Shown: positions 1 through 64,000 of the stretch, one piece after another | Layout: each line of letters opens with the position of its first letter | Numbering within the stretch: the stretch's first letter is position 1 | Assembly: GCA_964604905.1 (NCBI GenBank) | Contig: CAZSCC010000370.1 | Span: 3,676-67,675 of the forward strand | Length of the DNA stretch: 64,000 nt | Source of the DNA: an uncultured Planctomycetales bacterium | Lineage (GTDB): Bacteria; Planctomycetota; MHYJ01; JACPRB01 | Direction: 5' to 3' | Notes under the pieces: model-generated | The model's input: only the letters and a program-made list of their open reading frames with translations | Database searches by the model: none | What the model was told of the DNA's origin: nothing | Made by a program: the position numbers and the translations under genes

Positions 1-1117
1 TGCCCACCGGCTTCTCCGGCACCTGCGCGAGGTCCTTCCCGTCGCGCTGGACGACGAACGCGCGGATCCCGCTCTCCAGGTCCGCCTCGGCGTCCCACGT
101 CAGCTCGGCCGTCCCGTCCGCCTTCGCCGTCGCCTTCAGGCCGGTCGGGGCCGGCGGCAGAGTGGCGTCGCTCGCGGCGCCCGTCTTCACGTACTCCGCC
201 CACGCCTTCGCGACCGCCTCGCCCGGCAGCCAGACCGCCTCGTCGGCCTTCCCGGAATAGACCGCCGCGGGGGAGGCCGTGTCGGAGAGCGGCGTGGCGA
301 GCCACGCGGACTTCATCTCCACCGGCCGGAGCTTCGCGCCTCCCGCCTCGGGGAGCCGCATCGCGAGACACGCGTCGAAGAACGGGATCGCGAGGTATCG
401 CGAATCGCCGCACTCGTGCGAGGTGCGCGGATCGGGCGCGAAGCCGATCGGCGCGCCTTTGGCGCGGTAGGCCTTGAACATCGCGAGCGTCCCCGTGTAC
501 GCCCCGTTGAAGCGCTTGTCGCCGTTCTCCTTCGCGCCCGGGTTGCACATCACCGGGATCCCGTAGACGGCGTCCGTGATCTCGGGCTTCGCGAGATTCC
601 CGCTCTCCCACGCCGAGAAGGCCGTGCCCGAACGGAGCCAGATCGCGACGATGCGGTCGGGGTGGAGCGTCTGCATCAGGCTGGCCCAGGTGCCGCCGCC
701 CGAGTGGCCCCAGAGGCACCAGGGAGCGGACTCGAGCTCGGGCCGCTTCGCCTTCGCGGCCAGCTCGCCCAGCGCGCGGAGGAACGTCTTCTGGGAACCG
801 TTCCGCGGGTCGCACCAGAGCCTGCAGTCCTGTTTGTCCTCCTGCTGGTACGAAGGGCCCAGCAGCGCGCAGTCCCATTTCCTCGCCAGGGCCTGCCAGT
901 GGAGGTCGTACGCCGCGGTCGCGCCGCCCTTGCACGCCCCCGAGCCGCAGCCGTGCTGGTGGACGATCACGCCGCGGATCTTCGCCGCGCCGTCGGGGAT
1001 CCACAGCGTGTACGTCACCCCGAACTGCAGCTCGCCCGGCTGCGAGGACGGCGGATAGGCGACTTCGACGTACTGGCCGCCTGCGGCGGCGAGGAGCCCG
1101 AAGAGGATCAGGTTCAT
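1..1117 (-). CDS. alpha/beta-hydrolase (secreted esterase-like); 3' end runs off the window
   Basis: My own minus-strand translation from ATG 1117-1115 is stop-free to base 1. It is absent from the ORF track because there is no stop in the window. Sequence starts [14 protein letters not shown] (signal-like), has the nucleophile elbow 'WGHSGGG', and later 'PTGLKATAKADGTAELTWDAE' (FN3-like). ATGA start/stop overlap with the upstream gene at 1114-1117. Confidence 0.6.
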   Translation of the reverse strand, partial: MNLILFGLLAAAGGQYVEVAYPPSSQPGELQFGVTYTLWIPDGAAKIRGVIVHQHGCGSGACKGGATAAYDLHWQALARKWDCALLGPSYQQEDKQDCRLWCDPRNGSQKTFLRALGELAAKAKRPELESAPWCLWGHSGGGTWASLMQTLHPDRIVAIWLRSGTAFSAWESGNLAKPEITDAVYGIPVMCNPGAKENGDKRFNGAYTGTLAMFKAYRAKGAPIGFAPDPRTSHECGDSRYLAIPFFDACLAMRLPEAGGAKLRPVEMKSAWLATPLSDTASPAAVYSGKADEAVWLPGEAVAKAWAEYVKTGAASDATLPPAPTGLKATAKADGTAELTWDAEADLESGIRAFVVQRDGKDLAQVPEKPVG

Positions 1118-2367
1118 CGGGCACCGATGCAGTAGAGGTTCTTCAGGCCCGAAATGAACATTCGACCCCCGGCCACCGCAGGAGAGCTGTGGTTGGGATC
1201 GCCGAGGTCGCTCGTGGCCAGCACCTTTAGCTGCGGCCCCGCCTGCACGACGGTGCTTTTCCCGCCGCTCGCGAAGTAGATCCGGCCGTTCCCGTCGGCG
1301 ATGGGGCTGGCCCAGGAGGAGGAGATCCCCGCCAGCCGCTGCTTGTCGGTCTCCGCCCCGTCCGCCGTCTTCCACACCCGGATGACGCTCCCGCTCTGGA
1401 GCCGGAACACATGATCCCCGACGATGATGGGCGAACCGATCGCCTCGGGCAGGCCGCCCACGGTCCACTTCACGGCCAGCTCTCCCTCGCCCGACGGATC
1501 GACCGCGCTGCCGTTCCCGCCGCGGCCGGAGTCGGTGTAGAGGATCCCCGACCCGTACGCCGGCGACGAGGCGTCGCCCGCGCCCTTGCTCCACCAGAGG
1601 CGCTTGCCGCTGGCCGGATCGAAGCCCTGGACCGCGTCCTCCTTCACGCCCATCCCGGAGGCGAGCACGACCAGCTGCGGCTTGCCCTTGACGTCGATCA
1701 CGATGGGCGTCGAGTGAGCAAAGCCGACCTTTGGGAGCTTCGTCTCCCACACGGGCTTGCCGTCGGTCTTGGAGAAGGCGACCAGTCGCGAGTCTGCCGC
1801 CTTCGCCATCGCGCAGAGGAGGATCACCGTGTCGCCGAAGAGGACCGGGCTCGTCCCGATCGTGACATCGAACGTGAACGGCCGGATCTCCTGGCGCCAG
1901 GCGATCTTTCCGTCGAAATCGAGCGCCGCCATGACGGACGAGCTGAAGAGGACGAAGACGTGCTTACCGTCGCTGGCCGGGGTTTGCGACGCGTAGCCGC
2001 CGCCCGGCCCGCTGCGGAAGTCGTCGCGACGCCACGGACCCGGGTCGATCATCGTGTCCCAGAGCAGCTTCCCGTCGGGGGTCGAATAGCAGAGGACGTG
2101 GTGCTCGGGGATCACCTTGGGGTCCTGCTTGCCGTCGGGCCAGCGGACGGTGGTGATGAAGAGGCGCTCGCCCCAGACGATCGGGCTCGCGTGGCCTTCG
2201 CCGACGAGCGGCGCCTTCCACAGGACGTTCTCGCTGCCCCAGGTGACGGGGAGGTTCTTCTCGGTGGTGTATCCCAGCCCGCTGGGGCCGCGGAACTGCG
2301 GCCAGTCGTCCGCCCGCACCGCGCCGGCCACGAGAAACACGATCGCCGCCGAGAGCATGGTTCGCAT
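1114..2367 (-). CDS. PQQ-like beta-propeller repeat protein, secreted
   Basis: 417-aa ORF. Signal peptide [19 protein letters not shown] is followed by 'DDWPQFRGP', typical of PQQ-binding-like propeller families. Repeated blade-like segments; G/C-rich third positions. Confidence 0.75.
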
Positions 2368-2396
2368 CCTGCTTCCTCCCTGAAGTCCGACCTATG

Positions 2397-2582
2397 TTAC
2401 GCCTGCGGCCGGGGCTTCGACCAGCGCTTCATCAGTTTTTCCAGTCTCTTGGACAGTTGGGAGCCGTAGGAGCGGCGGAAGCTCTTCTCGCGCCGCGCGT
2501 GGCGGACGGTCTTGAAGTGCGGGTCCTGCGGCCCGCCGTCCTTGAGCGGGGTCCCGCAGAGGATGCACTTCTTCTGTCCCAT
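2397..2582 (-). CDS. small basic hypothetical protein (61 aa) with one CxxC
   Basis: ATG start, G/C-rich third positions. Sequence MGQKKCILCGTPLKDGG... followed by a Lys/Arg-rich tail. No family recognised. Confidence 0.4.
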   Translation of the reverse strand: MGQKKCILCGTPLKDGGPQDPHFKTVRHARREKSFRRSYGSQLSKRLEKLMKRWSKPRPQA

Positions 2583-2632
2583 GCGGGCGATTGTACCCGC
2601 GCGGGCCCGCTTCGTGGTATTCTGGGGCCCGC

Positions 2633-3574
2633 ATGAATCCAGCCTTCCGCGCCGGGATCCTGGCCGGCTTCATCCTCGGGGCCGCCGTCACCGGGTTCGC
2701 GTTCCTTCTCTGGAGAGGACGGTCGGACCCCGAGACGGCCCGCGCCTCGGCCCCTGCTGCCGACGAGCGCATGCCCCGGCTGCAGGAGGAGAACCTGCGG
2801 CTGGCGAAAGAGATCGAACAGCTCCGCGTCGAGAAACCGGCTCCTCCTCCACCCAAGGAGGAGAAGGTGCCCGAGCCGGCCCCCGCGGCTCCCGACCTGA
2901 AGGCCCGCTTCGCGAAGCTCGTGGAATCGGGGCTCGCCGCGTTCCAGTCGCCCGACTTCAGCGAGACCGTCAAGGCGGTCAAGGAGGCGGGCCGGCCGGC
3001 CGTGGACTTCCTCATGAACGTCCTCCGCAGCTCCGCGTCTGCGGCGGAGCGCCTTCTCGCCGTCGCGCTGCTCGAAGGGGCGGCCGACGCCGCCGCCGTC
3101 CCGGCCCTCGCGGAGGCCCTCAAGGGGGACAAGGACGACATCGTCCGCCAGATGGCCGCCCATGCGCTGGCGGTGCTCGTCTCCCCGGCGGCGGAGGAGC
3201 CGCTTCGCGCGGCGGCCACGGGCGACGCCGACTTCGGGGTGCGGCTCAACTCGGCCTACGGCCTGGCGAAGCTCAAGCACGAGGACGGCCTCCGCATCCT
3301 TCAGCAGGGGTACGAGTCTCCCGACACGCCGGCGGAGTATCGTCTCCCGATCCTGGGCGGCCTGGCCGACGTGGCCGATCCGTCCACGGCCCCGCTCTTC
3401 CGCCGCATCCTTACGGACACGAAGGAGGCCGGGTATCTCCTGACGGCGATCCACGCGCTCGAGAAGATGAAGGACGCCGGATCGCTCCCGGCGCTCCGGC
3501 AGCTGGTCCAGTCGGCGCAGCCCGACCTCGTGAAGCAGGCCGCGACGAAGGCGATCGAGGCGATCGGAAAATAG
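2633..3574 (+). CDS. membrane-anchored HEAT-repeat protein
   Basis: ATG 2633 lies in frame inside the TTG-started track ORF 2591..3574. N-terminal TM segment (ILAGFILGAAVTGFAFLLW), then repeated 'A..AL..L.D....VR..AA.AL' HEAT/PBS-lyase-like units. Confidence 0.7.
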   Translation: MNPAFRAGILAGFILGAAVTGFAFLLWRGRSDPETARASAPAADERMPRLQEENLRLAKEIEQLRVEKPAPPPPKEEKVPEPAPAAPDLKARFAKLVESGLAAFQSPDFSETVKAVKEAGRPAVDFLMNVLRSSASAAERLLAVALLEGAADAAAVPALAEALKGDKDDIVRQMAAHALAVLVSPAAEEPLRAAATGDADFGVRLNSAYGLAKLKHEDGLRILQQGYESPDTPAEYRLPILGGLADVADPSTAPLFRRILTDTKEAGYLLTAIHALEKMKDAGSLPALRQLVQSAQPDLVKQAATKAIEAIGK

Positions 3575-3588
3575 ACGGAGAAACCCGC

Positions 3589-4770
3589 ATGCTCAGGCTG
3601 CTCCCCCTGCTGCTCGCCCTCGGCTGCGCCGCGCCCGCCCGCCTGTCGCAAGAGAAGCTCCACGCGATCGATCCGGTCCTGAACGAGATGATCGCGAAGA
3701 AGAAGATCGCCGGCGCGATCGTCCTGGTGGCGAAGGACGGCGACGTCGTCTTCGAGCAATGCTACGGGATGATGGACCTCGAGGCCGCGACGCCCATGCG
3801 CCCCGGCGCGATCGTCCGGATCTACTCGATGACGAAGGCCATCGTCACCGCCGCGGCCCTCGTGCTCGTCGACGAGGGGAAGCTGGGCCTCGACGATCCC
3901 GTGGCGAGATCGATCCCCGAGTTCAAGGACCTGAAGGTGCAGACGCCTGAGGGCCTGAGGAAGCCGTCGCGGCCGCCGACCGTGAAGGACCTGATGCTCC
4001 ATACCGCGGGGTTCACCTACGGAGGCGGTCCGAGGCTGCCGGACAAGCTCTACCAGGAGAAGAAGCCGCTGGAGTCGAAGGACCTGGACGAGATGGCCGC
4101 CAAGCTGGCGACGATCCCGCTCGCGTTCGATCCGGGCAAGGACTGGCAGTATTCCCTCTCGATCGACGTCCTGGGGCTCGTCATCGAACGGGTGTCGGGG
4201 ATGAAGCTCGACCGGTTCCTCGAGGAGCGGATCTTCAAGCCCTTGGGGATGACCGACACGGGATTCCACGTGCCCTCGGAGAAGGCCGACCGGTTCGCGG
4301 CGAACTACGAGAGGCAGGGAGAGGGCTTGAAGCGGATCGACACCCCGTCGAAGTACCTGAAGGCTCCGACGTTCCTCTCGGGCGGCGGCGGGCTGGTCAG
4401 CACCGCGCGGGATTACATGCGGTTCCTCCTGATGGTCGAGCGCGGGGGAGAGGGGCTCCTGAAGCCCGGGACGGTCCGCCTCATGACGACCGACCAGCTG
4501 CCGCGCGAGGCGTTCCCGATCTACTTCGGCAAGCAAGTCCGCCACGGGACCGGCTTCGGCCTGGGCTTCTCGGTCCGCACGGCCGCGACCGAGGGGGACC
4601 CGCCGGCGCGGGTCGGCGAGTACGGCTGGGGAGGGGCGGCTTCGACCCATTACTGGACGAGCCCGGCGGACCGGCTGATCGTCGTGACCCTCGAGCAGAC
4701 GATGCCCTACACGTCCGACACGGAGGTTGCCGTCAAGGGACTGATTTACGACGCCCTCTCCAAGCCCTGA
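3589..4770 (+). CDS. serine hydrolase, beta-lactamase/PBP4-like family
   Basis: ATG 3589 lies in frame within the read-through track ORF 2512..4770. Signal peptide MLRLLPLLLALGCA and the S-x-x-K motif 'YSMTKA'. Length and overall pattern fit class-C beta-lactamase-like esterases. Confidence 0.8.
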   Translation: MLRLLPLLLALGCAAPARLSQEKLHAIDPVLNEMIAKKKIAGAIVLVAKDGDVVFEQCYGMMDLEAATPMRPGAIVRIYSMTKAIVTAAALVLVDEGKLGLDDPVARSIPEFKDLKVQTPEGLRKPSRPPTVKDLMLHTAGFTYGGGPRLPDKLYQEKKPLESKDLDEMAAKLATIPLAFDPGKDWQYSLSIDVLGLVIERVSGMKLDRFLEERIFKPLGMTDTGFHVPSEKADRFAANYERQGEGLKRIDTPSKYLKAPTFLSGGGGLVSTARDYMRFLLMVERGGEGLLKPGTVRLMTTDQLPREAFPIYFGKQVRHGTGFGLGFSVRTAATEGDPPARVGEYGWGGAASTHYWTSPADRLIVVTLEQTMPYTSDTEVAVKGLIYDALSKP

Positions 4771-4825
4771 GCGCCGTGTGGTAAACTAAGCATGGATCAC
4801 GGGACGGGGAATTAGGGGGACCTCC

Positions 4826-7800
4826 ATGCCGGACGAAAGAGAACTCGACATCAAGAGGGCCATCGAGCAGGGCACTCAGCGGATGACCCTGAAGGACCTG
4901 GCCTCCCAGGGCTTCGACAACGTCAAGGTCCTCGACGAGGACGCCGTCGAGGCCATGATCTTGAAGGCGGTCGACCGCGTCATTTCCAGCCAGACCTCCG
5001 AGCAGCGCGAGAAGATCCTGGCCGACTCCCGCAAGGAACTCGACCGCCTGATGCGCGAGCAGAAGGCCATGCGGTCGCGCGCCCAGCTGCTCGAGAGCGA
5101 CAAGCACGAGCTGGTCGAGCAGGTGGAGGGCCTCCAGCGCGAGCTCCAGCTCCAGGGCGAGCTCGAGGAGGAGAACCTCCACAAGAAGGTGCAGGAAGGG
5201 CTCGCGTCCCTCCAGTCGCAGGTGGACGGACTGCGCGCGCAGTCCGAGGCCGCGCGCACGGAGGCGGCTCGCCTCCAGGAGGACAAGGCGCGGCTCCTGA
5301 AGGAAGCGGGCCGGGCGTCCGCTTTGGGGAAGGAACTCGCGGAGCAGGAGTCGAAGACGCGCGGGGCCGAGAAGGCGCGGACGGATCTCGTGGCGCAGGT
5401 GCTGGACCTCCAGTCGCGGAGCGCGGGGCGCGAGCAGGAGCTCAAGGCGCTCCGTCCGGAGCTGCTGCGCCAGCGGTCGGAGCTCGCGCGGCTCGGACAG
5501 GAGCTGGAGCAGGCGCGCGCGGAAGGGCAGGCGGTCCGCGGGGAACTGGAGCGCGAACGCCCGGCGGCGCGGGAGGCCGAGGGGCTTCAGGTCGAGGTCT
5601 CGCGTCTCGGGCAGGCGGCGGCCGAGGCGCGCCAGGAGAAGGCGCGGCTCGAGAAGCGCCTCGCCGAGGAGACTCGGACGCGGGAGGAGGCGCAGCGGGC
5701 GGTCACCGTCGAACGGGAACGGCTCGCGGCCGTGACGGCGCACCTCCAGCAGGAGGCGTTCGCCCTCGGCTCGCGGCTGGCGGAGCTCGAGAAGGAGCAG
5801 GCCGCGGCGCGCGCGGAGCGGGAGCGGTTGACGGTCGACCAGGCGGTGCGGGAGCAGGAGGTCCAATCGGGCCGGGCCGAGGCTGCGCGGCTCGGATCGA
5901 GGCTCGCGGAGCTCGAGAAGGCGGAGGTCGGGGCCCGCGCGGAGAAGGCGCGCCTTGAGCAGCGCTTGGCCGGCGAGGAGCGCGAGCGGGAGCGGTTGAC
6001 GGTCGACCAGGCGGCGCGGGAGCAGGAGGTCCAATCGGGCCGGGCCGAGGCCGCGCGGCTCGGTGCGAAGGTGGCGGAGCTCGAACAGGCGGGGAAGGCC
6101 GATGGAGAGCGGGTGAGCGCCGAGAACGCCACGCTCAAGAAGGAAGTGCAGGCCAACCGAGGGGTGCTGACGCGCCTGGAGGCCGAGGTTGCCGACCGCA
6201 CCCGGTTGCAGGAGGATCTCGAGGGGGCCCGCCTTGAGAAGCTGGCCGCCGGGAACGCCGCGCAGGAGCGGGAAGTGGAGGCGAACCGGGTCGTGACGGC
6301 GCGCCTGGAGGCCGAGGTCGCCGACCGCGCCCGTCTCCAGGAGGAGCTCGAGGGGGCCCGGCAGGAGGCCGCGTTCGTCCGGGGCCAGCTCGCGCAGCAG
6401 CAGAAGGACCACGAGACGCAGCGGGAGAGGACGGTCATCGTCACCGCCGAGCTCCAGGAGATCGAGGATCGGCAGCAGGCCGAGCAGGGCCAGCTGGAGC
6501 GCTTCCGGGCGGAATCGGAGCGGCTCGCGGCCGACCTCGAATCGGCGCGGTCCGAAGTCGCGGCGATGCAGGACCTCCTCGGGCGGGAGCAGGAGGCGGT
6601 GCGGGTCTCGCAGAACGACACGGTCGCGCTCCAGTCGCGGATCGTCGACGCCCAGGCGCGGTCGGAGGCGGTCGAGCGCGAGATCCCGGCGCTCAAGGTG
6701 GAGAATGCCCGGCTCCAGGAGCGGCTGGCCTCGGCGCATCTCCAGGAGCGGCTGGCCGGCCTCGAGGCGCTGCTCGAATCGGCGCGCAAGAGCAGCTCGG
6801 CCGCGAAGGAGTCGTCGCTCCAGTCGAAGGAGGTGACGACCCGGCTCGAGCGGACGCTGGCCCGGCAGCTGCGCCCGAAGGGGAAGAAGCGCGGCCCGTC
6901 GCTCGCCGGGGGCGCGGCGTTCGACGGCGTGGCGCTCCTCGAGGACTTCTTCCGGAAGATCCGGCTCAAGGAGCTGTTCCAGAAGTACGTGCCGGTGCAG
7001 GAGCGTCCGGGCGAGCGCCATCCCTCCGAGATGCTGGTCGAGATCGTGAAGGCGATCGTGGCCGGCGAGCCCAGGCGCGGGGAGGGGAGGAGGGTCGTCC
7101 CCCTCGAGATCGTGGGGCCTTCGGGCGCTCCCGACGCGGCGGCGCTCCGGCAGTTCCTGGGCCGGCTCTCGCCGCAGGCGGTCCGCGCCCTCTCGAACGT
7201 GCACCACGGACTGCGCCTCCATCTGACGCCGTTGCCGACGCGGCCGCGGAGCCTGACCCTGGACGTGACGGCGCTGGAGCTGGGGAAGAAGGGCCGGGCG
7301 TACCGCCCGCTCGTCTGCTTCGAGCCGTCGGAGGGGGAGTTCTGGAACGGGCAGTTCCGTTCCAACCGCCCGCCCGATGCCAACGGGATGAGGGACTTCC
7401 TCAAGGCGTGCATCGCTCGGGTCCCCTCGCCGTTCGCGCGGAGCCGCATCCGGTTCCGGATGGAGTCGGACTTCTTCAACGAAGGGGTGATCCGGCTCCT
7501 GGAATCGAAGGGGGTCTCGTACGTGATCGACGCGCCCGATTCGCCGGAGCTCCGGAAGCTCTCGCGGCGCTGCACGTTCAACAGGCTGTCCAACGGGTGG
7601 GAGGTGGCCGAGTTCTCGCAGCGGCTCCACGCGATCCGCCGCACGCAGGCGCGCTTCGTGGTGCTGCGCCGGCGGCTCTCGAAGAAGGCTAAGGAGGCGG
7701 GGCCGGGGACGTTCCGCGACGAGCGGCACCTCTACCACGTGCTGGCGACCGACCGTCGCGGGACGCCATGGCGTTCGTTCGAGTTCCACGCGGCGCGCGG

Positions 7801-8131
7801 CGTTTCGATCGAGAAGGCCCGCGGGCTGCTGGCGGACTTCTCGACCCGCCCTCTGCTCGGAAGGAGCCGGCGGTCGGTGGCGGCGCTCTTCCAGGCGCAA
7901 CTCCTGGCCTCGGACCTCGTGCAGGGATTCCGCCGGAGCTGTCTGCCCGCCGAGGAGAAGTCCCGCAGCCTGGAGGAGTTGCGGCGGGAGTTCCTGATGG
8001 TCCCTCCGAAGTCGGGGACGCGGAGCCTGCTCGTGCTGCCCCGCCGGGATCGCCGGCGCCGGCTCTTTGCGCGCGTGTCCCGGTTGACGCGCCGGTTGCG
8101 TCCGGCGCGGCCCTTCACGTTCAGGTCCTGA
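4826..8131 (+). CDS. long coiled-coil protein fused to a C-terminal IS1380-type (DDE group 1) transposase-like domain
   Basis: Single 1101-aa frame with uniform G/C third positions across the junction. Residues ~60-690 are heptad-like E/R/A/L-rich with internal duplications. The C-terminal ~400 aa follow the DDE-transposase motif order ('LTLDVTA...YRPL...RFRMESDFF...YHVLATD...ARGVSIEKARGLL'). Confidence 0.65.
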   Translation: MPDERELDIKRAIEQGTQRMTLKDLASQGFDNVKVLDEDAVEAMILKAVDRVISSQTSEQREKILADSRKELDRLMREQKAMRSRAQLLESDKHELVEQVEGLQRELQLQGELEEENLHKKVQEGLASLQSQVDGLRAQSEAARTEAARLQEDKARLLKEAGRASALGKELAEQESKTRGAEKARTDLVAQVLDLQSRSAGREQELKALRPELLRQRSELARLGQELEQARAEGQAVRGELERERPAAREAEGLQVEVSRLGQAAAEARQEKARLEKRLAEETRTREEAQRAVTVERERLAAVTAHLQQEAFALGSRLAELEKEQAAARAERERLTVDQAVREQEVQSGRAEAARLGSRLAELEKAEVGARAEKARLEQRLAGEERERERLTVDQAAREQEVQSGRAEAARLGAKVAELEQAGKADGERVSAENATLKKEVQANRGVLTRLEAEVADRTRLQEDLEGARLEKLAAGNAAQEREVEANRVVTARLEAEVADRARLQEELEGARQEAAFVRGQLAQQQKDHETQRERTVIVTAELQEIEDRQQAEQGQLERFRAESERLAADLESARSEVAAMQDLLGREQEAVRVSQNDTVALQSRIVDAQARSEAVEREIPALKVENARLQERLASAHLQERLAGLEALLESARKSSSAAKESSLQSKEVTTRLERTLARQLRPKGKKRGPSLAGGAAFDGVALLEDFFRKIRLKELFQKYVPVQERPGERHPSEMLVEIVKAIVAGEPRRGEGRRVVPLEIVGPSGAPDAAALRQFLGRLSPQAVRALSNVHHGLRLHLTPLPTRPRSLTLDVTALELGKKGRAYRPLVCFEPSEGEFWNGQFRSNRPPDANGMRDFLKACIARVPSPFARSRIRFRMESDFFNEGVIRLLESKGVSYVIDAPDSPELRKLSRRCTFNRLSNGWEVAEFSQRLHAIRRTQARFVVLRRRLSKKAKEAGPGTFRDERHLYHVLATDRRGTPWRSFEFHAARGVSIEKARGLLADFSTRPLLGRSRRSVAALFQAQLLASDLVQGFRRSCLPAEEKSRSLEELRREFLMVPPKSGTRSLLVLPRRDRRRRLFARVSRLTRRLRPARPFTFRS
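5816..6063 (+). repeat. intragenic direct duplication: 80-bp blocks 5816-5895 and 5984-6063, offset 168 bp (56 codons)
   Basis: 'gagcgggagcggttgacggtcgaccaggcgg[t/c]gcgggagcaggaggtccaatcgggccgggccgaggc[t/c]gcgcggctcgg' occurs twice with 2 mismatches, in frame (ERERLTVDQA[V/A]REQEVQSGRAEAARLG). Confidence 0.9.
6172..6360 (+). repeat. second intragenic duplication: ~60-bp blocks 6172-6231 and 6301-6360, offset 129 bp (43 codons)
   Basis: 'gcgcctggaggccgaggt.gccgaccgc.cccg....caggagga.ctcgagggggcccg' occurs twice with several mismatches. Protein RLEAEVADR[T/A]RLQE[D/E]LEGAR. Confidence 0.8.
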
Positions 8132-8141
8132 GGAGCGGAGC

Positions 8142-8609
8142 ATGAAGATCTTTCTGAAGGTCCTGTTCGCCGCGGCCTTCTTCGGGGCCCTCGGCTGGCT
8201 GGGGATGTATCTCTACTGGCACTTCAAGGTCGTGGGGGCGATCAAGACCCTGGAGACGCAGGCCGCGCCGGCGCCGCCGGGCTCGCCGCTCCCGTACGCG
8301 CTGCCCGAGGAGCCGCTGGGCGAGGTACGGTCCGCGGGCTGTCGCGCGCTGCCCTACCTTGTGAGTTCCCTCCAGCCGGCGAAGAATCCGGCGTTTCTCG
8401 TGGGCGCGTTCGACCTGATCCAGAAGGCCCTCGTGACCGGCGAGGCCCCTCCGCCCGGCGACTTTCCCGTGGACGCCCGGTTCAGCGCCGACGATCAGAC
8501 GCCCGATCGGGAGCGGAAGTGCCGGGCGGTCCAGGACTGGTGGCGCGCCCGCGGCAAGGAATACCACCAGGCGTGGCGCGTGTGGAAGGACCGCTGCCCT
8601 ATTGAGTGA
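8142..8609 (+). CDS. hypothetical membrane-anchored protein (155 aa)
   Basis: ATG lies 10 nt after the stop of the coiled-coil/DDE gene. N-terminal TM segment (VLFAAAFFGALGWLGMYLYW). G/C third positions. No family recognised. Confidence 0.5.
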   Translation: MKIFLKVLFAAAFFGALGWLGMYLYWHFKVVGAIKTLETQAAPAPPGSPLPYALPEEPLGEVRSAGCRALPYLVSSLQPAKNPAFLVGAFDLIQKALVTGEAPPPGDFPVDARFSADDQTPDRERKCRAVQDWWRARGKEYHQAWRVWKDRCPIE

Positions 8610-9261
8610 GCGCCCGGTCGGCGGCGCGTGCCTCGACCCAGCGAACCTCGGCGAACCCCGCCGACCGCGCGAGCGCGGCCAGGATCGCCTCGGCCGACTG
8701 GCGCGCCTCCGGCCCCAGCTGGTCGGCGTGCTTCTCCGCCTCCTTCCGCGCGGATTCCTGGGCGGCCTCCAGGATCTTCTGCCGCGTCTGGTCGTCCATG
8801 TCGCTCTGGAAGATGTTGACCGCGCGCGGGAGGAGCCAGTCGAGGAGTTGGCCCTTCTCGGTGTGGAAAAAGCGGACGTCGGAGAGGCTGATCTCGTGCG
8901 ACGGCTTGCCGAGCGCGACCTCCAGGACGCCGGGCTCGGCCGGCGAGACGTTCACCGACGCCGGATCGCGCAGGTCGTACTTGAAGCGGACCTCGAAGCG
9001 GAAGATCATGATCGTCTTGTTCTGGCTCCAGAGCCAGCTCAGGAACTTCCGCCCGACCTCGCCGAAGATGTGGTCCTCGCCGATCGCGGGGATCGACCAG
9101 TAGGCGCGGAGGACGACGAGCTCGCCCACCCGGCGGAGCCCTTCCAGGGCGCTCCCCGGCATCGCCGCCGCCTGGCCGCCGCCGGACTTCTTCCGGGCGA
9201 CGAAGAGGGCGATGCCGAGCACCGCGCAGATTCCCAGGAGGACGCCGACCAGGATCTCCAT
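8599..9261 (-). CDS. DUF4230-like membrane-anchored protein
   Basis: 220-aa ORF with an N-terminal TM and a body pattern (..LVVLRAYWSIPA..FRFEVRFKYDL..) that I associate with DUF4230. Family call is from memory only. 11-bp convergent overlap with 8142..8609. Confidence 0.45.
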   Translation of the reverse strand: MEILVGVLLGICAVLGIALFVARKKSGGGQAAAMPGSALEGLRRVGELVVLRAYWSIPAIGEDHIFGEVGRKFLSWLWSQNKTIMIFRFEVRFKYDLRDPASVNVSPAEPGVLEVALGKPSHEISLSDVRFFHTEKGQLLDWLLPRAVNIFQSDMDDQTRQKILEAAQESARKEAEKHADQLGPEARQSAEAILAALARSAGFAEVRWVEARAADRALTQ

Positions 9262-9291
9262 CCCGGGCGATTATAGCGTATAGGTACTGGC

Positions 9292-10602
9292 ATGACATCT
9301 TTCGGACGGGCGCTCCTGGTCCTGGCCTGTCTCGCCTCCGCGGCGCGCGCGGATGACTGGCCCCAGTGGCTGGGCCCCGAGCGCGACGGCGTGTGGCGCG
9401 AGACGGGGATCCTCGAGAAGTTCCCGGCGGGCGGCCCCAAAGTGCTCTGGCGGACCCCGATCGGCGGCGGTTACGCCGGCCCCGCCGTCGCCGACGGCCG
9501 GGTCTATGTCACCGATCGTCCGGACGCGAAGACGGAGCGCGTCCTCTGTCTCGACGAAAAGGACGGCCGCGTCGTCTGGACGCACGAGGTCGCGTGCGCG
9601 TACACGATCAGCTACCCGGCCGGGCCGCGCGCGACGCCCGTCGTCGCGAAGGACCGGGTCTACACGCTCGGCGCGATGGGCGATCTCTTCTGTCTGGACG
9701 CAGCCACCGGCAAGGCGGTCTGGTCGAAGAGCTTCACGAAGGACTACGGGCAGACTCCGCCGCATTGGGGATGGTCGGGCCATCCGCTCCTGGACGGGGA
9801 ACGGCTCGTCTGCCTGGTGGGCGGGCCGGGCACGGCCGTGGTCGCGTTCCACAAGGACTCGGGGAAAGAGCTCTGGCGCGCGCTGAGTTCGGAGGGCCGC
9901 CACGGTCCCGGCTACGCGCCGCCCGCGATCGTCGAGGCAGGGGGGAAGCGCCAGCTCATCGCCTGGCACGCGGCGGCCGTCAGCTCGCTCGATCCCGAGA
10001 CGGGGAAGGAGTACTGGTCGCACCCGTTCCCGCTCAAGGAAGGGCTCTCGATCGCGACGCCGCGGAAGTCGGGCGACGCGCTCTTCGTCACGGCCTTCTA
10101 CGACGGTCCGCTCATGCTCAAGCTGGCCGCGGACGCGCCCGCCGCCTCGGTCGCGTGGAAGGGGAAGAGTTCCAGCGAGATGAAGACGGACGGCCTCCAC
10201 TCGATCATCGCCACGCCCGTGATCCGGGACGGCCACATCTATGGAGTGTGCAGCTACGGCCAGCTGCGCTGCCTGAAGGCGGAGACGGGGGAGCGGCTCT
10301 GGGAGACGTTCCAGGCCACGACCGGCGACCGGCCCATCCGCTGGGCGAACGCCTTCCTGATCCCGAACGGAGACCGCTTCTTCATCGCCAACGAAAAGGG
10401 CGACCTCATCCTCGCCCGCCTGACGCCGAAGGGCTACGAGGAGATCGATCGCGCGCGCCTGCTCCAGGCGACGGGCCGCGCGGGCTACGGTCGGCGGCCC
10501 GACGAAGTGCTCTGGTCGCATCCCGCCTTCGCCAACCGCTGCATCGTCGCCCGGAACGACCGGGAGATCATCCGCGTTTCGCTCGCGGCGGAGGGGAAGT
10601 AG
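9292..10602 (+). CDS. PQQ-like beta-propeller repeat protein, secreted
   Basis: 436-aa ORF with a signal peptide, then 'DDWPQWLGPERDG' and 'GGGYAGPAVADGRVYV'. Paralogue-like to 1114..2367. Confidence 0.75.
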   Translation: MTSFGRALLVLACLASAARADDWPQWLGPERDGVWRETGILEKFPAGGPKVLWRTPIGGGYAGPAVADGRVYVTDRPDAKTERVLCLDEKDGRVVWTHEVACAYTISYPAGPRATPVVAKDRVYTLGAMGDLFCLDAATGKAVWSKSFTKDYGQTPPHWGWSGHPLLDGERLVCLVGGPGTAVVAFHKDSGKELWRALSSEGRHGPGYAPPAIVEAGGKRQLIAWHAAAVSSLDPETGKEYWSHPFPLKEGLSIATPRKSGDALFVTAFYDGPLMLKLAADAPAASVAWKGKSSSEMKTDGLHSIIATPVIRDGHIYGVCSYGQLRCLKAETGERLWETFQATTGDRPIRWANAFLIPNGDRFFIANEKGDLILARLTPKGYEEIDRARLLQATGRAGYGRRPDEVLWSHPAFANRCIVARNDREIIRVSLAAEGK

Positions 10603-11053
10603 CCGCGGCGCGCCTCTTCCGGAAGTAGATTGCGCCGAGGACCAGGAGGGGTACGCCGAGGTAGCACGAGATCAGGATGTTCCCGCGCGAGAAGGGCCAC
10701 GCGTCAAGTCGCGCGCGCACGTCCTCGACGCGGGCGCTCCGGCCCTCCTTCGCGTCGTGGAGGATCTCCACGCTGGTGCCCAGCGGAAGCGTCGTCCCGA
10801 TCCGGTAAGTTTTCCCGGCCGGCCCGGGGGTTTTGACGTCCGACCACCCCGCGCCCACGAGGAGTGCGGATCCCGTGCCGCGCGTCTGGATCACCAAGCC
10901 CTTGAACTTCTCCCCCCTCTCCTGGAGGACGAGATCTCTTCCGTGGTTGCGGATCTCGTCGGAGACGACGCAGGAGGTGGGACCCAGGAGGAGGAGGGCC
11001 CCGCCCGCGGCCACGAGGAGGACCAGGGTGCGCGTCCCTTTCTGTTCGGCCAT
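10568..11053 (-). CDS. two-TM hypothetical protein (DUF3592-like architecture)
   Basis: 161 aa with an N-terminal TM, a beta-rich middle and a C-terminal TM (ILISCYLGVPLLVLGAIYF). The architecture resembles DUF3592 but was not verified. Confidence 0.4.
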   Translation of the reverse strand: MAEQKGTRTLVLLVAAGGALLLLGPTSCVVSDEIRNHGRDLVLQERGEKFKGLVIQTRGTGSALLVGAGWSDVKTPGPAGKTYRIGTTLPLGTSVEILHDAKEGRSARVEDVRARLDAWPFSRGNILISCYLGVPLLVLGAIYFRKRRAAATSPPPRAKRG

Positions 11054-11103
11054 CGGCTGCGAAGGATACCAGAGTTCAGGGCCGTCGGATAGGATGGGCC
11101 CGC

Positions 11104-11412
11104 ATGCCGGATCGATGGATCAAGGTCGCCCGGGCGGAGGCGGTCGCGCCGGGAGGCTTCATCCCCGTGGACGTCGAGGGCCGCCCGGGGCTCCTCTACA
11201 ATATAGAAGGCCGCTACTACTGCACCGGGAGCGTCTGCCCCCATCAGGGCCGGTCGCTGGCCACGGGGACCCTCGAGGGCACCCGGCTCACGTGTCCCTG
11301 GCATGCGTGGGTCTTCGACGTCACCACCGGCGAATCCCCCTACACCCTCCGCCAGGCCATCGGGTGCCTGCCCGTCAAGGTCGAAGGCGGCGAGATTTTC
11401 GTCGGGCTGTGA
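11104..11412 (+). CDS. Rieske [2Fe-2S] ferredoxin-like small protein (NirD/ferredoxin-subunit type)
   Basis: 102 aa with Rieske ligand motifs 'CPHQG' and 'CPWHAW' at the canonical spacing. Confidence 0.8.
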   Translation: MPDRWIKVARAEAVAPGGFIPVDVEGRPGLLYNIEGRYYCTGSVCPHQGRSLATGTLEGTRLTCPWHAWVFDVTTGESPYTLRQAIGCLPVKVEGGEIFVGL

Positions 11413-11451
11413 TGCCGGGCCCGCTGGCGTGTACTATGGGATGAACCTGGA

Positions 11452-13818
11452 ATGACCGCTTTCCTCGCCGTCCTTGCCTTCGTCGCCGCCGACGCCGAGT
11501 CGGCCGCGAAGCTCCTCGAGGCGCGCTGCACCGAGTGCCACAATCGGAAGAAGTTCGAGGGCGGTCTCGACCTGACCACGCGCGCGGGGCTCCTCCGGGG
11601 CGGCGAGACCGGACCCTCCGTGATCGCGGGACAGCCCGAGAAGAGCCTCCTCTACCAGCAGGTCGCCCACCAGAAGAAGCCGTTCATGCCCCATAAGCGG
11701 GAGAAGCTCGGTCCGGCCGATCTGCGGGCGATCGCCGACTGGATCAAGGCGGGCGCCCCCTACGACCGCGAGCTCAAGGCGCCCGAGAAGACGGAGAAGC
11801 GCGTCTTTGCGATCACCGAGACGGACCGGCAGCATTGGGCGTTCCAGCCTTTGAGAGCAGCGGCGCTTCCTCCCGGGGAAGGACACCCGATCGACCGGTT
11901 CCTGCTCGCGAAGTTGAAACCCGCCGGGCTTTCGTTCGCCGCCGTGGCTTCGCGGGAGATCCTGCTGCGCCGCGTCACGCTCGACCTCACGGGCCTCCCT
12001 CCGACGCCCGCCGAGACGGATGCGTTCGCGAACGACACGGCCGCCGACGCCTGGGAGAAGGTCGTCGACCGGCTCCTCGCCTCGCCGCAGTACGGCGAGC
12101 GCTGGGGGCGCCACTGGCTCGACCTCGCGCGCTACGCCGAGACCGACGGCTTCGAGCACGACGCCGTCCGCCCCCACTCGTGGCGCTACCGCGACTACGT
12201 GATCCAGTCATTCAACGCCGACAAGCCCTACGACCGCTTTCTAAAGGAGCAGGTGGCTGGCGACGAGCTCTGGCCCGGCGATCCCGCCGCGCACGTGGCG
12301 ACCGGCTTCAATCTCCTCGGGTCGGACATGGTGGACAGCTCCGACCAGGTCCAGCGCCGGCTCAACACGCTCTCCGACATGACCGACATCACGGCCGCGG
12401 TCTTCCTGGGCCTGACCCTCGCCTGCGCGCGCTGCCACGACCACAAGTTCGAGCCGCTCGCGCAGAAAGACTACTACAAGCTCATGGCCTTCTTCACGCC
12501 CGCCGCCTTCAAGCGCGACACGCCCGTCCCCAGCGCCGCCGAGCGGGCCGCCTATGAGGAGGAGATGAAGGCCTACAACGAGATCCCGCAGCTCCGCGAG
12601 CTGGGCGAGATCGAGCGGCCCGTCCGCGAGAAGCTTCGCGAGAAGAAGCTCGAGAAGCTCAACGACGAGATGCGCCTCGCGGTCCGGACCCCGCCGGAGC
12701 AGCGCTCGGTCGAGCAGGCGAATCTCGCGCTCGAGACCGAACCGATGCTCGAAGTCTCCGAGAAAGACATGGCGGCGGCGATCTCCCCGGAGCAGCGGGA
12801 CCGGCGTAAAGCGCTCCAGGCCGAGGCGAAGACGCTTCCGAAGCCTCCTCAGCTCGCGATGGCCATGACGCTGGCCGATGGGAAGCCCGCGAAGACGTTC
12901 CTCCTTCACCGGGGCGAGTATTCGACGCCGGGAGACGAGGTGCAGGCGGGGTTCCCCGAGGTGCTGGGGGCGGGGCCGTCGGGGTCTCGGCGCGCGACGC
13001 TCGCCGAGTGGCTGACGAGCCCCTCGAACCCGCTGACGGCGCGGGTGATGGCCAACCGGATCTGGCAGCACCACTTCGGCCGCGGGATCGTCCCGACCCC
13101 GAGCGAGTTCGGCCCGCGCGGGCAGGCGCCGACCCACCCGGAGCTCCTCGACTGGCTGGCCTCCGAGTTCATCGCGCGGGGGTGGAGCCTGAAGGCGATG
13201 CACCGGCTCATTCTCAGCTCGGCGGCCTATCGGCAGTCCAGCGTCTCCGCGGAGAGCGTGGCGAAGGACCTAGAGAACCGCCTCTACGGCCGCATGAACC
13301 GCCTGCGGCTCGAGGGCGAGGTGATCCGCGACAGCCTGCTCGCGATCAGCGGGAAGCTCAATCCCCAGATGGGCGGAGCGGGCGTCTTCCCGCCCGTGCC
13401 GTCGGACGTCCTGAAGGGCTCGCGCGGCTGGACCGTGAGCGCCGACCCGCGCGATCACGTCCGCCGCAGCGTCTACATCTTCTCGCGGCGAAACCTGCGT
13501 TTCCCCTTCCTCGAGGTCTTCGACGCGCCGGACAGCAACCTGAGCTGCCCCGAGCGCGGGCGGAGCACGACCGCCCCCCAATCGCTGACGCTGCTGAACG
13601 CCGACGAGGTCGTCGCGGCGGCCAAGGCGACGGCGGAGCGGCTGACGGCCGAGACGAAGACGGTCGACGAGCGGATCGGCCTCGCCTACCGGCTGATCCT
13701 CGGTCGCCGTCCCGCGGAGCGGGAGTCGGTGGTCGCGCGCGAGTTCCTGGCAAAGTCTCCCCTCACGGAATTCTGCCGGGCCCTGTTCAATCTCAACGAT
13801 TTCGTCTACGCGGAGTGA
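11452..13818 (+). CDS. planctomycete cytochrome-c-like (CxxCH) + DUF1549 + DUF1553 protein
   Basis: 788 aa with signal peptide, 'CTECHNRKKFEGGLDLTT', then 'HWAFQPL', '[16 protein letters not shown]', '[12 protein letters not shown]' and 'RMNRLRLEGEVIRDSLL'. These are family hallmarks. Confidence 0.85.
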   Translation: MTAFLAVLAFVAADAESAAKLLEARCTECHNRKKFEGGLDLTTRAGLLRGGETGPSVIAGQPEKSLLYQQVAHQKKPFMPHKREKLGPADLRAIADWIKAGAPYDRELKAPEKTEKRVFAITETDRQHWAFQPLRAAALPPGEGHPIDRFLLAKLKPAGLSFAAVASREILLRRVTLDLTGLPPTPAETDAFANDTAADAWEKVVDRLLASPQYGERWGRHWLDLARYAETDGFEHDAVRPHSWRYRDYVIQSFNADKPYDRFLKEQVAGDELWPGDPAAHVATGFNLLGSDMVDSSDQVQRRLNTLSDMTDITAAVFLGLTLACARCHDHKFEPLAQKDYYKLMAFFTPAAFKRDTPVPSAAERAAYEEEMKAYNEIPQLRELGEIERPVREKLREKKLEKLNDEMRLAVRTPPEQRSVEQANLALETEPMLEVSEKDMAAAISPEQRDRRKALQAEAKTLPKPPQLAMAMTLADGKPAKTFLLHRGEYSTPGDEVQAGFPEVLGAGPSGSRRATLAEWLTSPSNPLTARVMANRIWQHHFGRGIVPTPSEFGPRGQAPTHPELLDWLASEFIARGWSLKAMHRLILSSAAYRQSSVSAESVAKDLENRLYGRMNRLRLEGEVIRDSLLAISGKLNPQMGGAGVFPPVPSDVLKGSRGWTVSADPRDHVRRSVYIFSRRNLRFPFLEVFDAPDSNLSCPERGRSTTAPQSLTLLNADEVVAAAKATAERLTAETKTVDERIGLAYRLILGRRPAERESVVAREFLAKSPLTEFCRALFNLNDFVYAE

Positions 13819-13822
13819 TTCG

Positions 13823-15250
13823 ATGAGCTGCAGCTGCGGTCGCCAGGAATCCCCCTCGCCGTCGCGCCGGTCGTTCCTCAAGAACGCCGGGGCGGGCTTC
13901 GGGACGCTGGCCCTCGCGTCGATTCTCGGGGAGCAGGACCTCCTGGCTCAGGCGGATCCGATGGCGCCGAAGCACCCGCACTCCGCGCCGCGCGCGAAGA
14001 GCGTCATCTTCCTCTTCATGGCGGGCGGCCCGAGCCACGTGGACCTCTTCGAGCCGAAGCCCGAGCTGGAGCGCCTGGCGGGGCAGCCGATCCCCGAGTC
14101 GTTCGGCATGTTCAAGACGCGGCGGGCCGTGGCGAAGAACAAGCTGAAGCCCTCGATCTGGCCGTACCGCCACCACGGGGCGAGCGGCCTGGAGATCTCC
14201 GATGCGCTCCCGCACATCGCCTCCTGCGCGGACGACCTCTGCGTCCTGCGAGGCTGCTATGGCGACAGCGTGACCCACCCGGAGTCGGTCTACCTCATGA
14301 ACACCGGCTCGATCCTGATGGGCCGGCCGAGCCTGGGCTCGTGGGCCGCGTACGGACTGGGGACCGAGAACCGGAACATGCCCGCGTTCGTCGTCCTGCC
14401 CGACCCGTCGGGCTGGGTGAAGGGGGGCGCGCCCGCGTGGGGGAACGGCTACCTCCCCGCGGTCTATCAGGGGACGATCCTGCGCGGCGGCGACACGCCG
14501 ATCCTGAATCTGAACACGCCCAAGGGCGTGAGCGGCGACCAGCAGAAGTCGACGCTCGACCTGATCAACACGCTCAACCGCGGGAACCTGGCGGGCAAGG
14601 AGGAGGACACCGAACTGGCCGCGCGGATCTCCGCGTACGAGCTCGCCTTCCGCATGCAGAGCCACGCGCAGGAGGTGGTCGAGGTCGCCAAGGAGAGCGA
14701 GGCGACGCGGAAGCTCTACGGTCTCGACGACAAGGTGACGCAGGAGTTCGGCCTGCGCTGCCTGCTCGCGCGCCGGATGGTCGAGCGGGGCGTGCGGTTC
14801 GTGCAGCTCTACTGCGGCGACACGAACGGCTGGGACGGCCACTCGGACATGTCGGGCAACCACGGGAAGCTCTGCGCGCAGAGCGACCGGCCCGTCGCGG
14901 GGCTGCTCAAGGACCTGAAGTCGCGCGGCCTGCTCGATTCGACGCTCGTCGTCTGGGGCGGCGAGTTCGGGCGCACGCCGATGAGCGAGGGCTCGGACGG
15001 CCGCGACCACAACCCGCACGGCTTCTGCATGTGGCTGGCGGGCGGCGGCGTGAAGGGCGGCCAGGCGATCGGGGCGACCGACCCGGTGGGCCTGCGCGCG
15101 GCCGAGGAGAAGACCCACGTCCACGACATCCACGCGACGATCCTGCACCTGCTGGGGATGGACCACACGCGGCTGACCTATCGCCACCAGGGCCGCAACC
15201 AGCGGCTCACCGACGTGTCGGGGAACGTCATCATGAAGGCGCTCGCGTAG
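13823..15250 (+). CDS. DUF1501 (sulfatase-like fold) protein with Tat-type signal
   Basis: 475 aa. 'RRSFLKNAGAGFGTLALA' twin-arginine signal, then 'FLFMAGGPSHVDLFEPKP', 'GRDHNPHGF' and 'HDIHATILHLLG'. Starts 4 nt after the preceding gene. Confidence 0.85.
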   Translation: MSCSCGRQESPSPSRRSFLKNAGAGFGTLALASILGEQDLLAQADPMAPKHPHSAPRAKSVIFLFMAGGPSHVDLFEPKPELERLAGQPIPESFGMFKTRRAVAKNKLKPSIWPYRHHGASGLEISDALPHIASCADDLCVLRGCYGDSVTHPESVYLMNTGSILMGRPSLGSWAAYGLGTENRNMPAFVVLPDPSGWVKGGAPAWGNGYLPAVYQGTILRGGDTPILNLNTPKGVSGDQQKSTLDLINTLNRGNLAGKEEDTELAARISAYELAFRMQSHAQEVVEVAKESEATRKLYGLDDKVTQEFGLRCLLARRMVERGVRFVQLYCGDTNGWDGHSDMSGNHGKLCAQSDRPVAGLLKDLKSRGLLDSTLVVWGGEFGRTPMSEGSDGRDHNPHGFCMWLAGGGVKGGQAIGATDPVGLRAAEEKTHVHDIHATILHLLGMDHTRLTYRHQGRNQRLTDVSGNVIMKALA

Positions 15251-16292
15251 GGGGCTTCCGCCGGAAGATCTCCAGCCACTGGGCCATCAGGGCGTCGCCG
15301 AAGTCTCGGCTCTTCCGGCAGTCCGCGAGGGTGCGCCCCCAGTAGAAGCCGATCCACCCGGCGGCCTTGTCGCGGGTGCGGTCGAGGAAGCGTTCGAAGT
15401 CCTCGACGCCGCATCCGAGGAGGAAGGTCTCCTCGATGACGACCGGCTTGCCGGCCGCGCGGAAGGCGTCGAGGGTCGCCACCGCCTCGTCGACCTTGCC
15501 CGTCTTCGGATAGAGGTGGAGGCAGAGGAAGTCGAGCTCCGGCGCGACCGCCTCGGGCTTGAAGCCGGAGTAGAGGACGCCGGGGCGGTCGAGGCTCCAA
15601 TCGACGAGGCCCACGGTGATGAGGGCGGCCGCATCGTGGCGGCGGATCGCGGCGACCAGGGTGCGGCACCAGGCGCGGGCGATCTCGTGGCGCGGGCGGC
15701 CGGCCTGGTCGAGCGAGATCCACTGGACGAAGTGCTTGCCGCCGAAGGCGCCGCCCAGCCAGTCGCCGGTGCTGCTCTTGCCCACGGGCGCGACCGGCTC
15801 GTTCATGAGATTGTAGCAGAAGACGGCGGGGCTGCCGGCGCACGCCATCGCGACCGCCTCCCAGAACCGCGCCTGCGCGTCCCAGCGCGCCGTCTCGCCG
15901 AGCGCGTCGTACCACGCGGGGACATCCTTCTTGTGGTAGCAGCCCAGGCCGGTCAGGTCGAGGGTGAGGCGCAGGCGTTCGCACAGCTCGAGCAGGCGTG
16001 CAAGACGCTCGAGTTCCCTGGGGTCGGGGTCGGAGGCGCTCCGCATGAACTTCCCGAACTGGAGGTGGACGCGGACGACGTTGGCGCCCAGGTCGCGCAT
16101 CTCCCGGAAGTCCTCCTCGACCTTGGGCCACTCGCCGTGCCAGTAGTCCTCGATCAGGCGGCCCGTCTCGTCGTGGTCGTAGTTGAAGCCCCAGGGGGTG
16201 AGGGAGAGGCGGCCGTCGGCGAGGCGGACCCGGTCGGGGGTCGGTGCGCAGCCGGCGAGGATGACGGCGGCGCTGAGGAGCGTTCTATACAT
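15231..16292 (-). CDS. glycoside hydrolase, GH5-like (clan GH-A TIM barrel), lipoprotein-like signal
   Basis: 353 aa. 'VVRVHL', 'YNLMNEP' (acid/base NEP) and 'VVIEETF' (candidate nucleophile Glu). 20-bp convergent overlap with the DUF1501 gene. Confidence 0.65.
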   Translation of the reverse strand: MYRTLLSAAVILAGCAPTPDRVRLADGRLSLTPWGFNYDHDETGRLIEDYWHGEWPKVEEDFREMRDLGANVVRVHLQFGKFMRSASDPDPRELERLARLLELCERLRLTLDLTGLGCYHKKDVPAWYDALGETARWDAQARFWEAVAMACAGSPAVFCYNLMNEPVAPVGKSSTGDWLGGAFGGKHFVQWISLDQAGRPRHEIARAWCRTLVAAIRRHDAAALITVGLVDWSLDRPGVLYSGFKPEAVAPELDFLCLHLYPKTGKVDEAVATLDAFRAAGKPVVIEETFLLGCGVEDFERFLDRTRDKAAGWIGFYWGRTLADCRKSRDFGDALMAQWLEIFRRKPPTRAPS

Positions 16293-16320
16293 GGCTGCAT
16301 TCTACGTTCAGGAGGGACCC

Positions 16321-17031
16321 ATGGGCTTGATTCTCGCGTTGTGCGCCGCTGCGGCGTTCCAGGCGTCGGACAAGATCGAGACCGCGAAGGGCGACCTCGA
16401 GATTGTTCCGATCGAGCACGCGACCTTCGTCATGAAGTGGGACAAGGCGCTGATCTTCGTCGATCCGGTGGGGGGCGCCGACAAGTTCAAGGATCACGGC
16501 AAGCCCGACCTCATCCTGGTCACCGACCTCCACGGCGATCACCTTGACCCGAAGACGGTCGCGGCGGTGAAGGGGGAGAAGACGATGATCGTGGCGCCCC
16601 AGGCGTGCGCCGACAAGCTGGGGGCGGGGGTCTCGGTGCTGGCGAACGGCGCGAAGATGAAGTGCGGCGAGGTCGAGATCGAGGCGATTCCGATGTACAA
16701 CCTGACGCCCGAGCGGAAGAACAACCATACCAAGGGCCGCGGGAACGGCTACGTCCTCACGATCGGCGGCAAGCGGATCTACATCTCGGGCGATACGGAG
16801 GACATCCCCGAGATGCGAGCGCTCAAGGGGATCGACGCGGCCTTCGTCTGCATGAACCTCCCCTACACGATGGACGTCGACCACGCGGCCGACGCGGTGC
16901 TCGCCTTCAAGCCCAAGGTCGTCTACCCCTACCACTACCGCGGCAAGGAGGGCATGAGCGACGTCGCCAAGTTCAAGTCCTTGGTGGCCAAGGACAAAAG
17001 CATCGAGGTCCGCCTTCTTAAGTGGTACTAA
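16321..17031 (+). CDS. MBL-fold metal-dependent hydrolase, secreted
   Basis: ATG 16321 is preceded by AGGAGGG. Signal MGLILALCAAAAFQA, then 'DLILVTDLHGDHLD' (HxHxDH-like) and 'YISGDTE'. The track ORF 16183.. starts further upstream in the same frame. Confidence 0.7.
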   Translation: MGLILALCAAAAFQASDKIETAKGDLEIVPIEHATFVMKWDKALIFVDPVGGADKFKDHGKPDLILVTDLHGDHLDPKTVAAVKGEKTMIVAPQACADKLGAGVSVLANGAKMKCGEVEIEAIPMYNLTPERKNNHTKGRGNGYVLTIGGKRIYISGDTEDIPEMRALKGIDAAFVCMNLPYTMDVDHAADAVLAFKPKVVYPYHYRGKEGMSDVAKFKSLVAKDKSIEVRLLKWY

Positions 17032-17035
17032 TGGA

Positions 17036-17066
17036 CGTAACAGAACAAACGGTTTGTTTTGTTACG
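17036..17066. repeat. AT-rich 31-bp palindromic element, copy 1 (1 arm mismatch)
   Basis: cgtaacaGaacaaac-g-gtttgttttgttacg, between convergent genes. The TAA stop of the minus-strand gene (17062-17064) lies in its right arm. Confidence 0.9.
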
Positions 17067-17958
17067 ATCCCACCCGGATGCGGTAGAGGCCGAACTTGGG
17101 GCCGGCGCCGGCCGTGATGTAGAGCGTCGCCCCGTCGGCGCCGAAGCAGCAGTTGGTGGGGTCGCCCGGAGTCGGGATGAACCCCTTCGGCTCCCCGCCG
17201 GCCGGGCTGAACACATACACGCCCCCTCTGGCGCCCGTCCCCGCGGTGGCGTAGATGTTTCCATCCCGACCCAGCGTCATCCCGTCGATCCCCCGGCCCG
17301 TCTTGAAGTCGTACAGGATCCGCTTCTCGCCCAGCGACCCGTCCGCCTGCACCCGGAAGGCGAGGAGGTGAAGCACCCCTTTCGGGTTGTTGTCCGCGAC
17401 GTAGACCGTCTTCCCGTCGGGCGTGACGATGATCCCATTGGGCTTCTGCACGTCGCGCGTCGCGAGCGTCACCTTGCCGTCCGGCTCGACGAGGAAGACC
17501 CCCTCGAAGTCGATGTCCCGAGGATCGTTGCCGACGTAACGCGGATCGGTGAAGTACACCTGGCCCCGGGGCCCGATCGCCAGGTCGTTGGGGCTGTTGA
17601 ACCGCTTGCCGTCCCAGCGGTCGGCGAGCGTGCGGACCTTCCCGTCGGGCTCGGTGATCGAGATCCGACGGTTGCCGCCGGTATTTCCGCCCTCGCAGGC
17701 GACGAGGCGCCCCCGCGCGTCGAACTTGAGGCCGTTGGAGCGGCCGCTCGGATCCCGGTAGACCGCGACCTGCTTCGTCTTCGGATCGAAGCGCAGCATC
17801 CGGTTCCCGATGTCGCTGAAGACGATCGAGCCGTCGGGCGCCAGGGCCGGCCCCTCGGTGAACTCGCCGTCCGCCCAGAGGACCTCCAGGGAGCTTCCGC
17901 CCTCCGGCGCGGAGGCGCACCCCAGGGCCAGCACGATCCACGCGAGGTTCAGTCTCAT
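17062..17958 (-). CDS. SMP-30/gluconolactonase/LRE-like beta-propeller protein, secreted
   Basis: About 298 aa (ATG 17958; GTG 17961 also possible). 'EGPALAPDGSIVFSDI', 'NGLKFDARGRLVACE', 'PNDLAIGPRGQVYFTD' and 'PNGIIVTPDGKTVYVAD'. Confidence 0.8.
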   Translation of the reverse strand: MRLNLAWIVLALGCASAPEGGSSLEVLWADGEFTEGPALAPDGSIVFSDIGNRMLRFDPKTKQVAVYRDPSGRSNGLKFDARGRLVACEGGNTGGNRRISITEPDGKVRTLADRWDGKRFNSPNDLAIGPRGQVYFTDPRYVGNDPRDIDFEGVFLVEPDGKVTLATRDVQKPNGIIVTPDGKTVYVADNNPKGVLHLLAFRVQADGSLGEKRILYDFKTGRGIDGMTLGRDGNIYATAGTGARGGVYVFSPAGGEPKGFIPTPGDPTNCCFGADGATLYITAGAGPKFGLYRIRVGS

Positions 17959-17987
17959 CACTCCTCCTCCATTTACCTACGTCCGTC

Positions 17988-18018
17988 TTGACAGGATCGT
18001 GCCCCGCGCCGACACTAT
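17988..18018 (+). promoter_or_regulatory. sigma70-like promoter candidate for the aminotransferase gene
   Basis: Perfect TTGACA at 17988-17993 and a weak -10-like 'cactat' at 18013-18018 (19-nt spacer). The first ATG (18026) would be almost leaderless. Weak evidence. Confidence 0.3.
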
Positions 18019-18025
18019 CCGCCCG

Positions 18026-19183
18026 ATGCGCGAATCCCGCCGGATGGCCGAGGTCCAGACGCCGATCATCCCGATCGTCGGAGATCTCGTCCGCTCGAGC
18101 CCGGGCACGATCTCGCTCGGGCAGGGCATGGTCGGTTACGGTCCGCCGCGCCAGGCGATCGAAGCGGCGGCGCGGGTCGGCGACGACCTGAAGATCCACC
18201 AGTACGGCGCGGTCGAGGGCAGCGCGGCCCTCCGCGAGGCGCTTGCCGCCAAGCTCCGCGCCGAGAACGGCATCGCGGCCGGACGCGTCGTCGTCACCGC
18301 CGGCGGGAACATGGCCTTCCTGAACGCGATCCTCGCGATCGCCGACGTCGGCGACGAGGTCATCCTCCAGACCCCCTACTACTTCAACCACGACATGGCG
18401 ATCGGGATGGCGGGGTGCCGCACGGTCTGCGTCCCGACCGACGACCGCTACCAGCTGCGGCTCGACGCGATCGAGCGGGCGATCACGCCGCGGACGCGCG
18501 CCGTCGTCACGGTCTCGCCCAACAATCCGACGGGAGCGGTCTACCCGGAGGCGGCGCTCCGCGACGTGAACGCGCTCTGCAAGGAGAAGGGCGTCTTTCA
18601 CCTCCACGACGAGGCGTACGAATACTTCACCTACGGGGGCGTCCGCCCGTTCTCGGCGGGATCGATCGCCGGGAGCGCGGAGCACACGATCTCGCTCTAC
18701 TCGTTCAGCAAGGCCTACGGCTTCGCGGGCTGGCGGATCGGCTACATGACGATCCCGGAGCCCCTCGAGGTCGCGGTCCGGAAGATCCAGGACACGAACC
18801 TGATCTGCCCGGTGATGATCTCTCAGGCGGCGGCGCTGGGAGCGCTCCAGGCGGGCGCGGCGTACTGTCGCGAGAAGACGCGCGATCTCACCGACGTGCG
18901 CGAGACGGCGCGGAAGGCGTTCGGCGAGATCGCCGGCTTCTGCGCGGCGCCGATGACGGACGGGGCTTTCTATATCTTCGCGCGGCTCTCGTCGCCGCTC
19001 GATCCGCTGGCGCTCGTCGAGCGCCTGGTCCGCGACCACAAGGTGGCGGCGATTCCGGGGACGGCGTTCGGCGTGTCGGAGGGCTGCACGCTCCGGGTGG
19101 CGTTCGGGGCGCTCGACAAGGCGACGGCCTCCGAGGGGATCGGCCGGCTTGTCCGCGGGCTCAAGGCGATCGTGAAGGGGTAA
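18026..19183 (+). CDS. PLP-dependent aminotransferase, class I/II
   Basis: In-frame ATGs at 18026 and 18044 within track ORF 17810..19183. 'VVVTAGGNMAF', 'SPNNPTGAVY', 'DEAYEYF' and 'SFSKAYGFAGWRIGY' (PLP Lys). Confidence 0.85.
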   Translation: MRESRRMAEVQTPIIPIVGDLVRSSPGTISLGQGMVGYGPPRQAIEAAARVGDDLKIHQYGAVEGSAALREALAAKLRAENGIAAGRVVVTAGGNMAFLNAILAIADVGDEVILQTPYYFNHDMAIGMAGCRTVCVPTDDRYQLRLDAIERAITPRTRAVVTVSPNNPTGAVYPEAALRDVNALCKEKGVFHLHDEAYEYFTYGGVRPFSAGSIAGSAEHTISLYSFSKAYGFAGWRIGYMTIPEPLEVAVRKIQDTNLICPVMISQAAALGALQAGAAYCREKTRDLTDVRETARKAFGEIAGFCAAPMTDGAFYIFARLSSPLDPLALVERLVRDHKVAAIPGTAFGVSEGCTLRVAFGALDKATASEGIGRLVRGLKAIVKG

Positions 19184-19186
19184 GGC

Positions 19187-19957
19187 ATGCAGGTCGCGCT
19201 CGTCCAGCTCGACATCGCGTGGGAGGACAAGAGGGCCAACCACGCGAAGGTGCGGGCGCTGCTCGAGAAGGCGAAGCCGCCGCGCGGCGCGCTCGTGGTC
19301 CTGCCCGAGATGTTCTCGACGGGCTTCTCGATGAATGCTGCCGAGATCGCGGAGGGGGAGGCGCGGGAGACGGAGCGCTTCCTCGCGTCGGCCGCGAAGG
19401 AGTTCGGGGTCGCGATGCTGGGCGGGGTCGTCACCCTGGGCGCCGACGGCCGCGGTCGGAACCAGGCGGTCGCGTTCGGCCCCGACGGCGCCCCGCTCGC
19501 GCGCTACGCCAAGATCCATCCGTTCTCGTATGGCGAAGAGACGAAGAATTACACGGGGGGGACGGAGATCGTCCTCTTCGAGTATGCGGGGTTCAAGATC
19601 GCGCCCTTTGTCTGCTACGACCTGCGCTTCCCCGAGGTCTTCCGGGCGGCGGTGAAGCGCGGCGCGCAACTCTTCACGGTGATCGCGAACTGGCCCGAGC
19701 CGCGCGAGGCCCACTGGCTGGCGCTGCTCAAGGCGCGGGCGATCGAGAACCAGGCGTATGTCGTCGGCGTCAACCGCTGCGGGCGCGACCCGAAGCTCGC
19801 CTATTCAGGTCGGAGCCAGGTCATCGGGCCCAAGGGGGACGTGCCCGTGGATGCCGGGACGGCGGAGGGGGTCACATTGGCCGAGCTCGACCTCGCCCCC
19901 CTCCTGGAATGGCGCCGCGCCTTCCCCGCGCTGGCCGACATGAAGGACATTCCGTAA
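19187..19957 (+). CDS. carbon-nitrogen hydrolase (Nit/omega-amidase-like)
   Basis: 256 aa with the catalytic triad context 'LPEMFSTGF' (Glu), a conserved Lys region and 'VCYDLRFPE' (Cys). Starts 3 nt after the aminotransferase stop. Confidence 0.85.
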   Translation: MQVALVQLDIAWEDKRANHAKVRALLEKAKPPRGALVVLPEMFSTGFSMNAAEIAEGEARETERFLASAAKEFGVAMLGGVVTLGADGRGRNQAVAFGPDGAPLARYAKIHPFSYGEETKNYTGGTEIVLFEYAGFKIAPFVCYDLRFPEVFRAAVKRGAQLFTVIANWPEPREAHWLALLKARAIENQAYVVGVNRCGRDPKLAYSGRSQVIGPKGDVPVDAGTAEGVTLAELDLAPLLEWRRAFPALADMKDIP

Positions 19958-19982
19958 CAATACAAACCGTCTTTTTGTTACG
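19953..19982. repeat. AT-rich palindromic element, copy 2 (degenerate inner arms)
   Basis: cgtaacaatacaaac-c-gtctttttgttacg. The outer 8 bp (cgtaacaa/ttgttacg) are intact. Both convergent genes stop inside it: TAA 19955-19957 (+) and TAA 19980-19978 (-). Confidence 0.8.
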
Positions 19983-20925
19983 GAAGGGAGAGGGCCGCAC
20001 GGAGGCGGGCGAGCGCGGCGGGGGTCACCTTGGGCTCCCGGACCTCCAGCTTCCGGAGCTTCGTGAGCCCGGCCAGGGACTCCAGCCCCGCGTCCGTCGC
20101 CCCCGTGCTTTCGAGCACCAGCGATTCGAGCTCCGTGAGACCCGCCAGCGCCCGGATTCCCTCGTCGCCCCCCGGCCCTCCGTAGCAACGCAACACCTTG
20201 AGCGACTTGATCTTGCCCACGTGGCGGAAGCCCTCAGCCGAGAGCATCCCGTCGTGGACGTCCAGCTCGCGGAGCTTGGGGAGGCCGCTCAGGCTCCCCA
20301 GAGCCGCCCCCGTCGCCTTCCGGCTCCCCAGCTGGAGGCGCTCGAGGTTGACCAGGCCCGCCAGCCGGCGCGCCCCGGCGTCGCTGAACTGGGTGTGGAC
20401 GATCTCCAGCCGCAGCAGGCTCGAGATCTTCTCGATGCCCTCGAGGCCGGCGTCGTCCAATGGGGTGGAATGGAAGTTCAGGTTCTCGAGCTTCGTCAGC
20501 CCCTGGAGCTGCTTCACCCCGATTCCCGTCACCTTCGTCGAGGCGAGCCCGAGGACCTTCAGCCGCGTCAGGCCGGCCAGCGCCTCGAGCGCGTCATCCG
20601 AGATCGGCGTGAGCGTGAGGTTCAGGGATTCGAGCGATGCGAGCGCTCCGACATGGCGCAGCCCGGGTCCGCGGATATCGGCGTTTCCGAGGTCCAGCCG
20701 CCGGAGGTCGGCGAATCCCGCGAGCCGCTCCAGCCACGCGTCGTTCACCCGCGCGTTGAGCTTGTAGTCCTTGAAGTGGGGGTTCGTTCGGTCGTTCAGG
20801 TCGACCTCGACCAGCCGCCCCGCATCGGTCTTGACGACCCCGTTCATTTCCTTCAGCTCCTTCTCGAGCGCGGCGATGCGGTCCTGGGGGGCGGCGGCCA
20901 GGAGGAGCAGCGTGAGGATTCTCAT
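19978..20925 (-). CDS. leucine-rich repeat (LRR) protein, secreted
   Basis: ATG 20925 gives signal MRILTLLLLAAAP. About 10 tandem 24-25-aa units 'L..L..L..L.L..T.v.d.gl..L'. Confidence 0.7.
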   Translation of the reverse strand: MRILTLLLLAAAPQDRIAALEKELKEMNGVVKTDAGRLVEVDLNDRTNPHFKDYKLNARVNDAWLERLAGFADLRRLDLGNADIRGPGLRHVGALASLESLNLTLTPISDDALEALAGLTRLKVLGLASTKVTGIGVKQLQGLTKLENLNFHSTPLDDAGLEGIEKISSLLRLEIVHTQFSDAGARRLAGLVNLERLQLGSRKATGAALGSLSGLPKLRELDVHDGMLSAEGFRHVGKIKSLKVLRCYGGPGGDEGIRALAGLTELESLVLESTGATDAGLESLAGLTKLRKLEVREPKVTPAALARLRAALSLP

Positions 20926-21005
20926 GCATTCCTTTGTCCCGACCGGCCCCGATTGGCCGTTACATTCCACGTTCAAAGTGCAATTCTCCAGGAGAGCTAA
21001 CTATA

Positions 21006-23255
21006 GTGAAAAGGGCGAGCTTGGCGGTCCTCGGGGCGATCCTCTCGCTCTCCGCCTCTCCTCAGGAGAAGGAGTCCGACGCCCAGTTCCGCCCTGCCCT
21101 CACGGCCTACTGCAGCTCCTGCCATGGACCGACCAAGCCCAAGGCCAAACTCGACCTCTCCGGCGCCGCCGACCTCGCGCGCGACCCGGCCCGCTGGCTC
21201 GAGGTCCTCAAGCAGCTCAAGAGCCGCGCCATGCCGCCCGACGACGCGAAGAAGCCGCTCCCCGAGGCCGAGCGCGAGAAGCTTATCGCCTGGCTCGAGG
21301 CCGCGATGGACCGCGTGGACGAGCGCGCCCCGCGCGACCCCGGCCGCGTCACGCTCCGCCGCCTCAACCGCGCCGAGTACGACAACACGATCCGCGACCT
21401 CACCGGCCTCGACCTCCATCTGGCCGACGACTTCCCGCAGGACGACGCGGGCGACGGCTTCGATACGGTCGGCGAGGCGCTCACCCTCCCGCCCCTCCTC
21501 CTCGACAAGTACGTCGACGCCGCTGAGCGACTCCTGGACCGGGCCATGGTCGCCGACGGCCCCGTCGAGCTCCTTGAGAAGCGGTTCGAGGCGGAGTCGC
21601 TCTCGAAGGAGAAGTCCGTGGGCGGCTCGATCGAGCTCAAGTTCGACCAGGGGATCAACGCCACCGTCTCGATCCCCGCCGATGGCCGCTACGAGTTCCG
21701 CGTCCGCTCGCGCCAGGAGAAGTCGCCCGACGGCCGCGCGATCGTGGGCGTCCGCGTCGACGGCGTCGACACCGCGCTCGTGAACGTGCCTTCCGAGGAG
21801 GGCGTCTACGCGACGAGCTTCGAGCTCCAGCGGGGCGAGCGAAAGCTCTCGATCCACCACTCGCCGCCCAAGGCGTACGATGCGAAGAAGGACACGATCC
21901 CGGACACGCGCCTCTTCCTCGACTGGGCGGAGATCGCCGGTCCCGAGCGCTCGCTCAGCCACCGGCGGATCTTCTTCAGCGACGACGCGCGGAAGGTCCT
22001 GGAACGCTTCGCCATGCGCGCGTTCCGACGGCCGCTCGGCCCGGGCGAACTCGACCGCCTCCTGGCGCTCGTCGAGGCGGGGAAGAAGCGGGGGAAGAGC
22101 CCGGCCGCCGCGGCGCGCCTCGCGCTCTGGTCGGTCCTCGTCTCGCCCCACTTCCTTTTCCGCGTCGAGCGAGGATCGGGCGAGCGCGACGAGACCGGCG
22201 CGGTCCGCCTGAGCGACTGGGAGCTGGCGAGCCGGCTCTCGTACTTCCTCTGGTCGACGATGCCCGACGAGACGCTCTTCGACCTGGCAGGGAAGGGACG
22301 CCTCCGCGATCCCGCCGTCCTCCGGGAGCAGGCGCGCCGGATGCTGGCCGACCCCCGCGCGCGGGCGCTGGTCGACAACTTCGCCGGCCAGTGGCTCGGG
22401 CTCCGGAAGCTCGAGCAGCACCAGCCCGACCGCGGGATGTTCCCCCCGTTCACCGAGTCGCTCCGCCGCGCGATGCTCGACGAGCCGGCCCAATTCTTCG
22501 CCCACGTGATCCGCGAGGACCGCTCGATCCTCGAGCTCGTGAACGCGGACTACACGTTCCTCAACGAGCCGCTCGCGAAGCTGTACGGCATCAAGGGAGT
22601 GACGGGCGACGCGATGCGCCGCGTTCCGCTCGCCGATCCGAACCGCGGGGGCGTGATCACGATGGCCGGCATCCTGACGCTCACCTCGCACCCCACGCGG
22701 ACGAGCGCGGTCAAGCGGGGGAAGTGGATCCTGGACGAGATTTTGGGTGCGCCGCCTCCCCCGCCCCCGCCGAACGTCCCCGAGCTGAACGAGGCGTCGA
22801 AGGACCGCCCCGACGCGAAGACGCTGACCCTCCGGCAGCGCCTCGAGCTCCACCGCGCCGACCCGCAGTGCTTCGGGTGCCACAAGCGGATGGACGTGCT
22901 CGGCCTCGGTCTCGAGAACTTCGACGCGATCGGCCGGTGGCGGGAGAAGGACGGGACGCAGAAGATCGAGGTCGCCGGCACGCTCCCGACGGGCGAGAGC
23001 TTCACGAACCCGGGAGGGCTCAAGAAAGTGCTGGCCGGATACAAGGACGACTTCGCTCGGGCGCTCGCCGAGAAGATGTTCGTCTACGCGCTCGGCCGCA
23101 CGCTGGAGCGGAGCGATCGCCGCGAGATCAAGCGGTCGGTCGACGAGCTCCGGAAGGGCGACTACCGGTTCTCGGCGCTCGTCGAGAGCCTCGTGACGAG
23201 CTACCCCTTCCGCTTCCGCCGGGCGGGGTATAGTAAAGAGGAACAGCAGCGATGA
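21006..23255 (+). CDS. DUF1592/DUF1595/DUF1587/DUF1588/DUF1585-type protein with N-terminal CxxCH domain
   Basis: GTG 21006 is preceded by AGGAGA; the track ORF starts at TTG 20934. 'CSSCHGPTKPKAKLDLSG', 'LRRLNRAEYDNTIRDLTG', 'FAGQWLGLRKL' and 'DPQCFGCHKRMDVLGLGLENFDAIGRWR'. Confidence 0.8.
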   Translation: MKRASLAVLGAILSLSASPQEKESDAQFRPALTAYCSSCHGPTKPKAKLDLSGAADLARDPARWLEVLKQLKSRAMPPDDAKKPLPEAEREKLIAWLEAAMDRVDERAPRDPGRVTLRRLNRAEYDNTIRDLTGLDLHLADDFPQDDAGDGFDTVGEALTLPPLLLDKYVDAAERLLDRAMVADGPVELLEKRFEAESLSKEKSVGGSIELKFDQGINATVSIPADGRYEFRVRSRQEKSPDGRAIVGVRVDGVDTALVNVPSEEGVYATSFELQRGERKLSIHHSPPKAYDAKKDTIPDTRLFLDWAEIAGPERSLSHRRIFFSDDARKVLERFAMRAFRRPLGPGELDRLLALVEAGKKRGKSPAAAARLALWSVLVSPHFLFRVERGSGERDETGAVRLSDWELASRLSYFLWSTMPDETLFDLAGKGRLRDPAVLREQARRMLADPRARALVDNFAGQWLGLRKLEQHQPDRGMFPPFTESLRRAMLDEPAQFFAHVIREDRSILELVNADYTFLNEPLAKLYGIKGVTGDAMRRVPLADPNRGGVITMAGILTLTSHPTRTSAVKRGKWILDEILGAPPPPPPPNVPELNEASKDRPDAKTLTLRQRLELHRADPQCFGCHKRMDVLGLGLENFDAIGRWREKDGTQKIEVAGTLPTGESFTNPGGLKKVLAGYKDDFARALAEKMFVYALGRTLERSDRREIKRSVDELRKGDYRFSALVESLVTSYPFRFRRAGYSKEEQQR

Positions 23256-24640
23256 AGACGATCTCCCGTCGGACCCTCCTGCGCGGCGCGGGCGCCGCGG
23301 TGGCGCTCCCGTTCCTCGAGCGGATGGCCCTCGGGGCAGGCGACCCCAAGCCCCCGGTCCGGATGATGTTCTACATCGTGGGGGGCGGGGCGTACCTGCC
23401 GTACTGGACGGTCGACGACGCCGCGCGCACGAAGGGGCTGGAACCGGGGAAGTCGGTCGAGCACCTGGGGCCGTCGGTCGAGCGGAACGAGCCGCTCGGG
23501 ACGCTCCCGCCGTCGTTGGAGCCCCTGGAGAAGGTCAGGAAGGACGTCCTGGTTCTCGGCGGCCTCACCCTCGCGAACGCCTACGGCTTCGAGGACGGCC
23601 ACTCGGCGGAAATCGGGGCGCTCCTTACGGGCGTCCCGTTCTCGCGCGAGAAGATCCACTGCGGCGTCTCGGTCGACCAGCTGGCCGCGCGCCACTTCGA
23701 GGGGAAGACCTATCTCGACGCGCTCGTGATCGGACTCAACGGGGGCCGGCCCGGCGGCGCGAAGGGCATCGGCCGGGTCTACGCCCAGCACTACTCCTGG
23801 CGCACCCCCACGACCCCGACGGGCGAGGAGCGCAACCCGAAGCTCGTCTTCGACCGCCTCTTCCGCGGCCGCAAGGGCGGGGATAAGGCGACGAGCGACG
23901 CCGACCGCCGGAGCGTCCTCGACTCGGTGCTCGATGAGGCCAAGCGCCTGCAGGCCGACCTCGGCGGATCCGATCGCCACAAGGTGGACGAGTACCTGGC
24001 CGCGGTGCGCGACGTGGAGAAGCGGATCGAGTTCGCGTCGAAGCGCGCGCCCGACCCCGCGGCGCCGGCGTTCGACGCGGGCGGGGCCGAGGCGGTCGAG
24101 AAGCGCATCCCCGCGGAGAAGGGGATCCCCGAGAGCTACGTCGAGTACGACCGCCTGATGATCGACCTGATCGCGCTCGCCTTCCAGACCGACACGACGC
24201 GCGTCGCGGTCTTCACGCACGGCGGCTACCGCAGCTACCCGGAGGTGGGCGTCAAGCGCGGCCACCACGACCTGCAGCACCACGAGGGGGACCTGGAGAA
24301 GCGCGAGGACCTCCGCAAGGTCGATCGCTTCAACGTCGGTCTCTTCTCCGCCGCGGTCGAGAAGTTCGGGTCGGTGAAGGAAGGCGACGGCTCGCTGCTC
24401 GACCGCTCGATGATGGTCTACACCTCCGGGATGTCCAACGGCAACCGCCACTCGAGGGAGAACCTGCCGGTGCTGCTGGCGGGCCGGGGGGGCGGGACGA
24501 TCACCACGGGCCGATACATCGATTGCGCCTGGCGGAAGATGACGCCGCTCTCCAACCTCTACGTCGAGATGCTGGGCCGCCTCGGGATCCCGACCGCGAA
24601 GTTCGGCGACTCGACGGGCGGGCTTCCGCAGCTCGCCTGA
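23252..24640 (+). CDS. DUF1552 protein with Tat-like signal
   Basis: 462 aa. 'SRRTLLRGAGAAVALPFLE', 'RGHHDLQHHEG' and 'LPVLLAGRGGG'. ATGA start/stop overlap with the preceding gene. Confidence 0.85.
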   Translation: MKTISRRTLLRGAGAAVALPFLERMALGAGDPKPPVRMMFYIVGGGAYLPYWTVDDAARTKGLEPGKSVEHLGPSVERNEPLGTLPPSLEPLEKVRKDVLVLGGLTLANAYGFEDGHSAEIGALLTGVPFSREKIHCGVSVDQLAARHFEGKTYLDALVIGLNGGRPGGAKGIGRVYAQHYSWRTPTTPTGEERNPKLVFDRLFRGRKGGDKATSDADRRSVLDSVLDEAKRLQADLGGSDRHKVDEYLAAVRDVEKRIEFASKRAPDPAAPAFDAGGAEAVEKRIPAEKGIPESYVEYDRLMIDLIALAFQTDTTRVAVFTHGGYRSYPEVGVKRGHHDLQHHEGDLEKREDLRKVDRFNVGLFSAAVEKFGSVKEGDGSLLDRSMMVYTSGMSNGNRHSRENLPVLLAGRGGGTITTGRYIDCAWRKMTPLSNLYVEMLGRLGIPTAKFGDSTGGLPQLA

Positions 24641-24750
24641 GAGGCTGTTGCACAACCCCCTATTGGCCGCAGAGTCGCAGAGACACGGAGAAGACCCGCT
24701 TCCTGAGCCTGTAGTTAACGCAGGTTCTTCGAAGGTTGGCTCTGGGCTGC

Positions 24751-25038
24751 CTATGGACAGAGATCCGGGCTGCGGGCTTGGTGCAGGACGGCGAGTACGA
24801 CCACCGTCTCGGCCTCGAGGAGGTAGAAGAGTCCGTAAGGGAAGCGTCTCAGCAGTGCGCGACGCACGTTCCTGTGGATTTCTGAGCAGAGCCTCGGATT
24901 TTCCTGGATCAGCGTGAGGCTGCGTTCAACTTCGGCGAGAAACTCATTACCCAGCCCGACCTTTCGACCGTCATACCATTCAGAAGCCTCGCGAAGATCG
25001 GCTTCCGCCTCGGGCCGAAGCCGCGCCCCGAGGTTCAT
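24751..25038 (-). CDS. type II toxin, RelE/ParE family
   Basis: 95 aa. 'EAEADLREASEWY', 'FLAEVERSLTLIQENP', 'RRALLRRFPYGLFYLLE...VVVLAVLHQARSP' is the typical ParE pattern. ATGA overlap with the upstream small gene. Confidence 0.7.
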   Translation of the reverse strand: MNLGARLRPEAEADLREASEWYDGRKVGLGNEFLAEVERSLTLIQENPRLCSEIHRNVRRALLRRFPYGLFYLLEAETVVVLAVLHQARSPDLCP

Positions 25039-25256
25039 TTGCGGCGGCTGAGTCGATCGCGAACTTCGGGCCAGGGTGAACCGGCAGTCGGATCCGCATG
25101 GTAAGCCGCCAGGCGACGATCGAGTTCTTCACGATCCGCCTGGCTGAGCGGCACCGAATCGGGCACGGCCGCGATGCTGTCCCAGATCTCCTGCGTCAGC
25201 CGGATCCTCTCCGCAACGCTCAAAGCCAGGATGTCGCTGATCAGAACCTTTCCCAT
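25035..25256 (-). CDS. antitoxin, 'putative addiction module component' type
   Basis: ATG 25256; the track ORF starts at TTG 25292. 'ILALSVAERIRLTQEIWDSI...PLSQADREELDRRLAAY...DPTAGSPWPEVRDRL' matches the small helical antitoxin family usually paired with ParE/RelE. Confidence 0.65.
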   Translation of the reverse strand: MGKVLISDILALSVAERIRLTQEIWDSIAAVPDSVPLSQADREELDRRLAAYHADPTAGSPWPEVRDRLSRRK

Positions 25257-25375
25257 GCCTGCAGTATATCGCAGTAAGGAATCGGAGTCCAAACCCTCCT
25301 CGATGAAGATCTAAAGATCGATTGTTTCACGAACTCGGGCGAATGCGATCTTCTGAAGCTCGGGTAAGAGGAGGT

Positions 25376-26767
25376 CTACTTCATCTCGCCGAGCAGCCCG
25401 AGGAGCGTCTCCGTGATCTTGCGCGACGCCTCGGTCTCGACCTTGTTGGTCCCAAGCCACGTCTCGTAGCCGCCCAGCGCGTGGTGTTCGGGCGTGGGCA
25501 GGTAGCCGTACGAGCCGTTGGCCAGCGAGATCGTGAACGTCCTCGCGAAGGGCGTCCGCTTCTTGATCTCGAGGCCGATGTCGGTGAAGACCTCGAAGGG
25601 GATGGCCGCGATCGCGAGGTCTCCCAGGCGGAACGCCTGGAGCGGGACCGAGACCGTCTCCGGGACGTCGGCCAGCCGGAGCGTCCGCTCGGCGTACGCG
25701 ACCTCCCGCGGATGAGCGGGCTTCGCGTCCTTGGGCCGCGCGAGGATCTCCTTCGCGCGCGCGACCCGCTCCGCCGTGGGCTTCCGCGCCTGGAGGACCA
25801 GTTCCTTCATCCGCGCGTCGAGCGGGACGCCCTCCCGGAGCTCGACCGCCCGCGCGCCGTCGGCCACCTTGGCGGCGACGGAGTGGGCGACCTCCTTCAT
25901 CTTCTCGTAGGGCGGCCGGCGCTCGGGCTTCCCGAGGACGTCGATGTTGTTGACGTCGCCGCTCGTGCCGTTGGTCATGATCCCGACGAAGGGCGGCTCG
26001 GCGTGGTCGGCCCCGAGGAGCTCGCCCACGCGCCCCGCGAAGAGCGCGAAGTAGTCCGCCGACACCTCTCCCTCGGGGACGCCGCCGACGTAGTGGAGCG
26101 AGTAATTGGCCAGGAGCGCGATCGGGCGGTCGCCCTTCCGCGCGCGGACGATCACGAAGGAGACTTCGGGGTCGGTCGGCCCCGCGGGCTTGACGACGTT
26201 GGCGTTCCCGACGCCCGGGTTCATGAGGACTTTGTCCTCGCCCCCGAACGGGTCGGGGATCCTCACGCCCTCCTTCAGGAAGTAGCGCCGGTTGAAGAGG
26301 TGCTCGGGGGCCTGCGCGGAGCCCCAGCCGATCCGGGCGGGCTCGAGGTTGTGGATCGCGCGGCGGACGCCGTCGGCGATGCGGCGGACGAGGAATCGCG
26401 CGTACCCGCCCTCGAGGGGCTTGTCGCCGCGGGCGGTCGTGGCGGAATGGGTGTGGGTGGAGGAGAGGATGAGGCGCTCGGGCGGCAGGCCGGTCTCCTC
26501 GCGGACGATCCGGCGCGCCTCGTCGAAGATCTCGCGGGGGATGCCCACGTTGTCGCAGGTGACGAAGACGAGGCGGCTCTTCCCGTCGTCGAGCGCGAGG
26601 CAGCGGGCGTGGAGTTCGTCGTGGATGTGCCGTGCGGGGGGCGAATTCCAGCCGCCGACGATCGGCTCGCCGAGCGGCGGCGTGATGTTGCTCGCGGCGG
26701 CGCCGGCGCGGAAGACGGCCGTTTCCTGGGGCGCGAGGAGGGCGAGGAGCAGGAGGAGTCGGGTCAT
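25376..26767 (-). CDS. neutral/alkaline ceramidase-like N-terminal domain hydrolase, secreted
   Basis: 463 aa. 'FRAGAAASNITPPLGEPIVG', 'HDELHARCLALDDG', 'VFVTCDNVGI' and 'LSSTHTHSA' follow the ceramidase-like family pattern. Confidence 0.6.
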   Translation of the reverse strand: MTRLLLLLALLAPQETAVFRAGAAASNITPPLGEPIVGGWNSPPARHIHDELHARCLALDDGKSRLVFVTCDNVGIPREIFDEARRIVREETGLPPERLILSSTHTHSATTARGDKPLEGGYARFLVRRIADGVRRAIHNLEPARIGWGSAQAPEHLFNRRYFLKEGVRIPDPFGGEDKVLMNPGVGNANVVKPAGPTDPEVSFVIVRARKGDRPIALLANYSLHYVGGVPEGEVSADYFALFAGRVGELLGADHAEPPFVGIMTNGTSGDVNNIDVLGKPERRPPYEKMKEVAHSVAAKVADGARAVELREGVPLDARMKELVLQARKPTAERVARAKEILARPKDAKPAHPREVAYAERTLRLADVPETVSVPLQAFRLGDLAIAAIPFEVFTDIGLEIKKRTPFARTFTISLANGSYGYLPTPEHHALGGYETWLGTNKVETEASRKITETLLGLLGEMK

Positions 26768-26791
26768 GATGACGGTACGCCCGGGGCCCGA

Positions 26792-27187
26792 TCAGCGCGT
26801 CATCGAGGGTGGAAATGGAAATCCGTATCGTACGAACAGGAACGTGAACAGTCCGATGCACCCTGCATTCCACACCAGGATCAGCCCTCTCAATCTTCTG
26901 AGAAGGCGACGCGCTTCGGTGTCCCCACGGATCCATGGGGGAGTCCTGAACGGCCATTCCATCATGGCCCTCAGAGTTGCCAGACCAGACTCGGCGGGCC
27001 TGTCGCCGGTCACCCGCCGCAGGAACCGTTGCGGCTGACCGAAGGTGACCCACTCCTCCCGGTGCTCCTCGTACATGAGGCGGATCAGGTGGTTGAACGT
27101 CGCGAAGAGCCAGAGGCCTACCGGAAGCAGGAGGAGGGCGCCGCCCACGAACCATGCAAAGACTTCAGGAAACCTACCGCCGAGCAT
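26792..27187 (-). CDS. hypothetical membrane protein (131 aa)
   Basis: ATG start with TM segments at both ends, in a visibly lower-GC patch. No family recognised. Confidence 0.4.
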   Translation of the reverse strand: MLGGRFPEVFAWFVGGALLLLPVGLWLFATFNHLIRLMYEEHREEWVTFGQPQRFLRRVTGDRPAESGLATLRAMMEWPFRTPPWIRGDTEARRLLRRLRGLILVWNAGCIGLFTFLFVRYGFPFPPSMTR

Positions 27188-27276
27188 GGGGTGTATGGAT
27201 AGCTTGCCCCGCGTGGAAAAGCAAAACTCATCTTGGAAAGCGGGACGTGAATCGTCTATCTTGGGCGGGAACGGTG

Positions 27277-30200
27277 ATGGGTCTCCAGCGGATCGTCCTG
27301 GCGCTTCTCGTCATGCTCGCGTCGATCGCGCCGCGCCAGGATCAGCACTCCGCCCCCGTCGACTTCGAGCGCGACATCCGGCCGATCCTCTCCGACACCT
27401 GTTATACCTGCCACGGGCCGGACCCTGCCAAGCGGAAGGCCGACCTCCGGCTGGACACCCGCGAGGGGGCGTTCGCGGACCTCGACGGGAAGAAGGCGAT
27501 CGTCCCCGGCCGCCCCGAACGGAGCGAACTCTTCCGCCGGCTCACGACGACTGACGCGGACGATCGGATGCCCCCCGCCAAGACGGGACGCGCGCTCTCC
27601 GCGAAACAAGTCGAGCTCGTCCGTCGGTGGATCGCCGAGGGCGCCGCGTGGAAGGCCCACTGGGCGTTCGTCGTGCCGAAGCGGCCGCCGCTGCCGGAGA
27701 CCCGGAACAAATCCTGGATCCGCAACCCTATCGACGCCTTCATCCTCTCGCGCCTGGAGCGGGAAGGGCTCGCGCCCTCTCCCGAGGCCGACCGGGCGAC
27801 CCTCCTCCGCCGGCTCTCGCTCGACCTTACCGGCCTGCCCCCCACGATCGCCGAGGTGGACGCGCCGGAAGCATACGAGCGGACGGTCGATCGCCTGCTC
27901 GCCTCCCCGCGCTACGGCGAGCGGATGGCGATCCGCTGGCTTGACGCGGCGCGCTATGCCGACACGAGCGGCTACCAGAACGACGGGCCGCGCGAGATGT
28001 GGCGCTGGCGCGACTGGGTGATCCGGGCGTTCAACGACAACCTGCCCTTCGACCGCTTCACCGTCGAGCAGCTGGCCGGAGACCTCCTACCCGACCCCAC
28101 GCTCGATCAGCGGATCGCCACCGGTTTCAACCGGAACCACCGGGGCAACTCGGAGGGCGGGATCATCCCCGAGGAGTACCAGGTCGAGTACGTCGTCGAC
28201 CGCGTCGACACGACCGCCACCGTGTGGCTCGGCCTCACCGTCGGCTGCGCCCGCTGCCACGACCACAAGTACGACCCGGTCGCGCAGGAGGAGTTCTACC
28301 GTCTCTTCGCGTACTTCAACACCCTCCCCGAGCATGGCCGGGCCGTCAAGATCGGCAACTCGCCGCCCTACATCAAGGCGCCCACTCCCGAGCAGGCGGC
28401 GGAAGAGCGCCGCCTCGCCGCGGAGTTGGCCGCCGCGGAAGCCCGCTTCGCGGGGATGCGAGAGGCGCTCGCGGCCGCGCAGACCGCGTGGGAGACGACG
28501 GCCGTTCCCCTTCCGTGGACCGTCACCGAAGGCCTCGTCGCGGGCTTCGCGATGGAGGGCAACGCCGGAGACGCGAAGGCCGTGGGAGGCGATCCCGAGT
28601 TCGGTCGCGGACGAGTCGGGGGCGCCGCCCGGTTCGATGGACGCCGCTGGCTGGAGGCGCCCGCCGCGGCGAAGTTCGGGTTCTTCGACAAGTTCTCGCT
28701 TGCGGCCTGGGTGAGTCCCGAAGGGGACGGCACGATCCTCTCCCGGATGGACTCCGCGGGCCGGGAGGAAGGCTACCACGTGCAGCTCGCGGGCGGGCGC
28801 GTCCAGGTCAACCTGGTGAAGCGCTGGCTCGACGACGCGATCCGGGTGGAGACGGTGCGGGCCCTCGAGCCGGGCCGCTGGCACCACGTGACCGTGACCT
28901 ACGACGGCACGCGACTCGCCTCGGGAGTCGCGATCTACGTCGACGGGAAGCCCGAACCCCTCAAGGTCCACCTCGACTTCCTCAACCAGTCGTTCGCCAC
29001 CGAACACCCGTTCCGCATCGGGGCGGGGAGCGCGCCGTTCCGCGGATCGATCGGCGACGTGCGGGTCTACGCGCGGCGGCTCTCTCCGGACGAGGCCGGC
29101 TCGATCGCGACGCCGGAGGCGGTCGAGGAGATCCTGCGCCTGAAGGAGCGGACCGCGCTCCAGGCGGTCAAGCTCGCGGCCTGCTTCCTCGACCGCCACG
29201 CCCCCGAGGCGATCCGGACGGCGCATCGCGAGCTCCTCGACCTCCGACGACGGAAGGAAGCCTTCGACGAAAGCATCCCGAGCGTGATGGTCATGGAGGA
29301 GATGAAGCCCCCGCGCGAGACGCGCATCCTGATCCGCGGGGAGTACAACCGACCGGGAAAGAAAGTCGCGACGGGCGTCCCGGCGGCGCTCCACCCGATG
29401 GCCGCGGGCGCTCCGTCCAACCGCCTGGGCCTGGCGCGGTGGATCGTGGACCCGGCCAACCCGCTCACCGCGCGGGTGATCGTCAACCAGTGGTGGCAGA
29501 TGTATTTCGGCTCCGGCCTCGTGCGCACGATCGAGGACTTCGGGGCGCAGGGCGAGCGGCCGAGCCACCCCGAGCTTCTCGACTGGCTGGCCGCGGAGCT
29601 CGTGGGGAGCGGCTGGGACGTGAAGCAGCTGCAGAGGACGATCGTGACGAGCGCCGCCTACCGGCAGTCGTCGCGCGTCACGCCGGCGCTCCTCGAGCGC
29701 GACCCGGACAACCGGCTCCTCGCGCGCGGCCCGCGCTTCCGCCTGCCGGCCGAGATGGTCCGCGATCAGGCGCTCCTGGCGAGCGGGCTCCTGGTCGAGC
29801 GCCTCGGCGGCCCGTCGGTCAAGCCCTACCAGCCCGAGGGGCTCTGGAGGGAGATCGCGAGCGACATGGAGTACGACCGGTCGAAGGGCGCCGGGCTCTA
29901 CCGCCGCAGCCTCTACACCTACTGGAAGCGGACGGTGGTCCCGCCCACGATGTCGACGTTCGACGCGGCGGGGCGCGAGGCCTGCACGGTGCGGCAGACG
30001 CGGACCAACACGCCCCTTCAGGCGCTGGCCCTCATGAACGACGTGACCTACGTCGAGGCGGCGCGCGTGCTGGCCCAGCAGATGACGGGCGACGCGCGAT
30101 TCCGCGGGGCCTTCCGGCGCGTCCTCGGCCGACCCCCCTCCGCGCGAGAGGAGGAGGTCCTGGTCCGCGCCTATGAGCGCAACCTCGAGGACTTCCGCCG

Positions 30201-30339
30201 CGATCCGGACGCGGCGCGGCGGCTGATCTCGGTCGGAGACTCGAAGCCCGACCCGTCGATCGATCCGGCCGAGCTGGCCGCGCGGACGATGGTCGCAAGC
30301 CTGATCCTGAATCTCGACGAAGCCGTGACCAAGGAGTGA
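27277..30339 (+). CDS. CxxCH + DUF1549 + LamG-like + DUF1553 protein
   Basis: ATG 27277 gives signal [19 protein letters not shown]. '[20 protein letters not shown]', '[10 protein letters not shown]', '[16 protein letters not shown]', '[11 protein letters not shown]'. A central concanavalin/LamG-like insert ('[15 protein letters not shown]...[10 protein letters not shown]...IYVDG'), then DUF1553-type C-terminus. Confidence 0.85.
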
Positions 30340-31736
30340 CGATGGATCCCCTGATCGGACGGCGTGGGTTCCTCCTGGGGAGCGGTCTGAGCCTGGGCGC
30401 GCTGGCGCTCGAGGCCTTCGCGCAGCAGGAGGGGCGGTCGCGCGCGCCCCATTTCGCGCCGAAGGCCCGCCGCGTGATCTACCTCTGCCAGTCGGGCGCG
30501 CCCTCGCAGATGGACCTCTTCGACTACAAGCCACAGCTCGAGAAGTTCCGCGCTCAGGACCTGCCCGACTCGGTGCGGAAGGGTCAGCGGCTGACGGGGA
30601 TGACGGCGACGCAGGATCGCTTCCCGATCGCGCCGTCGATCTTCCGCTTCGCGCGGCGCGGGGAGAGCGGCGCGTGGGTGAGCGACCTTCTGCCGGAGAC
30701 GGCGGCGATCGCGGACGACCTCTGCTTCGTGAAGTCGATGTTCACGGAGGCGATCAACCACGACCCGGCGATCACGTTCCTCCAGAGCGGCAGCCAACTC
30801 GCGGGCCGTCCCAGCATGGGAGCGTGGGTCTCCTACGGGCTTGGCCGGCTGAACGAGGACCTGCCGAGCTTCGTGGCGATGACGTCGGGGGAGGGGGACC
30901 AGCCGCTCTACGACCGCCTCTGGGGGAGCGGCTTCCTGCCGAGCGAGTACCAGGGGGTCAAGTTCGGGCGGACGGGCGACCCGGTGCTCTACCTGTCGGA
31001 CCCTCCCGGGATCGACCGGGCGATGCGGCGCCGGATGCTGGACGATCTGGCGGCGATGAACGAGCTCCGGCTGCGCGAGCAGGGGGACCCCGAGACGGCG
31101 GCCCGGATCGCGCAGTACGAGATGGCCTTCCGGATGCAGGCGTCGGTCCCCGAGCTGGTCGACGTCTCGCGCGAGCCCGAGTCGATCCGCGAGCTGTACG
31201 GCCCCGACTGCATGAAGCGCGGGACCTTCGCGGCGAACTGCCTGTTGGCGCGCCGCCTGGCGGAGCGGGGGGTGCGGTTCATCCAACTCTATCACCGCGG
31301 CTGGGACCAGCACACCAACCTGCCGCGAGACCTCCGGCGGCAGTGCAGGGACACGGACCGCCCGGCGGCGGCGCTGGTTCGGGACCTCAAGCAGCGGGGG
31401 ATGCTCGACGACACGCTGGTGATCTGGGGGGGCGAGTTCGGCCGCACGGTCTACTGCCAGGGGCGCCTCACGGAGGACGACTACGGCCGCGACCATCATC
31501 CGCGCTGCTTCACGGTCTGGATGGCGGGGGGCGGGGTCAAGCCGGGGCTCACCTGGGGCGAGACGGACGACCACTCCTACAACATCGTCCGGGACCCCGT
31601 CCACGTGCATGACCTGAACGCCACGGTCCTGCACTGCCTGGGCCTCGACCACACCCGGCTGACCTTCCAGTACCAGGGCCGCCACCACCGCCTGACCGAC
31701 GTGCACGGCCACGTGGTGAAGGGCCTGCTCGCGTAA
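30336..31736 (+). CDS. DUF1501 (sulfatase-like fold) protein
   Basis: 466 aa. '[18 protein letters not shown]', 'GRDHHPRCF' and '[14 protein letters not shown]'. GTGA start/stop overlap with the preceding gene. Its TAA stop (31734-31736) lies inside the palindromic element. Confidence 0.85.
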
Positions 31737-31762
31737 CAAAACAAACCGTTTGTTTTGTTACG
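31732..31762. repeat. AT-rich 31-bp palindromic element, copy 3 (perfect)
   Basis: cgtaacaaaacaaac-c-gtttgttttgttacg: perfect 15-bp arms around a single central base. Confidence 0.95.
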
Positions 31763-31786
31763 CGGGAGCTCTATCATCGCCTGCGC

Positions 31787-33064
31787 ATGCGGATCGCGGC
31801 GGCCGTCTCCCTCGTGGCGCTCGGGTGCGCCTCCGGAGCCCCGGTCCCGCCGGACTATGGCGCGATCCGGGGGGCCAATTACGTCCCCAGCTTCGCGAGC
31901 ACCAGCGTCGGGGCCTGGAAGGACTACGATCCCCGGCTCATCGAGCGCGAGCTCGGCTATGCCGAGCGGCTCCGGCTCAACTCCATCCGGGTCTTCCTCC
32001 AGATCGTCGTCTACGAGCACGACCCGGCCGGCTTCGCCCGGAGCCTGGAGGACTTCGTCGAGCGCTGTCGATCGCACGGTCTCCGGCCGCTCTTCGTCCT
32101 CTTCGACTCCTGTTTCGGGGACGAGCCCTCGATCGCCAAGGCCGATTCGCCCACCTGGGTCAACAATCCCGGGTTCAGCCGGACCGGGAAGGAGCACCGG
32201 CCCGCCCTGGAACGGTACGTCCGCGACGTGGTCACCCCGTTTCGAGGCGACCCGCGGGTCCTGGGGTGGGACGTCATGAACGAGCCGATGGCCGACTTCA
32301 ACCACGTCACCCGGGCCGAACGCGACCAGATCTGGGAGTTCGTGCGCCACTTCTGCCGCTTCACCAAGGATCTCGACCCGGCCCATCCGATCACCGTCGG
32401 GGAGGCCGTAGTGGAGTACCTTCCCAGGACCTCGGATTTGGTCGATTTCCTGTCCGTCCACTCCTATGCGAGCGATCCCGAAGGGTTCCGGCAGGACCTG
32501 GAGCTGGCCCGGCACTACGGCCGGGCGAGCGGAAAGCCGGTCGTGGTCACGGAGTGCGGCAATCCGGGGGCGGGGCAGAGGTACGAGATGGTCTTCGACG
32601 TGCTCGGCCAGGAGGGGATGGGGTTCTACTTCTGGGAGCTGATGATCGGCAAGATGCAGTTCCGGGAGATGGCGGGCCTCGTCTACCCCGACGGCTCGGT
32701 CCGGGAGCCGTCGGCCGTGGCGGCGCTCCTGGGGTTTCCCGGCAAAGGCAAAGAGGGGGGAGTCCCGCTCGCCAAGCCGCCCGACGAGACGGCGCTCAAG
32801 GCGTTCCTCAAGGCGCCCGACCGCTGGCCGGCGCTCCTGGAGCGGGCCCGCCAGGCGCCCCGGACGCGGGAGGGCATCCTTCCGCTGCTCCATCCGCTGG
32901 GGGCGCTGGGCCGAATGAAGGCGCGGCCGGACCCGCGGTCGGCGGAGATCTTCGAGGCGGCGCTGAGCATCCCGCACCTCTTCCGCCTGGGGCGCGAGGA
33001 GGAGGCGATCCGCCTCTTCGAGTCGTTCCTGTCGGACGTGGAACGGGCGGTCTCCCGGCGGTAG
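31787..33064 (+). CDS. glycoside hydrolase, clan GH-A TIM-barrel (GH5-like), lipoprotein-like signal
   Basis: 425 aa. 'GANYVPS', 'LNSIRVFL', 'WDVMNEP' (acid/base) and 'VVVTECG' (candidate nucleophile). Confidence 0.6.
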   Translation: MRIAAAVSLVALGCASGAPVPPDYGAIRGANYVPSFASTSVGAWKDYDPRLIERELGYAERLRLNSIRVFLQIVVYEHDPAGFARSLEDFVERCRSHGLRPLFVLFDSCFGDEPSIAKADSPTWVNNPGFSRTGKEHRPALERYVRDVVTPFRGDPRVLGWDVMNEPMADFNHVTRAERDQIWEFVRHFCRFTKDLDPAHPITVGEAVVEYLPRTSDLVDFLSVHSYASDPEGFRQDLELARHYGRASGKPVVVTECGNPGAGQRYEMVFDVLGQEGMGFYFWELMIGKMQFREMAGLVYPDGSVREPSAVAALLGFPGKGKEGGVPLAKPPDETALKAFLKAPDRWPALLERARQAPRTREGILPLLHPLGALGRMKARPDPRSAEIFEAALSIPHLFRLGREEEAIRLFESFLSDVERAVSRR

Positions 33065-33071
33065 GGGGCCG

Positions 33072-33102
33072 CGTAACAAAACAAACGGTTTGTTTTGTTA
33101 CG
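33072..33102. repeat. AT-rich 31-bp palindromic element, copy 4 (perfect; exact reverse complement of copy 3)
   Basis: cgtaacaaaacaaac-g-gtttgttttgttacg, between convergent gene ends. Confidence 0.95.
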
Positions 33103-33109
33103 CAGCTCG

Positions 33110-36085
33110 CTACCGACCCTCTTCGGCCAGGAGGCGGCGGGCCTCGGCGTGGGAGGGGTCGAGACGGAGGAGCTTTCGGCACTCCTCCATCGCTTCGGGC
33201 TTCTTGCCCGCCTTGAGCAGGTACTGGACCAGGCGGAGATGGCTGGTCGGCGTGGGGCGGTCGGCCACCACCACGCGCCACTCCTCCGCCGCCTCGGCGA
33301 AGCGGCCGGCCGACTCGTGCTGCGCGGCCCGGATCGAGGCGGCCGCGGGAGAGGCCGGAGCCGCCCGCACCAGCTCCTCGAGCGCCGCCTTCGCCTCCGC
33401 GCGCCGGCCGATCCGATCGTAGAGGGCGGCCAGCTGGAGCAGGGCCGCGGGGTACTGAGAGGACCCTCGGGGCACCACCCGGAACAACTCCACCGCCAGG
33501 GCGATCTCTCCGCCGCTCCGGGCCGCCAGGCCTTCCCGGTAGAACCGGTCCGCCAGCGAGTCGCTGAACTTGGCGAACGCCCGGTCGGGCGTGTACTTGG
33601 CGCGCAGCTCCTCGAGCGCGCGGACCGTCTCCGGGTTGGTCTCCGCCGACGCCTTCCCGTACGCCGCCGCGAAGGCGCGCCGGCCTTCCCGCGCGCGGGC
33701 CACGCCGCGCGCCGTCTCGGGGCTCATCCCCTCATAGAGCCGCAGCTCCACCGCCTCCGCCCGGACGGAATCGAGACGCCCCAGCGTCTCCGGGAGCGGG
33801 GAGGCCATGTAGAGCCCGCGCGGGGCGGTGTACTCGATCGAGCAATGGTCGTCCGTCAAGATCGGCCCCTCGCCCGCGAACCGGCGCGCCCCCGCCGCGT
33901 CGGTCACCAGGCTCGCGAGCAGCCCCGCCGCGCCGGGCAGGTTCGGCTCCTCGATCTGGGCGCGCACCCCGGGCGCCGCCATCCGCGACTCGAGCCGCGC
34001 GAACGGCGCTCGCGGATCGTCCCGCCAGCCCAGGAGGAGATAGTCGCTCCCCGGCGAGACCTCCCAGACGCTGCCGGCCGGGAAGACCGAATAGAACGTC
34101 CGCAGCAGGAGCCGGAAATCCTCCGACGGGAGCGAGTAGGCGTGGACCCACTGGCAGAAGATCCCCTGCGGGCCCAGCCGGCGCGCGGCCTCCTCGAAGA
34201 AGTCCCGCGTGAAGAGCCCCGCCATCCCGCTGATCCATAAGTTCGACGGCTCCGAGACGATGACGTCGTAGAGGTCCCTCCCGAACCGGATCGCGTTGCG
34301 CCCGTCGCCGACCGTGACCCGGACGCGGGGGTCGTGCAGGACGCCTCCGTTGACCGACTCGAAATGGCCGGCCGCCTTCACCACGGCCGACGAAATCTCA
34401 AGGCAGTCGATCCGCTCGAGCGGGTGCTTCGCCATCGCCCCGAGCGTCACCCCGCAGCCCAGGCCGATCAGCATCGCGCGGCGCGGGGCGGGGTGGTGCA
34501 ACAGCGGGAGGTGGCCCAGGAGGAGCTGGGTGGGCATGTCGTCCAGCGTGGAGGCGTCGGGCTTCCCGTTGACCCGCAGGCTCCGCGTCCCGCCGCCCTC
34601 CTCGTGCACCGTCACCAGGCCGTAGGAATCCCAGAACTGCGCGACGATCGGGTGGCGCCCCATCGCCCGCTCGAGGGTCTCCTCGCCCTCGCGGGTCCGC
34701 GCCACGTATGTCTCGCCGTTGAGGAAAGCCCCGCTCGCGATCACCTGGAGGTCCCAGCCCGGCACGACCCAGGCGGCGACGGCGAGGACACCCGGCGCGA
34801 TCGCCGCCTCGACGATGCGGGGCGTCCGCGAGAGAAGGAGCACGGCCGAGAGGATCGCGTTGAGCGTGACGGCCGCGCGGATCGTCGCGGCGGGCCCGAT
34901 CCCCGGGAGGACGAGGAACGAGACCAGGACGGAGCCGGCGATGCAGCCCACCGTGTTCCACGCGTAGACCGCTCCGATCGCCCGGCCCACCGTCGCGTCG
35001 CTCCCCACGGCCAGGCGGCAGAGAAGGGGGAAGACGGCGCCCATGAGGAAGGTGGGGACCAGGATGAAGAGCGCGATCACGGTCACCTGCGTGCCGAAGG
35101 CGCTCCCTTCGGCGGCCTTCCACGATTCCACCTGCCGCGCGACGTGGAGGGGGATCTCGCCCAGGAAGGGGAGGAGGATCACGGCCGCGATCCCGATCAG
35201 GCCCTGCACGACCGCGAGGGCGCCGATCGGATCCCGGATCCGCCCCAGGACGCGCGCGCCGGCCGAGCTGCCGAGCGCGAGCCCGAGGATGAACGTCGCC
35301 AGGATCAGCGTGAACGCGTGGACCGTCGAGCCCAGTCCCAGGACGAGCGACCGGATCCACGCGACCTCGTAGGCCATCGAGATGAACCCGGAAGCGAGCG
35401 CCACCCAGAGCGCGAGCCGCCGCGGGGGCGCTCCCTCGGGCGCCGCGGCGAGGAGCTCGCCTTTTTTCCCCCGGGCGAGGAGGAGCGCGGCGACGGCGAT
35501 CGCCCCGTTGAGCGCGATCGCGACCGCCGTCGTGATCCGGAGGCCGAAGGAGGGGATGAGCCAGAATCCGGCCGCGAGCGTCCCTGCCACGCCGCCCAGC
35601 GTGTTGACCGCGTAGACGCGTCCCGCCTCGTCCGGCGCCGAGAGGGCCGAGGCGGAGAAGTGACGCGAGAGGACCGGCAGCGTGGCCCCCATGAGGGTCG
35701 TGGGGACGATGAGAAGCGCCGCGACCAGGAGCGCGCGGATCGAGGCGTACAGGACCGTCACCTCTCCGACGGCGCCCCAGAGGACGCGGAAGAGCGGCCC
35801 GCTCGCGGCGAGGAGGAAGGGCACGAGCAGGGCCGAGAGGGCGATGCCCGCCTCGAGCAGGCCGTAGAGGCGGAGGAGTTCGGCGCCCGACCGCCGGTCC
35901 GCGGCCTTCCCGCCCCACGCCGCCCCGATTGCGAGGCCGCCCATGAAGACGCCGACCACGGTGCCGATCGCGTACGTAGTGTTGCCGATGACGCTGCCGG
36001 CGACGCGGATCCAGACGACCTCGTAGAGGAGCCCGCAGAATCCGGAGACGAAGAAGAACGCGAAGACGCGGGCGCGCGAGATCAC
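33110..36085 (-). CDS. fused polytopic-membrane / spermidine-synthase-like protein with C-terminal TPR repeats
   Basis: 991 aa, GTG start. 'FFFVSGFCGLLYEVVWIR' and many TM segments. Methyltransferase-fold 'MLIGLGCGVTLGAM...CLEISSAVV...DVIVSEPSNLW'. TPR-like C-terminus. Confidence 0.75.
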   Translation of the reverse strand: MISRARVFAFFFVSGFCGLLYEVVWIRVAGSVIGNTTYAIGTVVGVFMGGLAIGAAWGGKAADRRSGAELLRLYGLLEAGIALSALLVPFLLAASGPLFRVLWGAVGEVTVLYASIRALLVAALLIVPTTLMGATLPVLSRHFSASALSAPDEAGRVYAVNTLGGVAGTLAAGFWLIPSFGLRITTAVAIALNGAIAVAALLLARGKKGELLAAAPEGAPPRRLALWVALASGFISMAYEVAWIRSLVLGLGSTVHAFTLILATFILGLALGSSAGARVLGRIRDPIGALAVVQGLIGIAAVILLPFLGEIPLHVARQVESWKAAEGSAFGTQVTVIALFILVPTFLMGAVFPLLCRLAVGSDATVGRAIGAVYAWNTVGCIAGSVLVSFLVLPGIGPAATIRAAVTLNAILSAVLLLSRTPRIVEAAIAPGVLAVAAWVVPGWDLQVIASGAFLNGETYVARTREGEETLERAMGRHPIVAQFWDSYGLVTVHEEGGGTRSLRVNGKPDASTLDDMPTQLLLGHLPLLHHPAPRRAMLIGLGCGVTLGAMAKHPLERIDCLEISSAVVKAAGHFESVNGGVLHDPRVRVTVGDGRNAIRFGRDLYDVIVSEPSNLWISGMAGLFTRDFFEEAARRLGPQGIFCQWVHAYSLPSEDFRLLLRTFYSVFPAGSVWEVSPGSDYLLLGWRDDPRAPFARLESRMAAPGVRAQIEEPNLPGAAGLLASLVTDAAGARRFAGEGPILTDDHCSIEYTAPRGLYMASPLPETLGRLDSVRAEAVELRLYEGMSPETARGVARAREGRRAFAAAYGKASAETNPETVRALEELRAKYTPDRAFAKFSDSLADRFYREGLAARSGGEIALAVELFRVVPRGSSQYPAALLQLAALYDRIGRRAEAKAALEELVRAAPASPAAASIRAAQHESAGRFAEAAEEWRVVVADRPTPTSHLRLVQYLLKAGKKPEAMEECRKLLRLDPSHAEARRLLAEEGR

Positions 36086-36141
36086 CCGTATTCTACGTCC
36101 GGCGGCCGAGACCCGGCGGCCTCCGGCGGGGTTAAGAAGTC

Positions 36142-37500
36142 ATGAACTCGCTCCTGAAAGCCGCCCTCCTCCTGCTCGCGCTCCCCCCCGCGGCGCAGGA
36201 CCGGAAGCCCAACGTGATCTTCATCCTGGCCGACGACCTCGGGTACGGGGACCTCGGCTGCTACGGCCAGAAGAAGATCCGCACGCCCAACCTCGACCGG
36301 ATGGCCCAGGAGGGGCTTCGGTTCACCCAGTTCTACGCGGGCTCGACCGTCTGCGCCCCCTCGCGCTGCGTGCTCATGACCGGACGGAACACCGGCCACG
36401 CGTTCATCCGGGGGAATGCGAAGACGAATCTCCGTCCCGAGGACGTCACGGTCGCCGAGGTCTTCAAGGACGCCGGCTACGCGACGGGCCTCTGCGGCAA
36501 GTGGGGCCTCGGCCACGAGGGCTCGACCGGCGTGCCCACCCGCCAGGGCTTCGATTCCTTCTTCGGCTACCTCGACCAGACCCACGCGCACAACTACTGG
36601 CCGACCTTCCTCATGAGGAACGAGGAGCGCGTGGCGCTGAAGAACGAGGTCCCCAACGAGGGGCCCGTGGGGCAGGGCGTCGCCTCCAAGCGGGTCGAGT
36701 GGAGCCACGACCTGATCGCGAAGGAGGCGCTGGCGTTCGTCGACCGCCACCGCGAGCGGCCCTTCTTCCTCTACTATGCCGCGACGCTCCCCCACGCGAA
36801 CAACGAGGCCAAGAACAAGGGGATGGAGATCCCCGACCACGGCGACTACGCGGACCGCGACTGGCCGGAGCCCGAGAAGGGGCGGGCCGCCATGATCGCG
36901 CGGCTCGACCGCGACGTGGGCGAGCTCTTCCGAAAGCTCAAGGATCTCGGGCTTGACGACCGGACGCTCGTCCTCTTCTCGTCCGACAACGGGCCGCACC
37001 GGGAAGGCGGGGCCGACCCGGACTTCTTCGCCTCGAGCGGCCCGCTACGAGGGATCAAGCGCGCGCTCTACGAAGGGGGCATCCGCGTGCCGATGATCGC
37101 GCGCTGGCCGGGCAAGGTCCCGGCGGGCAAAACGAGCGATCACGTCTGGGGGATGTGGGACGTCCTCCCGACCGCCGCGGAGCTCTCGGGCGGGAAGGCC
37201 CCCGAGGGCCTGGACGGCGTCTCGATGGTCGGGGCGCTCCTGGGCCGGGAGGCGAAGGCGCAGGAGTTCCTCTACTGGGAATTCCACGAGGGCGGCTTCC
37301 GCCAGGCGGTGCGCCATGGCGACTGGAAGGGCGTGCGTGCCGGCTCGAAGGCCCCGCTGGAGCTGTACGACCTGAAGACCGATCTCGGCGAGAAGGAGAA
37401 CGTCGCCGCCCGGCACCCCGACGTCGTGGCGGCGATCGAGAAGTACCTTGCGACCGCGCGGACCGAGTCCGCCGAGTTCCCGGTCAAGGAGAAGAAATGA
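36142..37500 (+). CDS. arylsulfatase (formylglycine-dependent sulfatase family)
   Basis: 452 aa. 'PNVIFILADDLGYGDLGCYG' and the 'CAPSRCVLMTGR' FGly signature (C-x-P-x-R). Confidence 0.9.
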   Translation: MNSLLKAALLLLALPPAAQDRKPNVIFILADDLGYGDLGCYGQKKIRTPNLDRMAQEGLRFTQFYAGSTVCAPSRCVLMTGRNTGHAFIRGNAKTNLRPEDVTVAEVFKDAGYATGLCGKWGLGHEGSTGVPTRQGFDSFFGYLDQTHAHNYWPTFLMRNEERVALKNEVPNEGPVGQGVASKRVEWSHDLIAKEALAFVDRHRERPFFLYYAATLPHANNEAKNKGMEIPDHGDYADRDWPEPEKGRAAMIARLDRDVGELFRKLKDLGLDDRTLVLFSSDNGPHREGGADPDFFASSGPLRGIKRALYEGGIRVPMIARWPGKVPAGKTSDHVWGMWDVLPTAAELSGGKAPEGLDGVSMVGALLGREAKAQEFLYWEFHEGGFRQAVRHGDWKGVRAGSKAPLELYDLKTDLGEKENVAARHPDVVAAIEKYLATARTESAEFPVKEKK

Positions 37501-37664
37501 GCAGGAAGAAGCTCGACTAGGTTGGTCCCATCGAGTCCGTGGGGATGGCTTTCAACACAAAGGCACGAAGCTCACCCCGTCATTCTCAGAATCCTTTGTG
37601 ACTTTGTGGTGAGTCTTTCTCTTCGACATCCCTGGGGTCGACTTAGGGTACGATACGGGCTCCC

Positions 37665-38996
37665 ATGGCGGACCCTTCGAGACGGCTGGCGGCGCGCGGC
37701 GCGTTCTGGGTCGCCGTCTACGTCGCGGCCGCCCTCTCTCCCCTGGCGGTGGCCGCCCTCGCGACCGCGGCCGCCCCGCGGAGCTGGGTCACCGAGTTCT
37801 CGGTGGCGCTGGGCTTCCTCGCGCTCATGATCTTCGGCCTTCAGTTCGGCCTGGTCGCGCGGTTCCAGCGCGTCTCGGCCCCGTTCGGCATGGACGCGCT
37901 CGTCCAGTACCACCGCCAGATCGCGCTCGTCGCCGTGGCCTTCGCGCTGGTCCACCCGGTCCTGCTCATGATCGAGGATCCCGGGAAACTGAAGCTTCTC
38001 GACGTCGTCCACGCGCCGTGGCGGGCCCGGCACGCCGTGGGCGCCACGGTCGCGCTCCTCCTGGTGGCGGGCCTCTCGGTCTTCCGGAAGCGGATCGGCC
38101 TCTCGTATGAGCGGTGGCAGTTCCTCCACGGCCTCCTGGCGGTCGCGGTGGTGGGGCTCTCGCTCGCCCACGCGGTCGGCGTGGGCTTTTATTCGGGCCG
38201 GCCCGGGACGCGCGCCCTCTGGTGCGCGCTCGCGGGGGGATGGGTCTCGCTCCTGGGCTGGGTCCGGATCGTGAAGCCGCTGCTCCGGTTCCGGAGGCCG
38301 TGGCGGGTCGACGAGGTCCGCGCCGAGCGGGGCGGGGCTTGGACGCTCGTCCTTTCCCCCGTCGGCCACCCCGGTCTGCGGTTCGAGCCCGGCCAGTTCG
38401 CCTGGCTGATCGTGGGCCGTTCGCCCTTCGCGCTGACGCAGCACCCGTTCTCGTTCTCCTCGAGCCCCGACCCGTCGGGGCGCGTGGCGTTCACAATCAA
38501 GGCGCGAGGCGATTTTAGCGGGTCGGTGGCCGGGATCGCGCCCGGGACGCGCGCCTACCTCGATGGGCCGTACGGGCTCTTCACGACGGCGCGGCACGAC
38601 GGTCCGGGGTTCGTGCTGATCGCCGGCGGCGTCGGGATCACGCCCGTCATCTCGATGATCCGCTCGTTGGACGGCGTCAGCGACCCGCGTCCCCTGATCC
38701 TTGTCTACGGCAACAAGGATTGGGAAGGGGTGACGTTCCGGGAGGAGCTGGAGGAGCGGCGGGAGAAGACCGGCCTGAGGCTCGTCCACGTGCTCGAGGC
38801 GCCGCCGGAAGGCTGGACGGGGGAGCGCGGCTTCATCACGGCCGAGCTCCTCCGGCGCCATCTCCCCGCGGGGTTCCAGGGGTTCCGGTACTTCGTCTGC
38901 GGCCCGATTCCGATGATGGACGCGATGGAACGCGAGCTGGTCTCGCTGGGGGTCCCCGACGCGAGCGTCGTCACCGAACGGTTCGACATGGTATAG
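37665..38996 (+). CDS. NOX/ferric-reductase-like transmembrane flavocytochrome (FRD + FAD + NAD(P)H domains)
   Basis: 443 aa with two His-x13-His pairs in TM helices ('YHRQIALVAVAFALVH', 'LHGLLAVAVVGLSLAH'), the 'HPFSFSS' FAD motif and the 'LIAGGVGITP' NAD(P)H motif. Confidence 0.8.
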   Translation: MADPSRRLAARGAFWVAVYVAAALSPLAVAALATAAAPRSWVTEFSVALGFLALMIFGLQFGLVARFQRVSAPFGMDALVQYHRQIALVAVAFALVHPVLLMIEDPGKLKLLDVVHAPWRARHAVGATVALLLVAGLSVFRKRIGLSYERWQFLHGLLAVAVVGLSLAHAVGVGFYSGRPGTRALWCALAGGWVSLLGWVRIVKPLLRFRRPWRVDEVRAERGGAWTLVLSPVGHPGLRFEPGQFAWLIVGRSPFALTQHPFSFSSSPDPSGRVAFTIKARGDFSGSVAGIAPGTRAYLDGPYGLFTTARHDGPGFVLIAGGVGITPVISMIRSLDGVSDPRPLILVYGNKDWEGVTFREELEERREKTGLRLVHVLEAPPEGWTGERGFITAELLRRHLPAGFQGFRYFVCGPIPMMDAMERELVSLGVPDASVVTERFDMV

Positions 38997-38999
38997 AGA

Positions 39000-39098
39000 A
39001 TGAGGAAGACGTGGACGTCGAGGTTCGCGGCGGGGACGGCGCTCCTGCTGCTCCTGGCGGCGGCGCTCTTCGCCTGGCTGCGGAGCCGGGGCGGGTAG
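39000..39098 (+). CDS. possible 32-aa single-TM micro-protein
   Basis: My own reading, below the track's size cut-off: ATG 39000, MRKTWTSRFAAGTALLLLLAAALFAWLRSRGG, TAG 39096-39098. Every third position is G/C. Starts 3 nt after the reductase stop. No clear SD. Confidence 0.3.
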   Translation: MRKTWTSRFAAGTALLLLLAAALFAWLRSRGG

Positions 39099-39123
39099 GA
39101 AGCCCGGATACGGAGGGATCCTC

Positions 39124-39615
39124 ATGGGGAAGCCGCTGCTGATCGGTCTGCTGATCGTGGGGGGAGTGGGAGGCGCGATCTACTGGTTCAACACGCGGCC
39201 GGTCCCCTACGCCGATGAGGAGGGATATTCCATCGGGCTGCCCGCCGGCTGGGAGGCGCGGAAGATCGGCAGCCAGATGGCCGGGAACGGGCCGCTCAGC
39301 GCGGGCGGAGTGGGCAGCGCGATGGCGGCCGTGTACCCCTATCGAGGCGGACAGGCCACTCGCTGGCCCGACGAGGGGAGGGACAGCTTCCTGGTCCTGC
39401 CCGAGTGGAGTCAAGCCACCGAGATCGGCGGGGCGCGCGCGGTCGTGGCGACCTTCCTGGACGGCGGGTGCCGTTGGTTCGGGGCGGCGGTCGACCGGGG
39501 GAACAGCCTCTTGGTCTTCAAGATCGGCTGTTCGCCGGAGCTGTTCGGGAAGCACCGGGCCACGTTCGAGAAGTCGGCGCGCAGCATCCGGCTTGCCCCG
39601 CCACCGTCGCGCTGA
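39124..39615 (+). CDS. hypothetical membrane-anchored protein (163 aa)
   Basis: ATG start with an N-terminal TM (LLIGLLIVGGVGGAIYW). G/C third positions. No family recognised. Confidence 0.5.
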   Translation: MGKPLLIGLLIVGGVGGAIYWFNTRPVPYADEEGYSIGLPAGWEARKIGSQMAGNGPLSAGGVGSAMAAVYPYRGGQATRWPDEGRDSFLVLPEWSQATEIGGARAVVATFLDGGCRWFGAAVDRGNSLLVFKIGCSPELFGKHRATFEKSARSIRLAPPPSR

Positions 39616-39761
39616 GGAGCGCTGCGCGAGCGGTTTCAGCTTCCCGGTCCCTCCGTTCTCTCCCCGCCTTCCGGGCGACGGAACTCCCGGCCGCGACGTA
39701 TATCAAGCAGGCTCGACCCGGTCCGCGCCGGGCGGGGTCGGCCGCTTTGGAGGAGAAGCCC

Positions 39762-40760
39762 ATGCGGCGTTCGTTCCTCGCCCTCGCCGTCCTCGCCGGA
39801 TGTTCAACCGCCCCGCCCTACCCCCCGATTCAGACGGGGGTGCCACCGGCCGGCCTCGCCGGCTTCCGCGTCGACCCCGCGTGGCCGAAGAGACCGGCGG
39901 AGGTGACCTGGGGGGAGTGTTCCGGGGTGGCCGTCGATGCGAAGGACAACGTCTGGCTTTTCACGCGGAACGCGCCGTTCGTCCAGGTCTACGCCCCGGA
40001 CGGGACGCCCGTCCGGCCGTGGCCCGAGATCGAGCACAAGCGGGCCCACCACATCCGGATCGACCCCGAGGGGAACGTCTGGCTCACCGACGTCGGTCTC
40101 CACACGGTGCGGAAATACACCCCCGGGGGGAAGCTCCTCCTCTCGCTCGGCACGCCGGACGTCCCGGGCAACGACGCGACCCACTTCAACATGCCCACGG
40201 ACGTCGCCGTGACGCGGGCCGGGGACGTCTTCGTCTCGGACGGCTATGGAAACAACAGGGTGGCCCACTTCGACAAGACGGGGACGTTCGTCAAGGCCTG
40301 GGGGAAGAAGGGGAACGGCCCCGGCGAGTTCAACCTGCCCCACTCGATCGCCGCGGACTCGAAGGGCCGGCTCTACGTCGGCGACCGCAACAACATGCGT
40401 ATGCAGGTGTTCGAGCAGGACGGCACGTTCGTCGCGCAGTGGCGGAATCTCCTGAGCCCCTGGGGGATCTGCGTCACCCCGAAGGACGAGATCTGGGCCT
40501 GCGGCCCCTCACCGTCCATCTCGGCGAACGCGACGGGGAACGCGGCCATCCCGCCGCACGACCAGGTGCTTGCGCGGTTCGACACGACGGGCCGGCTCCT
40601 CCAGCTCTGGTGTCCCCCCAAGGGGGCGGACGGGGCGGAGAAGCCGGGCGACCTCAACTGGGTGCACGCCGTGGCGGTGGACTCGAAGGGAAACCTCTAC
40701 GTCACCGACATCCGGGGGCGGCGGCTTCAGCGCTTCATGCCCCTCGTGACCGGTCCGTGA
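39762..40760 (+). CDS. NHL-repeat beta-propeller lipoprotein, peptidylamidoglycolate-lyase (PAL)-like
   Basis: ATG 39762 is preceded by GGAGGAG. Signal + 'LAGCS'. Repeated 'H.i.vD..GnvWvtD' and 'f..P..vAv...G.vfVsDGY.N.Rv..Fd..G' NHL blades. Confidence 0.7.
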   Translation: MRRSFLALAVLAGCSTAPPYPPIQTGVPPAGLAGFRVDPAWPKRPAEVTWGECSGVAVDAKDNVWLFTRNAPFVQVYAPDGTPVRPWPEIEHKRAHHIRIDPEGNVWLTDVGLHTVRKYTPGGKLLLSLGTPDVPGNDATHFNMPTDVAVTRAGDVFVSDGYGNNRVAHFDKTGTFVKAWGKKGNGPGEFNLPHSIAADSKGRLYVGDRNNMRMQVFEQDGTFVAQWRNLLSPWGICVTPKDEIWACGPSPSISANATGNAAIPPHDQVLARFDTTGRLLQLWCPPKGADGAEKPGDLNWVHAVAVDSKGNLYVTDIRGRRLQRFMPLVTGP

Positions 40761-40840
40761 ATCGGGGGTGAGATCAGACCTGCCCCTTCCCGTGCGTATG
40801 GGCCCCGTCTGGAAGGACCCTGCTCGCGCGCGGGGACGCC

Positions 40841-41854
40841 CTACTTGATCGCCAGGACCGTGTCGACGACCGAGCCCGTCTCGCGGGCCTGAACGTCCCT
40901 GAAGCCGGCTTCGAGCAGGATCGCGCGGTACTCCGCGGCGTTGCGCTCCTTCCCCTCCGTGCAGACGAGCATGTTGAGGGACTGGAGCTGGCCCTTGAGC
41001 GGGCCGGTCTTGTCGTCGTTGAGCAGCCGTTCGGCGATGAGGAGGCCGCCGCCCGCCGGCAGCCGCGCGCAGATCTTCGAGAGCAGAACCCTGATCTTCT
41101 CCGCCGACCAGTCGTGGAGGATGCGGCCGAGCGCGAAGAGGTCGGCCTCCGGCAGCGGGTCCTTGAAGAAGTCGCCCGCGACGACGCCGAGCCGCGCCCT
41201 GTCCGGCGAGGCGTCGATGAATTCCCGCGCGACCCCGACGACGGGCGGCAGGTCGAAGATCGTGCCTCTCAGCTCCGGGTAGCGCCGTACCGCCTCGATC
41301 GCGAGGTGGCCGGTGGCGCCGCCCAGGTCGACCAGGTGCCTGAAGCGGCCCAGGTCGAACATCTCGACGACGCGGGGCGAGCTCAGCATCCCCATCCCGT
41401 GCATGCCCATCAGGAAGGTGCGCTTCGCCTCCTCGGACTTGAAGAAGTGGGCGAAGATGTCGCCCTTGAGGCCGTAGGTGGTCTCCCACAGGTGGACGCC
41501 CTTGCGGATCGCGGTCTCCAGGTCGCCCCACATCCGATAGCCGACGCGGTTGGAGTAGTCGATGTAGCCGACCAGCGCCCGGGGGCTGGAGCGGACGAGA
41601 TAGGCCGAGGCGACGGGGAGGTTCGAATAGGCGCCGTCCTTCTTCCCGAGCAGCCCGCTGCCGACGCAGGCGTCCAGCAGGCGTTCGGCGCCATCGGCGT
41701 CGAGCGAGAGTTCGCGCGCGAGCGCGTCGGCCTTCGCCGGCCCGCGCTGCAGCCGTTCGAAGACGCCCAGTTCCAGCGCGGCGAACATCGCCTTCGAGCG
41801 GCGGAAGCCGTCCAGGGATTCCAGGACCGGCGACGGATCGACGGGATCGGCCAT
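40841..41854 (-). CDS. class I SAM-dependent O-methyltransferase (dimerisation domain + Methyltransf_2 type, ASMT/COMT-like)
   Basis: 337 aa. N-terminal winged-helix dimerisation region, the SAM motif 'LVDLGGATGHLA', 'IFDLPPVV' and 'ILHDWS'. Confidence 0.85.
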   Translation of the reverse strand: MADPVDPSPVLESLDGFRRSKAMFAALELGVFERLQRGPAKADALARELSLDADGAERLLDACVGSGLLGKKDGAYSNLPVASAYLVRSSPRALVGYIDYSNRVGYRMWGDLETAIRKGVHLWETTYGLKGDIFAHFFKSEEAKRTFLMGMHGMGMLSSPRVVEMFDLGRFRHLVDLGGATGHLAIEAVRRYPELRGTIFDLPPVVGVAREFIDASPDRARLGVVAGDFFKDPLPEADLFALGRILHDWSAEKIRVLLSKICARLPAGGGLLIAERLLNDDKTGPLKGQLQSLNMLVCTEGKERNAAEYRAILLEAGFRDVQARETGSVVDTVLAIK

Positions 41855-41978
41855 GCGTTCACCTCGGAACGGAGGATAGTAAAAAGAGACGGGGATGAGA
41901 AGCGGGAAGAGGAGGGGAGGGGGTGGACTCCGGGCCGCCTTCCGCCCTTCTCGTCGGATGTCAGGGCCGCGGCCCCCG

Positions 41979-44558
41979 CTAGTCCGTCACCTGGCGGCGG
42001 GCGAGGCGGATGACGTTCTCGCAGCTGGCACGCTCGGGATGGCCCGCCTGGAGCGCGCGCTCCATGGCGGAGATCGCCTCGCGCCAGCGCCGGGTGTTGT
42101 AGGCCGTGGCCCCCAGGTTGAACCAGCCGGAGTGGAAGCCGGGGGCCATCGAGGTGGACTTCCGGAAATCCTCGTACGCCCCCTCCATGTCGCCGGTCTT
42201 GGAGCGGAGCGCGCCGCGGAGGTAGACCGGATAGTAGTGAGCGGGGTTGAGTCCCATCGATCGGTCGAGCTCCGACCGCGCCTCCTCGTATCGCTCCAGC
42301 TGCCCCAGCATGGCCGCGCGGTTCATCCGGCAGATGAAGGAGTCGGGGTTGATCTTCAAGCCCTGCTCGTACCACTCCAGGGCCTTGGCCGGGTCGGCGC
42401 CGGCGGCCGCCTGCCCCATGAACCAGCAGGCCAGCGCGTCGTCGGGCCGCAGCGCATGGGCCACGCGCACGTCCTCCATCGCGAGCTTGGCGTTCCCGCC
42501 CTGCTTGTAGACGTACCCGCGCATCATCCGCGCCTCGTAGTAGTTCGGCCGCAGCCGGATGGCCTCCGAATAGGCCTCCACCGCCGAGCGGAGCATGAGG
42601 GCCTGCGGCTCGTTCAGGTTCCCCTCGATGACCGAGCCCGCCCCGAAGTAGAGGGCGTCCCCCTTGAGCTTCCAGAGCTCCTCCTGCTCGCGCTTCTCCT
42701 TCAGGCGCCGGTCGCAGAGGCGCAGGCACTCCTCGAGCTTCCCCTCGGCGAAGGCCACCCAGGCTTCGTCGGCCATCACGATCTTGGCCTGGTCCTTCCC
42801 CTTCGCGAAGGGCCGGGCGACCTCCTCGCTCCATTCCCAGCCCAGGTGGAAGCGCGCCTCGATGTACCGCTGGAGGAGGAGCTTCCCGCGCTCCGTGCGC
42901 GCCGCCGCGAAGTCCGGCCGGAGCTCGATCGCCCGGGCGAAGTCGCGGTCCGCCTCGTCGGTCTCGAACCGGAAGGCCCGGGCGCGGCCGCGCGAGTGGA
43001 GGGCGTCGGGATTCTCCGGCCACTTCCCCAGGGACTCCGTGAAGGCCGCGATCGCGGTGACAAGCCGGGCGCGGGTCTTGACGAGGTCAGTCCCATGCCG
43101 GTAGAGGTCCTTCACGGCCTCGTCAAGCTCGTCCTGGCCCCGCTGGTAGGCAGGGCGCGCGGCGTCCCGGAGGGCGGCGCGGGCCTTCTCCTCGGCAGTG
43201 GCCCTCTCGGCGCGTACCTTGGCCTCCTCGGCGGCCACCTTGCCTTTTTCCGACGCGGCGCCCTTCTCCGACGCGAGCCGCATCTGCTTGCGGCACTCCT
43301 CGAGCTTCAGCTTGATGTCGGCGTTCTCGCGGTCGAGCTCGAGGGCCCGGCTGTAGAGCTCGAGGGCCTTCTGGTACTGGCGCTGCCCGTATTCGGCGTC
43401 CCCCTGGCGGAGGTGGGCGTCCCGGGCGGAGGCGCGCTGGGAGAGCCAGGCTCCGCCCGCGAAAGCCAGGAAGAGGAGGGCGACGGCGCCGGCGGCGATC
43501 GCCTTATGGCGGCGGAGGAGCCGCTTGGCGCGGGTGAACGTCGAGGCCGGGCGGGCGACGATCGATTCGCCCTTGAGGAAGCGCTCGAGGTCGTCGGCGA
43601 ACGCCTTCGCGCTGGGGTAGCGCCGGCGGGGGTCCTTGTCCATGGCGCGGACGACGATCGTCTCGACGTCCGCGGGGACGCTGGCCAGGCGGGAGGGCGG
43701 GATCGCCTCCTCGTCCACGACCCGGCGGAGGATCTGCGCGGCGCTCTCGCCGCGGAAGGGGGGCCGGCCCGTCACGAGCTCGTAAAGGACGGCGCCCAGC
43801 TGGTAGATGTCGCTCCGGGGGCCGATCTGGCCGGTCAGGCCCTCGGCCTGCTCGGGGGACATGTAGCTCGGGGTGCCGACGACCATGCCGGAAATCGTGA
43901 GCCGGGCGGCGTCCTTCATCGACTTGGCCAGGCCGAAGTCGAGGATCGTGGGCTTGTCGTCCGAGTCGAGGAGGATGTTCCCCGGCTTGAGGTCGCGGTG
44001 GATGATGGAGTGCCGGTGGGCGAAGTCGAGGGCGAGGGCGACCTGGTGCATGATCTCGCAGGCGCGGCGGACGCCGAGCTTGAGGCCGTGGAGGTTCTGT
44101 CCTTCCACGTACTCCATCGAGATGTACGGCTTCCCGTCGGCCTCGCCGACCTCGTAGATCGAGGCGATGTTGGGATGCTTGAGGGAGGCGGCGGTCTGGG
44201 CCTCCCGCTGGAACCGTTTCAGGTCCTCGTCCGAGCCCGGGAGGATGAGGAACTTGACGGCGACCCAGCGTTTGAGGGAACTGTCCCAGGCCTTGTAGAC
44301 GACACCCATGCCGCCCCGTCCCAGCTCGCGGAGGAGGATGTATTTCCCGATCCGGTTGCGCGGGTCTTCGGCGGCGCGGGAGACCTCGGCGGGCGTATCG
44401 GCGCGGACGGTCTTGGCCTCGGCGGGGTCGAGGAGGTCGCCTCCGCAGTCGCGGGAGAGGCAGCGGTATTTCCGGGAGGGATCGTAGCCCTTGACGGTCT
44501 GGGCGGTGCCGCAGCGCAGGCAGTGGAGCTGGACGGGGGCTCCCGAGGGCATAGGCAT
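41979..44558 (-). CDS. Ser/Thr protein kinase with N-terminal zinc-ribbon, one TM and a long TPR domain
   Basis: 859 aa. 'LHCLRCG...RCLSRDCGG', 'GRGGMGVVYKA', 'HRDLKPGNILL', 'DFGLAK' and 'GTPSYMSPEQ', then a TM and many TPR units. Confidence 0.9.
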   Translation of the reverse strand: MPMPSGAPVQLHCLRCGTAQTVKGYDPSRKYRCLSRDCGGDLLDPAEAKTVRADTPAEVSRAAEDPRNRIGKYILLRELGRGGMGVVYKAWDSSLKRWVAVKFLILPGSDEDLKRFQREAQTAASLKHPNIASIYEVGEADGKPYISMEYVEGQNLHGLKLGVRRACEIMHQVALALDFAHRHSIIHRDLKPGNILLDSDDKPTILDFGLAKSMKDAARLTISGMVVGTPSYMSPEQAEGLTGQIGPRSDIYQLGAVLYELVTGRPPFRGESAAQILRRVVDEEAIPPSRLASVPADVETIVVRAMDKDPRRRYPSAKAFADDLERFLKGESIVARPASTFTRAKRLLRRHKAIAAGAVALLFLAFAGGAWLSQRASARDAHLRQGDAEYGQRQYQKALELYSRALELDRENADIKLKLEECRKQMRLASEKGAASEKGKVAAEEAKVRAERATAEEKARAALRDAARPAYQRGQDELDEAVKDLYRHGTDLVKTRARLVTAIAAFTESLGKWPENPDALHSRGRARAFRFETDEADRDFARAIELRPDFAAARTERGKLLLQRYIEARFHLGWEWSEEVARPFAKGKDQAKIVMADEAWVAFAEGKLEECLRLCDRRLKEKREQEELWKLKGDALYFGAGSVIEGNLNEPQALMLRSAVEAYSEAIRLRPNYYEARMMRGYVYKQGGNAKLAMEDVRVAHALRPDDALACWFMGQAAAGADPAKALEWYEQGLKINPDSFICRMNRAAMLGQLERYEEARSELDRSMGLNPAHYYPVYLRGALRSKTGDMEGAYEDFRKSTSMAPGFHSGWFNLGATAYNTRRWREAISAMERALQAGHPERASCENVIRLARRQVTD

Positions 44559-44656
44559 ATTTTATGACGTGCGGCGGATCGAGGATAGTAACTTTATCGC
44601 GCGGCAGGGTCGAGAAGGGGGAAGCGAGGGACGATCAGGCCGGGAGGTCCCCCCGT

Positions 44657-44998
44657 TCAGTCCGCCAGCACCCTGGTCGGGTCCGCCTTCGGAACGAGCT
44701 TCTGGCCGAGGCCGAGGCACGCCTTGCAGGGCACCGCGACCCGGCGGAAGGCGAGGCCGCGTCCCTCGCAGAGCGCGCACGGCGCCGCCGAACAGATGTC
44801 CTCGACGGCCGGCGGCTTCCGGAGCGGCTCGCACGTGGGACAGTCGATGAACCCGTTGGGGCAGGCCGAGCACTTCCGGGCGGGCTCGGTCCCCGCGCCC
44901 TTGCAGGTCGCGCAAAGGAGGCTTCCCCCGCCGCTCCCGCCCCCGCCCGACTTGCTCAGTCCGCCCCCCTGGCACGCGGTGCAGACGCCCCTGATCAC
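44657..44998 (-). CDS. Cys-rich protein with six CxxC(xGxG) DnaJ-type zinc-finger motifs; the true 5' end is probably ATG 45125 in another frame (frameshift)
   Basis: The track ORF starts at GTG 44998. Motifs: CTACQGGG, CATCKGAG, CSACPNG, CPTCEP, CALCEGRG, CKACLGLG. An SD + ATG at 45125 opens a coding-looking frame that is offset by one base relative to this one. Confidence 0.5.
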   Translation of the reverse strand: MIRGVCTACQGGGLSKSGGGGSGGGSLLCATCKGAGTEPARKCSACPNGFIDCPTCEPLRKPPAVEDICSAAPCALCEGRGLAFRRVAVPCKACLGLGQKLVPKADPTRVLAD

Positions 44999-45137
44999 CC
45001 CGCGGACGGGGAGGAACGGGCATGAGCGGGCTCACGGCGGCGGTCTTCCTCTTGGCGAGTCTCTCCGTTTCCGCCCGGCACGCGCCGCAGGAACGGCCGC
45101 GCCACAAGACCCCCTTCCGCGTCATCAACCTCCACGC

Positions 45138-45506
45138 CTAGACTTTCCCCTCTACAAAGGACTTGAGCCGTACGGCGTCATCCACGCCCTGGAGCGCACG
45201 CGCACCATCGGTGAGCAGGGGCTTTCGGAGCAGGTTGGGGATCTTCGCGAGGATGTCGAGGAGTTGCTCGTCGGGGAGCGTCTTTCCGGCGAGGTTCTGC
45301 TGGTACTCGGGGGAGTCCGTCCTGGGGGTCACCATTTCGCGGGCGCCTCCGGGCGTCCCTTTGGCGATCTGCCCCAACACCTCCCGGCTCGGCGGTTGGG
45401 TCAGGATGTCGAGCACGTCGACTTCGATCTTGTTCTGCGAAAGCCACGCCTTCGCGTTCTCGCAGGCGCCTCAACCCTTCTTGTAGTAAAGCGTCAGTCT
45501 GGCCAT
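45138..45506 (-). CDS. ArsC/Spx/YffB-family thiol oxidoreductase with in-frame TGA at the catalytic Cys position (candidate selenoprotein, U-G-A-C motif)
   Basis: ATG 45506 with GGAGGG 6 nt upstream. MARLTLYYKKG-[TGA 45473-45471]-GACENAKAWLSQNKIEVDVLDILTQPPSRE... is in frame with track ORF 45138..45416 (GTG). The full length parallels ArsC (IYHNPACGTSRN...ENPPSRDEL...INRPIV). Confidence 0.6.
45435..45465 (-). promoter_or_regulatory. SECIS-like mRNA hairpin downstream of the in-frame UGA
   Basis: The mRNA from +6 to +36 after UGA reads CUGCGAGA-ACGC-GAAG-GCGU-GGC-UUUCGCAG. It forms an 8-bp lower stem (one G-U), a 3-nt bulge, a 4-bp upper stem and a GAAG apical loop starting 18 nt after the UGA. 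Confidence 0.45.
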
Positions 45507-45525
45507 GTCCGACCCTCCATTCCAC

Positions 45526-45553
45526 ATTGTAGGCGGGACCGTCGCATCGGCAA
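45526..45553 (-). promoter_or_regulatory. sigma70-like promoter candidate for the ArsC-like gene
   Basis: Minus strand TTGCCG (45553-45548), 16-nt spacer, TACAAT (45531-45526), about 20 nt upstream of the ATG. Confidence 0.4.
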
Positions 45554-45570
45554 GCTATTGCCTCGCAGCC

Positions 45571-45737
45571 CTAGGGAGCGATCTCCTTGAGGAAGGTGAC
45601 AGACTCGCGGATCACGGAGTCCACGATCTGCATATGACCCTTGTCCGTGTAGTGCAGGAACTTGTGCGGAGCGCCAGCCTTCCGGAGGGTCTCTGCCATG
45701 TCCACCGCCTGCTTGATGGGAACCGACTTGTCGTCGT
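45571..45737 (-). pseudogene. 3' remnant of an alpha/beta-hydrolase (dienelactone-hydrolase / S9 peptidase-like) gene
   Basis: The minus frame reads ...SHDDKSVPIKQAVDMAETLRKAGAPHKFLHYTDKGHMQIVDSVIRESVTFLKEIAP* (stop 45573-45571), which holds the catalytic Asp/His region only. The upstream part is replaced by the 72-bp repeat. Confidence 0.5.
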
Positions 45738-45809
45738 GGGAGTAAGACAATCAAAAGGGTATCCGAGGAGGGAGGGAAAGGGAAGAGGAGGGGTGATGAA
45801 ACAGGATGG
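45738..45809 (+). repeat. 72-bp direct repeat, copy 1
   Basis: gggagtaagacaatcaaaagggtatccgagg[a]gggagggaaagggaagaggaggggtgatgaaacaggatgg. It is 71/72 identical to 47238-47309 and contains a G3-N1-G3-N3-G3-N7-G4 tract (45770-45793). The last bases supply the ATG of ORF 45806. Confidence 0.95.
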
Positions 45810-46060
45810 GGGAAGTGACGGTGCGGCTCGAGGACCCCGCGAAGACCGAGGCCTTCCTGCTCTCGATCGCGCGTTACGTCTTCGATCTCGGCGACGTCAT
45901 GCCCGACGGCCGCGTGGTGAAGGGCCAGACCGGCGACCGCTGGATCATCCAGCGCACCCGGGCGTCCCACGTCCCCGCCCGGGAGAACCTCTTCCTGAAA
46001 TCCGCGAGCGACGTCCCGCCAACCGGCAACACAGTCATCACCCGCGCTCCGCTGGCCTGA
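45806..46060 (+). CDS. hypothetical protein (84 aa)
   Basis: The ATG is embedded in the end of repeat copy 1. Strong G/C third-position bias. MGEVTVRLEDPAKTEAFLLSIARYVFDLGDV... No family recognised. Confidence 0.45.
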   Translation: MGEVTVRLEDPAKTEAFLLSIARYVFDLGDVMPDGRVVKGQTGDRWIIQRTRASHVPARENLFLKSASDVPPTGNTVITRAPLA

Positions 46061-46078
46061 AGTTGATCAACCCTTGGG

Positions 46079-46879
46079 TCAGGGCGGCAGGTCGCCGGGC
46101 GGCGTGCGCGGGGCTTCGGGCAGGGTGATCGACCCCTTCAGCGGCGTCCGGGTCTTCAAGTCGCCGCCCGTCGCCAGCGTGAAGCCGTTCTCGACGGCCG
46201 CCGCGTCGATGGTGTCCAGCTTGGTGGCATCGGCCGTGAAGGTGGCCTTCCCGAGGGAGACCCAGGCCTCCTTCGTCGTGCGCACCCAGCCGTCGCTGAA
46301 CCGCGCCCGGCGCCGCTCGCCGACGCTCTTGCCGTCGCGCCGGAAATCCTCCACGAACGAGTAGTAGCCTTTCAGCGGCGAGCCCTTCGTCAGGGCGCGG
46401 AACGTCGCCAGGTGCACCCAGGCCTTCGTGTCGTTCCGGTAGAAGTATCCGGAGTAGGCGGTCTTCTCGCCCTCGACGGCCGCCCGCACCAGGAAGCGGC
46501 ACGGCTCGCCGATCTTCCACGCATAGGGGAACTTGCACTGCGCGCCGGTGCCCTCGCCCCCGAAGCGTCCGATCTTGACGTCGGCGTGCTGGTGCAGCAC
46601 CTCGACGCGCCGGTCGGCGGGCACGGACTTGGGGTCGTCGCCCTTCGTCGGATCCCAGACCGAGAACAGCACGATCTTGTCGCCCTTCGAGAGCTCCTGC
46701 ATGCCGAAGTAGCCGGTGTTCCATCCACAGGCCATGAAGTAGCTGCCGGGCGTCGATTCTTCGACGGACAGCGTGTTGTGGAACTCGGTCCCCTCTGCCG
46801 CGCTCCACCACAGGTGGACCGAGCGGGCGGCTTTCGGGGCGACGTCCTGCAGGGAAGCGAGCAGCAGCAGCGTGATCAT
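46079..46879 (-). CDS. DUF3472-like secreted protein
   Basis: 266 aa. 'YFMACGWNTGYFGMQE', 'IVLFSVWDP', 'FGGEGTGAQC' and 'YYSFVEDF' resemble the DUF3472/DUF5077 family as I remember it. Confidence 0.55.
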   Translation of the reverse strand: MITLLLLASLQDVAPKAARSVHLWWSAAEGTEFHNTLSVEESTPGSYFMACGWNTGYFGMQELSKGDKIVLFSVWDPTKGDDPKSVPADRRVEVLHQHADVKIGRFGGEGTGAQCKFPYAWKIGEPCRFLVRAAVEGEKTAYSGYFYRNDTKAWVHLATFRALTKGSPLKGYYSFVEDFRRDGKSVGERRRARFSDGWVRTTKEAWVSLGKATFTADATKLDTIDAAAVENGFTLATGGDLKTRTPLKGSITLPEAPRTPPGDLPP

Positions 46880-46886
46880 CGCGGGA

Positions 46887-47237
46887 TTATACGGGTCGCG
46901 CCGCCCGCCGTTGGATCGCCGCGGCCAGTCGCTCGGCGCTGCCCGGCTCGAGGTTCAGGAACAGCGACGGCTCCGTGGCTTCGAACTCCAGGAGCCGGGG
47001 CCCCGGCGCCAGATCCACCCGGGCGTACAGCAGCGGCGGCCCCGCCGCCGCGATGACCCGCTCCGCGAGCGCCCGCTCCGCCGGCGAGGGCTCTCGCCGC
47101 GAGAGGTCCTCCTTCACGAAGAGTCCGCCCACCAGCTCCGCGCCAGGCCGGAGCATCGGACCCTTGCGGATCGCGTGGCTTTAGCGGCTCTCCAGGAAGA
47201 CCAGCGCCGTCTCGCCGTCCCGGTCCGCGTCCTTCAG
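46887..47237 (-). pseudogene. 3' remnant of an ATP-grasp-type gene with an internal TAA
   Basis: The minus frame reads ...DADRDGETALVFLESR-[TAA 47183-47181]-SHAIRKGPMLRPGAELVGG...LLYARVDLAPGPRLLEFEATEPSLFL... Homologues as I recall them have F/Y-SHA-RK at that point. The 5' part is cut off exactly at repeat copy 2. Confidence 0.45.
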
Positions 47238-47309
47238 GGGAGTAAGACAATCAAAAGGGTATCCGAGGGGGGAGGGAAAGGGAAGAGGAGGGGTGATGAA
47301 ACAGGATGG
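47238..47309 (+). repeat. 72-bp direct repeat, copy 2
   Basis: Same sequence as 45738-45809 with a single A/G difference (45769 a, 47269 g). Offset is exactly 1500 bp. Confidence 0.95.
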
Positions 47310-47355
47310 AGGGGGAGTTTTCAAAGCCCCGCGACCGGAGGGAGCGATTTAAAAA

Positions 47356-47718
47356 GTGGGAGAGAGAGGGGCGTGGAAAGAGGGGCCGCAGGAAAGGGCC
47401 CGCTACGCCCCTTCACGCTGGACCCTTTGCGCGAAAGAGGCCTGCCCGAAAGGGCTCCTGATCCTGGAGGTCTGGCGCGCGGACGACGGGACGCTCGGGT
47501 GTCGAGCCAACGGGAAGGAGATCTCCACGCCCGGCGTGAAGCTGCCCGGGACCTTCGCGCTCACCGGGTTGGGCTTCGACGGCGAGGGTTCGTCGCAGTG
47601 GGACGATTACTGGATGGAATTCGTGATCTGCGACCGCCTGCCGGCCGCCGGGAAGCGCGACGCGTGCGGGGACTCCCTGCGGACCCAGTGGAAGAGCGAA
47701 GCCGGATCCAACCCGTGA
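47356..47718 (+). CDS. hypothetical protein or gene remnant (beta-sandwich/LamG-like C-terminal piece?)
   Basis: GTG start only. The first ~30 codons have poor codon bias, but from 'LLILEVWRADDGTLGCRANGKE...WDDYWMEFVI' the third positions look coding. A C-rich inverted partial copy of the repeat core follows. Confidence 0.3.
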   Translation: MGERGAWKEGPQERARYAPSRWTLCAKEACPKGLLILEVWRADDGTLGCRANGKEISTPGVKLPGTFALTGLGFDGEGSSQWDDYWMEFVICDRLPAAGKRDACGDSLRTQWKSEAGSNP

Positions 47719-47765
47719 GAACAGGACCCCCTCCCCTTTTCCCTCCCCGTTCCACGGGCATGATG

Positions 47766-47771
47766 TATAAT
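47766..47771 (+). promoter_or_regulatory. isolated perfect TATAAT upstream of gene 47801
   Basis: tataat sits 29 nt before ATG 47801, inside a short AT-rich island (atgtataattaatgcat) in otherwise GC-rich DNA. No convincing -35. Confidence 0.25.
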
Positions 47772-47800
47772 TAATGCATCTCGAGGGCAGGGACTGAGGA

Positions 47801-48835
47801 ATGGGGCGACCGATCGTTTACTGCGCGGAGTGCGGCGGCGCGCTCCGCGACGAGGATTTCCAGCGGGGCGGCGCGAGCCTTTCGGAGAACCAGCCTTATT
47901 GCTCGCGGTGCCGGCCTCCCACGCCCGCTCCGCGAGGCGCCTCTCCTTCCCGGCGCTCCTCCCGTCCCATCGCGGTCGTCGCGGGGCCGCGGCCCGCCAC
48001 CACCCGCCGCACCACGGCACCCCGCGCCAAGCTGCCGGTCGCGGCCTTCGCGGCGGCCGGAGGCGCCGCGCTCCTCCTCGTGATCGTGGTCGCCGCGGTC
48101 TTGTCGCGCTCCCAGCCGAAGACCGAGGTCGCCGTGCGGCCGCCGCCGGTCGAGACACCTCCCGCGCCCCTGCCCGCGCCGGCCCCGCGCCGGGCGGCCC
48201 CGGCGCGCGTGGAAACGCCTCCTCCGCAGGTCGAGGTCCCGTCGCCCCCCGCCGACCCGAACGTCGCCCTCGACCGCTGGCTCGAGGATATCCGCAAGCT
48301 CCGGGAGCAGGACCCCGGCTTTGGGAAGGCAGTCGAGGTGCGCTCCATGCTCCGTCAGGCGGTCGCGATTGCCCCGGCCTCCCGCCGCCCGCAGGTCGAG
48401 CTGATCGCCGCCGAGTACGAGAATGCCGCGACCTCGAAAGCACCCCCGAAGGAGCCGGCGACTGCCGTCCCCGGCTTCATCGCCGGCTTCACCCTCATCA
48501 ACGCCGACACGGCCAAACCGGTCCCGGGCTTCGATCCCGTTCCGGAAGGCGCCACGATCGACCTATCGAAGATCGGGACCCGTAAGCTCAACCTCCGCGC
48601 CAACGTCGCCGGCGGCAAGGTCGGCTGCATCCGCTTCTCGGTGAACGACCAGCCGACCGTCGTGGAGTGGACCGCGCCCCACGCGGTCTTCGGGGACCAG
48701 CATGGGAAGTACAAGCCGTGGACGCCGCCGTTGGGCCTCCATTGCGTGCGCGCCGACGTGTTTTCGGTAGGCGATCCCAAGGGCAATCCGGTTTCGAACA
48801 AGACCCTGCGCTTCACCGTCGTCGACCCCCGCTGA
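47801..48835 (+). CDS. zinc-ribbon / single-TM / Pro-rich linker / C-terminal beta-sandwich domain protein
   Basis: 344 aa. 'YCAECGG...YCSRCR', a TM (AAFAAAGGAALLLVIVVAAVL), a PAPxP linker and a C-terminal 'FTLINADT...IDLSK...LNLRANV...IRFSVN' carbohydrate-binding-like fold pattern. Confidence 0.6.
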   Translation: MGRPIVYCAECGGALRDEDFQRGGASLSENQPYCSRCRPPTPAPRGASPSRRSSRPIAVVAGPRPATTRRTTAPRAKLPVAAFAAAGGAALLLVIVVAAVLSRSQPKTEVAVRPPPVETPPAPLPAPAPRRAAPARVETPPPQVEVPSPPADPNVALDRWLEDIRKLREQDPGFGKAVEVRSMLRQAVAIAPASRRPQVELIAAEYENAATSKAPPKEPATAVPGFIAGFTLINADTAKPVPGFDPVPEGATIDLSKIGTRKLNLRANVAGGKVGCIRFSVNDQPTVVEWTAPHAVFGDQHGKYKPWTPPLGLHCVRADVFSVGDPKGNPVSNKTLRFTVVDPR

Positions 48836-48902
48836 TCCGCCCCGATGTAATGCCCGCCTCTACTCCGCTTATGGGGCGGGAATCGAGGAGGCTTCGACAC
48901 CG

Positions 48903-49295
48903 ATGAAAACCCTGATGCTCGCGCTCGCGGCCCTCGCGGGGACGTCGCAGGACCGCTCGGACGTCCCGCTCGAGGTCGAGCCCTCCGACCCGGCCGTCGC
49001 GAAGATCGTGATCCTGGCCGGCTCGTTCAGCAAGTGCAGGGGCGAGCACGAGTACTTCGCGGGATCGGCGCTCCTGGCGAAGCTGCTCCGACAGATGCCG
49101 GGCTTCTTTCCCGTTCTTGCCGCCGACGGTTGGCCGAAGAACGAGCGGATCCTCGAGGGCGCGAAGACCGTCGTCTTCTACATGGATGGACGCCGGGGGC
49201 AAGCAGCCCTTCCTCACGGCCGAGCGGATGGACCGGATCGAGAGGCTCGCCGCGCGCGGCGCCGGGATCGTCCACCTTCACCAGGTCATCGAGAT
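48903..49295 (+). pseudogene. ThuA-like (glutamine-amidotransferase-like fold) gene remnant: frameshifted and 3'-truncated
   Basis: Signal + 'KIVILAGSFSKCRGEHEYFAGSALLAKLL...AKTVVFYMDG', then the sensible reading jumps frame at ~49190 to 'GGKQPFLTAERMDRIERLAARGAGIVHLHQVIE'. Homology-like sequence and high GC end near 49295. The end coordinate is approximate. Confidence 0.45.
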
Positions 49296-49434
49296 TCTCG
49301 CGGCCCGGGCTCTGACCCGTCAGATGATCGTTGTAGTCCGCCGCAACGATCCCGTCGAAACTAGTAAGGCCGCCGCTTTCGATGGCTGCGAAGAAGCGGC
49401 GAACTAGAGCCTAATTCTCTTCAATGGAAGACAT
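49296..49434 (-). pseudogene. SnoaL-like ester cyclase gene remnant: nonsense codon plus 3' truncation
   Basis: GGAGGA-aac-ATG 49434, then MSSIEEN-[TAG 49413-49411]-ALVRRFFAAIESGGLTSFDGIVAADYNDHLTGQSPGRE. The common family opening is '..EENKALVRRF', so the TAG replaces the Lys codon. It runs into the ThuA-like remnant. The start coordinate is approximate. Confidence 0.5.
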
Positions 49435-49481
49435 GTTTCCTCCGGTGTCCATGTCCGATGTGATCTTGTCTCCTTCCACAG

Positions 49482-49910
49482 CTAGAACATGCCATTTGCG
49501 TGGGCGGCCTTCTTCGGATCGCCGACCTCTTGCAGCACGTCCCAGTGCTCGATGGCCTTGCCGTCCGTGTCCATCTTGTAAATGTCAACGCCGGCAAACC
49601 CTCGGTCCTGCGGGTCGTCGTTGAACAGGTTGATGAAATTGACATGTGCCCAGACATAGTCAGCGACGGCGATGATGCGGTGAACGACGACTCGGAGATT
49701 GGCGCGATCCTTGGCCACTTTGGCGAAGAAGGCGCCGAGCCCAGCGGCACCATCCGGGACGATCGGATTGTGCTGGACGTATTGGGGCGCCAAGTATTTG
49801 CCCACCGCTTCTTGGGCCTGCTTCTTGTTGAGCATCAGATCGTAGAAAGCGAGAACGTTGTCCTTGTTGCGAACGGCGCGACGATCATTGGGATCGACGG
49901 TTACGATCAT
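49482..49910 (-). CDS. SnoaL-like / NTF2-fold protein
   Basis: 142 aa. 'NKDNVLAFYDLMLN', 'YLAPQYVQHNP', 'DYVWAHV' and 'GVDIYKMDTDGKAIEHWDVLQ'. Lower-GC codon usage than the flanking chromosome. Confidence 0.75.
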   Translation of the reverse strand: MIVTVDPNDRRAVRNKDNVLAFYDLMLNKKQAQEAVGKYLAPQYVQHNPIVPDGAAGLGAFFAKVAKDRANLRVVVHRIIAVADYVWAHVNFINLFNDDPQDRGFAGVDIYKMDTDGKAIEHWDVLQEVGDPKKAAHANGMF

Positions 49911-50788
49911 GAGTTTCTCCTTTCAGATGTTAGAGGCCGACGATACGGAGGCGAAGCGCATCCTGCTCGGCATCGGGCTTCTCACGGACGCGCCGGAGTA
50001 CAACTTTGGCATCCACTCCCCGGCTCAGCGCGGGTATCCGCTCGGCGAGCTCGCCTGCTGAGGGTAGATGATAGGCAGAAGAGCTGCGCTGTTCCAGCCT
50101 GCGTGAGAACATGCGGGCAGGACGAGAGGAAGGAGGCGCAGCGATGGTGTACTACGCGGGAATCGATCTGGGAAAGAGTGAAAGATCTTCTATGAGGAAG
50201 TGGTCAGGGGGGCCAAGGGAACCCTCTCAAAAGACCCATGGCTGCGATGCCATCGTCCTGAAGACCAGCGAGGTCACAGGGTCACGGAGGACGGGGACAT
50301 CTTCATCAAGGGAGCACTCGACTTCGAGAAGTCCCTCTGCGGTACTGTCGCATGAACGGGTCCAAGTTACAATTCGAGTCACGTTGCTGTGACGTCCGGA
50401 TTCCTGCCGTTCACGACATCCATCAGGGTAGCTCTAAGGTTGACCAGGATTGGATGAGGCAGAGATGGGCACCCCCCAGGCAGGACCCTCGCGCCCGACC
50501 CGCCTTCGCTCATCTTGTTGGGCTGGAGCTACGGAGGACAAGAGGGCGCGGGGCCCGAAGGGTATGATCTAGGAAGATATTCGACGAAGGGACGATCAAG
50601 CAGGCGAGTGTGAGTTATCCGGCTTGGACCGCTGAAGAGAGGGGATTCCTTTCGCCACAGCGGACCTTGCCTGGCTTCGACGAGATGTCGGCAGCCGCAA
50701 GGGTTCGGACAGCCCTATCGCTTGCCTTGGAGCATGCCGGTCCTCCTGTCATAATGGAGCTTCGTACGAATTTGAGGAGGGCGATCCC

Positions 50789-51340
50789 ATGCGGACGATG
50801 GATGTCCTGGCTATTTGTTCCGGCGTGCTGCTGATCTGCGTCTCCTGCGAGGAGGGGAAAGCGACTCCCTCTCCGGCATCCAAGGCACATGCCGAGAGCA
50901 CGCTGTATCAGACCTTCGAGGGCGGCAAACTCATGGAGAGGTACTCCCCCCGGTTCGAAAGTGTTTCCAGCGGAGGCAGCCGCTCCAACGTGACCCTCAC
51001 GCCCCCCGGCGAAATGTTCCGGGACTTCAGCCTGAGGGGGAAGATCTCCACGGACAAACTCAAACCCCTCCTGACGGACCTCAAGGCCGATCTGCTGAGT
51101 CTCGCGAAGGCGAGCGGAGTGGAGATTGTCCAGGAGCCCAGGGAGATGGGGGCAGGCCGACTCGACGGGCTTCCCTACGCCCCGTTCAAGACCGAGTACG
51201 CCGGCAGCCTCCAGGGATTCCATTTCACGTACCGCCAGGGTTCCATCGTGGGCGCCGTCGATGTGCTGGCTGGAAGCAGCACAGGCGGGGCGGAGAAGGA
51301 ATGGATGCTCGTGTGTTCGGTGCATGAGGCGACCCGATGA
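50789..51340 (+). CDS. hypothetical secreted/lipoprotein-like protein (183 aa)
   Basis: GAGGAGGG SD, ATG 50789 and a hydrophobic N-terminus ending 'LLICVSC'. No family recognised. Lower-GC region. Confidence 0.45.
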   Translation: MRTMDVLAICSGVLLICVSCEEGKATPSPASKAHAESTLYQTFEGGKLMERYSPRFESVSSGGSRSNVTLTPPGEMFRDFSLRGKISTDKLKPLLTDLKADLLSLAKASGVEIVQEPREMGAGRLDGLPYAPFKTEYAGSLQGFHFTYRQGSIVGAVDVLAGSSTGGAEKEWMLVCSVHEATR

Positions 51341-51474
51341 CGGCCGCGTTCGGCAGCCTCAAGAAGCGGGAAGCTTTCATCAGGGGGGATCTGCTCCTGT
51401 GAGGATAAGGCATTTAAAGGGGTAGGGAAGAGGGGAAGGATAGTCAGGGGCGGAGTGGTCAGGTTCGAAAGCAA

Positions 51475-51495
51475 CCCGCGACCGCTGGTCGCGGG
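51475..51495 (-). terminator. GC-rich hairpin, possible intrinsic terminator downstream of tkt
   Basis: cccgcgacc-gct-ggtcgcggg (9-bp stem, 3-nt loop). On the minus strand it is followed by UUGCUUUCG. It lies ~165 nt past the tkt stop, so the assignment is tentative. Confidence 0.35.
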
Positions 51496-51657
51496 ACAAA
51501 AACGAGGGCGAATTCAGATCACGGGTTCTTTATTGAGACCACGCCGCGCAATGTAACACGACGATTCGTAACATGGGGTAACGCGAGAGCCCCCGGCTGC
51601 CGTGCATGAATAGGACACGGTAAAACGACCGGCGGGGGCCCTCGAGGGAGAGGCGCG

Positions 51658-53724
51658 CTACGCGAGCGACTTCAGCTTCTGGAGCGCGCCCTTGTAGTCG
51701 GCGAGATAGGCCTCGGCGACCTTGACGACCGTGTCCGGCGTGTAGCCGAACTTCTCGTCGAGCACCTTGAAGGGCGCCGAGGCGCCGAAGCGGGTCATGC
51801 CGTAGACGTGGCCGAGCGGGCCGACCAGACCCCGGAGGGTCGACGGTTCGCCCGCCGTCCAGCCGAGCGCCGGGACGCCGAACGGAAGGACGCCCTCCTG
51901 GTACGCCTCCGTCTGCTCGCGGAAGAGGCCTTCGGAGGGGGCCGAGACCACCCGCACCTTGAGGCCCTTCCTGGCCAGCAGCGCCGCGCCCTCCACCAGG
52001 AGCGAGACCTCCGAGCCGTTGGCGAGCAGGATCAGGTCGGGTCGCGACGGCGTCTCCGCCACGGTGTAGGCGCCGCGAGGCACGCCGGCGAACGCCGCGG
52101 CGCGGCGGTCCGCCCCCCCGGGAAGGTCGGCCACCGGCTGGCGCGTGAGAACGAGCCCGACGGGTCCGTGCGCCTCGAGCGCGAGCCGCCACGCCGCCGT
52201 CGTCTCGTGCGCGTCGCCGGGACGGAGCGCGAGAAAGCTGCGGTGGCCCTCCAGGTTCTTCAGGCGCTCGAGGAGCCGGAGCTGCGCCTCCTGCTCGATC
52301 GGCTGGTGCGTGGGGCCGTCCTCGCCGACGCGGAAGGCGTCGTGCGTCCAGAGGTAGATCACATGGGCGCCCATGAGCGCGGCCAGGCGGATCGCCGGCT
52401 TCTGGAAATCGCTGAAGCAGAAGAACGTCCCGCCCGCCGGGATCACGCCGCCGTGCAGCGCCATGCCGGTCATGATTCCCGCCATCGTCAGCTCGGCCAC
52501 GCCCGCCTGGAGGAAGGCGCCGGAGAAGTCGCCCTTCCGGAAGATCTTCGTCTTCTTGAGGAAGCCCTCCGTGTAGTCGCTGTCGGAGAGGTCGGCGGAC
52601 ATGACGACCAGGTTCTCGACCCTGCCCGCGAGGTAGTGGAGGACGTTCTTCGACGCCGCCCGCGTGGCCTCGCCCGACTTCTGCTCGACCGCGTTCCAGT
52701 CGAGCGCGGGGAGCTTCCCGGAATGGAAGAGATCGAGCTTCTTCGCGAGCTCCCCGTTCGACTTCGCCCAGTCGGCCTCCGCCTGGCGGCGCGCCTTCAG
52801 GGCCACGCGCTTCTCCCCGAGCACGCCAGCCATGGCCTGCTTCACGTCGGCGGGGATCTGGAAGGGGTTCTTCGGGTCGCCGCCCAGCGTCTCGATCGTC
52901 TTCTCGTAGCTTGCCTCGCTCTTGCTGAGCGGGTTGCCGTGCAGCTTCGGAGAGCCCTCGTAGGGCGTGCCGTCCGCCTTGACCGCGCCCTTGCCCATCA
53001 CGGTGCGGCCGATGATGAGGGTCGGCTTCTCCTTCTCGGCCCACGCACGCGCGAGCGCGGCGCGCATCGCGTCGAAGTCGTGGCCGTCGACCGACTCGGT
53101 CCGCCAGCCCCAGGCCTCGTACTTCTTGGCCGTGTCTTCCGACATGGCGTCGGCGGTCATGTGGGAAAGCTGGACGCGGTTGGAGTCGTAGAACATGACG
53201 AGGTTGTGGAGCCCGAGGTGGCCGGCGAGGCGGCCCACGCCCTGGCTGGCCTCCTCCTGGACTCCGCCGTCGCTGATGTAGGCGACGGTCTTGTGGTCCT
53301 GCCAGGCGCCGAAGCGGGCGGAGAGGAAGCGTTCGGCGATCGCGGCGCCGCAGGCCATGAGGTGGCCCTGGCCGAGGGGCCCCGAAGTGTTCTCGAGGCC
53401 GCGCTTGGGGTCGAGCTCGGGGTGGCCGGGGGTGACACTGCCCCACTGGCGGAACGCGGCCAGGTCGTCCATCGAATAGGCGCCCACGAGCGAGAGGGTG
53501 CCGTACATCATGGCGGAGAGGTGGCCCGCGTCCTGGAAGAAGCGGTCGCGGTGGCGCCACGCGAGGTCGTCCGGATCGTACGAGAGGAATTCGGTGTAGA
53601 GGAGGGCCATGAAGTCGGCGCCGCCCATGGGGCCGCCCGGGTGGCCGGATTTCGCCTTCTCCGGCATGGCGGCGGAGAGGACGCGGATGGTGTCGGCGAC
53701 GCGCTTGAGGGTGCGGTTGTCCAT
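51658..53724 (-). CDS. tkt: transketolase
   Basis: ATG 53724 lies within the longer track ORF 51658..54153. 'SGHPGGPMGGADF', 'RDRFFQDAGH', 'GSVTPGHPE', 'TSGPLGQGH' and 'GEDGPTHQPIEQ'; 688 aa. Confidence 0.9.
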   Translation of the reverse strand: MDNRTLKRVADTIRVLSAAMPEKAKSGHPGGPMGGADFMALLYTEFLSYDPDDLAWRHRDRFFQDAGHLSAMMYGTLSLVGAYSMDDLAAFRQWGSVTPGHPELDPKRGLENTSGPLGQGHLMACGAAIAERFLSARFGAWQDHKTVAYISDGGVQEEASQGVGRLAGHLGLHNLVMFYDSNRVQLSHMTADAMSEDTAKKYEAWGWRTESVDGHDFDAMRAALARAWAEKEKPTLIIGRTVMGKGAVKADGTPYEGSPKLHGNPLSKSEASYEKTIETLGGDPKNPFQIPADVKQAMAGVLGEKRVALKARRQAEADWAKSNGELAKKLDLFHSGKLPALDWNAVEQKSGEATRAASKNVLHYLAGRVENLVVMSADLSDSDYTEGFLKKTKIFRKGDFSGAFLQAGVAELTMAGIMTGMALHGGVIPAGGTFFCFSDFQKPAIRLAALMGAHVIYLWTHDAFRVGEDGPTHQPIEQEAQLRLLERLKNLEGHRSFLALRPGDAHETTAAWRLALEAHGPVGLVLTRQPVADLPGGADRRAAAFAGVPRGAYTVAETPSRPDLILLANGSEVSLLVEGAALLARKGLKVRVVSAPSEGLFREQTEAYQEGVLPFGVPALGWTAGEPSTLRGLVGPLGHVYGMTRFGASAPFKVLDEKFGYTPDTVVKVAEAYLADYKGALQKLKSLA

Positions 53725-53893
53725 GAGGGGGTCCCCTGATCGAACACGGTCTCGGGCGCCGAGGGGGGTGAGTATACGGAGGATGGGGCGGGGAGGGAAG
53801 GGATTGGGTGACCGGGAGGGCGGGCCGCGGGTCGCGTGATAGAATCCCCTGTTCCATCTCCGGGCACGTCGGATACGATCCTGGGAGAACGGG

Positions 53894-54604
53894 ATGGAGA
53901 CCGTCCCTTCTGGAGGTCGTCGCACGAGCAGCGTCGCCGCGCAAAGTCCGGATCGCCCCCCGCCCTCCCTCCGGAGGAAGATCCTCATCACGGGGTTCAT
54001 CCTTTTCCATTTCGGCGTCGTCGCCGTCCGGGTGTTCCCCGGGACCTTTCCGGCCCGCGAGTTCCTGCTCTCGCGCTCCGTCCCCCTGCCCGCCCGCCGC
54101 CCGGATCCGGAGACGGGCTCGATGCGCTGGCGGTTCGAGCCCCGGCCCGTCATCGACTCCTACCTCGTGCACACGGGCCAGTGGCAGCACTGGAACCTGT
54201 TCGCGCCGAACCCTCTCCATTTCAACCGCCACCTGGGGGGCCGCGTGACGCATCGCTCCGGCCGGTGGAGGGAGTTCTCGCTCCCGCGCGTGGAGCAACT
54301 CGATTATTTTCACGCGCACCTCGAGGCGCGATACCGCGAGTACCAGTACGGCCTGACCGCGCCTCTCGCGGCGCTGGAGGATATGGCGCGCTTCTTCGCG
54401 CGCGAGATGGACGATCCGGCGGATCCCCCGGTCCGCGTCACCCTCCACGCCTTCCAACTCGACGTTCCGAGACACGATCGGCCCGCCCTTCGCGCGCCCG
54501 GCGCGCCTCCGCAGGTGGACTACTCGCGCCTTCTCCGCGACGAGGCGCTCGTCGTGAAGTACACGCTTCTGGACTACGCGGTGAAGCCGGAGGATCTCCG
54601 GTGA
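53894..54604 (+). CDS. membrane-anchored partner protein of the HTTM gene (SdpA-like by context)
   Basis: 236 aa with an N-terminal TM (ILITGFILFHFGVVAV) and the motif 'WQHWNLFAPNP'. GTGA overlap with the HTTM gene start (54601-54604). Confidence 0.5.
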   Translation: METVPSGGRRTSSVAAQSPDRPPPSLRRKILITGFILFHFGVVAVRVFPGTFPAREFLLSRSVPLPARRPDPETGSMRWRFEPRPVIDSYLVHTGQWQHWNLFAPNPLHFNRHLGGRVTHRSGRWREFSLPRVEQLDYFHAHLEARYREYQYGLTAPLAALEDMARFFAREMDDPADPPVRVTLHAFQLDVPRHDRPALRAPGAPPQVDYSRLLRDEALVVKYTLLDYAVKPEDLR

Positions 54605-55806
54605 GGCGCGCGTGGCAGGCCTGGGACCGCTTCTTCTTCAGGCCCGATACGGCCCGCGTGCTGGGGCTCTACCGGATCGTCTTCGGGCTCATCGTGCTGT
54701 ACTGCTTCGCCCTCCTGGCGAAGCACGTCACGATCTTCTTCTCCGACAAGGGGCTCCTGACGAGCGCGGCGAGCGCCCAGGCCCTCGAGCCGAGCGTCGT
54801 CGCGCTCTTCCGCTGGTTCCACCGACCCTGGGAGGTGCGCGCGGCGCTCGTGGCCGTCTTCGTCTCGGCCGCCTTCTTCACGGTCGGCTTTCATACCCGG
54901 GCGAGCACGGTCGTGCTGTTCGTCCTGGTCCTCTCCTTCCACGACCGGAACATCTACGTCCTCCAGGGCGGCGATACGGTGATCCGGACCATGCTCTTCT
55001 TCTTCCTGTTCGCCCCGGCGGGCGCCGCGTTTTCCGTCGACAGCCTGAGGCGGCGCCTCGGGACCCCGGGGGACGGACCCGCGGAGGTCCGCGTCCCGCC
55101 GTGGGCCCAGCGGATGATGCAGATCCAGGTCGCGATCATCTACTTCATCGCGGCCTACGGGAAGATGCAGGGGGATCGATATCGGGACGGGAGCGCGATG
55201 TACTACATGCTCGGCCGCCTGGATATCCACGTGTCGGGTCTGGAGCAGCTCATGAATTACCCGGCCGTCTACACGGTGATGACCGTGGCCGCGGTCGCGA
55301 TGGAGGTCCCGCTGCCCTTCCTGCTCTGGTTCCGGGCGACGCGGCCGTACGCCTCCCTCCTCGGCGTCGTGCTCCACTCGTGGATCATGGTCTTCATGGT
55401 CATCCCCGTCTTCGGCATCGCCATGTTGACGTCCTATATCGCCTTCTACGGCGAAGCGGACTTCGACCGGGCGATCGCGCGATTGCGCCGGCGCGCGGCC
55501 CGGCGGCGCGCGAGATTGCTCCTGGACACGGCCTCGCGGACGGGGGCCCGGTGGAGCCGGGTGATCCCCATCCTCGATGTCCTGGGGAGGGTCGAGATCG
55601 AAGAGGCCGCGCGGCGGGGGGATCCGGGCGGCGATGTCCCTGCGCTGCGCCTGGTGACCCCCGATGGGAAGACGAGGGACGGTTTCGCGGCCCTCGTGTG
55701 GCTCTTTCCCCGCCTGCTCGCCGTCTTCTGGGTCATCCCCGCCCTCTATCTCCCCGGAAGGGCGTCGAAGGTCGAAGAGCCGGCGGCGTCGACGAGGGGA
55801 GGATAG
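54601..55806 (+). CDS. HTTM-domain (vitamin-K gamma-carboxylase-like) polytopic membrane protein with C-terminal DCC/DUF393-like domain lacking the Cys motif
   Basis: GTG 54601 lies in frame in track ORF 53836..55806. 'WDRFFFRPDTARVLGLYRIVFGLIVL', 'FHTRASTVVLFVLVLSFHDRN...GGDTVIRTMLFFFLFAP' and a C-terminal 'LLLDTASRTGARWSRVI...LRLVTPDGKTRDGFAAL'. Confidence 0.7.
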   Translation: MRRAWQAWDRFFFRPDTARVLGLYRIVFGLIVLYCFALLAKHVTIFFSDKGLLTSAASAQALEPSVVALFRWFHRPWEVRAALVAVFVSAAFFTVGFHTRASTVVLFVLVLSFHDRNIYVLQGGDTVIRTMLFFFLFAPAGAAFSVDSLRRRLGTPGDGPAEVRVPPWAQRMMQIQVAIIYFIAAYGKMQGDRYRDGSAMYYMLGRLDIHVSGLEQLMNYPAVYTVMTVAAVAMEVPLPFLLWFRATRPYASLLGVVLHSWIMVFMVIPVFGIAMLTSYIAFYGEADFDRAIARLRRRAARRRARLLLDTASRTGARWSRVIPILDVLGRVEIEEAARRGDPGGDVPALRLVTPDGKTRDGFAALVWLFPRLLAVFWVIPALYLPGRASKVEEPAASTRGG

Positions 55807-55883
55807 GGAGCGCGACAGCAGTCGAGGGGATCTTCCCCGTGTCTCTGAGACTCTGCGGCCAATATCGGTCTTGCAACAGCCTC

Positions 55884-57185
55884 TTAGATCTCGGTCAGCC
55901 GCTCCTTGGAGTCTCCGAACGAGTCGAGACGGACGCCCATCTTGTCCATCATCGACAGGTAGAGCGAGCACATCTTCCGGTTGGGCTTGCCCAGGTAGTC
56001 GAGCACCCGGCCGCCGGCGATCTTGCCGCCGCCCCGGCCGACCAGCACCACGGGGAGCTGCGTGCAGTCGTGGCTTGCGCCGTGCAGCATGCTCGACAGG
56101 TAGAGGATCATCGTGTTGTCGAGCGCCGTCCGCTCGCCCTCCTGCACCTGCTCGAGCTTCGATGCGATGTAGGCCACCTGCTCGGTGAAGAACCGGTTCA
56201 CCTTCAGCCAGTCGGCGTTGTCGGTGTGCGAGAGCAGGTGGTGGATCATGTAGTCCACCCCCAGGTGGGGGAAGCGCTGCGAAGAGTGGTCGTTGTTCAG
56301 CTTGAGCGTGCAGATCCGGGTCGTGTCGGTCCGGAAGGCGAGGACCAGGATGTCGCACATCAGCCGCATGTGCTGGTCCAGGTCCTGGGGGACCCCGTCG
56401 GCTGGACGCGGGCGGTCGGGCTTCTCGAGGCCCGGCTTCCAGCCCTGGAGGCGTCCCTGCTTGCCCGCCTGCTGGATCCGCTGCTCCACCTCGCGCACGG
56501 AGGAGAGATACTCGTCAAGCTTGCCCTTGTCGGAGGCGCTCAGCTTGCCGCCCAGGCTCTTCGCGTCCTCGCGGATCTGGTCGAGCACGCTCGCGTCGCC
56601 GCGGTCCACGTCGTCCCGGAAGAGCTGGTCGAACGCCAGCGCCGGATAGAGCTCGAGGGGCGTCGGCGTCGTGGGCGAGCTCCACGAGATGTGCGAGCTG
56701 TAGATCATCGAGTAGCCCTTGTGGAGGGCCGAGATCGACGGCTCGCAGGCGAGCACGAGGCTCGGGACCTTCGTCGCCCCGGCCAGCCTCTGCGCGACGA
56801 GCTGGTCCATGCTCACGCCCGACCGGATCCCGCCGCCGCCCTCCAGGGTCGCGCCGGTCAGCAGGTCGCCCGTCATGGCGCTGTGGATGCCGCCCTTTCC
56901 CGACTGGGCGTTGTACAAGCCGCGGAGGAAGAGCAGCTTTTCCTTGAAGGGCGCGAGCGGCTCGAGGACCTTGCCGAGCTCCATCCCCTTGCCCTCGCCC
57001 TTCGCCCACCACTCCCTGCCGTGGAAGCCGTTGCCGGCGAAGAGGACCGCGAGGCGGACCGGCGGCTCGGCCGCCTTGTCGTCCCCCCACGCGCGGAGCG
57101 ACTCCATCCAGGGCAGCGCCATCGTGACGCCCATCCCCCGCAGCATCGTGCGCCGCGTCAGCCCGCTTTGTTTCGCTGCGTTCAT
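55884..57185 (-). CDS. DUF1552 protein with Tat-like signal
   Basis: 433 aa. 'TRRTMLRGMGVTMALPWME', 'HHLLSH' and 'LPVVLVGRGGG'. Confidence 0.85.
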   Translation of the reverse strand: MNAAKQSGLTRRTMLRGMGVTMALPWMESLRAWGDDKAAEPPVRLAVLFAGNGFHGREWWAKGEGKGMELGKVLEPLAPFKEKLLFLRGLYNAQSGKGGIHSAMTGDLLTGATLEGGGGIRSGVSMDQLVAQRLAGATKVPSLVLACEPSISALHKGYSMIYSSHISWSSPTTPTPLELYPALAFDQLFRDDVDRGDASVLDQIREDAKSLGGKLSASDKGKLDEYLSSVREVEQRIQQAGKQGRLQGWKPGLEKPDRPRPADGVPQDLDQHMRLMCDILVLAFRTDTTRICTLKLNNDHSSQRFPHLGVDYMIHHLLSHTDNADWLKVNRFFTEQVAYIASKLEQVQEGERTALDNTMILYLSSMLHGASHDCTQLPVVLVGRGGGKIAGGRVLDYLGKPNRKMCSLYLSMMDKMGVRLDSFGDSKERLTEI

Positions 57186-57192
57186 GAGTTCC

Positions 57193-60100
57193 TCACTCGC
57201 TTTTCGTGGCCTCGAGCCCCCGGTGCTCGCGGAACGGCCGGCTCAGGACGATCGCCTTGACGACGTCCGAGAGACGCCCTTCGCCCTTCTCGAGATCGCC
57301 GGCGACCCCGTCCAGGAACGCCTGGTCCGACAGCGTGACGCTCCTTCCCAGAGCATACCCCAGAAATTTCCGGAGGAACGTCTTCCGGAATTCCTTTTTC
57401 CGCCCGATCAGATAGCTGCGCAGGCCCTCGAGCCCCTCGAACTCCGTGCCGTCGCGGAGCGTCACGCGCGCGTCGATCGCCCTCCCGGCCGCGTCCTTGT
57501 CGCGCCGCCGCCCGATGGCGTCGTAGGCCTCGAGCGCGAAGCCGAAGGGGTCGATCCGGACGTGGCAGGTGGCGCACTCCGGGACGCGGGTGTGGCGCGC
57601 GGTCATCTCGCGGACGCTGAGGTCGGCGCCGGCCTCCTGCTCGGGGAGCTGGGGGACATTGGCCGGTGGCTTCGGCAGCTTCTCGCCGAGCATCGTCTCG
57701 ACCACCCAGTTGCCGCGGAGCACCGGGCTCGTGCGCGAGGCGCCCGACTCCTTCGCCAGGACGCTCCCGAGCGCGATCGCGCCGCCCCGGCCGTGCGCGC
57801 GGAGGCCGTCGACGCGGCGCCACTCCGGGCCCTTCACGCCGGGAATCCCGTAGTGCTTCGCGAGCGCCTCGTTCAGGAAGCTGTAGTCGGCGGTCAGGAT
57901 CTCGTCGACCGGCCGCCCCTCCCGGAAGAGGTGCTGGAAGAAGCGGATCGCCTCCTCGTAGAGCGCGGCGCGGAGGGAGGCGTCGAAGGAGGGGAAGAGC
58001 TTCTCGTTCTTCTCCCGGCTCTCCCGGAGATCGCGGACGTGGAGCCAGCGCGCGGCGAACTCCTCCGCCAGTCCGCGCGCCTTCGGGTCGTGGAGGAGGC
58101 GGTCGACCTGCGCCGTGAGCACCGCGGGATCGCGGAGGCGGCCCTCACCGGCGAGCCGCAGGAGCTCCGCGTCGGGCGTCGAGGCCCAGAGGAAGTAGCT
58201 CAGGCGCGTCGCGAGCTCGTGATCCGACACGGGACGAGACTCGGCGCCGGGCGGGGTCTCCTCGAGCCGGAAGAGGAAGGCCGGCGACGCCAGGCTGCGG
58301 ACGAACGCCGCGCGGACCGCTTCCTCGTGGGGCAGGTCCTGCCCGCGGAGCTTCGCGACCAGCTCGCGGAGTCCGCCCGCTTCGCGCGTGGTCAGCGGCC
58401 GCCGATACGCCCGCTCGGCGAGGCGGACGAGTGCGTCGACGTGGCCCGGCCAGGAGGCCTCGACCTCCTTCTCGAACGCCTCCGCCCGTCTGCGGAACGG
58501 CTCGCGCAGGCCCTCGAAGAACGCCAGCGCCTCCTTCGTGCCGTCCTGCGTGACGAACCCAATGAAGAGCGGCAGGTTCTTGTGCTCGGTCGTCGGCCAT
58601 TGGGAGATGAACCGCAGCTCCGCCCAGAGGCGGTCCAGCCGGCGCGACGCGCCGTCGTCCAGGAAGAGCCGGACGAGCGGTTCGTCGTCGCGGTGGTAGA
58701 GCTTGAGGCAGACGACCTCGTCGGTGGGGATCACCTGCGGGAAGCAGATGAAATTCGGGAAGAGGCGGCGGAATTCGTCGAAGCCGCGGACGAGGCGCTT
58801 CGACGCCTCGCCGGTGGCGACGCAGGGCGACTTCCCGTCCCACGGCCGCGTCGACGGGAGGGCGGAGAGCGTGGCCGAGAACTGGACGGCGCGGTCCGGG
58901 CCGTCGACCGTCCCCTCCACGACGAACGCGCGGTCGCGGAAGAGCGCCGCGGGGAGGCGGATCTCCGCCGTCCGGGCGGTCAGATCGCCGGCCTCGAGAC
59001 CGAACCGGCCGGCAAGCCTCGGGAGGCGGGCGAAGTCGAAGTCGCGGAAGAGGGGGCCGTCGACCGTCACCAGCGCGTCGTAGACGGCGCGGTCGGGATG
59101 CTTCTCGTCGCGCGGGCGCGGGCCGGTCAGGAGCGCCTGGACTTTCTTCGCCAGGGCCTCGTCGGGCGCAATCCGCCACTGGCCCAGGAGCGAGCCGGCG
59201 GGGATGGCCACCCCCGCGGCGGCGCCGTCCTTGCGCGTCGGCCCGTGCACGAAGCGCCAGGCGCCGTGCGGGTTGGACTTCAGGATCGTGTCGGCGACGT
59301 CGGAGGCGAGGTTCCACGAACGCTTCTCGCCGGCCGTCTCGCGGACCGTGACGTTCACCTCGGTGAGGTCGCAGACGTGGCTGCCGTCGCGCGCGTCGAT
59401 CGCGACGACGAGGGCATCTCCCTTCGCGACCGTCACCTCCCGCGCCGGTGCCGACGCATCGCCGCCGATGTTGACGACCCCCTGCGAGAGGCGGGCGGCG
59501 CGGTCGCCGCGGCGGAACTCCACCCAGTACGCGACGCCGTTCCCGCAGCCGCCGTGGGCGTGGGAGAAGACGGCCTCGAGCCGCACGCGGCCGTCGACCG
59601 GGCTGCCCCAGGCGATCGCGACGAAGCGGTCGGGGAGCGGGTGGACGACGATCCGGTGGGGCGACGCGCGGCCCGGGATGCGCTCTTCCTTGTCGGACGC
59701 GTTCGAGAGGACGACCGGCAGGTCGCCCGTCTTCGACCTCCATCCCTGGATCGCCGGGGTCTTCGCGGCGCCCGGCGCGGGCGTGTCGAGGAGGTCGAGG
59801 GGCACGGCGGGGGCGAGCGTCCCGGGCGCGCCCGGCTCGGCGAGCGGCTGGAGGCCGAGGAGGCCCGTCCACCGCTTGAGCCATTCGGCGTCCAGGCCGG
59901 CGGCCCGGGCGGGATCGCGGGCGGCCTCGAGGTACTTCGCGGTCTCGGCGAACGCGGCCTTGAGGTCGACTTCGTACTTCGGCCCGTAGGCGGCGTAGTC
60001 CTTGAGGAGCAACGGCACGCCCTTGCCGCCTTCGAATCTCGGACGGAGCCACGTCACCGGGCCGTCCGAGGCGGGGAGGTCGAGCGCCGCCAGGTGGAGC

Positions 60101-61155
60101 ACGACCTCGTCCTGGCCGGGCGCGGGCTTGAGCTCGACGCGGATCGACTGCGAGGGGACGAACGAGGGATCGTTCGCCTCCGCCCGCAGCTCCTTGCCCA
60201 TGCCGTAGCTGCCGACCTTGTGGAGCTTCCAGAGCGACTTCTGCCACGCGGCGACGTCGGCCACGAGGCCGTCGACCTCCTTCTCCGTCGCGCCGCGCCA
60301 CCGGGCGCGGAGGAGGTCGAGCGGGAAGGAGGACGCCGGATCGGTCAGGGCGGCCCAGAGGGCGCGGAAGTACTTCGCATTGATCTTCTCGCGCGCGGCG
60401 ACGGCGTCGGGGTCGCTCTTCCCCTCGAGGAGGGCGGCGCGGTGGCGGATCGCGGCGAGGAGCTGCGGGCGGAGCGGCAGCTGGCCGTCGGCGGAATGCT
60501 CCTTGTAGAAGGCGCGGAGGGAGGCGACCGCCTCGTTGGTCCAGTCGCGCCGCGTCTTCGAGGGGGAGAAGCGGAAGCCGTCGGGCAGGAGCACCAGATG
60601 GTCTCCGATCTCCTTGGCCGCGTTGAGGTATTTTCCGAGGAGCGCGGGGGACATGACGAGGGCGTCCCCGACGTTCGCGAAGCCCTCGCCGGCCACGCCG
60701 TCGAGAGGGAATTCGCGCGACGGGGCGAGGTCGACGCCGGTGAGGTCGCGCACGCTGTTGTCGTACTCGGCGTTGCCGAGGCGGCGGACGAGGACGCGGC
60801 CGGGATCGCCGGCGCGGGCGCGGGCCTCGGCGTCAAGCATCGCGCGGGTCCAGGCGACGAGGACCTTGCGGTCGTCGGCCGGCAGCGGCGGGCTCTTCTT
60901 GGGGGGCATCTCGCCGGTCTCGAGCTGCTCGAGGAGGTGCGGCCAGGGCCGGAGGTCCTTCCGGACCGCGTCGAGGGTGGCGAATCGCTCGAGGTCGAGC
61001 TCGCCTTTCTTGGCTTTCGTCGAATGGCATTCGAGGCAGGTCTTCGCCATGAGGGGGCGGATGCGCCGCGCGTACTCGGTCGCGAGGTCGGGCGTTTCCT
61101 GCCGCGGCGCGGCGCCCGCGAGGAGGAGGACGGCGAGGGAGAGGAGGTGTTTCAC
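57193..61155 (-). CDS. large DUF1592/DUF1595/DUF1587/DUF1588/DUF1585-type protein with N-terminal CxxCH domain
   Basis: 1320 aa, GTG start. 'CLECHSTKAKKGELDLE', 'VRRLGNAEYDNSVRDLTG', 'FAARWLHVRDL' and 'VPECATCHVRIDPFGFALEAYDAIGRRR'. Confidence 0.85.
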   Translation of the reverse strand: MKHLLSLAVLLLAGAAPRQETPDLATEYARRIRPLMAKTCLECHSTKAKKGELDLERFATLDAVRKDLRPWPHLLEQLETGEMPPKKSPPLPADDRKVLVAWTRAMLDAEARARAGDPGRVLVRRLGNAEYDNSVRDLTGVDLAPSREFPLDGVAGEGFANVGDALVMSPALLGKYLNAAKEIGDHLVLLPDGFRFSPSKTRRDWTNEAVASLRAFYKEHSADGQLPLRPQLLAAIRHRAALLEGKSDPDAVAAREKINAKYFRALWAALTDPASSFPLDLLRARWRGATEKEVDGLVADVAAWQKSLWKLHKVGSYGMGKELRAEANDPSFVPSQSIRVELKPAPGQDEVVLHLAALDLPASDGPVTWLRPRFEGGKGVPLLLKDYAAYGPKYEVDLKAAFAETAKYLEAARDPARAAGLDAEWLKRWTGLLGLQPLAEPGAPGTLAPAVPLDLLDTPAPGAAKTPAIQGWRSKTGDLPVVLSNASDKEERIPGRASPHRIVVHPLPDRFVAIAWGSPVDGRVRLEAVFSHAHGGCGNGVAYWVEFRRGDRAARLSQGVVNIGGDASAPAREVTVAKGDALVVAIDARDGSHVCDLTEVNVTVRETAGEKRSWNLASDVADTILKSNPHGAWRFVHGPTRKDGAAAGVAIPAGSLLGQWRIAPDEALAKKVQALLTGPRPRDEKHPDRAVYDALVTVDGPLFRDFDFARLPRLAGRFGLEAGDLTARTAEIRLPAALFRDRAFVVEGTVDGPDRAVQFSATLSALPSTRPWDGKSPCVATGEASKRLVRGFDEFRRLFPNFICFPQVIPTDEVVCLKLYHRDDEPLVRLFLDDGASRRLDRLWAELRFISQWPTTEHKNLPLFIGFVTQDGTKEALAFFEGLREPFRRRAEAFEKEVEASWPGHVDALVRLAERAYRRPLTTREAGGLRELVAKLRGQDLPHEEAVRAAFVRSLASPAFLFRLEETPPGAESRPVSDHELATRLSYFLWASTPDAELLRLAGEGRLRDPAVLTAQVDRLLHDPKARGLAEEFAARWLHVRDLRESREKNEKLFPSFDASLRAALYEEAIRFFQHLFREGRPVDEILTADYSFLNEALAKHYGIPGVKGPEWRRVDGLRAHGRGGAIALGSVLAKESGASRTSPVLRGNWVVETMLGEKLPKPPANVPQLPEQEAGADLSVREMTARHTRVPECATCHVRIDPFGFALEAYDAIGRRRDKDAAGRAIDARVTLRDGTEFEGLEGLRSYLIGRKKEFRKTFLRKFLGYALGRSVTLSDQAFLDGVAGDLEKGEGRLSDVVKAIVLSRPFREHRGLEATKSE

Positions 61156-61838
61156 GTGCGCTTCTCCGCGGGATCCATGAGGCCGGGCAGGAGGTCTTCC
61201 CAGCCCCCGCAGTGCCGCTCCATCATGCGGGCGGCCTCCTCGGGACGGCCGCGCTTCAGGACTTCGATGAACTCCCGATGCGACCGGAAGGTGGCCTCGC
61301 GGACGTCGTGCATCCGGTCTTCGCGCCGCCGATGGAGCCGGGCGAGCCAGAGCTCCATCTGCGAGCGCAGTTCGGCCCAGAGCCGGGCGAGCCGCCGGTG
61401 GCGCGCGATGACGACGATCTCGTCGTGGAAGGCTGTGTCAAGGGAGCTCAACTCGGTCAGGTCCTTGGCGTCGTGGGTGGCGGCGTAGATGGCTTCGAGG
61501 CGCTGAAGGTCGTCCGGCGTCAGCTTCTTCGCCGCCAGCCGGGCGGCCATGGACTGGAGGGAGGCGCGCAGGGTCAGGATTTCGAGGAGGTCGTCGGGGG
61601 TGAAGGCGCGGACGCAGGCGCGGCCCTTGGAATCGAATTCGACAAGGCCTTCGCGGTCGAGCTCGACCAGCGCCTCACGGACGGGGACACGGCTGACCCC
61701 CAGTTTGGCGGCGGTGGCCGACTCGGGGAGGGGGGTGCCCTCTGCGAGTTCGCCGCTGAGGATGGCTCGGCGGAGGCGGTTGAGAGTCTCCTTGGCGAGG
61801 GTGCTTCGGGGGATCACGCCCAGCGCAAGCTCGGCCAT
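61152..61838 (-). CDS. GntR-family transcriptional regulator, FadR subfamily (FCD ligand domain)
   Basis: 228 aa. wHTH 'LPESATAAKLGVSRVPVREALVELDREGLV', then a helical FCD-like domain with His residues. GTGA overlap with the downstream DUF1592 gene. Confidence 0.85.
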   Translation of the reverse strand: MAELALGVIPRSTLAKETLNRLRRAILSGELAEGTPLPESATAAKLGVSRVPVREALVELDREGLVEFDSKGRACVRAFTPDDLLEILTLRASLQSMAARLAAKKLTPDDLQRLEAIYAATHDAKDLTELSSLDTAFHDEIVVIARHRRLARLWAELRSQMELWLARLHRRREDRMHDVREATFRSHREFIEVLKRGRPEEAARMMERHCGGWEDLLPGLMDPAEKRT

Positions 61839-61848
61839 CGTGAGTCTC

Positions 61849-61865
61849 CGGTATACGGTATACCG
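61849..61865. promoter_or_regulatory. perfect 8-1-8 palindrome, candidate GntR operator
   Basis: cggtatac-g-gtataccg sits 11-27 nt upstream of the GntR ATG. It has an AT-rich core and contains GT-N2-AC half-site-like elements typical of GntR-family operators. Confidence 0.4.
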
Positions 61866-61907
61866 TCTCTACTACGAGGGTTCACAGGGCCGAGTTTCAA
61901 TTCCCGC

Positions 61908-62327
61908 TCAATCGTCGATATGTCGTTCGCGAAGGCGGTCGGCGTGACGGCGTTTGGCCTCGATCCGCCGTTCCTTCGACGCGCGGGTGGGCCGCGTGCG
62001 GCGGCGGACTTTGGGACGGAAGAGGGCGGCGCGGAGCAGGTCGGCGATCTTGGCCGCGCAGTCCTCGCGGTTCCGGGCCTGGTCGCGGGTCTCCTGGCTC
62101 ATGACGAGGAGGTGGCCCTCGGCATCCAGGCGCGACTTGAGGAACTGGCGGACGCGGAAGAGGTCGTCTCCCACGAAGCCGACGACGCGGTCGAGGTCGA
62201 TCCGCATCTGGATCTTGGTGGCGAGTTTGTTGACGTTCTGTCCTCCCGGGCCTGAGGCGCGGACCGCCTTCGTTTCGACGGCCGCTTCCGGCACGAGGAC
62301 GCGGTCGTTGACGGGGATGTCGGCCAT
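61908..62327 (-). CDS. arfB: peptidyl-tRNA hydrolase ArfB (alternative ribosome-rescue factor B)
   Basis: ATG 62327 lies within track ORF 61908..62429. 139 aa with the 'SGPGGQNVNK' GGQ motif and a Lys/Arg-rich C-terminal tail. Confidence 0.85.
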   Translation of the reverse strand: MADIPVNDRVLVPEAAVETKAVRASGPGGQNVNKLATKIQMRIDLDRVVGFVGDDLFRVRQFLKSRLDAEGHLLVMSQETRDQARNREDCAAKIADLLRAALFRPKVRRRTRPTRASKERRIEAKRRHADRLRERHIDD

Positions 62328-62476
62328 GGGTCGACTATACCACAGGACCCGGAGCCTTCGGACCCCCGGTTTATTTGCAGCATTCTGAAAGTTTCCGTAC
62401 CCGCCGCGGCTCCTATAGGAGTAGGACAAATCGAACCTCCAGGGCGGCGGCGGGGGTTGTAAGGGATAGAGAACCC

Positions 62477-64000
62477 ATGAACGATTCCAAGGGCGGCCCG
62501 TCGAAGCGCCCCCCTCCCGTCCCCTTCGGCAAGTACAAGCTCCTCCGCGAGATCGGACGGGGCGGCAAGGGAGTCGTCCACGAGGCGCTCGACACCGTCC
62601 TGAACCGGAAGGTCGCGCTCAAGAGGATCCAGGCCGGATCGGAGGACGACGCCGCGGGGATCGCGGCCGAGGGACGACGTTTCCTCATCGAGGCGCGGAT
62701 CGGCGCCAGCCTCCCCCGCCATCCCCACATCGTCGGGGTCTACGAGGCGGGGGAGATCGACGGGCAGCCCTACCTGGCGATGGAGCTCGTCCCGGACCAG
62801 TCGCTGGTCCGGTGGAGAAAGACCCCCGCCGCCACGTTCGAGGCGCAGGCGGCGCTCCTTCGCGACGTCGCGCTCGCGCTCGACCACGCCCATAGCCACG
62901 GCGTCGTGCACCGGGACGTCAAGCCCCAGAACATCCTGGTCGATGCTCAGGGCCAGCCCCGGCTGACCGACTTCGGCCTCGCCCGGCTCGAGGGCCAGAA
63001 GGAGGACCTCTCGCTCTCGGAGCCCGGCCGGATCTGGGGGACGCCCGCCTACATCAGCCCCGAGCACGCGTGCGGGAACACGGAGGTCGACGCGCGGGCA
63101 GACGTCTACTCGCTGGGCGTCCTCCTCTACGAGGCGATCGCGGGACGGCCGCCCTTCAAGGGCGAGACCTCGGCCCAGGTGCTGAAGAAAGTCGCGAGCG
63201 ATCCGCCCCCGCCCATCGCCTCCCTCATCGACGCCTCGCTCCTCACGCCCCTCCAGCGTGCCCTCGAGCCGCTCTGCATGAAGGCGCTCTCCAAGGACCC
63301 CGATGACCGGCCCGCGAGCGCCGCCGAGTTCGCCGACGGGATCGACCGCTGCCTCGACGCGAGGAGATCGCGGAAGAAGCTCGCGATCGCGTCGGCGGCC
63401 GTCGCCGCGCTCCTCCTGGTCATCGTCTCGTCCCTCTTCGTGTTCGGCGGATCGAAGGGTCCGACCCCGCAGGAACTCGAGGCGCAGAAGGCGGACGAGA
63501 AGAGGCGCCACGACCAGTTGGCGCGCGAGAAGCAGAAAGCCGTCGACGAGACCCGGCGCGACGCCGAGGAGCGCGCGCGGGAAAAAGAGGAGGAGTTCAA
63601 GCGCCGGCTGGAGGTCCAGCGCCGCGCGAGCGACGAGGAAGCGGTCCGCCTCAAGATGGATCAGATCAAGGCCGAGGAGCGGGCGCGCGCGGCCGAGGCC
63701 GCCGTCGCAAAGAAGCCGGAGCCGAAGCCCGCGGAGCCCCTCGTCCCGCTCCAGACGCCGGCGCCCGCGGTCGCGCCTCCCGCGCCGGCCGTGAAGCCCG
63801 ACCCGGCGGCTCCGGTCGCGCCGAAAACCGCCCCGTCCGCTCCGCCGAGCGGGGAGCCCTCGACTCTCGCGGACGGGACGCTCCACTGGGAGGCCGAGGA
63901 CTTCAGCGGCGGCGACAAGCCGGTCGAGGGCGTCGACTTCCACGACGCGACTCCCGGGAACAGCGGCAAGGTCTATCGTTCGTGCGACGTCGATCTGGGC
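62477..64000 (+). CDS. Ser/Thr protein kinase with TM, charged coiled/Pro-rich linker and extracytoplasmic CBM-like start; 3' end runs off the window
   Basis: My own translation, with no stop in the window. MNDSKGG..., 'GRGGKGVVHEA', 'HRDVKPQNILV', 'DFGLAR', 'GTPAYISPEH', a TM 'LAIASAAVAALLLVIVSSLFVF', then '...GTLHWEAEDFSGGDKPVEGVDFHD'. Confidence 0.85.
   Translation, partial: MNDSKGGPSKRPPPVPFGKYKLLREIGRGGKGVVHEALDTVLNRKVALKRIQAGSEDDAAGIAAEGRRFLIEARIGASLPRHPHIVGVYEAGEIDGQPYLAMELVPDQSLVRWRKTPAATFEAQAALLRDVALALDHAHSHGVVHRDVKPQNILVDAQGQPRLTDFGLARLEGQKEDLSLSEPGRIWGTPAYISPEHACGNTEVDARADVYSLGVLLYEAIAGRPPFKGETSAQVLKKVASDPPPPIASLIDASLLTPLQRALEPLCMKALSKDPDDRPASAAEFADGIDRCLDARRSRKKLAIASAAVAALLLVIVSSLFVFGGSKGPTPQELEAQKADEKRRHDQLAREKQKAVDETRRDAEERAREKEEEFKRRLEVQRRASDEEAVRLKMDQIKAEERARAAEAAVAKKPEPKPAEPLVPLQTPAPAVAPPAPAVKPDPAAPVAPKTAPSAPPSGEPSTLADGTLHWEAEDFSGGDKPVEGVDFHDATPGNSGKVYRSCDVDLG

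What the first reader, a model, noticed from the sequence alone, without database searches (positions are those of the whole stretch)
45138..45553. In-frame TGA at the catalytic-Cys codon of an ArsC/Spx-family gene: candidate selenoprotein with U-G-A-C redox motif, SECIS-like hairpin and its own promoter/SD
Reading the minus strand from ATG 45506 gives MARLTLYYKKG-TGA-GACENAKAWLSQNKIEVDVLDILTQPPSREVLGQI... GGAGGG lies 6 nt upstream of the ATG, and TTGCCG-N16-TACAAT lies further up. This reading is in frame with the track ORF 45138..45416, which only begins at an internal GTG.

The 122-codon product parallels ArsC along its whole length, as I remember the R773 protein. ITIYHNPACGTSRN matches LTLYYKKGUGACEN, ENPPSRDEL matches TQPPSREVL, and INRPIV matches LRKPLL. 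The TGA (45473-45471) falls exactly on the catalytic N-terminal Cys column.

Six nt after the UGA the mRNA can form an 8-bp stem, a bulge, a 4-bp stem and a GAAG loop. The apical loop starts 18 nt after the UGA, which is the kind of geometry described for bacterial SECIS elements.

Sec/Cys pairing at a redox-active site is the classical signature of a selenoprotein. Standard callers would annotate a 5'-truncated protein without its active site.
Basis: partly seen in the sequence, partly recalled or inferred. Interest (0 to 1): 0.8.

Follow-up and report, generated by a model that had tools for sequence, protein, structure and literature searches.

The report
Mis-annotated ArsC/Spx-like selenoprotein gene
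This is a small redox protein gene in a planctomycete whose active-site cysteine codon is replaced by a UGA read as selenocysteine, so gene callers cut off its active site; the gene is real, but it belongs to a kind of selenoprotein described since 2006-2008.

Summary
On the minus strand, ATG 45506 to TAG 45138 is a 122-codon ArsC/Spx-fold gene with an in-frame TGA at codon 12 (45473-45471), giving a U-G-A-C motif.

- All 20 distinct homologues fetched (17 close orthologues, 3 distant; source GC 36-69%) keep this TGA. Coding constraint is visible on both sides of it.
- In 100 of 111 distant homologues that cover the column, the residue is Cys. It aligns to Spx Cys10 and ArsC Cys12.
- 49 of 50 database homologues are 5'-truncated calls. 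The fiftieth reads the TGA as Trp.
- In many orthologous loci a tRNA-Sec gene lies 60-115 nt downstream, and a DsrE-like gene with its own conserved TGA lies upstream.
The conserved SECIS candidate is a nested 8-bp hairpin with a GUG loop (45455-45437). It has compensatory changes, and its Leu codon is always CUU, a rare codon here.

The window holds no sel genes and no tRNA-Sec, so the Sec machinery of this genome is untested.

ArsC-like UxxC selenoproteins are already published, so this is a new member of a known kind. It falls below the cut-off of the existing NCBIfam ArsC selenoprotein model.

The parts
45138..45506 (-). Full coding sequence of the ArsC/Spx-like selenoprotein: 122 codons plus the TAG stop, with Sec at codon 12.
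   Evidence: Translation. Pfam ArsC with U replaced by C. Spx and ArsC alignments. Orthologues span residues 1-122 across the TGA.
45471..45473 (-). In-frame TGA, the Sec codon 12. It is the first position of the U-G-A-C redox motif.
   Evidence: TGA in 17 of 17 distinct orthologous sequences and in 3 of 3 distant homologues. It aligns to Cys in 100 of 111 homologues.
45462..45464 (-). TGC, Cys15, the second residue of the UxxC motif.
   Evidence: The codon is invariant as TGC in all 17 sequences. It aligns to Spx Cys13.
45437..45455 (-). Conserved SECIS candidate: an 8-bp hairpin GCGAAGGC-GUG-GCUUUCGC. The GUG loop is at 45447-45445, and it starts 23 nt after the UGA.
   Evidence: RNAalifold consensus. 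95% of cells paired; compensatory CG>UA in two sequences and GC>AU in one. On its own it folds at -9.8 kcal/mol, z = -3.0. GCGUGGCUUU is invariant in 17 sequences from sources with GC 36-69%. Leu22 is always CUU, although CUU is 4.3% of Leu codons in the window.
45435..45465 (-). It overlaps the conserved hairpin and cannot form at the same time.
   Evidence: It is the MFE fold in the window and its close relatives. It breaks in L022 and L023 (+1.3 and -6.2 kcal/mol) and in L026-L028. 88% of cells paired, with no covariation beyond shuffles.
45513..45518 (-). Shine-Dalgarno GGAGGG, 6 nt upstream of the ATG.
   Evidence: GGAGG is also present before the ATG in the stand-alone orthologues L002, L008 and L022-L025.
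45526..45553 (-). Sigma-70-like promoter candidate TTGCCG-N16-TACAAT.
   Evidence: 9 of 12 matches; 1 site found against 0.1 expected. TACAAT is also present upstream in L024 and L025. This is a consensus match only.
45138..45416 (-). The truncated 92-aa ORF that gene callers report. It starts at an internal GTG and lacks strand beta-1, helix alpha-1 and the active site.
   Evidence: The identical 92-aa product is in an NCBI record (P0002).

Best explanation
The gene encodes a 122-residue cytoplasmic protein of the ArsC/Spx family, which has a thioredoxin-like fold. Codon 12 is UGA and is decoded as selenocysteine.

Inferred decoding mechanism: an 8-bp hairpin with a GUG apical loop starts 15 nt after the UGA. 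It is encoded by the conserved A-K-A-W-L-S codons. It would recruit SelB carrying Sec-tRNA(Sec) to the ribosome paused at the UGA.

The product carries a U12-G-A-C15 motif at the N-terminal cap of helix alpha-1. This is the position of the CXXC switch in Spx and of catalytic Cys12 in ArsC. The protein would cycle between the selenol/thiol state and a selenenylsulfide.

The most likely role is a small thiol/selenol oxidoreductase or redox switch. It is closer to the Spx/MgsR/YffB-type members than to a true arsenate reductase.

What is shown: the reading frame, the family and fold, the Sec/Cys column, the conservation of the TGA and of the hairpin, and tRNA-Sec next to the orthologues.

What is inferred: actual Sec insertion in this organism, the SelB contact with the GUG loop, the selenenylsulfide chemistry, and the substrate.
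For: - Frame and TGA.
- Family: Pfam ArsC 36.5 bits against a cut-off of 24. The best NCBIfam hit is Spx/MgsR TIGR01617 at 55.5 bits.
- PDB sequence hits: Spx at E = 9e-12 over residues 4-110, with U12/C15 aligned to C10/C13.
- Structure: AF2 model with pLDDT 84.7, strand 4-8, helix 13-25. The top Foldseek hits are Spx, TM 0.79-0.84.
- Database homologues: 49 of 50 close ones are 5'-truncated at varying internal starts. One is full-length with W at the TGA.
- TGA conservation: present in all fetched orthologues, with synonymous variation upstream of it, and in 3 distant homologues.
- Cys column: Cys in 100 of 111 distant homologues, 76 of them CxxC.
- Hairpin: covariation, invariance and rare-codon use.
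- TGA is an ordinary stop for many high-GC3 genes in the window.
- tRNA-Sec lies 60-115 nt downstream of the orthologue in L003-L007 and L010-L017. It is called by ARAGORN and by Rfam RF01852 at 71 bits against a cut-off of 47.
- A neighbouring DsrE-like gene has a conserved TGA and a similar GUG-loop hairpin.
- Planctomycetes such as Gemmata and Isosphaera are reported to have complete Sec gene sets (PMC4807772).
Against: - No selA, selB, selD or tRNA-Sec lies in the 64-kb window. The rest of this genome could not be searched.
- The window locus lacks the DsrE-like and tRNA-Sec neighbours seen in other relatives.
- Hairpin covariation rests on only three compensatory cells among 17 related sequences. 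The shuffle controls are suggestive, not conclusive.
- No Rfam family matched the hairpin.
- No expression or protein data are available.
Confidence: 0.85

Rival explanations
1. The UGA is a true stop. Codons 1-11 form a short upstream ORF or leader. The functional protein is the 92-aa product that starts at the internal GTG 45416.
For: This is what gene callers report. No Sec machinery is visible in the window.
Against: - Codons 13-30 lie between the UGA and the GTG. They are conserved as protein and align to the alpha-1 helix of Spx and ArsC, including the second Cys.
- The internal start is not conserved. Called starts fall at several different codons and are either M or V.
- The truncated product would lack strand beta-1, helix alpha-1 and the active site of the fold.
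- The ATG and the SD are conserved upstream of the UGA.
Confidence: 0.05
2. The UGA is read through without selenocysteine. This could be near-cognate Trp or Cys insertion, or a reassigned TGA, for example because this genome has lost the Sec machinery.
For: One JGI record translates the orthologue with W at this codon (P0001). The Sec genes of this genome are unverified.
Against: - TGA ends many high-GC3 genes in the window, so it is not reassigned.
- Homologues have Cys at this column, not Trp or Gly.
- A conserved hairpin with a G/U-containing apical loop follows the UGA at the usual bacterial SECIS distance.
- tRNA-Sec is adjacent in related organisms.
Confidence: 0.06
3. The gene is a pseudogene, or the TGA is a sequencing or assembly error for TGC or TGT.
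For: A single-base change from TGC or TGT would give TGA.
Against: The same TGA is present in 20 distinct sequences from many independent assemblies. Purifying selection is visible on both sides of it.
Confidence: 0.02

Closest known systems
'Arsenate reductase 2' (cd03032, Spx-type ArsC; UxxC) selenoprotein family of the GOS metagenome. It is listed as 'Arsenate reductase-like protein, COG1393, UxxC' in the 2022 review (PMC2398784, PMC9312934).
   Same: It has the ArsC/Spx fold, Sec at the first position of a UxxC motif that replaces CxxC, many Cys homologues, and a SECIS directly downstream of the UGA.
   Different: The published family was defined on marine reads. Sequence-level membership could not be tested here. 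The present clade comes from soil and freshwater Planctomycetota, and no Cys orthologue above about 40% identity was found for it.
'ArsC-like' selenoproteins of Desulfotalea psychrophila and Desulfuromonas acetoxidans (PMC1794560), and NCBIfam NF041106 'ArsC family (seleno)protein'.
   Same: These are also Sec-containing members of the ArsC superfamily.
   Different: The window protein scores 16.4 bits against NF041106, whose cut-off is 85. Only residues 6-31 match. It is therefore a different subfamily, and one that the NCBI pipeline model does not capture.
Spx of Bacillus subtilis, a CXXC redox-switch regulator that binds the RNA polymerase alpha-CTD.
   Same: It is the best sequence match (E = 9e-12, about 28-30% identity) and the best structural match (TM 0.79-0.84). 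U12/C15 align to C10/C13. Residues that align to Spx G52, R60 and R91/R92 are conserved as G54, R62 and R94/K95 (the Spx numbering is from my own knowledge).
   Different: Sec replaces Cys10. The protein is below the TIGR01617 cut-off (55.5 against 75.05). Spx is a Firmicutes regulator, and nothing here shows RNA polymerase binding.
Glutaredoxin-coupled arsenate reductase ArsC of plasmid R773.
   Same: The fold is the same, and the catalytic Cys12 column equals U12.
   Different: TIGR00014 scores 34.5 against a cut-off of 106. In the pairwise alignment ArsC R60 faces T60 and R94 faces K95, and the alignment ends before R107. The ArsC sequence was recalled from memory. No ars genes are nearby.

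Membership tests
Bacterial selenoprotein gene (UGA decoded as Sec) | An in-frame UGA with protein-coding conservation on both sides. | tested here: met
Bacterial selenoprotein gene (UGA decoded as Sec) | Homologues carry Cys at the UGA column (a Sec/Cys pair). | tested here: met
   100 of 111 homologues have Cys there. The column aligns to Spx Cys10 and ArsC Cys12.
Bacterial selenoprotein gene (UGA decoded as Sec) | A SECIS hairpin directly downstream of the UGA with G in the apical loop. PMC2398784 (Fig. 7 legend) states that the apical-loop guanosines are conserved in bacterial SECIS elements. The 16-37 nt UGA-to-loop range of the bSECISearch model is from my own knowledge. | tested here: met
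   The conserved element is an 8-bp hairpin whose GUG loop starts 23 nt after the UGA. 95% of cells are paired, with 3 compensatory cells, z = -3.0 alone, and invariant synonymous sites. Covariation support is modest. No dedicated SECIS predictor was available.
Bacterial selenoprotein gene (UGA decoded as Sec) | selA, selB, selC (tRNA-Sec) and selD are present in the same genome. | not testable with these tools
In related organisms tRNA-Sec lies next to the orthologue.
Bacterial selenoprotein gene (UGA decoded as Sec) | Selenium is incorporated into the polypeptide. | not testable with these tools
   This needs 75Se labelling or mass spectrometry.
ArsC superfamily (Pfam PF03960) | Profile score above the gathering cut-off, and the ArsC/Spx fold. 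| tested here: met
   36.5 bits against a cut-off of 24. The AF2 model matches Spx and ArsC-family structures with TM 0.7-0.84.
Spx/MgsR regulators (NCBIfam TIGR01617, NF002459) | Score above the curated cut-off. | tested here: not met
   55.5 against 75.05 for TIGR01617, and 53.8 against 123 for NF002459.
Spx/MgsR regulators (NCBIfam TIGR01617, NF002459) | An N-terminal CXXC switch, and binding to the RNA polymerase alpha-CTD. | tested here: inconclusive
   UxxC is at the CXXC position. RNA polymerase binding cannot be tested with these tools.
Glutaredoxin-dependent arsenate reductase (TIGR00014, R773 ArsC) | Equivalog score, and the catalytic Arg60/Arg94/Arg107 triad together with Cys12. | tested here: not met
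   34.5 bits against a cut-off of 106. The Cys12 column is occupied by Sec. R60 faces T60, R94 faces K95, and the R107 region is not aligned (the reference sequence is from memory).
NCBIfam NF041106 ArsC family (seleno)protein | Score above the cut-off of 85 bits. | tested here: not met
   16.4 bits, with only residues 6-31 matching.
GOS 'Arsenate reductase 2' UxxC selenoproteins | A UxxC motif in a cd03032-type ArsC domain, and sequence clustering with the published set. | tested here: inconclusive
   The motif and the Spx-type domain agree.

The most novel reading that the evidence does not exclude
This clade may not be a generic oxidoreductase. It may be part of a selC-linked selenium-handling or selenium-sensing module.

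In many relatives the gene sits between a YedF-type DsrE-like selenoprotein (UGMC motif) and the tRNA-Sec gene. A methyltransferase gene and a candidate two-Sec thioredoxin-fold gene lie close by. Both small proteins share a U-G-x-C motif.

Given that Spx is its nearest relative, the protein could be a Sec-based redox switch or regulator that reports or relays selenium or redox status.
Probability: 0.12. Interest if true: 0.6.

Novelty: new member of a known kind. Interest (0 to 1): 0.35.

Why it matters
The practical point is annotation. This clade is called as a truncated protein of about 90 aa without its active site in 49 of 50 database entries, including the NCBI record of this contig. 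In the fiftieth entry the TGA is translated as Trp. The existing NCBIfam ArsC selenoprotein model does not catch it, so a dedicated model would correct the annotation.

The biological points are these:
- It adds a Planctomycetota clade that appears to be all-Sec to the ArsC/Spx-like selenoproteins.
- It gives a compact, well-conserved SECIS with a GUG loop, embedded in the AKAWLS codons, that is conserved across source DNA of very different GC content.
- In relatives it shows a tight DsrE-like(U) - ArsC/Spx-like(U) - tRNA-Sec arrangement, which may point to a function.

It does not change what is known about Sec decoding.

Tried and rejected
- The first genome-contig scan, with the single protein as query, found nothing. 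The scan with the alignment found only one MAG.
- The look-up of encoding contigs had no record for P0002 or P0025. The assembly of the window therefore could not be identified, and its Sec genes could not be searched.
- The listing of cluster members gave no accessions or names.
- Rfam found no SECIS or other RNA family at the locus.
- A scan of the window for other in-frame TGAs with Cys-type motifs and coding signal on both sides found only this gene.
- tblastn for the DsrE-like partner found no copy in the window.
- Pfam scans of about 40 window ORFs found no sel genes and no ars genes.
- The supplements of PMC4807772 do not mention an ArsC-type selenoprotein. Peng et al. 2016 mentions neither Planctomycetes nor ArsC.
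P0001, which has W at the Sec column, was used instead.
- Rejected: TGA reassignment, because TGA terminates many genes in the window.
- Rejected: pseudogene or sequencing error, because the TGA is conserved in 20 distinct sequences.
- Rejected: assignment as a true arsenate reductase.

Full report
**Observation**

The minus strand from ATG 45506 to TAG 45138 reads MARLTLYYKKG-TGA-GACENAKAWLSQNKIEVDVLDILTQPPSREVLGQIAKG...GKV. That is 122 codons, with an in-frame TGA at codon 12 (45473-45471). The mechanical ORF list holds only the 92-aa ORF 45138..45416, which starts at an internal GTG in the same frame.

GGAGGG (45518-45513) lies 6 nt before the ATG. TTGCCG-N16-TACAAT (45553-45526) is the only sigma-70-like site in 44900-45800, against 0.1 expected from shuffles. 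It is not better than shuffles of this 69% GC sequence (z = -0.23).

**Family and fold**

With U replaced by C, the protein passes Pfam ArsC PF03960 (36.5 bits, cut-off 24). In NCBIfam the hits are:
- Spx/MgsR TIGR01617: 55.5 bits, cut-off 75.05. This is the best hit.
- Arsenate reductase TIGR00014: 34.5 bits, cut-off 106.
- 'ArsC family (seleno)protein' NF041106: 16.4 bits, cut-off 85.

Against PDB sequences the best matches are Spx proteins (E = 9e-12 to 8e-10 over residues 4-110). U12 falls on Cys10 and C15 on Cys13 of the CXXC switch. R773 ArsC follows at E about 3e-7.

An AlphaFold2 model of the orthologue P0001 has mean pLDDT 84.7. It places the Sec column between strand 4-8 and helix 13-25. 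Its best Foldseek matches are Spx (TM 0.79-0.84), followed by ArsC-family proteins.

A pairwise alignment to R773 ArsC puts U12 on Cys12. ArsC R60 faces T60, R94 faces K95, and the alignment stops before R107.

The protein is therefore an ArsC-superfamily member of the Spx/YffB type, not a demonstrable arsenate reductase.

**Is the TGA conserved?**

A search of 5.8 billion proteins returned 50 close homologues. Forty-nine are 86-108 aa and begin at different internal M or V codons. The single full-length one (P0001, JGI) has W at the Sec column, so the TGA was read as Trp.

I fetched DNA for 17 distinct orthologous sequences, including a Planctomycetota MAG and soil and freshwater metagenomes. 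All have ATG, ten codons, TGA, GG-N, [A/T], TGC.

Upstream of the TGA the ATG is invariant. Codons 6 (Leu, one Phe), 7 (Tyr) and 11 (Gly) vary almost only synonymously, so the 5' part is translated.

An exhaustive HMMER search of 1.8 billion representatives found no full-length relative above 39% identity.
- Of 111 hits that cover the column, 100 have Cys: 76 CxxC and 20 CxxS.
- Three have W.
- A further 32 hits are truncated.
- Three of the truncated ones were checked at the DNA level (L026-L028; locus GC 36-60%). All carry TGA at the same codon.

TGA is a normal stop for many high-GC3 genes of the window, so the codon is not reassigned.

**SECIS**

Two overlapping hairpins cannot form at the same time.

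It is the MFE fold in the window and its close relatives.
  - It breaks in L022 and L023 (+1.3 and -6.2 kcal/mol), and it is also not maintained in L026-L028.
  - Across 17 sequences it has 88% of cells paired and no covariation beyond shuffles.
- Hairpin B is GCGAAGGC-GUG-GCUUUCGC (nt 19-37; 45455-45437).
  - It is the RNAalifold consensus.
  - 95% of cells are paired.
  - C-G changes to U-A in two sequences, G-C to A-U in one, and G-U alternates with A-U in eight.
  - On its own it folds at -9.8 kcal/mol, z = -3.0.

The ten bases GCGUGGCUUU are identical in all 17 sequences, from sources of 36% to 69% GC. Leu22 is always CUU, a codon used for only 4.3% of leucines in the window's genes. This points to selection on the RNA.

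The GUG loop starts 23 nt after the UGA. [quoted passage not shown] 7 legend).

The neighbouring DsrE-like selenoprotein gene of related loci has a similar hairpin. Its GUG loop is at nt 23-25.

**Sec machinery**

The window holds no tRNA. Pfam scans of about 40 ORFs found no selA, selB or selD. They show typical planctomycete families: PSCyt, PSD, DUF1501 and DUF1552. No other candidate Sec codon is in the window. The rest of the genome was out of reach.

In the orthologous loci L003-L007 and L010-L017, a tRNA-Sec gene (anticodon TCA) lies 60-115 nt downstream of the gene. ARAGORN calls it in each of these loci, and Rfam RF01852 confirms it in the two scanned, L003 and L012 (about 71 bits against a cut-off of 47).

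Immediately upstream in those loci lies a 120-codon DsrE-like gene (Pfam E = 4e-11). It has its own conserved TGA, in the motif VFV-U-GMC.

Published work reports complete Sec gene sets in Gemmata, Isosphaera and two other planctomycetes (PMC4807772).

**Interpretation**

The best explanation, at confidence 0.85, is a true selenoprotein. SelB would decode UGA 45473 with the help of hairpin B. The product would be an ArsC/Spx-fold protein with a U-G-A-C centre that cycles through a selenenylsulfide.

The function beyond 'small cytoplasmic redox protein or switch' is inferred only. The window gives no operon partners. The gene has its own SD and a promoter-like site, and its neighbours are unrelated.

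The rival readings each fail on the conservation data:
- a uORF followed by a truncated protein;
- read-through without Sec;
- a pseudogene or sequencing error.

**Comparison with what is known**

ArsC-like selenoproteins were described in Deltaproteobacteria in 2006 (PMC1794560). The GOS study lists 'Arsenate reductase 2, cd03032, UxxC' with 42 Sec sequences and 238 Cys homologues (PMC2398784). It is repeated in the 2022 review (PMC9312934).

This is therefore a new member, probably a new subfamily, of a known kind. What is new here:
- the Planctomycetota clade, for which no Cys orthologue was found;
- the conserved GUG-loop SECIS;
- the fact that current models miss the clade;
- the DsrE-like(U) / ArsC-like(U) / tRNA-Sec arrangement in relatives.

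**Verdict**

The finding is correct and worth an annotation fix. It is of moderate-to-low surprise for a specialist (interest 0.35).

Noticed in passing
L003 5331-5426; L012 1980-2075; also L004-L007, L010, L011, L013-L017: A tRNA-Sec gene (anticodon TCA) lies 60-115 nt downstream of the orthologous ArsC/Spx-like selenoprotein gene in many related contigs. It is supported by ARAGORN in all of them and by Rfam RF01852 at about 71 bits in L003 and L012. There is no such neighbour in the window.
   Followed up: partly
L003 4531-4893 (same arrangement in L001, L004-L007, L010-L021): A 120-codon DsrE-like gene (Pfam PF02635) lies directly upstream of the orthologue. It has a conserved in-frame TGA in the motif NVPVFV-U-GMCGRARG. 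Gene callers split it into ORFs of 79 aa and 39 aa. Its UGA is followed by a hairpin with a GUG loop at nt 23-25. The U-G-x-C motif resembles the CGXC motif of the selenium-linked YedF DsrE domain (PMC5322559).
   Followed up: partly
L001 2114-3145: A two-domain thioredoxin-fold ORF (AhpC-TSA / ResA-like) has two in-frame TGAs. One is at GFFSRY-U-DFSVEEM, the active-site position (L001 2837). The other is at YAYG-U-PAYIIDAG, just before what looks like the cis-Pro motif typical of thioredoxin-fold proteins (L001 3032). It is a candidate two-Sec protein in the same gene cluster, and each TGA is followed by a stable hairpin. Only this one locus was examined.
   Followed up: partly
L015 and L021 (contig Ga0310810_10000123, ranges 25521-28883 and 9976-13338): Two paralogous copies of the ArsC/Spx-like Sec gene lie about 15 kb apart on one contig. 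In the first 122 residues they differ at 15 positions. Both have the TGA. The DsrE-like gene is complete upstream of L015, but upstream of L021 only its C-terminal 37 residues match.
   Followed up: no
protein P0001; also P0072, P0093, P0127: These database proteins carry Trp exactly at the Sec column (WxxC). For P0001 the DNA of loci encoding the same protein apart from that residue (L003, L015) shows TGA there, so the TGA was translated as Trp. The other three were not checked at the DNA level.
   Followed up: partly
window 44657-44998 (-): A Cys-rich 113-aa ORF lies 140 nt downstream of the selenoprotein gene. It has repeated C-x-x-C(-x-G-x-G) motifs of the DnaJ zinc-finger type and no Pfam hit. 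It is not conserved next to the orthologue in L002.
   Followed up: no
window 45571-45750 (-): A 59-aa ORF lies directly upstream of the promoter-like site. To my eye it looks like the C-terminal end of an alpha/beta hydrolase, but it has no Pfam hit. It may be a gene remnant. In L024 a peptidase S9 / DLH-type gene lies next to the orthologue.
   Followed up: no
window 4790-8131 (+): A stop-to-stop ORF of 1113 codons has a DDE_Tnp_1_4 transposase domain at residues 834-1071.
   Followed up: no
window 61908-62618 (-): A 236-aa ORF with an RF-1 domain (a protein of the peptide-chain-release-factor type) lies next to a GntR/FCD regulator.
   Followed up: no
window 11413-15250, 20916-24640, 27097-31736, 55884-61437: There are four planctomycete-specific gene pairs, two of PSCyt/PSD with DUF1501 and two of PSD with DUF1552 (HXXSHH). 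Together with the 69% GC they place the window in Planctomycetota.
   Followed up: no

Follow-up and report, generated by a model that had tools for sequence, protein, structure and literature searches.

A 72-bp direct repeat at gene breakpoints in a planctomycete genome is very probably the oriIS-side end of an ISCR-clade, IS91-family insertion sequence

In the 64,000-nt stretch of planctomycete DNA analysed here (the window), two direct repeats adjoin broken genes. They are very probably the outermost part of the oriIS-side end, that is, the right-hand, non-coding end downstream of the transposase gene, of a rolling-circle insertion sequence (IS) of the IS91 family and the ISCR clade, and with the same high probability the breakpoints around them were driven by this IS. 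Given their position at the breakpoints of broken genes, the repeats are signs of ordinary genome scrambling by a transposon and represent neither a promoter nor a new kind of cassette site. No cell function is demonstrated for them, and the plus-strand open reading frames (ORFs) that start within them are accidents. Among the identities that the first-pass annotation had offered for the repeat, the IS end was the right one: it is the outer terminus of an IS91/ISCR-type IS and marks where the flanking genes are cut. The element belongs to a known kind and opens no new category.

The two repeats, at 45738–45812 and 47238–47312, are identical at 73 of 75 positions, and their starts are spaced 1500 bp apart. 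Within them, the 72-bp stretches 45738–45809 and 47238–47309 match at 71 of 72 positions with a sole A/G difference at 45769/47269, exactly as originally described, and comparison of the sequences past the repeat confirmed that the flanks of the two copies bear no relation to each other. The first 31 nt of the repeat occur at only two places within the window, where none would be expected. The 1500-bp spacing, already suspected to be fortuitous, has no detectable meaning, and an independent assembly gives the same length; we treat it as a coincidence. The weaker inverted partial copy proposed at 47727–47749 was not upheld, being only a polypyrimidine match of about 21 nt (family-profile E=1.4; pairwise score 26 vs a shuffle maximum of 25). 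On the minus strand, which is the IS strand, copy 1 (45742–45812) is an oriIS-side end stub of about 70 nt that consists of the terminal box GTAAGACAATCAAAAGGGTATCC and the polypurine tract and has its inner breakpoint at 45810–45813. It is 97% identical to copy 2 and 90% identical to the transposase-linked copy on contig C247 of the same genome, and its profile match covers hmm positions 3–72. Copy 2 (47242–47420, minus strand) is a complete 179-nt solo oriIS-side unit, comprising the terminal box, the polypurine tract, the conserved box TTTCAAAGCCCCGCGACCGGAGGGAGCG and a GC hairpin (47367–47374 / 47405–47412), and it extends over the stop and the five final codons of the transposase gene (47404–47421, minus strand). 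It is 93% identical to C247:2889–3067, directly after an IS91-type tnpA, and its inner boundary (...CACGCT) is common to all solo copies. Copy 1 is the stub of a near-identical sister of copy 2, and the transposase gene is present in neither.

The genome is a 7.0-Mb MAG of 750 contigs with 6% contamination, which leaves some room for an assembly artefact. In that case, the contig would be a mis-join through the 72-bp repeat, the hydrolase remnant lying in truth beside a full end, with the 1.5-kb segment separate or circular. An independent k=31 assembly does break exactly at both copies and leaves them unphased, and a 1489-bp Logan contig (SRR9952630), 100% identical to 45780–47268, confirms the two internal junctions and does not phase the copies. 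Linkage across the copies depends on the assembler and one SNP. However, this SNP separates the copies in mid-repeat; any assembler k above ~45 or any read of 100–150 nt gives an unambiguous link to each flank, and each of the four junction sequences is present in the independent contig or the MAG. We consider a mis-join highly improbable.

The 72-bp repeat is the outer part of a family of about 180 nt, represented in the MAG by about 12 copies, full or partial, that cluster on contigs C247, C482 and the window contig; the suggested copy-number check thus found the repeat well beyond its two sites in the window. On C247, the ~180-nt unit directly follows an IS91-type transposase gene, and the end of the ORF (...DFETDQREGA and the stop) falls inside the unit. 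The family starts within the last five codons of the transposase gene and stops abruptly at its terminus, which reads ...GGATACCCTTTTGATTGTCCTAC on the IS strand. Since the unit runs from the 3' codons of the transposase gene to the terminus of the element, we interpret the repeat as the oriIS-side end of a rolling-circle IS. The same arrangement of transposase and unit, in one reading frame, is found on an independent metagenome contig (L053), where the transposase is 5'-truncated. Two diverged IS91-type copies of the same genome (C686 and C392; ~48% amino-acid identity) show the same order after the stop codon, namely a palindromic box, CTTTGA, the polypyrimidine tract and the terminus. In the relative G015, the IS end is about 80 nt long and the ~180-nt end architecture is not conserved. 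The search for a nearby recombinase, also suggested at the outset, had a divided outcome: the window contains no transposase gene of the C247 subfamily, but an IS91-type transposase is linked to the repeat on C247 and L053.

The C247 transposase matches Y2_Tnp (PF04986) with E=5.7e-23 and Zn_Tnp_IS91 (PF14319) with E=1.9e-4 at 21.8 bits, under the cut-off of 26.3. Its best NCBIfam match is ISCR clade Ia (E=1.6e-55), at 188.6 bits vs a cut-off of 925, which makes it distantly related to the named ISCRs rather than one of them; the match to the classical IS91 model is weak (E=9e-9). The HUH and LCRY motifs are kept in 14 relatives. In the conserved LCRYxxRP motif, which we take to be the catalytic motif of the transposase, one tyrosine is seen, and the position four residues earlier is Q, K, R or H. 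The copy on C247 is the only full-length transposase-linked one in the MAG and has one TGA stop and one frameshift. Most family copies are without transposase. For the solo copy 2, the nearest family member is the transposase-linked C247 copy (93%), and for the partial solo copy L047 it is the transposase-linked L053 (95%); because the nearest neighbours of the solo copies are thus different transposase-linked copies, solo units arose more than once. The family was absent from the 40 relatives searched, six of them genomes of the same genus, which fits a recently active, lineage-specific IS. Two scans of genome contig collections for the repeat returned one chance match only, and a metagenome scan returned 41 loci, of which L047 and L053 alone are relevant; 36 are members of an AT-rich repeat family with no relation to this one, in which the 20-mer occurs by chance, and three are single chance matches.

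The terminus behaves in the manner of this IS family. The tetranucleotide NYYC adjoins it in 14 of 15 family copies, compared with a chance rate of 0.085 per site (binomial P ~1e-14). Both copies in the window have TCCC (IS strand) at this place, read as GGGA at 45738–45741, where it is host-derived from the Ser/His codons of the hydrolase gene, and at 47238–47241, where it is host-derived from a Pro codon of the ATP-grasp gene; both lie on the minus strand like the IS. The two flank tetranucleotides of each of four solo units are not identical, and hence there is no target duplication. The target tetranucleotides of IS91, IS801 and IS1294 are GTTC/GTCC/CTTG, and both the abutting NYYC and the absence of target duplication match published IS91-family behaviour (PMC13181058). 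NYYC is the counterpart here of GTTC/GTCC/CTTG. The left (terIS) end carries a GTGTTACCCCATGTTACGAATCGTAACAC box with its own palindrome and is unrelated in sequence to the right end, and the element therefore has no terminal inverted repeats. Nor does an inverted repeat join the two ends of the ~180-nt unit. The palindromes of the oriIS region are the conserved CCGC..CTCCGG..GCGG box and the GC hairpin noted above for copy 2, whereas the whole unit folds no better than shuffled sequences (z = -0.8 to -1.6), and an Rfam scan of 45000–48500 gave no match at E<=1. On the inner side, the boundary ...CACGCT is found in copy 2, C482a, C294, C684, C609, C37 and C482b, and copy 1 differs from it. It is preceded by NYYC in seven of eight solo copies, encoded at copy 2 by the flanking 258-aa gene, and by GATC in the transposase-linked copy. 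The copies C609, C294 and C482a are intergenic and may be simple insertions. In the same-genus genomes, no empty site was recovered for the C609 and C294 units, as the sequences between genes have diverged too far and the genes on either side are not in synteny.

At each of their four edges, the two copies in the window adjoin a 5'-truncated gene directed away from the IS fragment. To the left of copy 1, from 45571 to about 45741–45750 on the minus strand, lie the last ~56 codons of an alpha/beta-hydrolase gene (Peptidase_S9/DLH-like). They correspond to residues ~226–281 of a full-length 281-aa paralogue on C194 (86.5% nucleotide identity), and the 5' ~225 codons are lost at the IS terminus. 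To its right, at 45813–46060 on the plus strand, are the last ~80 codons of a DUF4261-family gene, which has longer homologues: the G006 orthologue is of ~290 aa and is convergent with DUF3472 as in the window, and the C641 paralogue is also much longer. Between the copies, an intact DUF3472 gene of 266 aa (46079–46879, minus strand) matches PF11958 over its full length (E=2.6e-82) and has orthologues of 79–84% identity in G003 and G006. It is followed at 46887–47237 on the minus strand by ~115 codons from the 3' part of an ATP-grasp gene (D-cycloserine-synthetase-like) that aligns to residues 169–271 of a 286-aa paralogue on C708, the 5' ~170 codons being lost at the IS terminus; the extra TAA reported in this tail is indeed in frame, at 47181–47183. 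To the right of copy 2, at 47422–47718 on the plus strand, the last ~93 codons of a 258-aa gene are 89% identical to residues 165–257 of P0001 (258 aa), and most of the other 50 homologues of this gene also align near their C-terminal ends. The left-hand minus-strand remnants described in the first-pass annotation are therefore real, as they match the C-terminal parts of the full-length C194 and C708 paralogues, and the 5' halves that the hydrolase and ATP-grasp genes have lost, which it proposed to look for, are found nowhere in the 7.0-Mb assembly. As the repeat is not confined to two sites and the remnants do not naturally start at its edges, the central proposal of a mobile-element end still stands.

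The belief that each copy feeds a plus-strand ORF has to be given up. Given that all four edges adjoin 5'-truncated genes, these ORFs are remnants as well, and their starts in the IS are accidental. ORF 45806–46060 is the last ~80 codons of the ~290-aa DUF4261 gene; its ATG at 45806 does lie inside the repeat, as had been stated, and is in IS sequence by chance. ORF 47356–47718 is an IS read-through, with 19+ codons of IS sequence, including the annotated GTG start at 47356, running into the last 93 codons of the 258-aa gene. The 84-aa and 120-aa 'genes' annotated here are thus likely mis-annotations of what are really fragments.

The solo ~180-nt units probably arise in the same way as the 'miniature' right-end fragments of IS801, when a rolling circle that starts at oriIS ends early. 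Early termination would take place at a recurrent internal site, made up of the GC hairpin and CACGCT, at the end of the transposase ORF; we infer such an internal terminator from the inner boundary common to about eight copies. The broken genes around the copies in the window are probably products of IS-mediated rearrangement, for which two routes can be envisaged. Dispersed copies might have recombined and deleted the DNA between them, or one-ended transposition might have moved a 1500-nt unit of adjacent DNA, made up of the DUF4261 remnant, DUF3472 and the ATP-grasp remnant, to the nick site of the resident copy. The flanks are not contiguous at either copy and neither is a simple insertion, so that additional unobserved events must be assumed.

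The second route, taken literally, would make 45742–47241 one 1500-nt rolling-circle transposition unit that started at the stub oriIS, ran through the DUF4261 remnant and DUF3472, ended at the GGGA inside the ATP-grasp gene and integrated where the resident copy 2 was nicked. Its two direct oriIS ends would then be initiation and termination sites able to mobilise DUF3472. We regard this variant of the IS-end explanation, in all these parts, as possible and yet doubtful. The flank tetranucleotide is the same in four of four nearest-neighbour direct pairs (TCCC/TCCC in the window, ACTC/ACTC on C247, ACCC/ACCC on C482 and ACCC/ACCC on L053; permutation p=0.0003, post hoc), and in the window the two tetranucleotides are host codons of two different genes, which implies that they were selected and not copied. 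Both IS801 and IS91 have been shown to take up adjacent DNA ending at the consensus tetranucleotide (PMC3189936, PMC13181058), and the absence of the ATP-grasp 5' half from the assembly is expected if only the captured part moved. However, capture leaves unexplained both the junction of the stub with the DUF4261 remnant and the pairing of the hydrolase and 258-aa remnants around copy 2, and no second 1500-nt unit was found in the MAG or the collections searched. The identical tetranucleotides could also reflect a target preference common to sister copies, and the pairs are only four and were noticed post hoc. Somewhat more doubtful still is the wider notion that the direct pairs of oriIS ends with the same tetranucleotide in the window and on C247, C482 and L053 are working rolling-circle cassettes, in which the transposase would nick at one oriIS junction and stop at the following one, and the DNA between them, here the intact DUF3472 and gene fragments, would thereby move as a unit.

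A role in transcription would be an added effect of the IS end and not an alternative identity if, as in ISCR1, an outward promoter in the oriIS end read across the terminus. On the minus strand, copy 2 would then serve the ATP-grasp remnant and DUF3472, and copy 1 the hydrolase remnant and an ArsC-like gene. The 232-bp oriIS region of ISCR1 contains two weak outward promoters that raise the expression of flanking genes 13- to 15-fold (PMC6218425), a precedent that gains relevance from the ISCR-clade transposase, and the DUF3472 gene is intact despite the break in the gene upstream of it. Nevertheless, we consider such a module unlikely, as a scan for sigma-70-like promoters and terminators found nothing in either copy on either strand, and a candidate promoter of the ArsC-like gene itself lies at 45553–45526; planctomycete promoters are poorly defined, which makes the scan weak evidence either way. 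The portable promoter or 5'-UTR module suggested earlier, feeding the plus-strand ORFs at 45806 and 47356, is the least probable of all readings. It took its appeal from the ATG after a purine-rich stretch inside the repeat and from the open frames that follow both copies. Yet both ORFs are 5'-truncated pieces of longer genes, the purine-rich stretch is the polypurine tract of the IS and is found in all copies regardless of their neighbours, even between convergent genes, and neither a promoter-like site in either copy on either strand nor an Rfam match was found. That the unit is an independent small repeat (REP/MITE-like) which came to lie downstream of the C247 transposase gene by chance is very unlikely too. 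The same inner boundary in all solo copies resembles that of a discrete element, and the transposase is missing from most copies. On the other side stand two transposase-linked instances whose ends co-vary with those of the nearest solo copies, the diverged IS91-type copies, which are built alike at the corresponding position, the presence within the unit of the transposase stop and the five codons before it, and a terminus that behaves like an IS91 oriIS. The lack of terminal inverted repeats and target duplication tells against a MITE in particular, and the att/attC option fails because no attC-type imperfect palindrome spans the unit and the integrase is on an unlinked contig; a single intI-like gene exceeds the cut-off, and its 1.8-kb contig, C673, is free of repeat copies.

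The IS-end reading finds its closest parallel in IS801, for which right-end fragments of 229, 360 and 679 nt, bounded by a tetranucleotide, and the mobilisation of adjacent gene fragments have been described (Bardaji et al. 2011, PMC3189936). Like these miniature fragments, the solo units lack the transposase, have the oriIS terminus with an inward orientation, a fixed length, recurrent inner end points and a consensus tetranucleotide, and occur alongside full elements, with broken or chimeric genes adjoining and adjacent gene fragments captured. Unlike them, the copies in the window are known from sequence and are not simple insertions, whereas IS801 fragments were trapped experimentally as such; the present units also have a planctomycete host and an ISCR-clade transposase. 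The bounding tetranucleotide of IS801 is also the first 4 nt of the fragment, whereas the inner-side NYYC belongs to the flank here, so that the parallel is not exact. With ISCR1 and its relatives, the single-tyrosine, gene-capturing branch of IS91, the element shares its best curated match (clade Ia), apparently also the one tyrosine in the LCRY motif, an end that adjoins truncated genes, direct copies with foreign DNA between them and a non-coding oriIS region of ~180–230 bp 3' of the transposase gene (PMC6218425). It differs from ISCR1 in having a distinct terIS-type left end, ISCR1 being usually described without a recognisable one, and in the lack of resistance genes, of an integron context and of outward promoters detectable by the scan. 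As in IS91 and IS1294 (PMC13181058), the ori and ter ends are distinct, a tetranucleotide abuts oriIS, subterminal palindromes are present, and inverted repeats and target duplications are absent. The tetranucleotide is relaxed here, however (NYYC, mostly NCCC/NCTC, vs GTTC/CTTG), and the end greatly exceeds the 82 bp that suffice for IS91 and contains a long polypyrimidine tract. Integron cassettes offer a more superficial likeness, in that direct repeats bracket a gene-sized segment and the MAG encodes an integron integrase, but the repeats here enclose gene fragments on both strands instead of a promoterless cassette, and the unit is physically part of an IS. Helitrons are eukaryotic rolling-circle transposons with a Rep/helicase protein and the termini 5'-TC...CTRR-3', and their non-autonomous forms are short, retain the termini and a near-end hairpin and capture host gene fragments. 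Their resemblance to the present units would lie in rolling-circle movement, non-autonomous ends and gene capture.

With this assignment, an odd repeat becomes an annotated mobile-element end, and a 6-kb island of gene decay is explained as IS-driven. It also adds to Planctomycetota an ISCR-clade IS91-family element with a defined oriIS terminus, a relaxed NYYC target and recurrent solo ends of ~180 nt. The neighbouring ends with identical tetranucleotides provide a small data set that bears on initiation, termination and DNA capture in this poorly characterised group of rolling-circle elements. As of 2018, transposition had not been shown experimentally for any ISCR (PMC6218425). If the pairs were working cassettes, they would be natural sequence-level evidence for gene capture and shuffling in the ISCR clade.

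Synteny around DUF3472, tkt and the ArsC-like gene indicated that the locus is rearranged compared with relatives, and no ancestral arrangement emerged. A search of the window for the terIS box with up to three mismatches found none, and a diverged box at 51562–51582 was recognised by eye. It belongs to a third, diverged IS91-type relic at 51395–51640 in the same orientation (minus strand), in which oriIS-like modules at 51395–51502 are followed, about 45 nt further, by the terIS palindrome box. The relic thus has both ends and no transposase and is placed at a synteny break after tkt, and its 51562–51582 segment is an exact 21-nt match to the left end of the C247 element.

The two direct repeats in the window are orphaned ends of a rolling-circle insertion sequence (IS) at rearrangement breakpoints, and the kind of element is already known. 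Positions 45738–45812 and 47238–47312 are identical at 73 of 75 nucleotides with starts 1500 nt apart; the 71/72 identity and the 1500-bp spacing described for the 72-bp repeats in the first-pass annotation were thus reproduced, and the first 31 nt occur at no third site in the window (0 chance matches expected). In the 7.0-Mb metagenome-assembled genome (MAG; 750 contigs, 94.7% complete, 6.2% contamination), where the window occupies positions 3676–67675 of contig C370, phasing across the two copies depends on one SNP. An independent Logan contig (k=31) matches 45780–47268 at 100% identity and confirms the internal junctions, its ends falling inside both copies. Sensitive searches of the whole assembly showed the 72-mer to be no more than the outer portion of a longer unit dispersed over several contigs; the genome-wide copy count called for at first pass therefore shows it not to be unique to the two window sites. 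Copy 2 (47242–47420) is 93% identical over 179 nt to C247:2889–3067, with additional matches of 72–77% on contigs C482, C609, C684, and C294, and partial copies lie on C247, C482, C37, C448, and C84. The aligned unit consists of a terminal box (GTAGGACAATCAAAAGGGTATCC), a polypurine tract that varies among copies, a box that hardly varies (TTTCAAAGCCCCGCGACCGGAGGGAGCGGTT), and a GC-rich hairpin ending in ...CCCCTTCACGCT, an inner boundary common to all complete copies. Copy 1 (45742 to about 45810) keeps only the terminal box and polypurine tract. Searches of 40 related genomes, six of them from the same genus, did not detect the family.

The identity of the unit is indicated by its linkage to a transposase gene. 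In C247, it lies directly 3' of an ORF with Zn_Tnp_IS91 (E=1.9e-4) and Y2_Tnp (E=5.7e-23) domains, the last five codons and stop of which are the reverse complement of the inner end of the unit (CAGCGTGAAGGGGCGTAG). This gene, the one linked to the unit in the MAG, is defective: its frame, with the C-terminus ...DFETDQREGA before the stop, carries one TGA and one frameshift. The same arrangement recurs on an independent metagenome contig (L053, Ga0247727), where the transposase C-terminus is in one frame. Two diverged IS91-type elements of the same MAG (C686 and C392, ~48% amino-acid identity) follow the order of C247 past the stop codon, namely a palindromic box, CTTTGA, a polypyrimidine tract, and the terminus. 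The nearest NCBIfam models to the C247 transposase are those of the ISCR clade (clade Ia, E=1.6e-55, with a score far under the strict cut-off of the model), against E=9e-9 for the classical IS91 model, and the HUH motif and the single-tyrosine LCRYxxRP motif are kept in 14 relatives. At its opposite end, the C247 element has a distinct palindrome box (GTGTTACCCCATGTTACGAATCGTAACAC) and, after it, a sigma-54-like TGGCACGCCGTTTGC; its two ends are thus unlike, and no inverted repeats were found between them. The IS91 family, with oriIS downstream of tnpA and terIS upstream, likewise has unlike ends without inverted repeats (PMC13181058). With the tested defining features present, the repeat family is, as judged from sequence, the oriIS end of an IS91-family (ISCR-clade) element.

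The terminus is consistent with this assignment. At 14 of 15 termini, read on the transposase strand, ...GATTGTCCTAC is followed by NYYC (ACCC, ACTC, TCCC, GCCC, ATTC, or ATCC; chance rate 0.085 per site), and no target duplications were found. NYYC resembles the tetranucleotide beside oriIS in this family, which is CTTG in IS91, GTTC in IS801 and IS1294, and GTCC in IS1294b (PMC13181058). Both window copies adjoin TCCC, formed in each case by codons of the adjoining host gene, so that it is a selected site rather than part of a copied block. The "mobile-unit end" of the first-pass annotation thus stands as an IS end, whereas its MITE, att-like site, and promoter/5'-UTR module versions do not: the unit lacks the inverted repeats and target duplications of a MITE, fails as an integron attC site, and has no Rfam match that would make it a known structured RNA.

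Genes are broken at all four edges. Left of copy 1, an alpha/beta-hydrolase gene is reduced to its final ~56 codons, and left of copy 2 an ATP-grasp gene, which carries an in-frame TAA, to its final ~115; both 3' remnants, already recognized at first pass, were confirmed against full-length paralogues on C194 and C708, respectively, and the missing 5' halves, sought across the assembly as had been proposed, are absent. To the right of copy 1, ORF84 (45806–46060, plus strand) represents the 3'-terminal ~80 codons of a DUF4261 gene; in G006, from the same genus, the orthologue encodes ~290 residues and is convergent with DUF3472 as in the window. The first codons of ORF120 (47356–47718, plus strand), right of copy 2, are IS sequence, and the remainder corresponds to residues 165–257 of a 258-residue protein (89% identity); for most other homologues, too, the match lies close to the C-terminus. 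Each IS fragment is therefore flanked by two gene tails facing away from it and, contrary to the first-pass annotation, does not feed the plus-strand ORFs. DUF3472 is the sole intact gene between the copies. Neither copy yielded a promoter-like site. An ISCR1-like outward promoter on the minus strand into DUF3472 is unsupported and rather unlikely.

The surroundings are also rearranged. A diverged, transposase-less IS91-type mini-element at 51395–51640, in the same orientation as the two copies, has both ends: ~45 nt beyond its oriIS-like modules lie 21 nt (51562–51582) that match the terIS box exactly. The gene order shared with three same-genus genomes extends through tkt and breaks off at its 3' end, the site of this relic; the gene following tkt in G004 lies on a different contig in this MAG. 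The G+C content falls to 58–62% within 49.2–51.6 kb. A ThuA-like gene (48903–49407, plus strand) appears to be interrupted by a frameshift near 49190: its two overlapping ORFs jointly resemble a single protein of the same-genus genome G003. It is another pseudogene of this gene-decay island, the cause of which would be the IS activity described here.

The closest precedent for the solo ends, by analogy, is the right-end fragments of IS801, which in its native host yields fragments of 229, 360, or 679 nt, bounded by a consensus tetranucleotide, in 26% of transposition events and carries adjacent gene fragments in rarer ones; most genomic IS801 fragments were judged products of reorganisations (PMC3189936). 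We infer that the ~180-nt solo units might arise similarly: rolling-circle transposition would start at oriIS and terminate prematurely at an internal site that recurs where the transposase ORF ends. Copy 2 has its highest identity (93%) to the C247 copy linked to the transposase, and for the partial solo L047 the nearest match is L053 (95%), likewise transposase-linked, which means that solo ends have been generated more than once. Since neither copy in the window is a simple insertion, each would require at least one additional event. Dispersed copies might have recombined with deletion of the intervening DNA, or adjacent DNA might have been captured as a 1500-nt unit (45742–47241) and inserted at the copy 2 nick site. 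In the four nearest-neighbour direct-end pairs (window, C247, C482, and L053), the flank tetranucleotides are identical in 4/4 (permutation p=0.0003, post hoc and from few cases), which favours some local, enzyme-driven process. That paired direct oriIS ends would let the transposase move the intervening DNA as a unit seems to us rather unlikely. No empty site for the solo units on C609 and C294 was recovered in the same-genus genomes searched.

Several further observations were made. A sigma-54-type -24/-12 box upstream of the transposase gene (TGGCACGCCGTTTGC in C247, ~1290–1390; GGCACGGGACTTGC at the L066/L079 left ends in another relative, G015) is kept in these two elements despite just 56% amino-acid identity, which suggests sigma-54-dependent expression of the transposase. 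At C684:14823–16927, a left-end box, a fragment of 47 nt from the transposase, a long ORF that is unrelated, and a complete oriIS-side unit follow one another as they would in one element; this is an apparent IS derivative with its interior replaced. A ~32-nt palindromic repeat (…AACAAAACAAACCGTCTGTTTTGCTAC…) on at least 15 contigs, with window copies at ~17036–17069, 31732–31763, and 33072–33103, resembles REP elements and has no relation to the IS end. An AT-rich repeat family of about 36 loci in a few metagenomes (JGI contigs, L023–L063) contains the 20-mer GGACAATCAAAAGGGTACCC internally; it is unrelated to the IS end, and we attribute the sharing to chance, amplified by the copy number of the family. 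C673:1074–1784 encodes an integron-integrase-type gene (292.8 bits, above the TIGR02249 cut-off); no cassette array was seen on this 1.8-kb contig, which stops within the gene. Finally, an ArsC/Spx/glutaredoxin-like gene (45138–45506, minus strand) has an in-frame TGA (45471–45473) at the first cysteine position of its redox motif (G-U-G-A-C). Because the TGA is kept, along with the adjoining protein sequence on either side, in a same-genus orthologue (G002, 83% nucleotide identity) and in a paralogue on C128, the gene is a good selenoprotein (UxxC) candidate.
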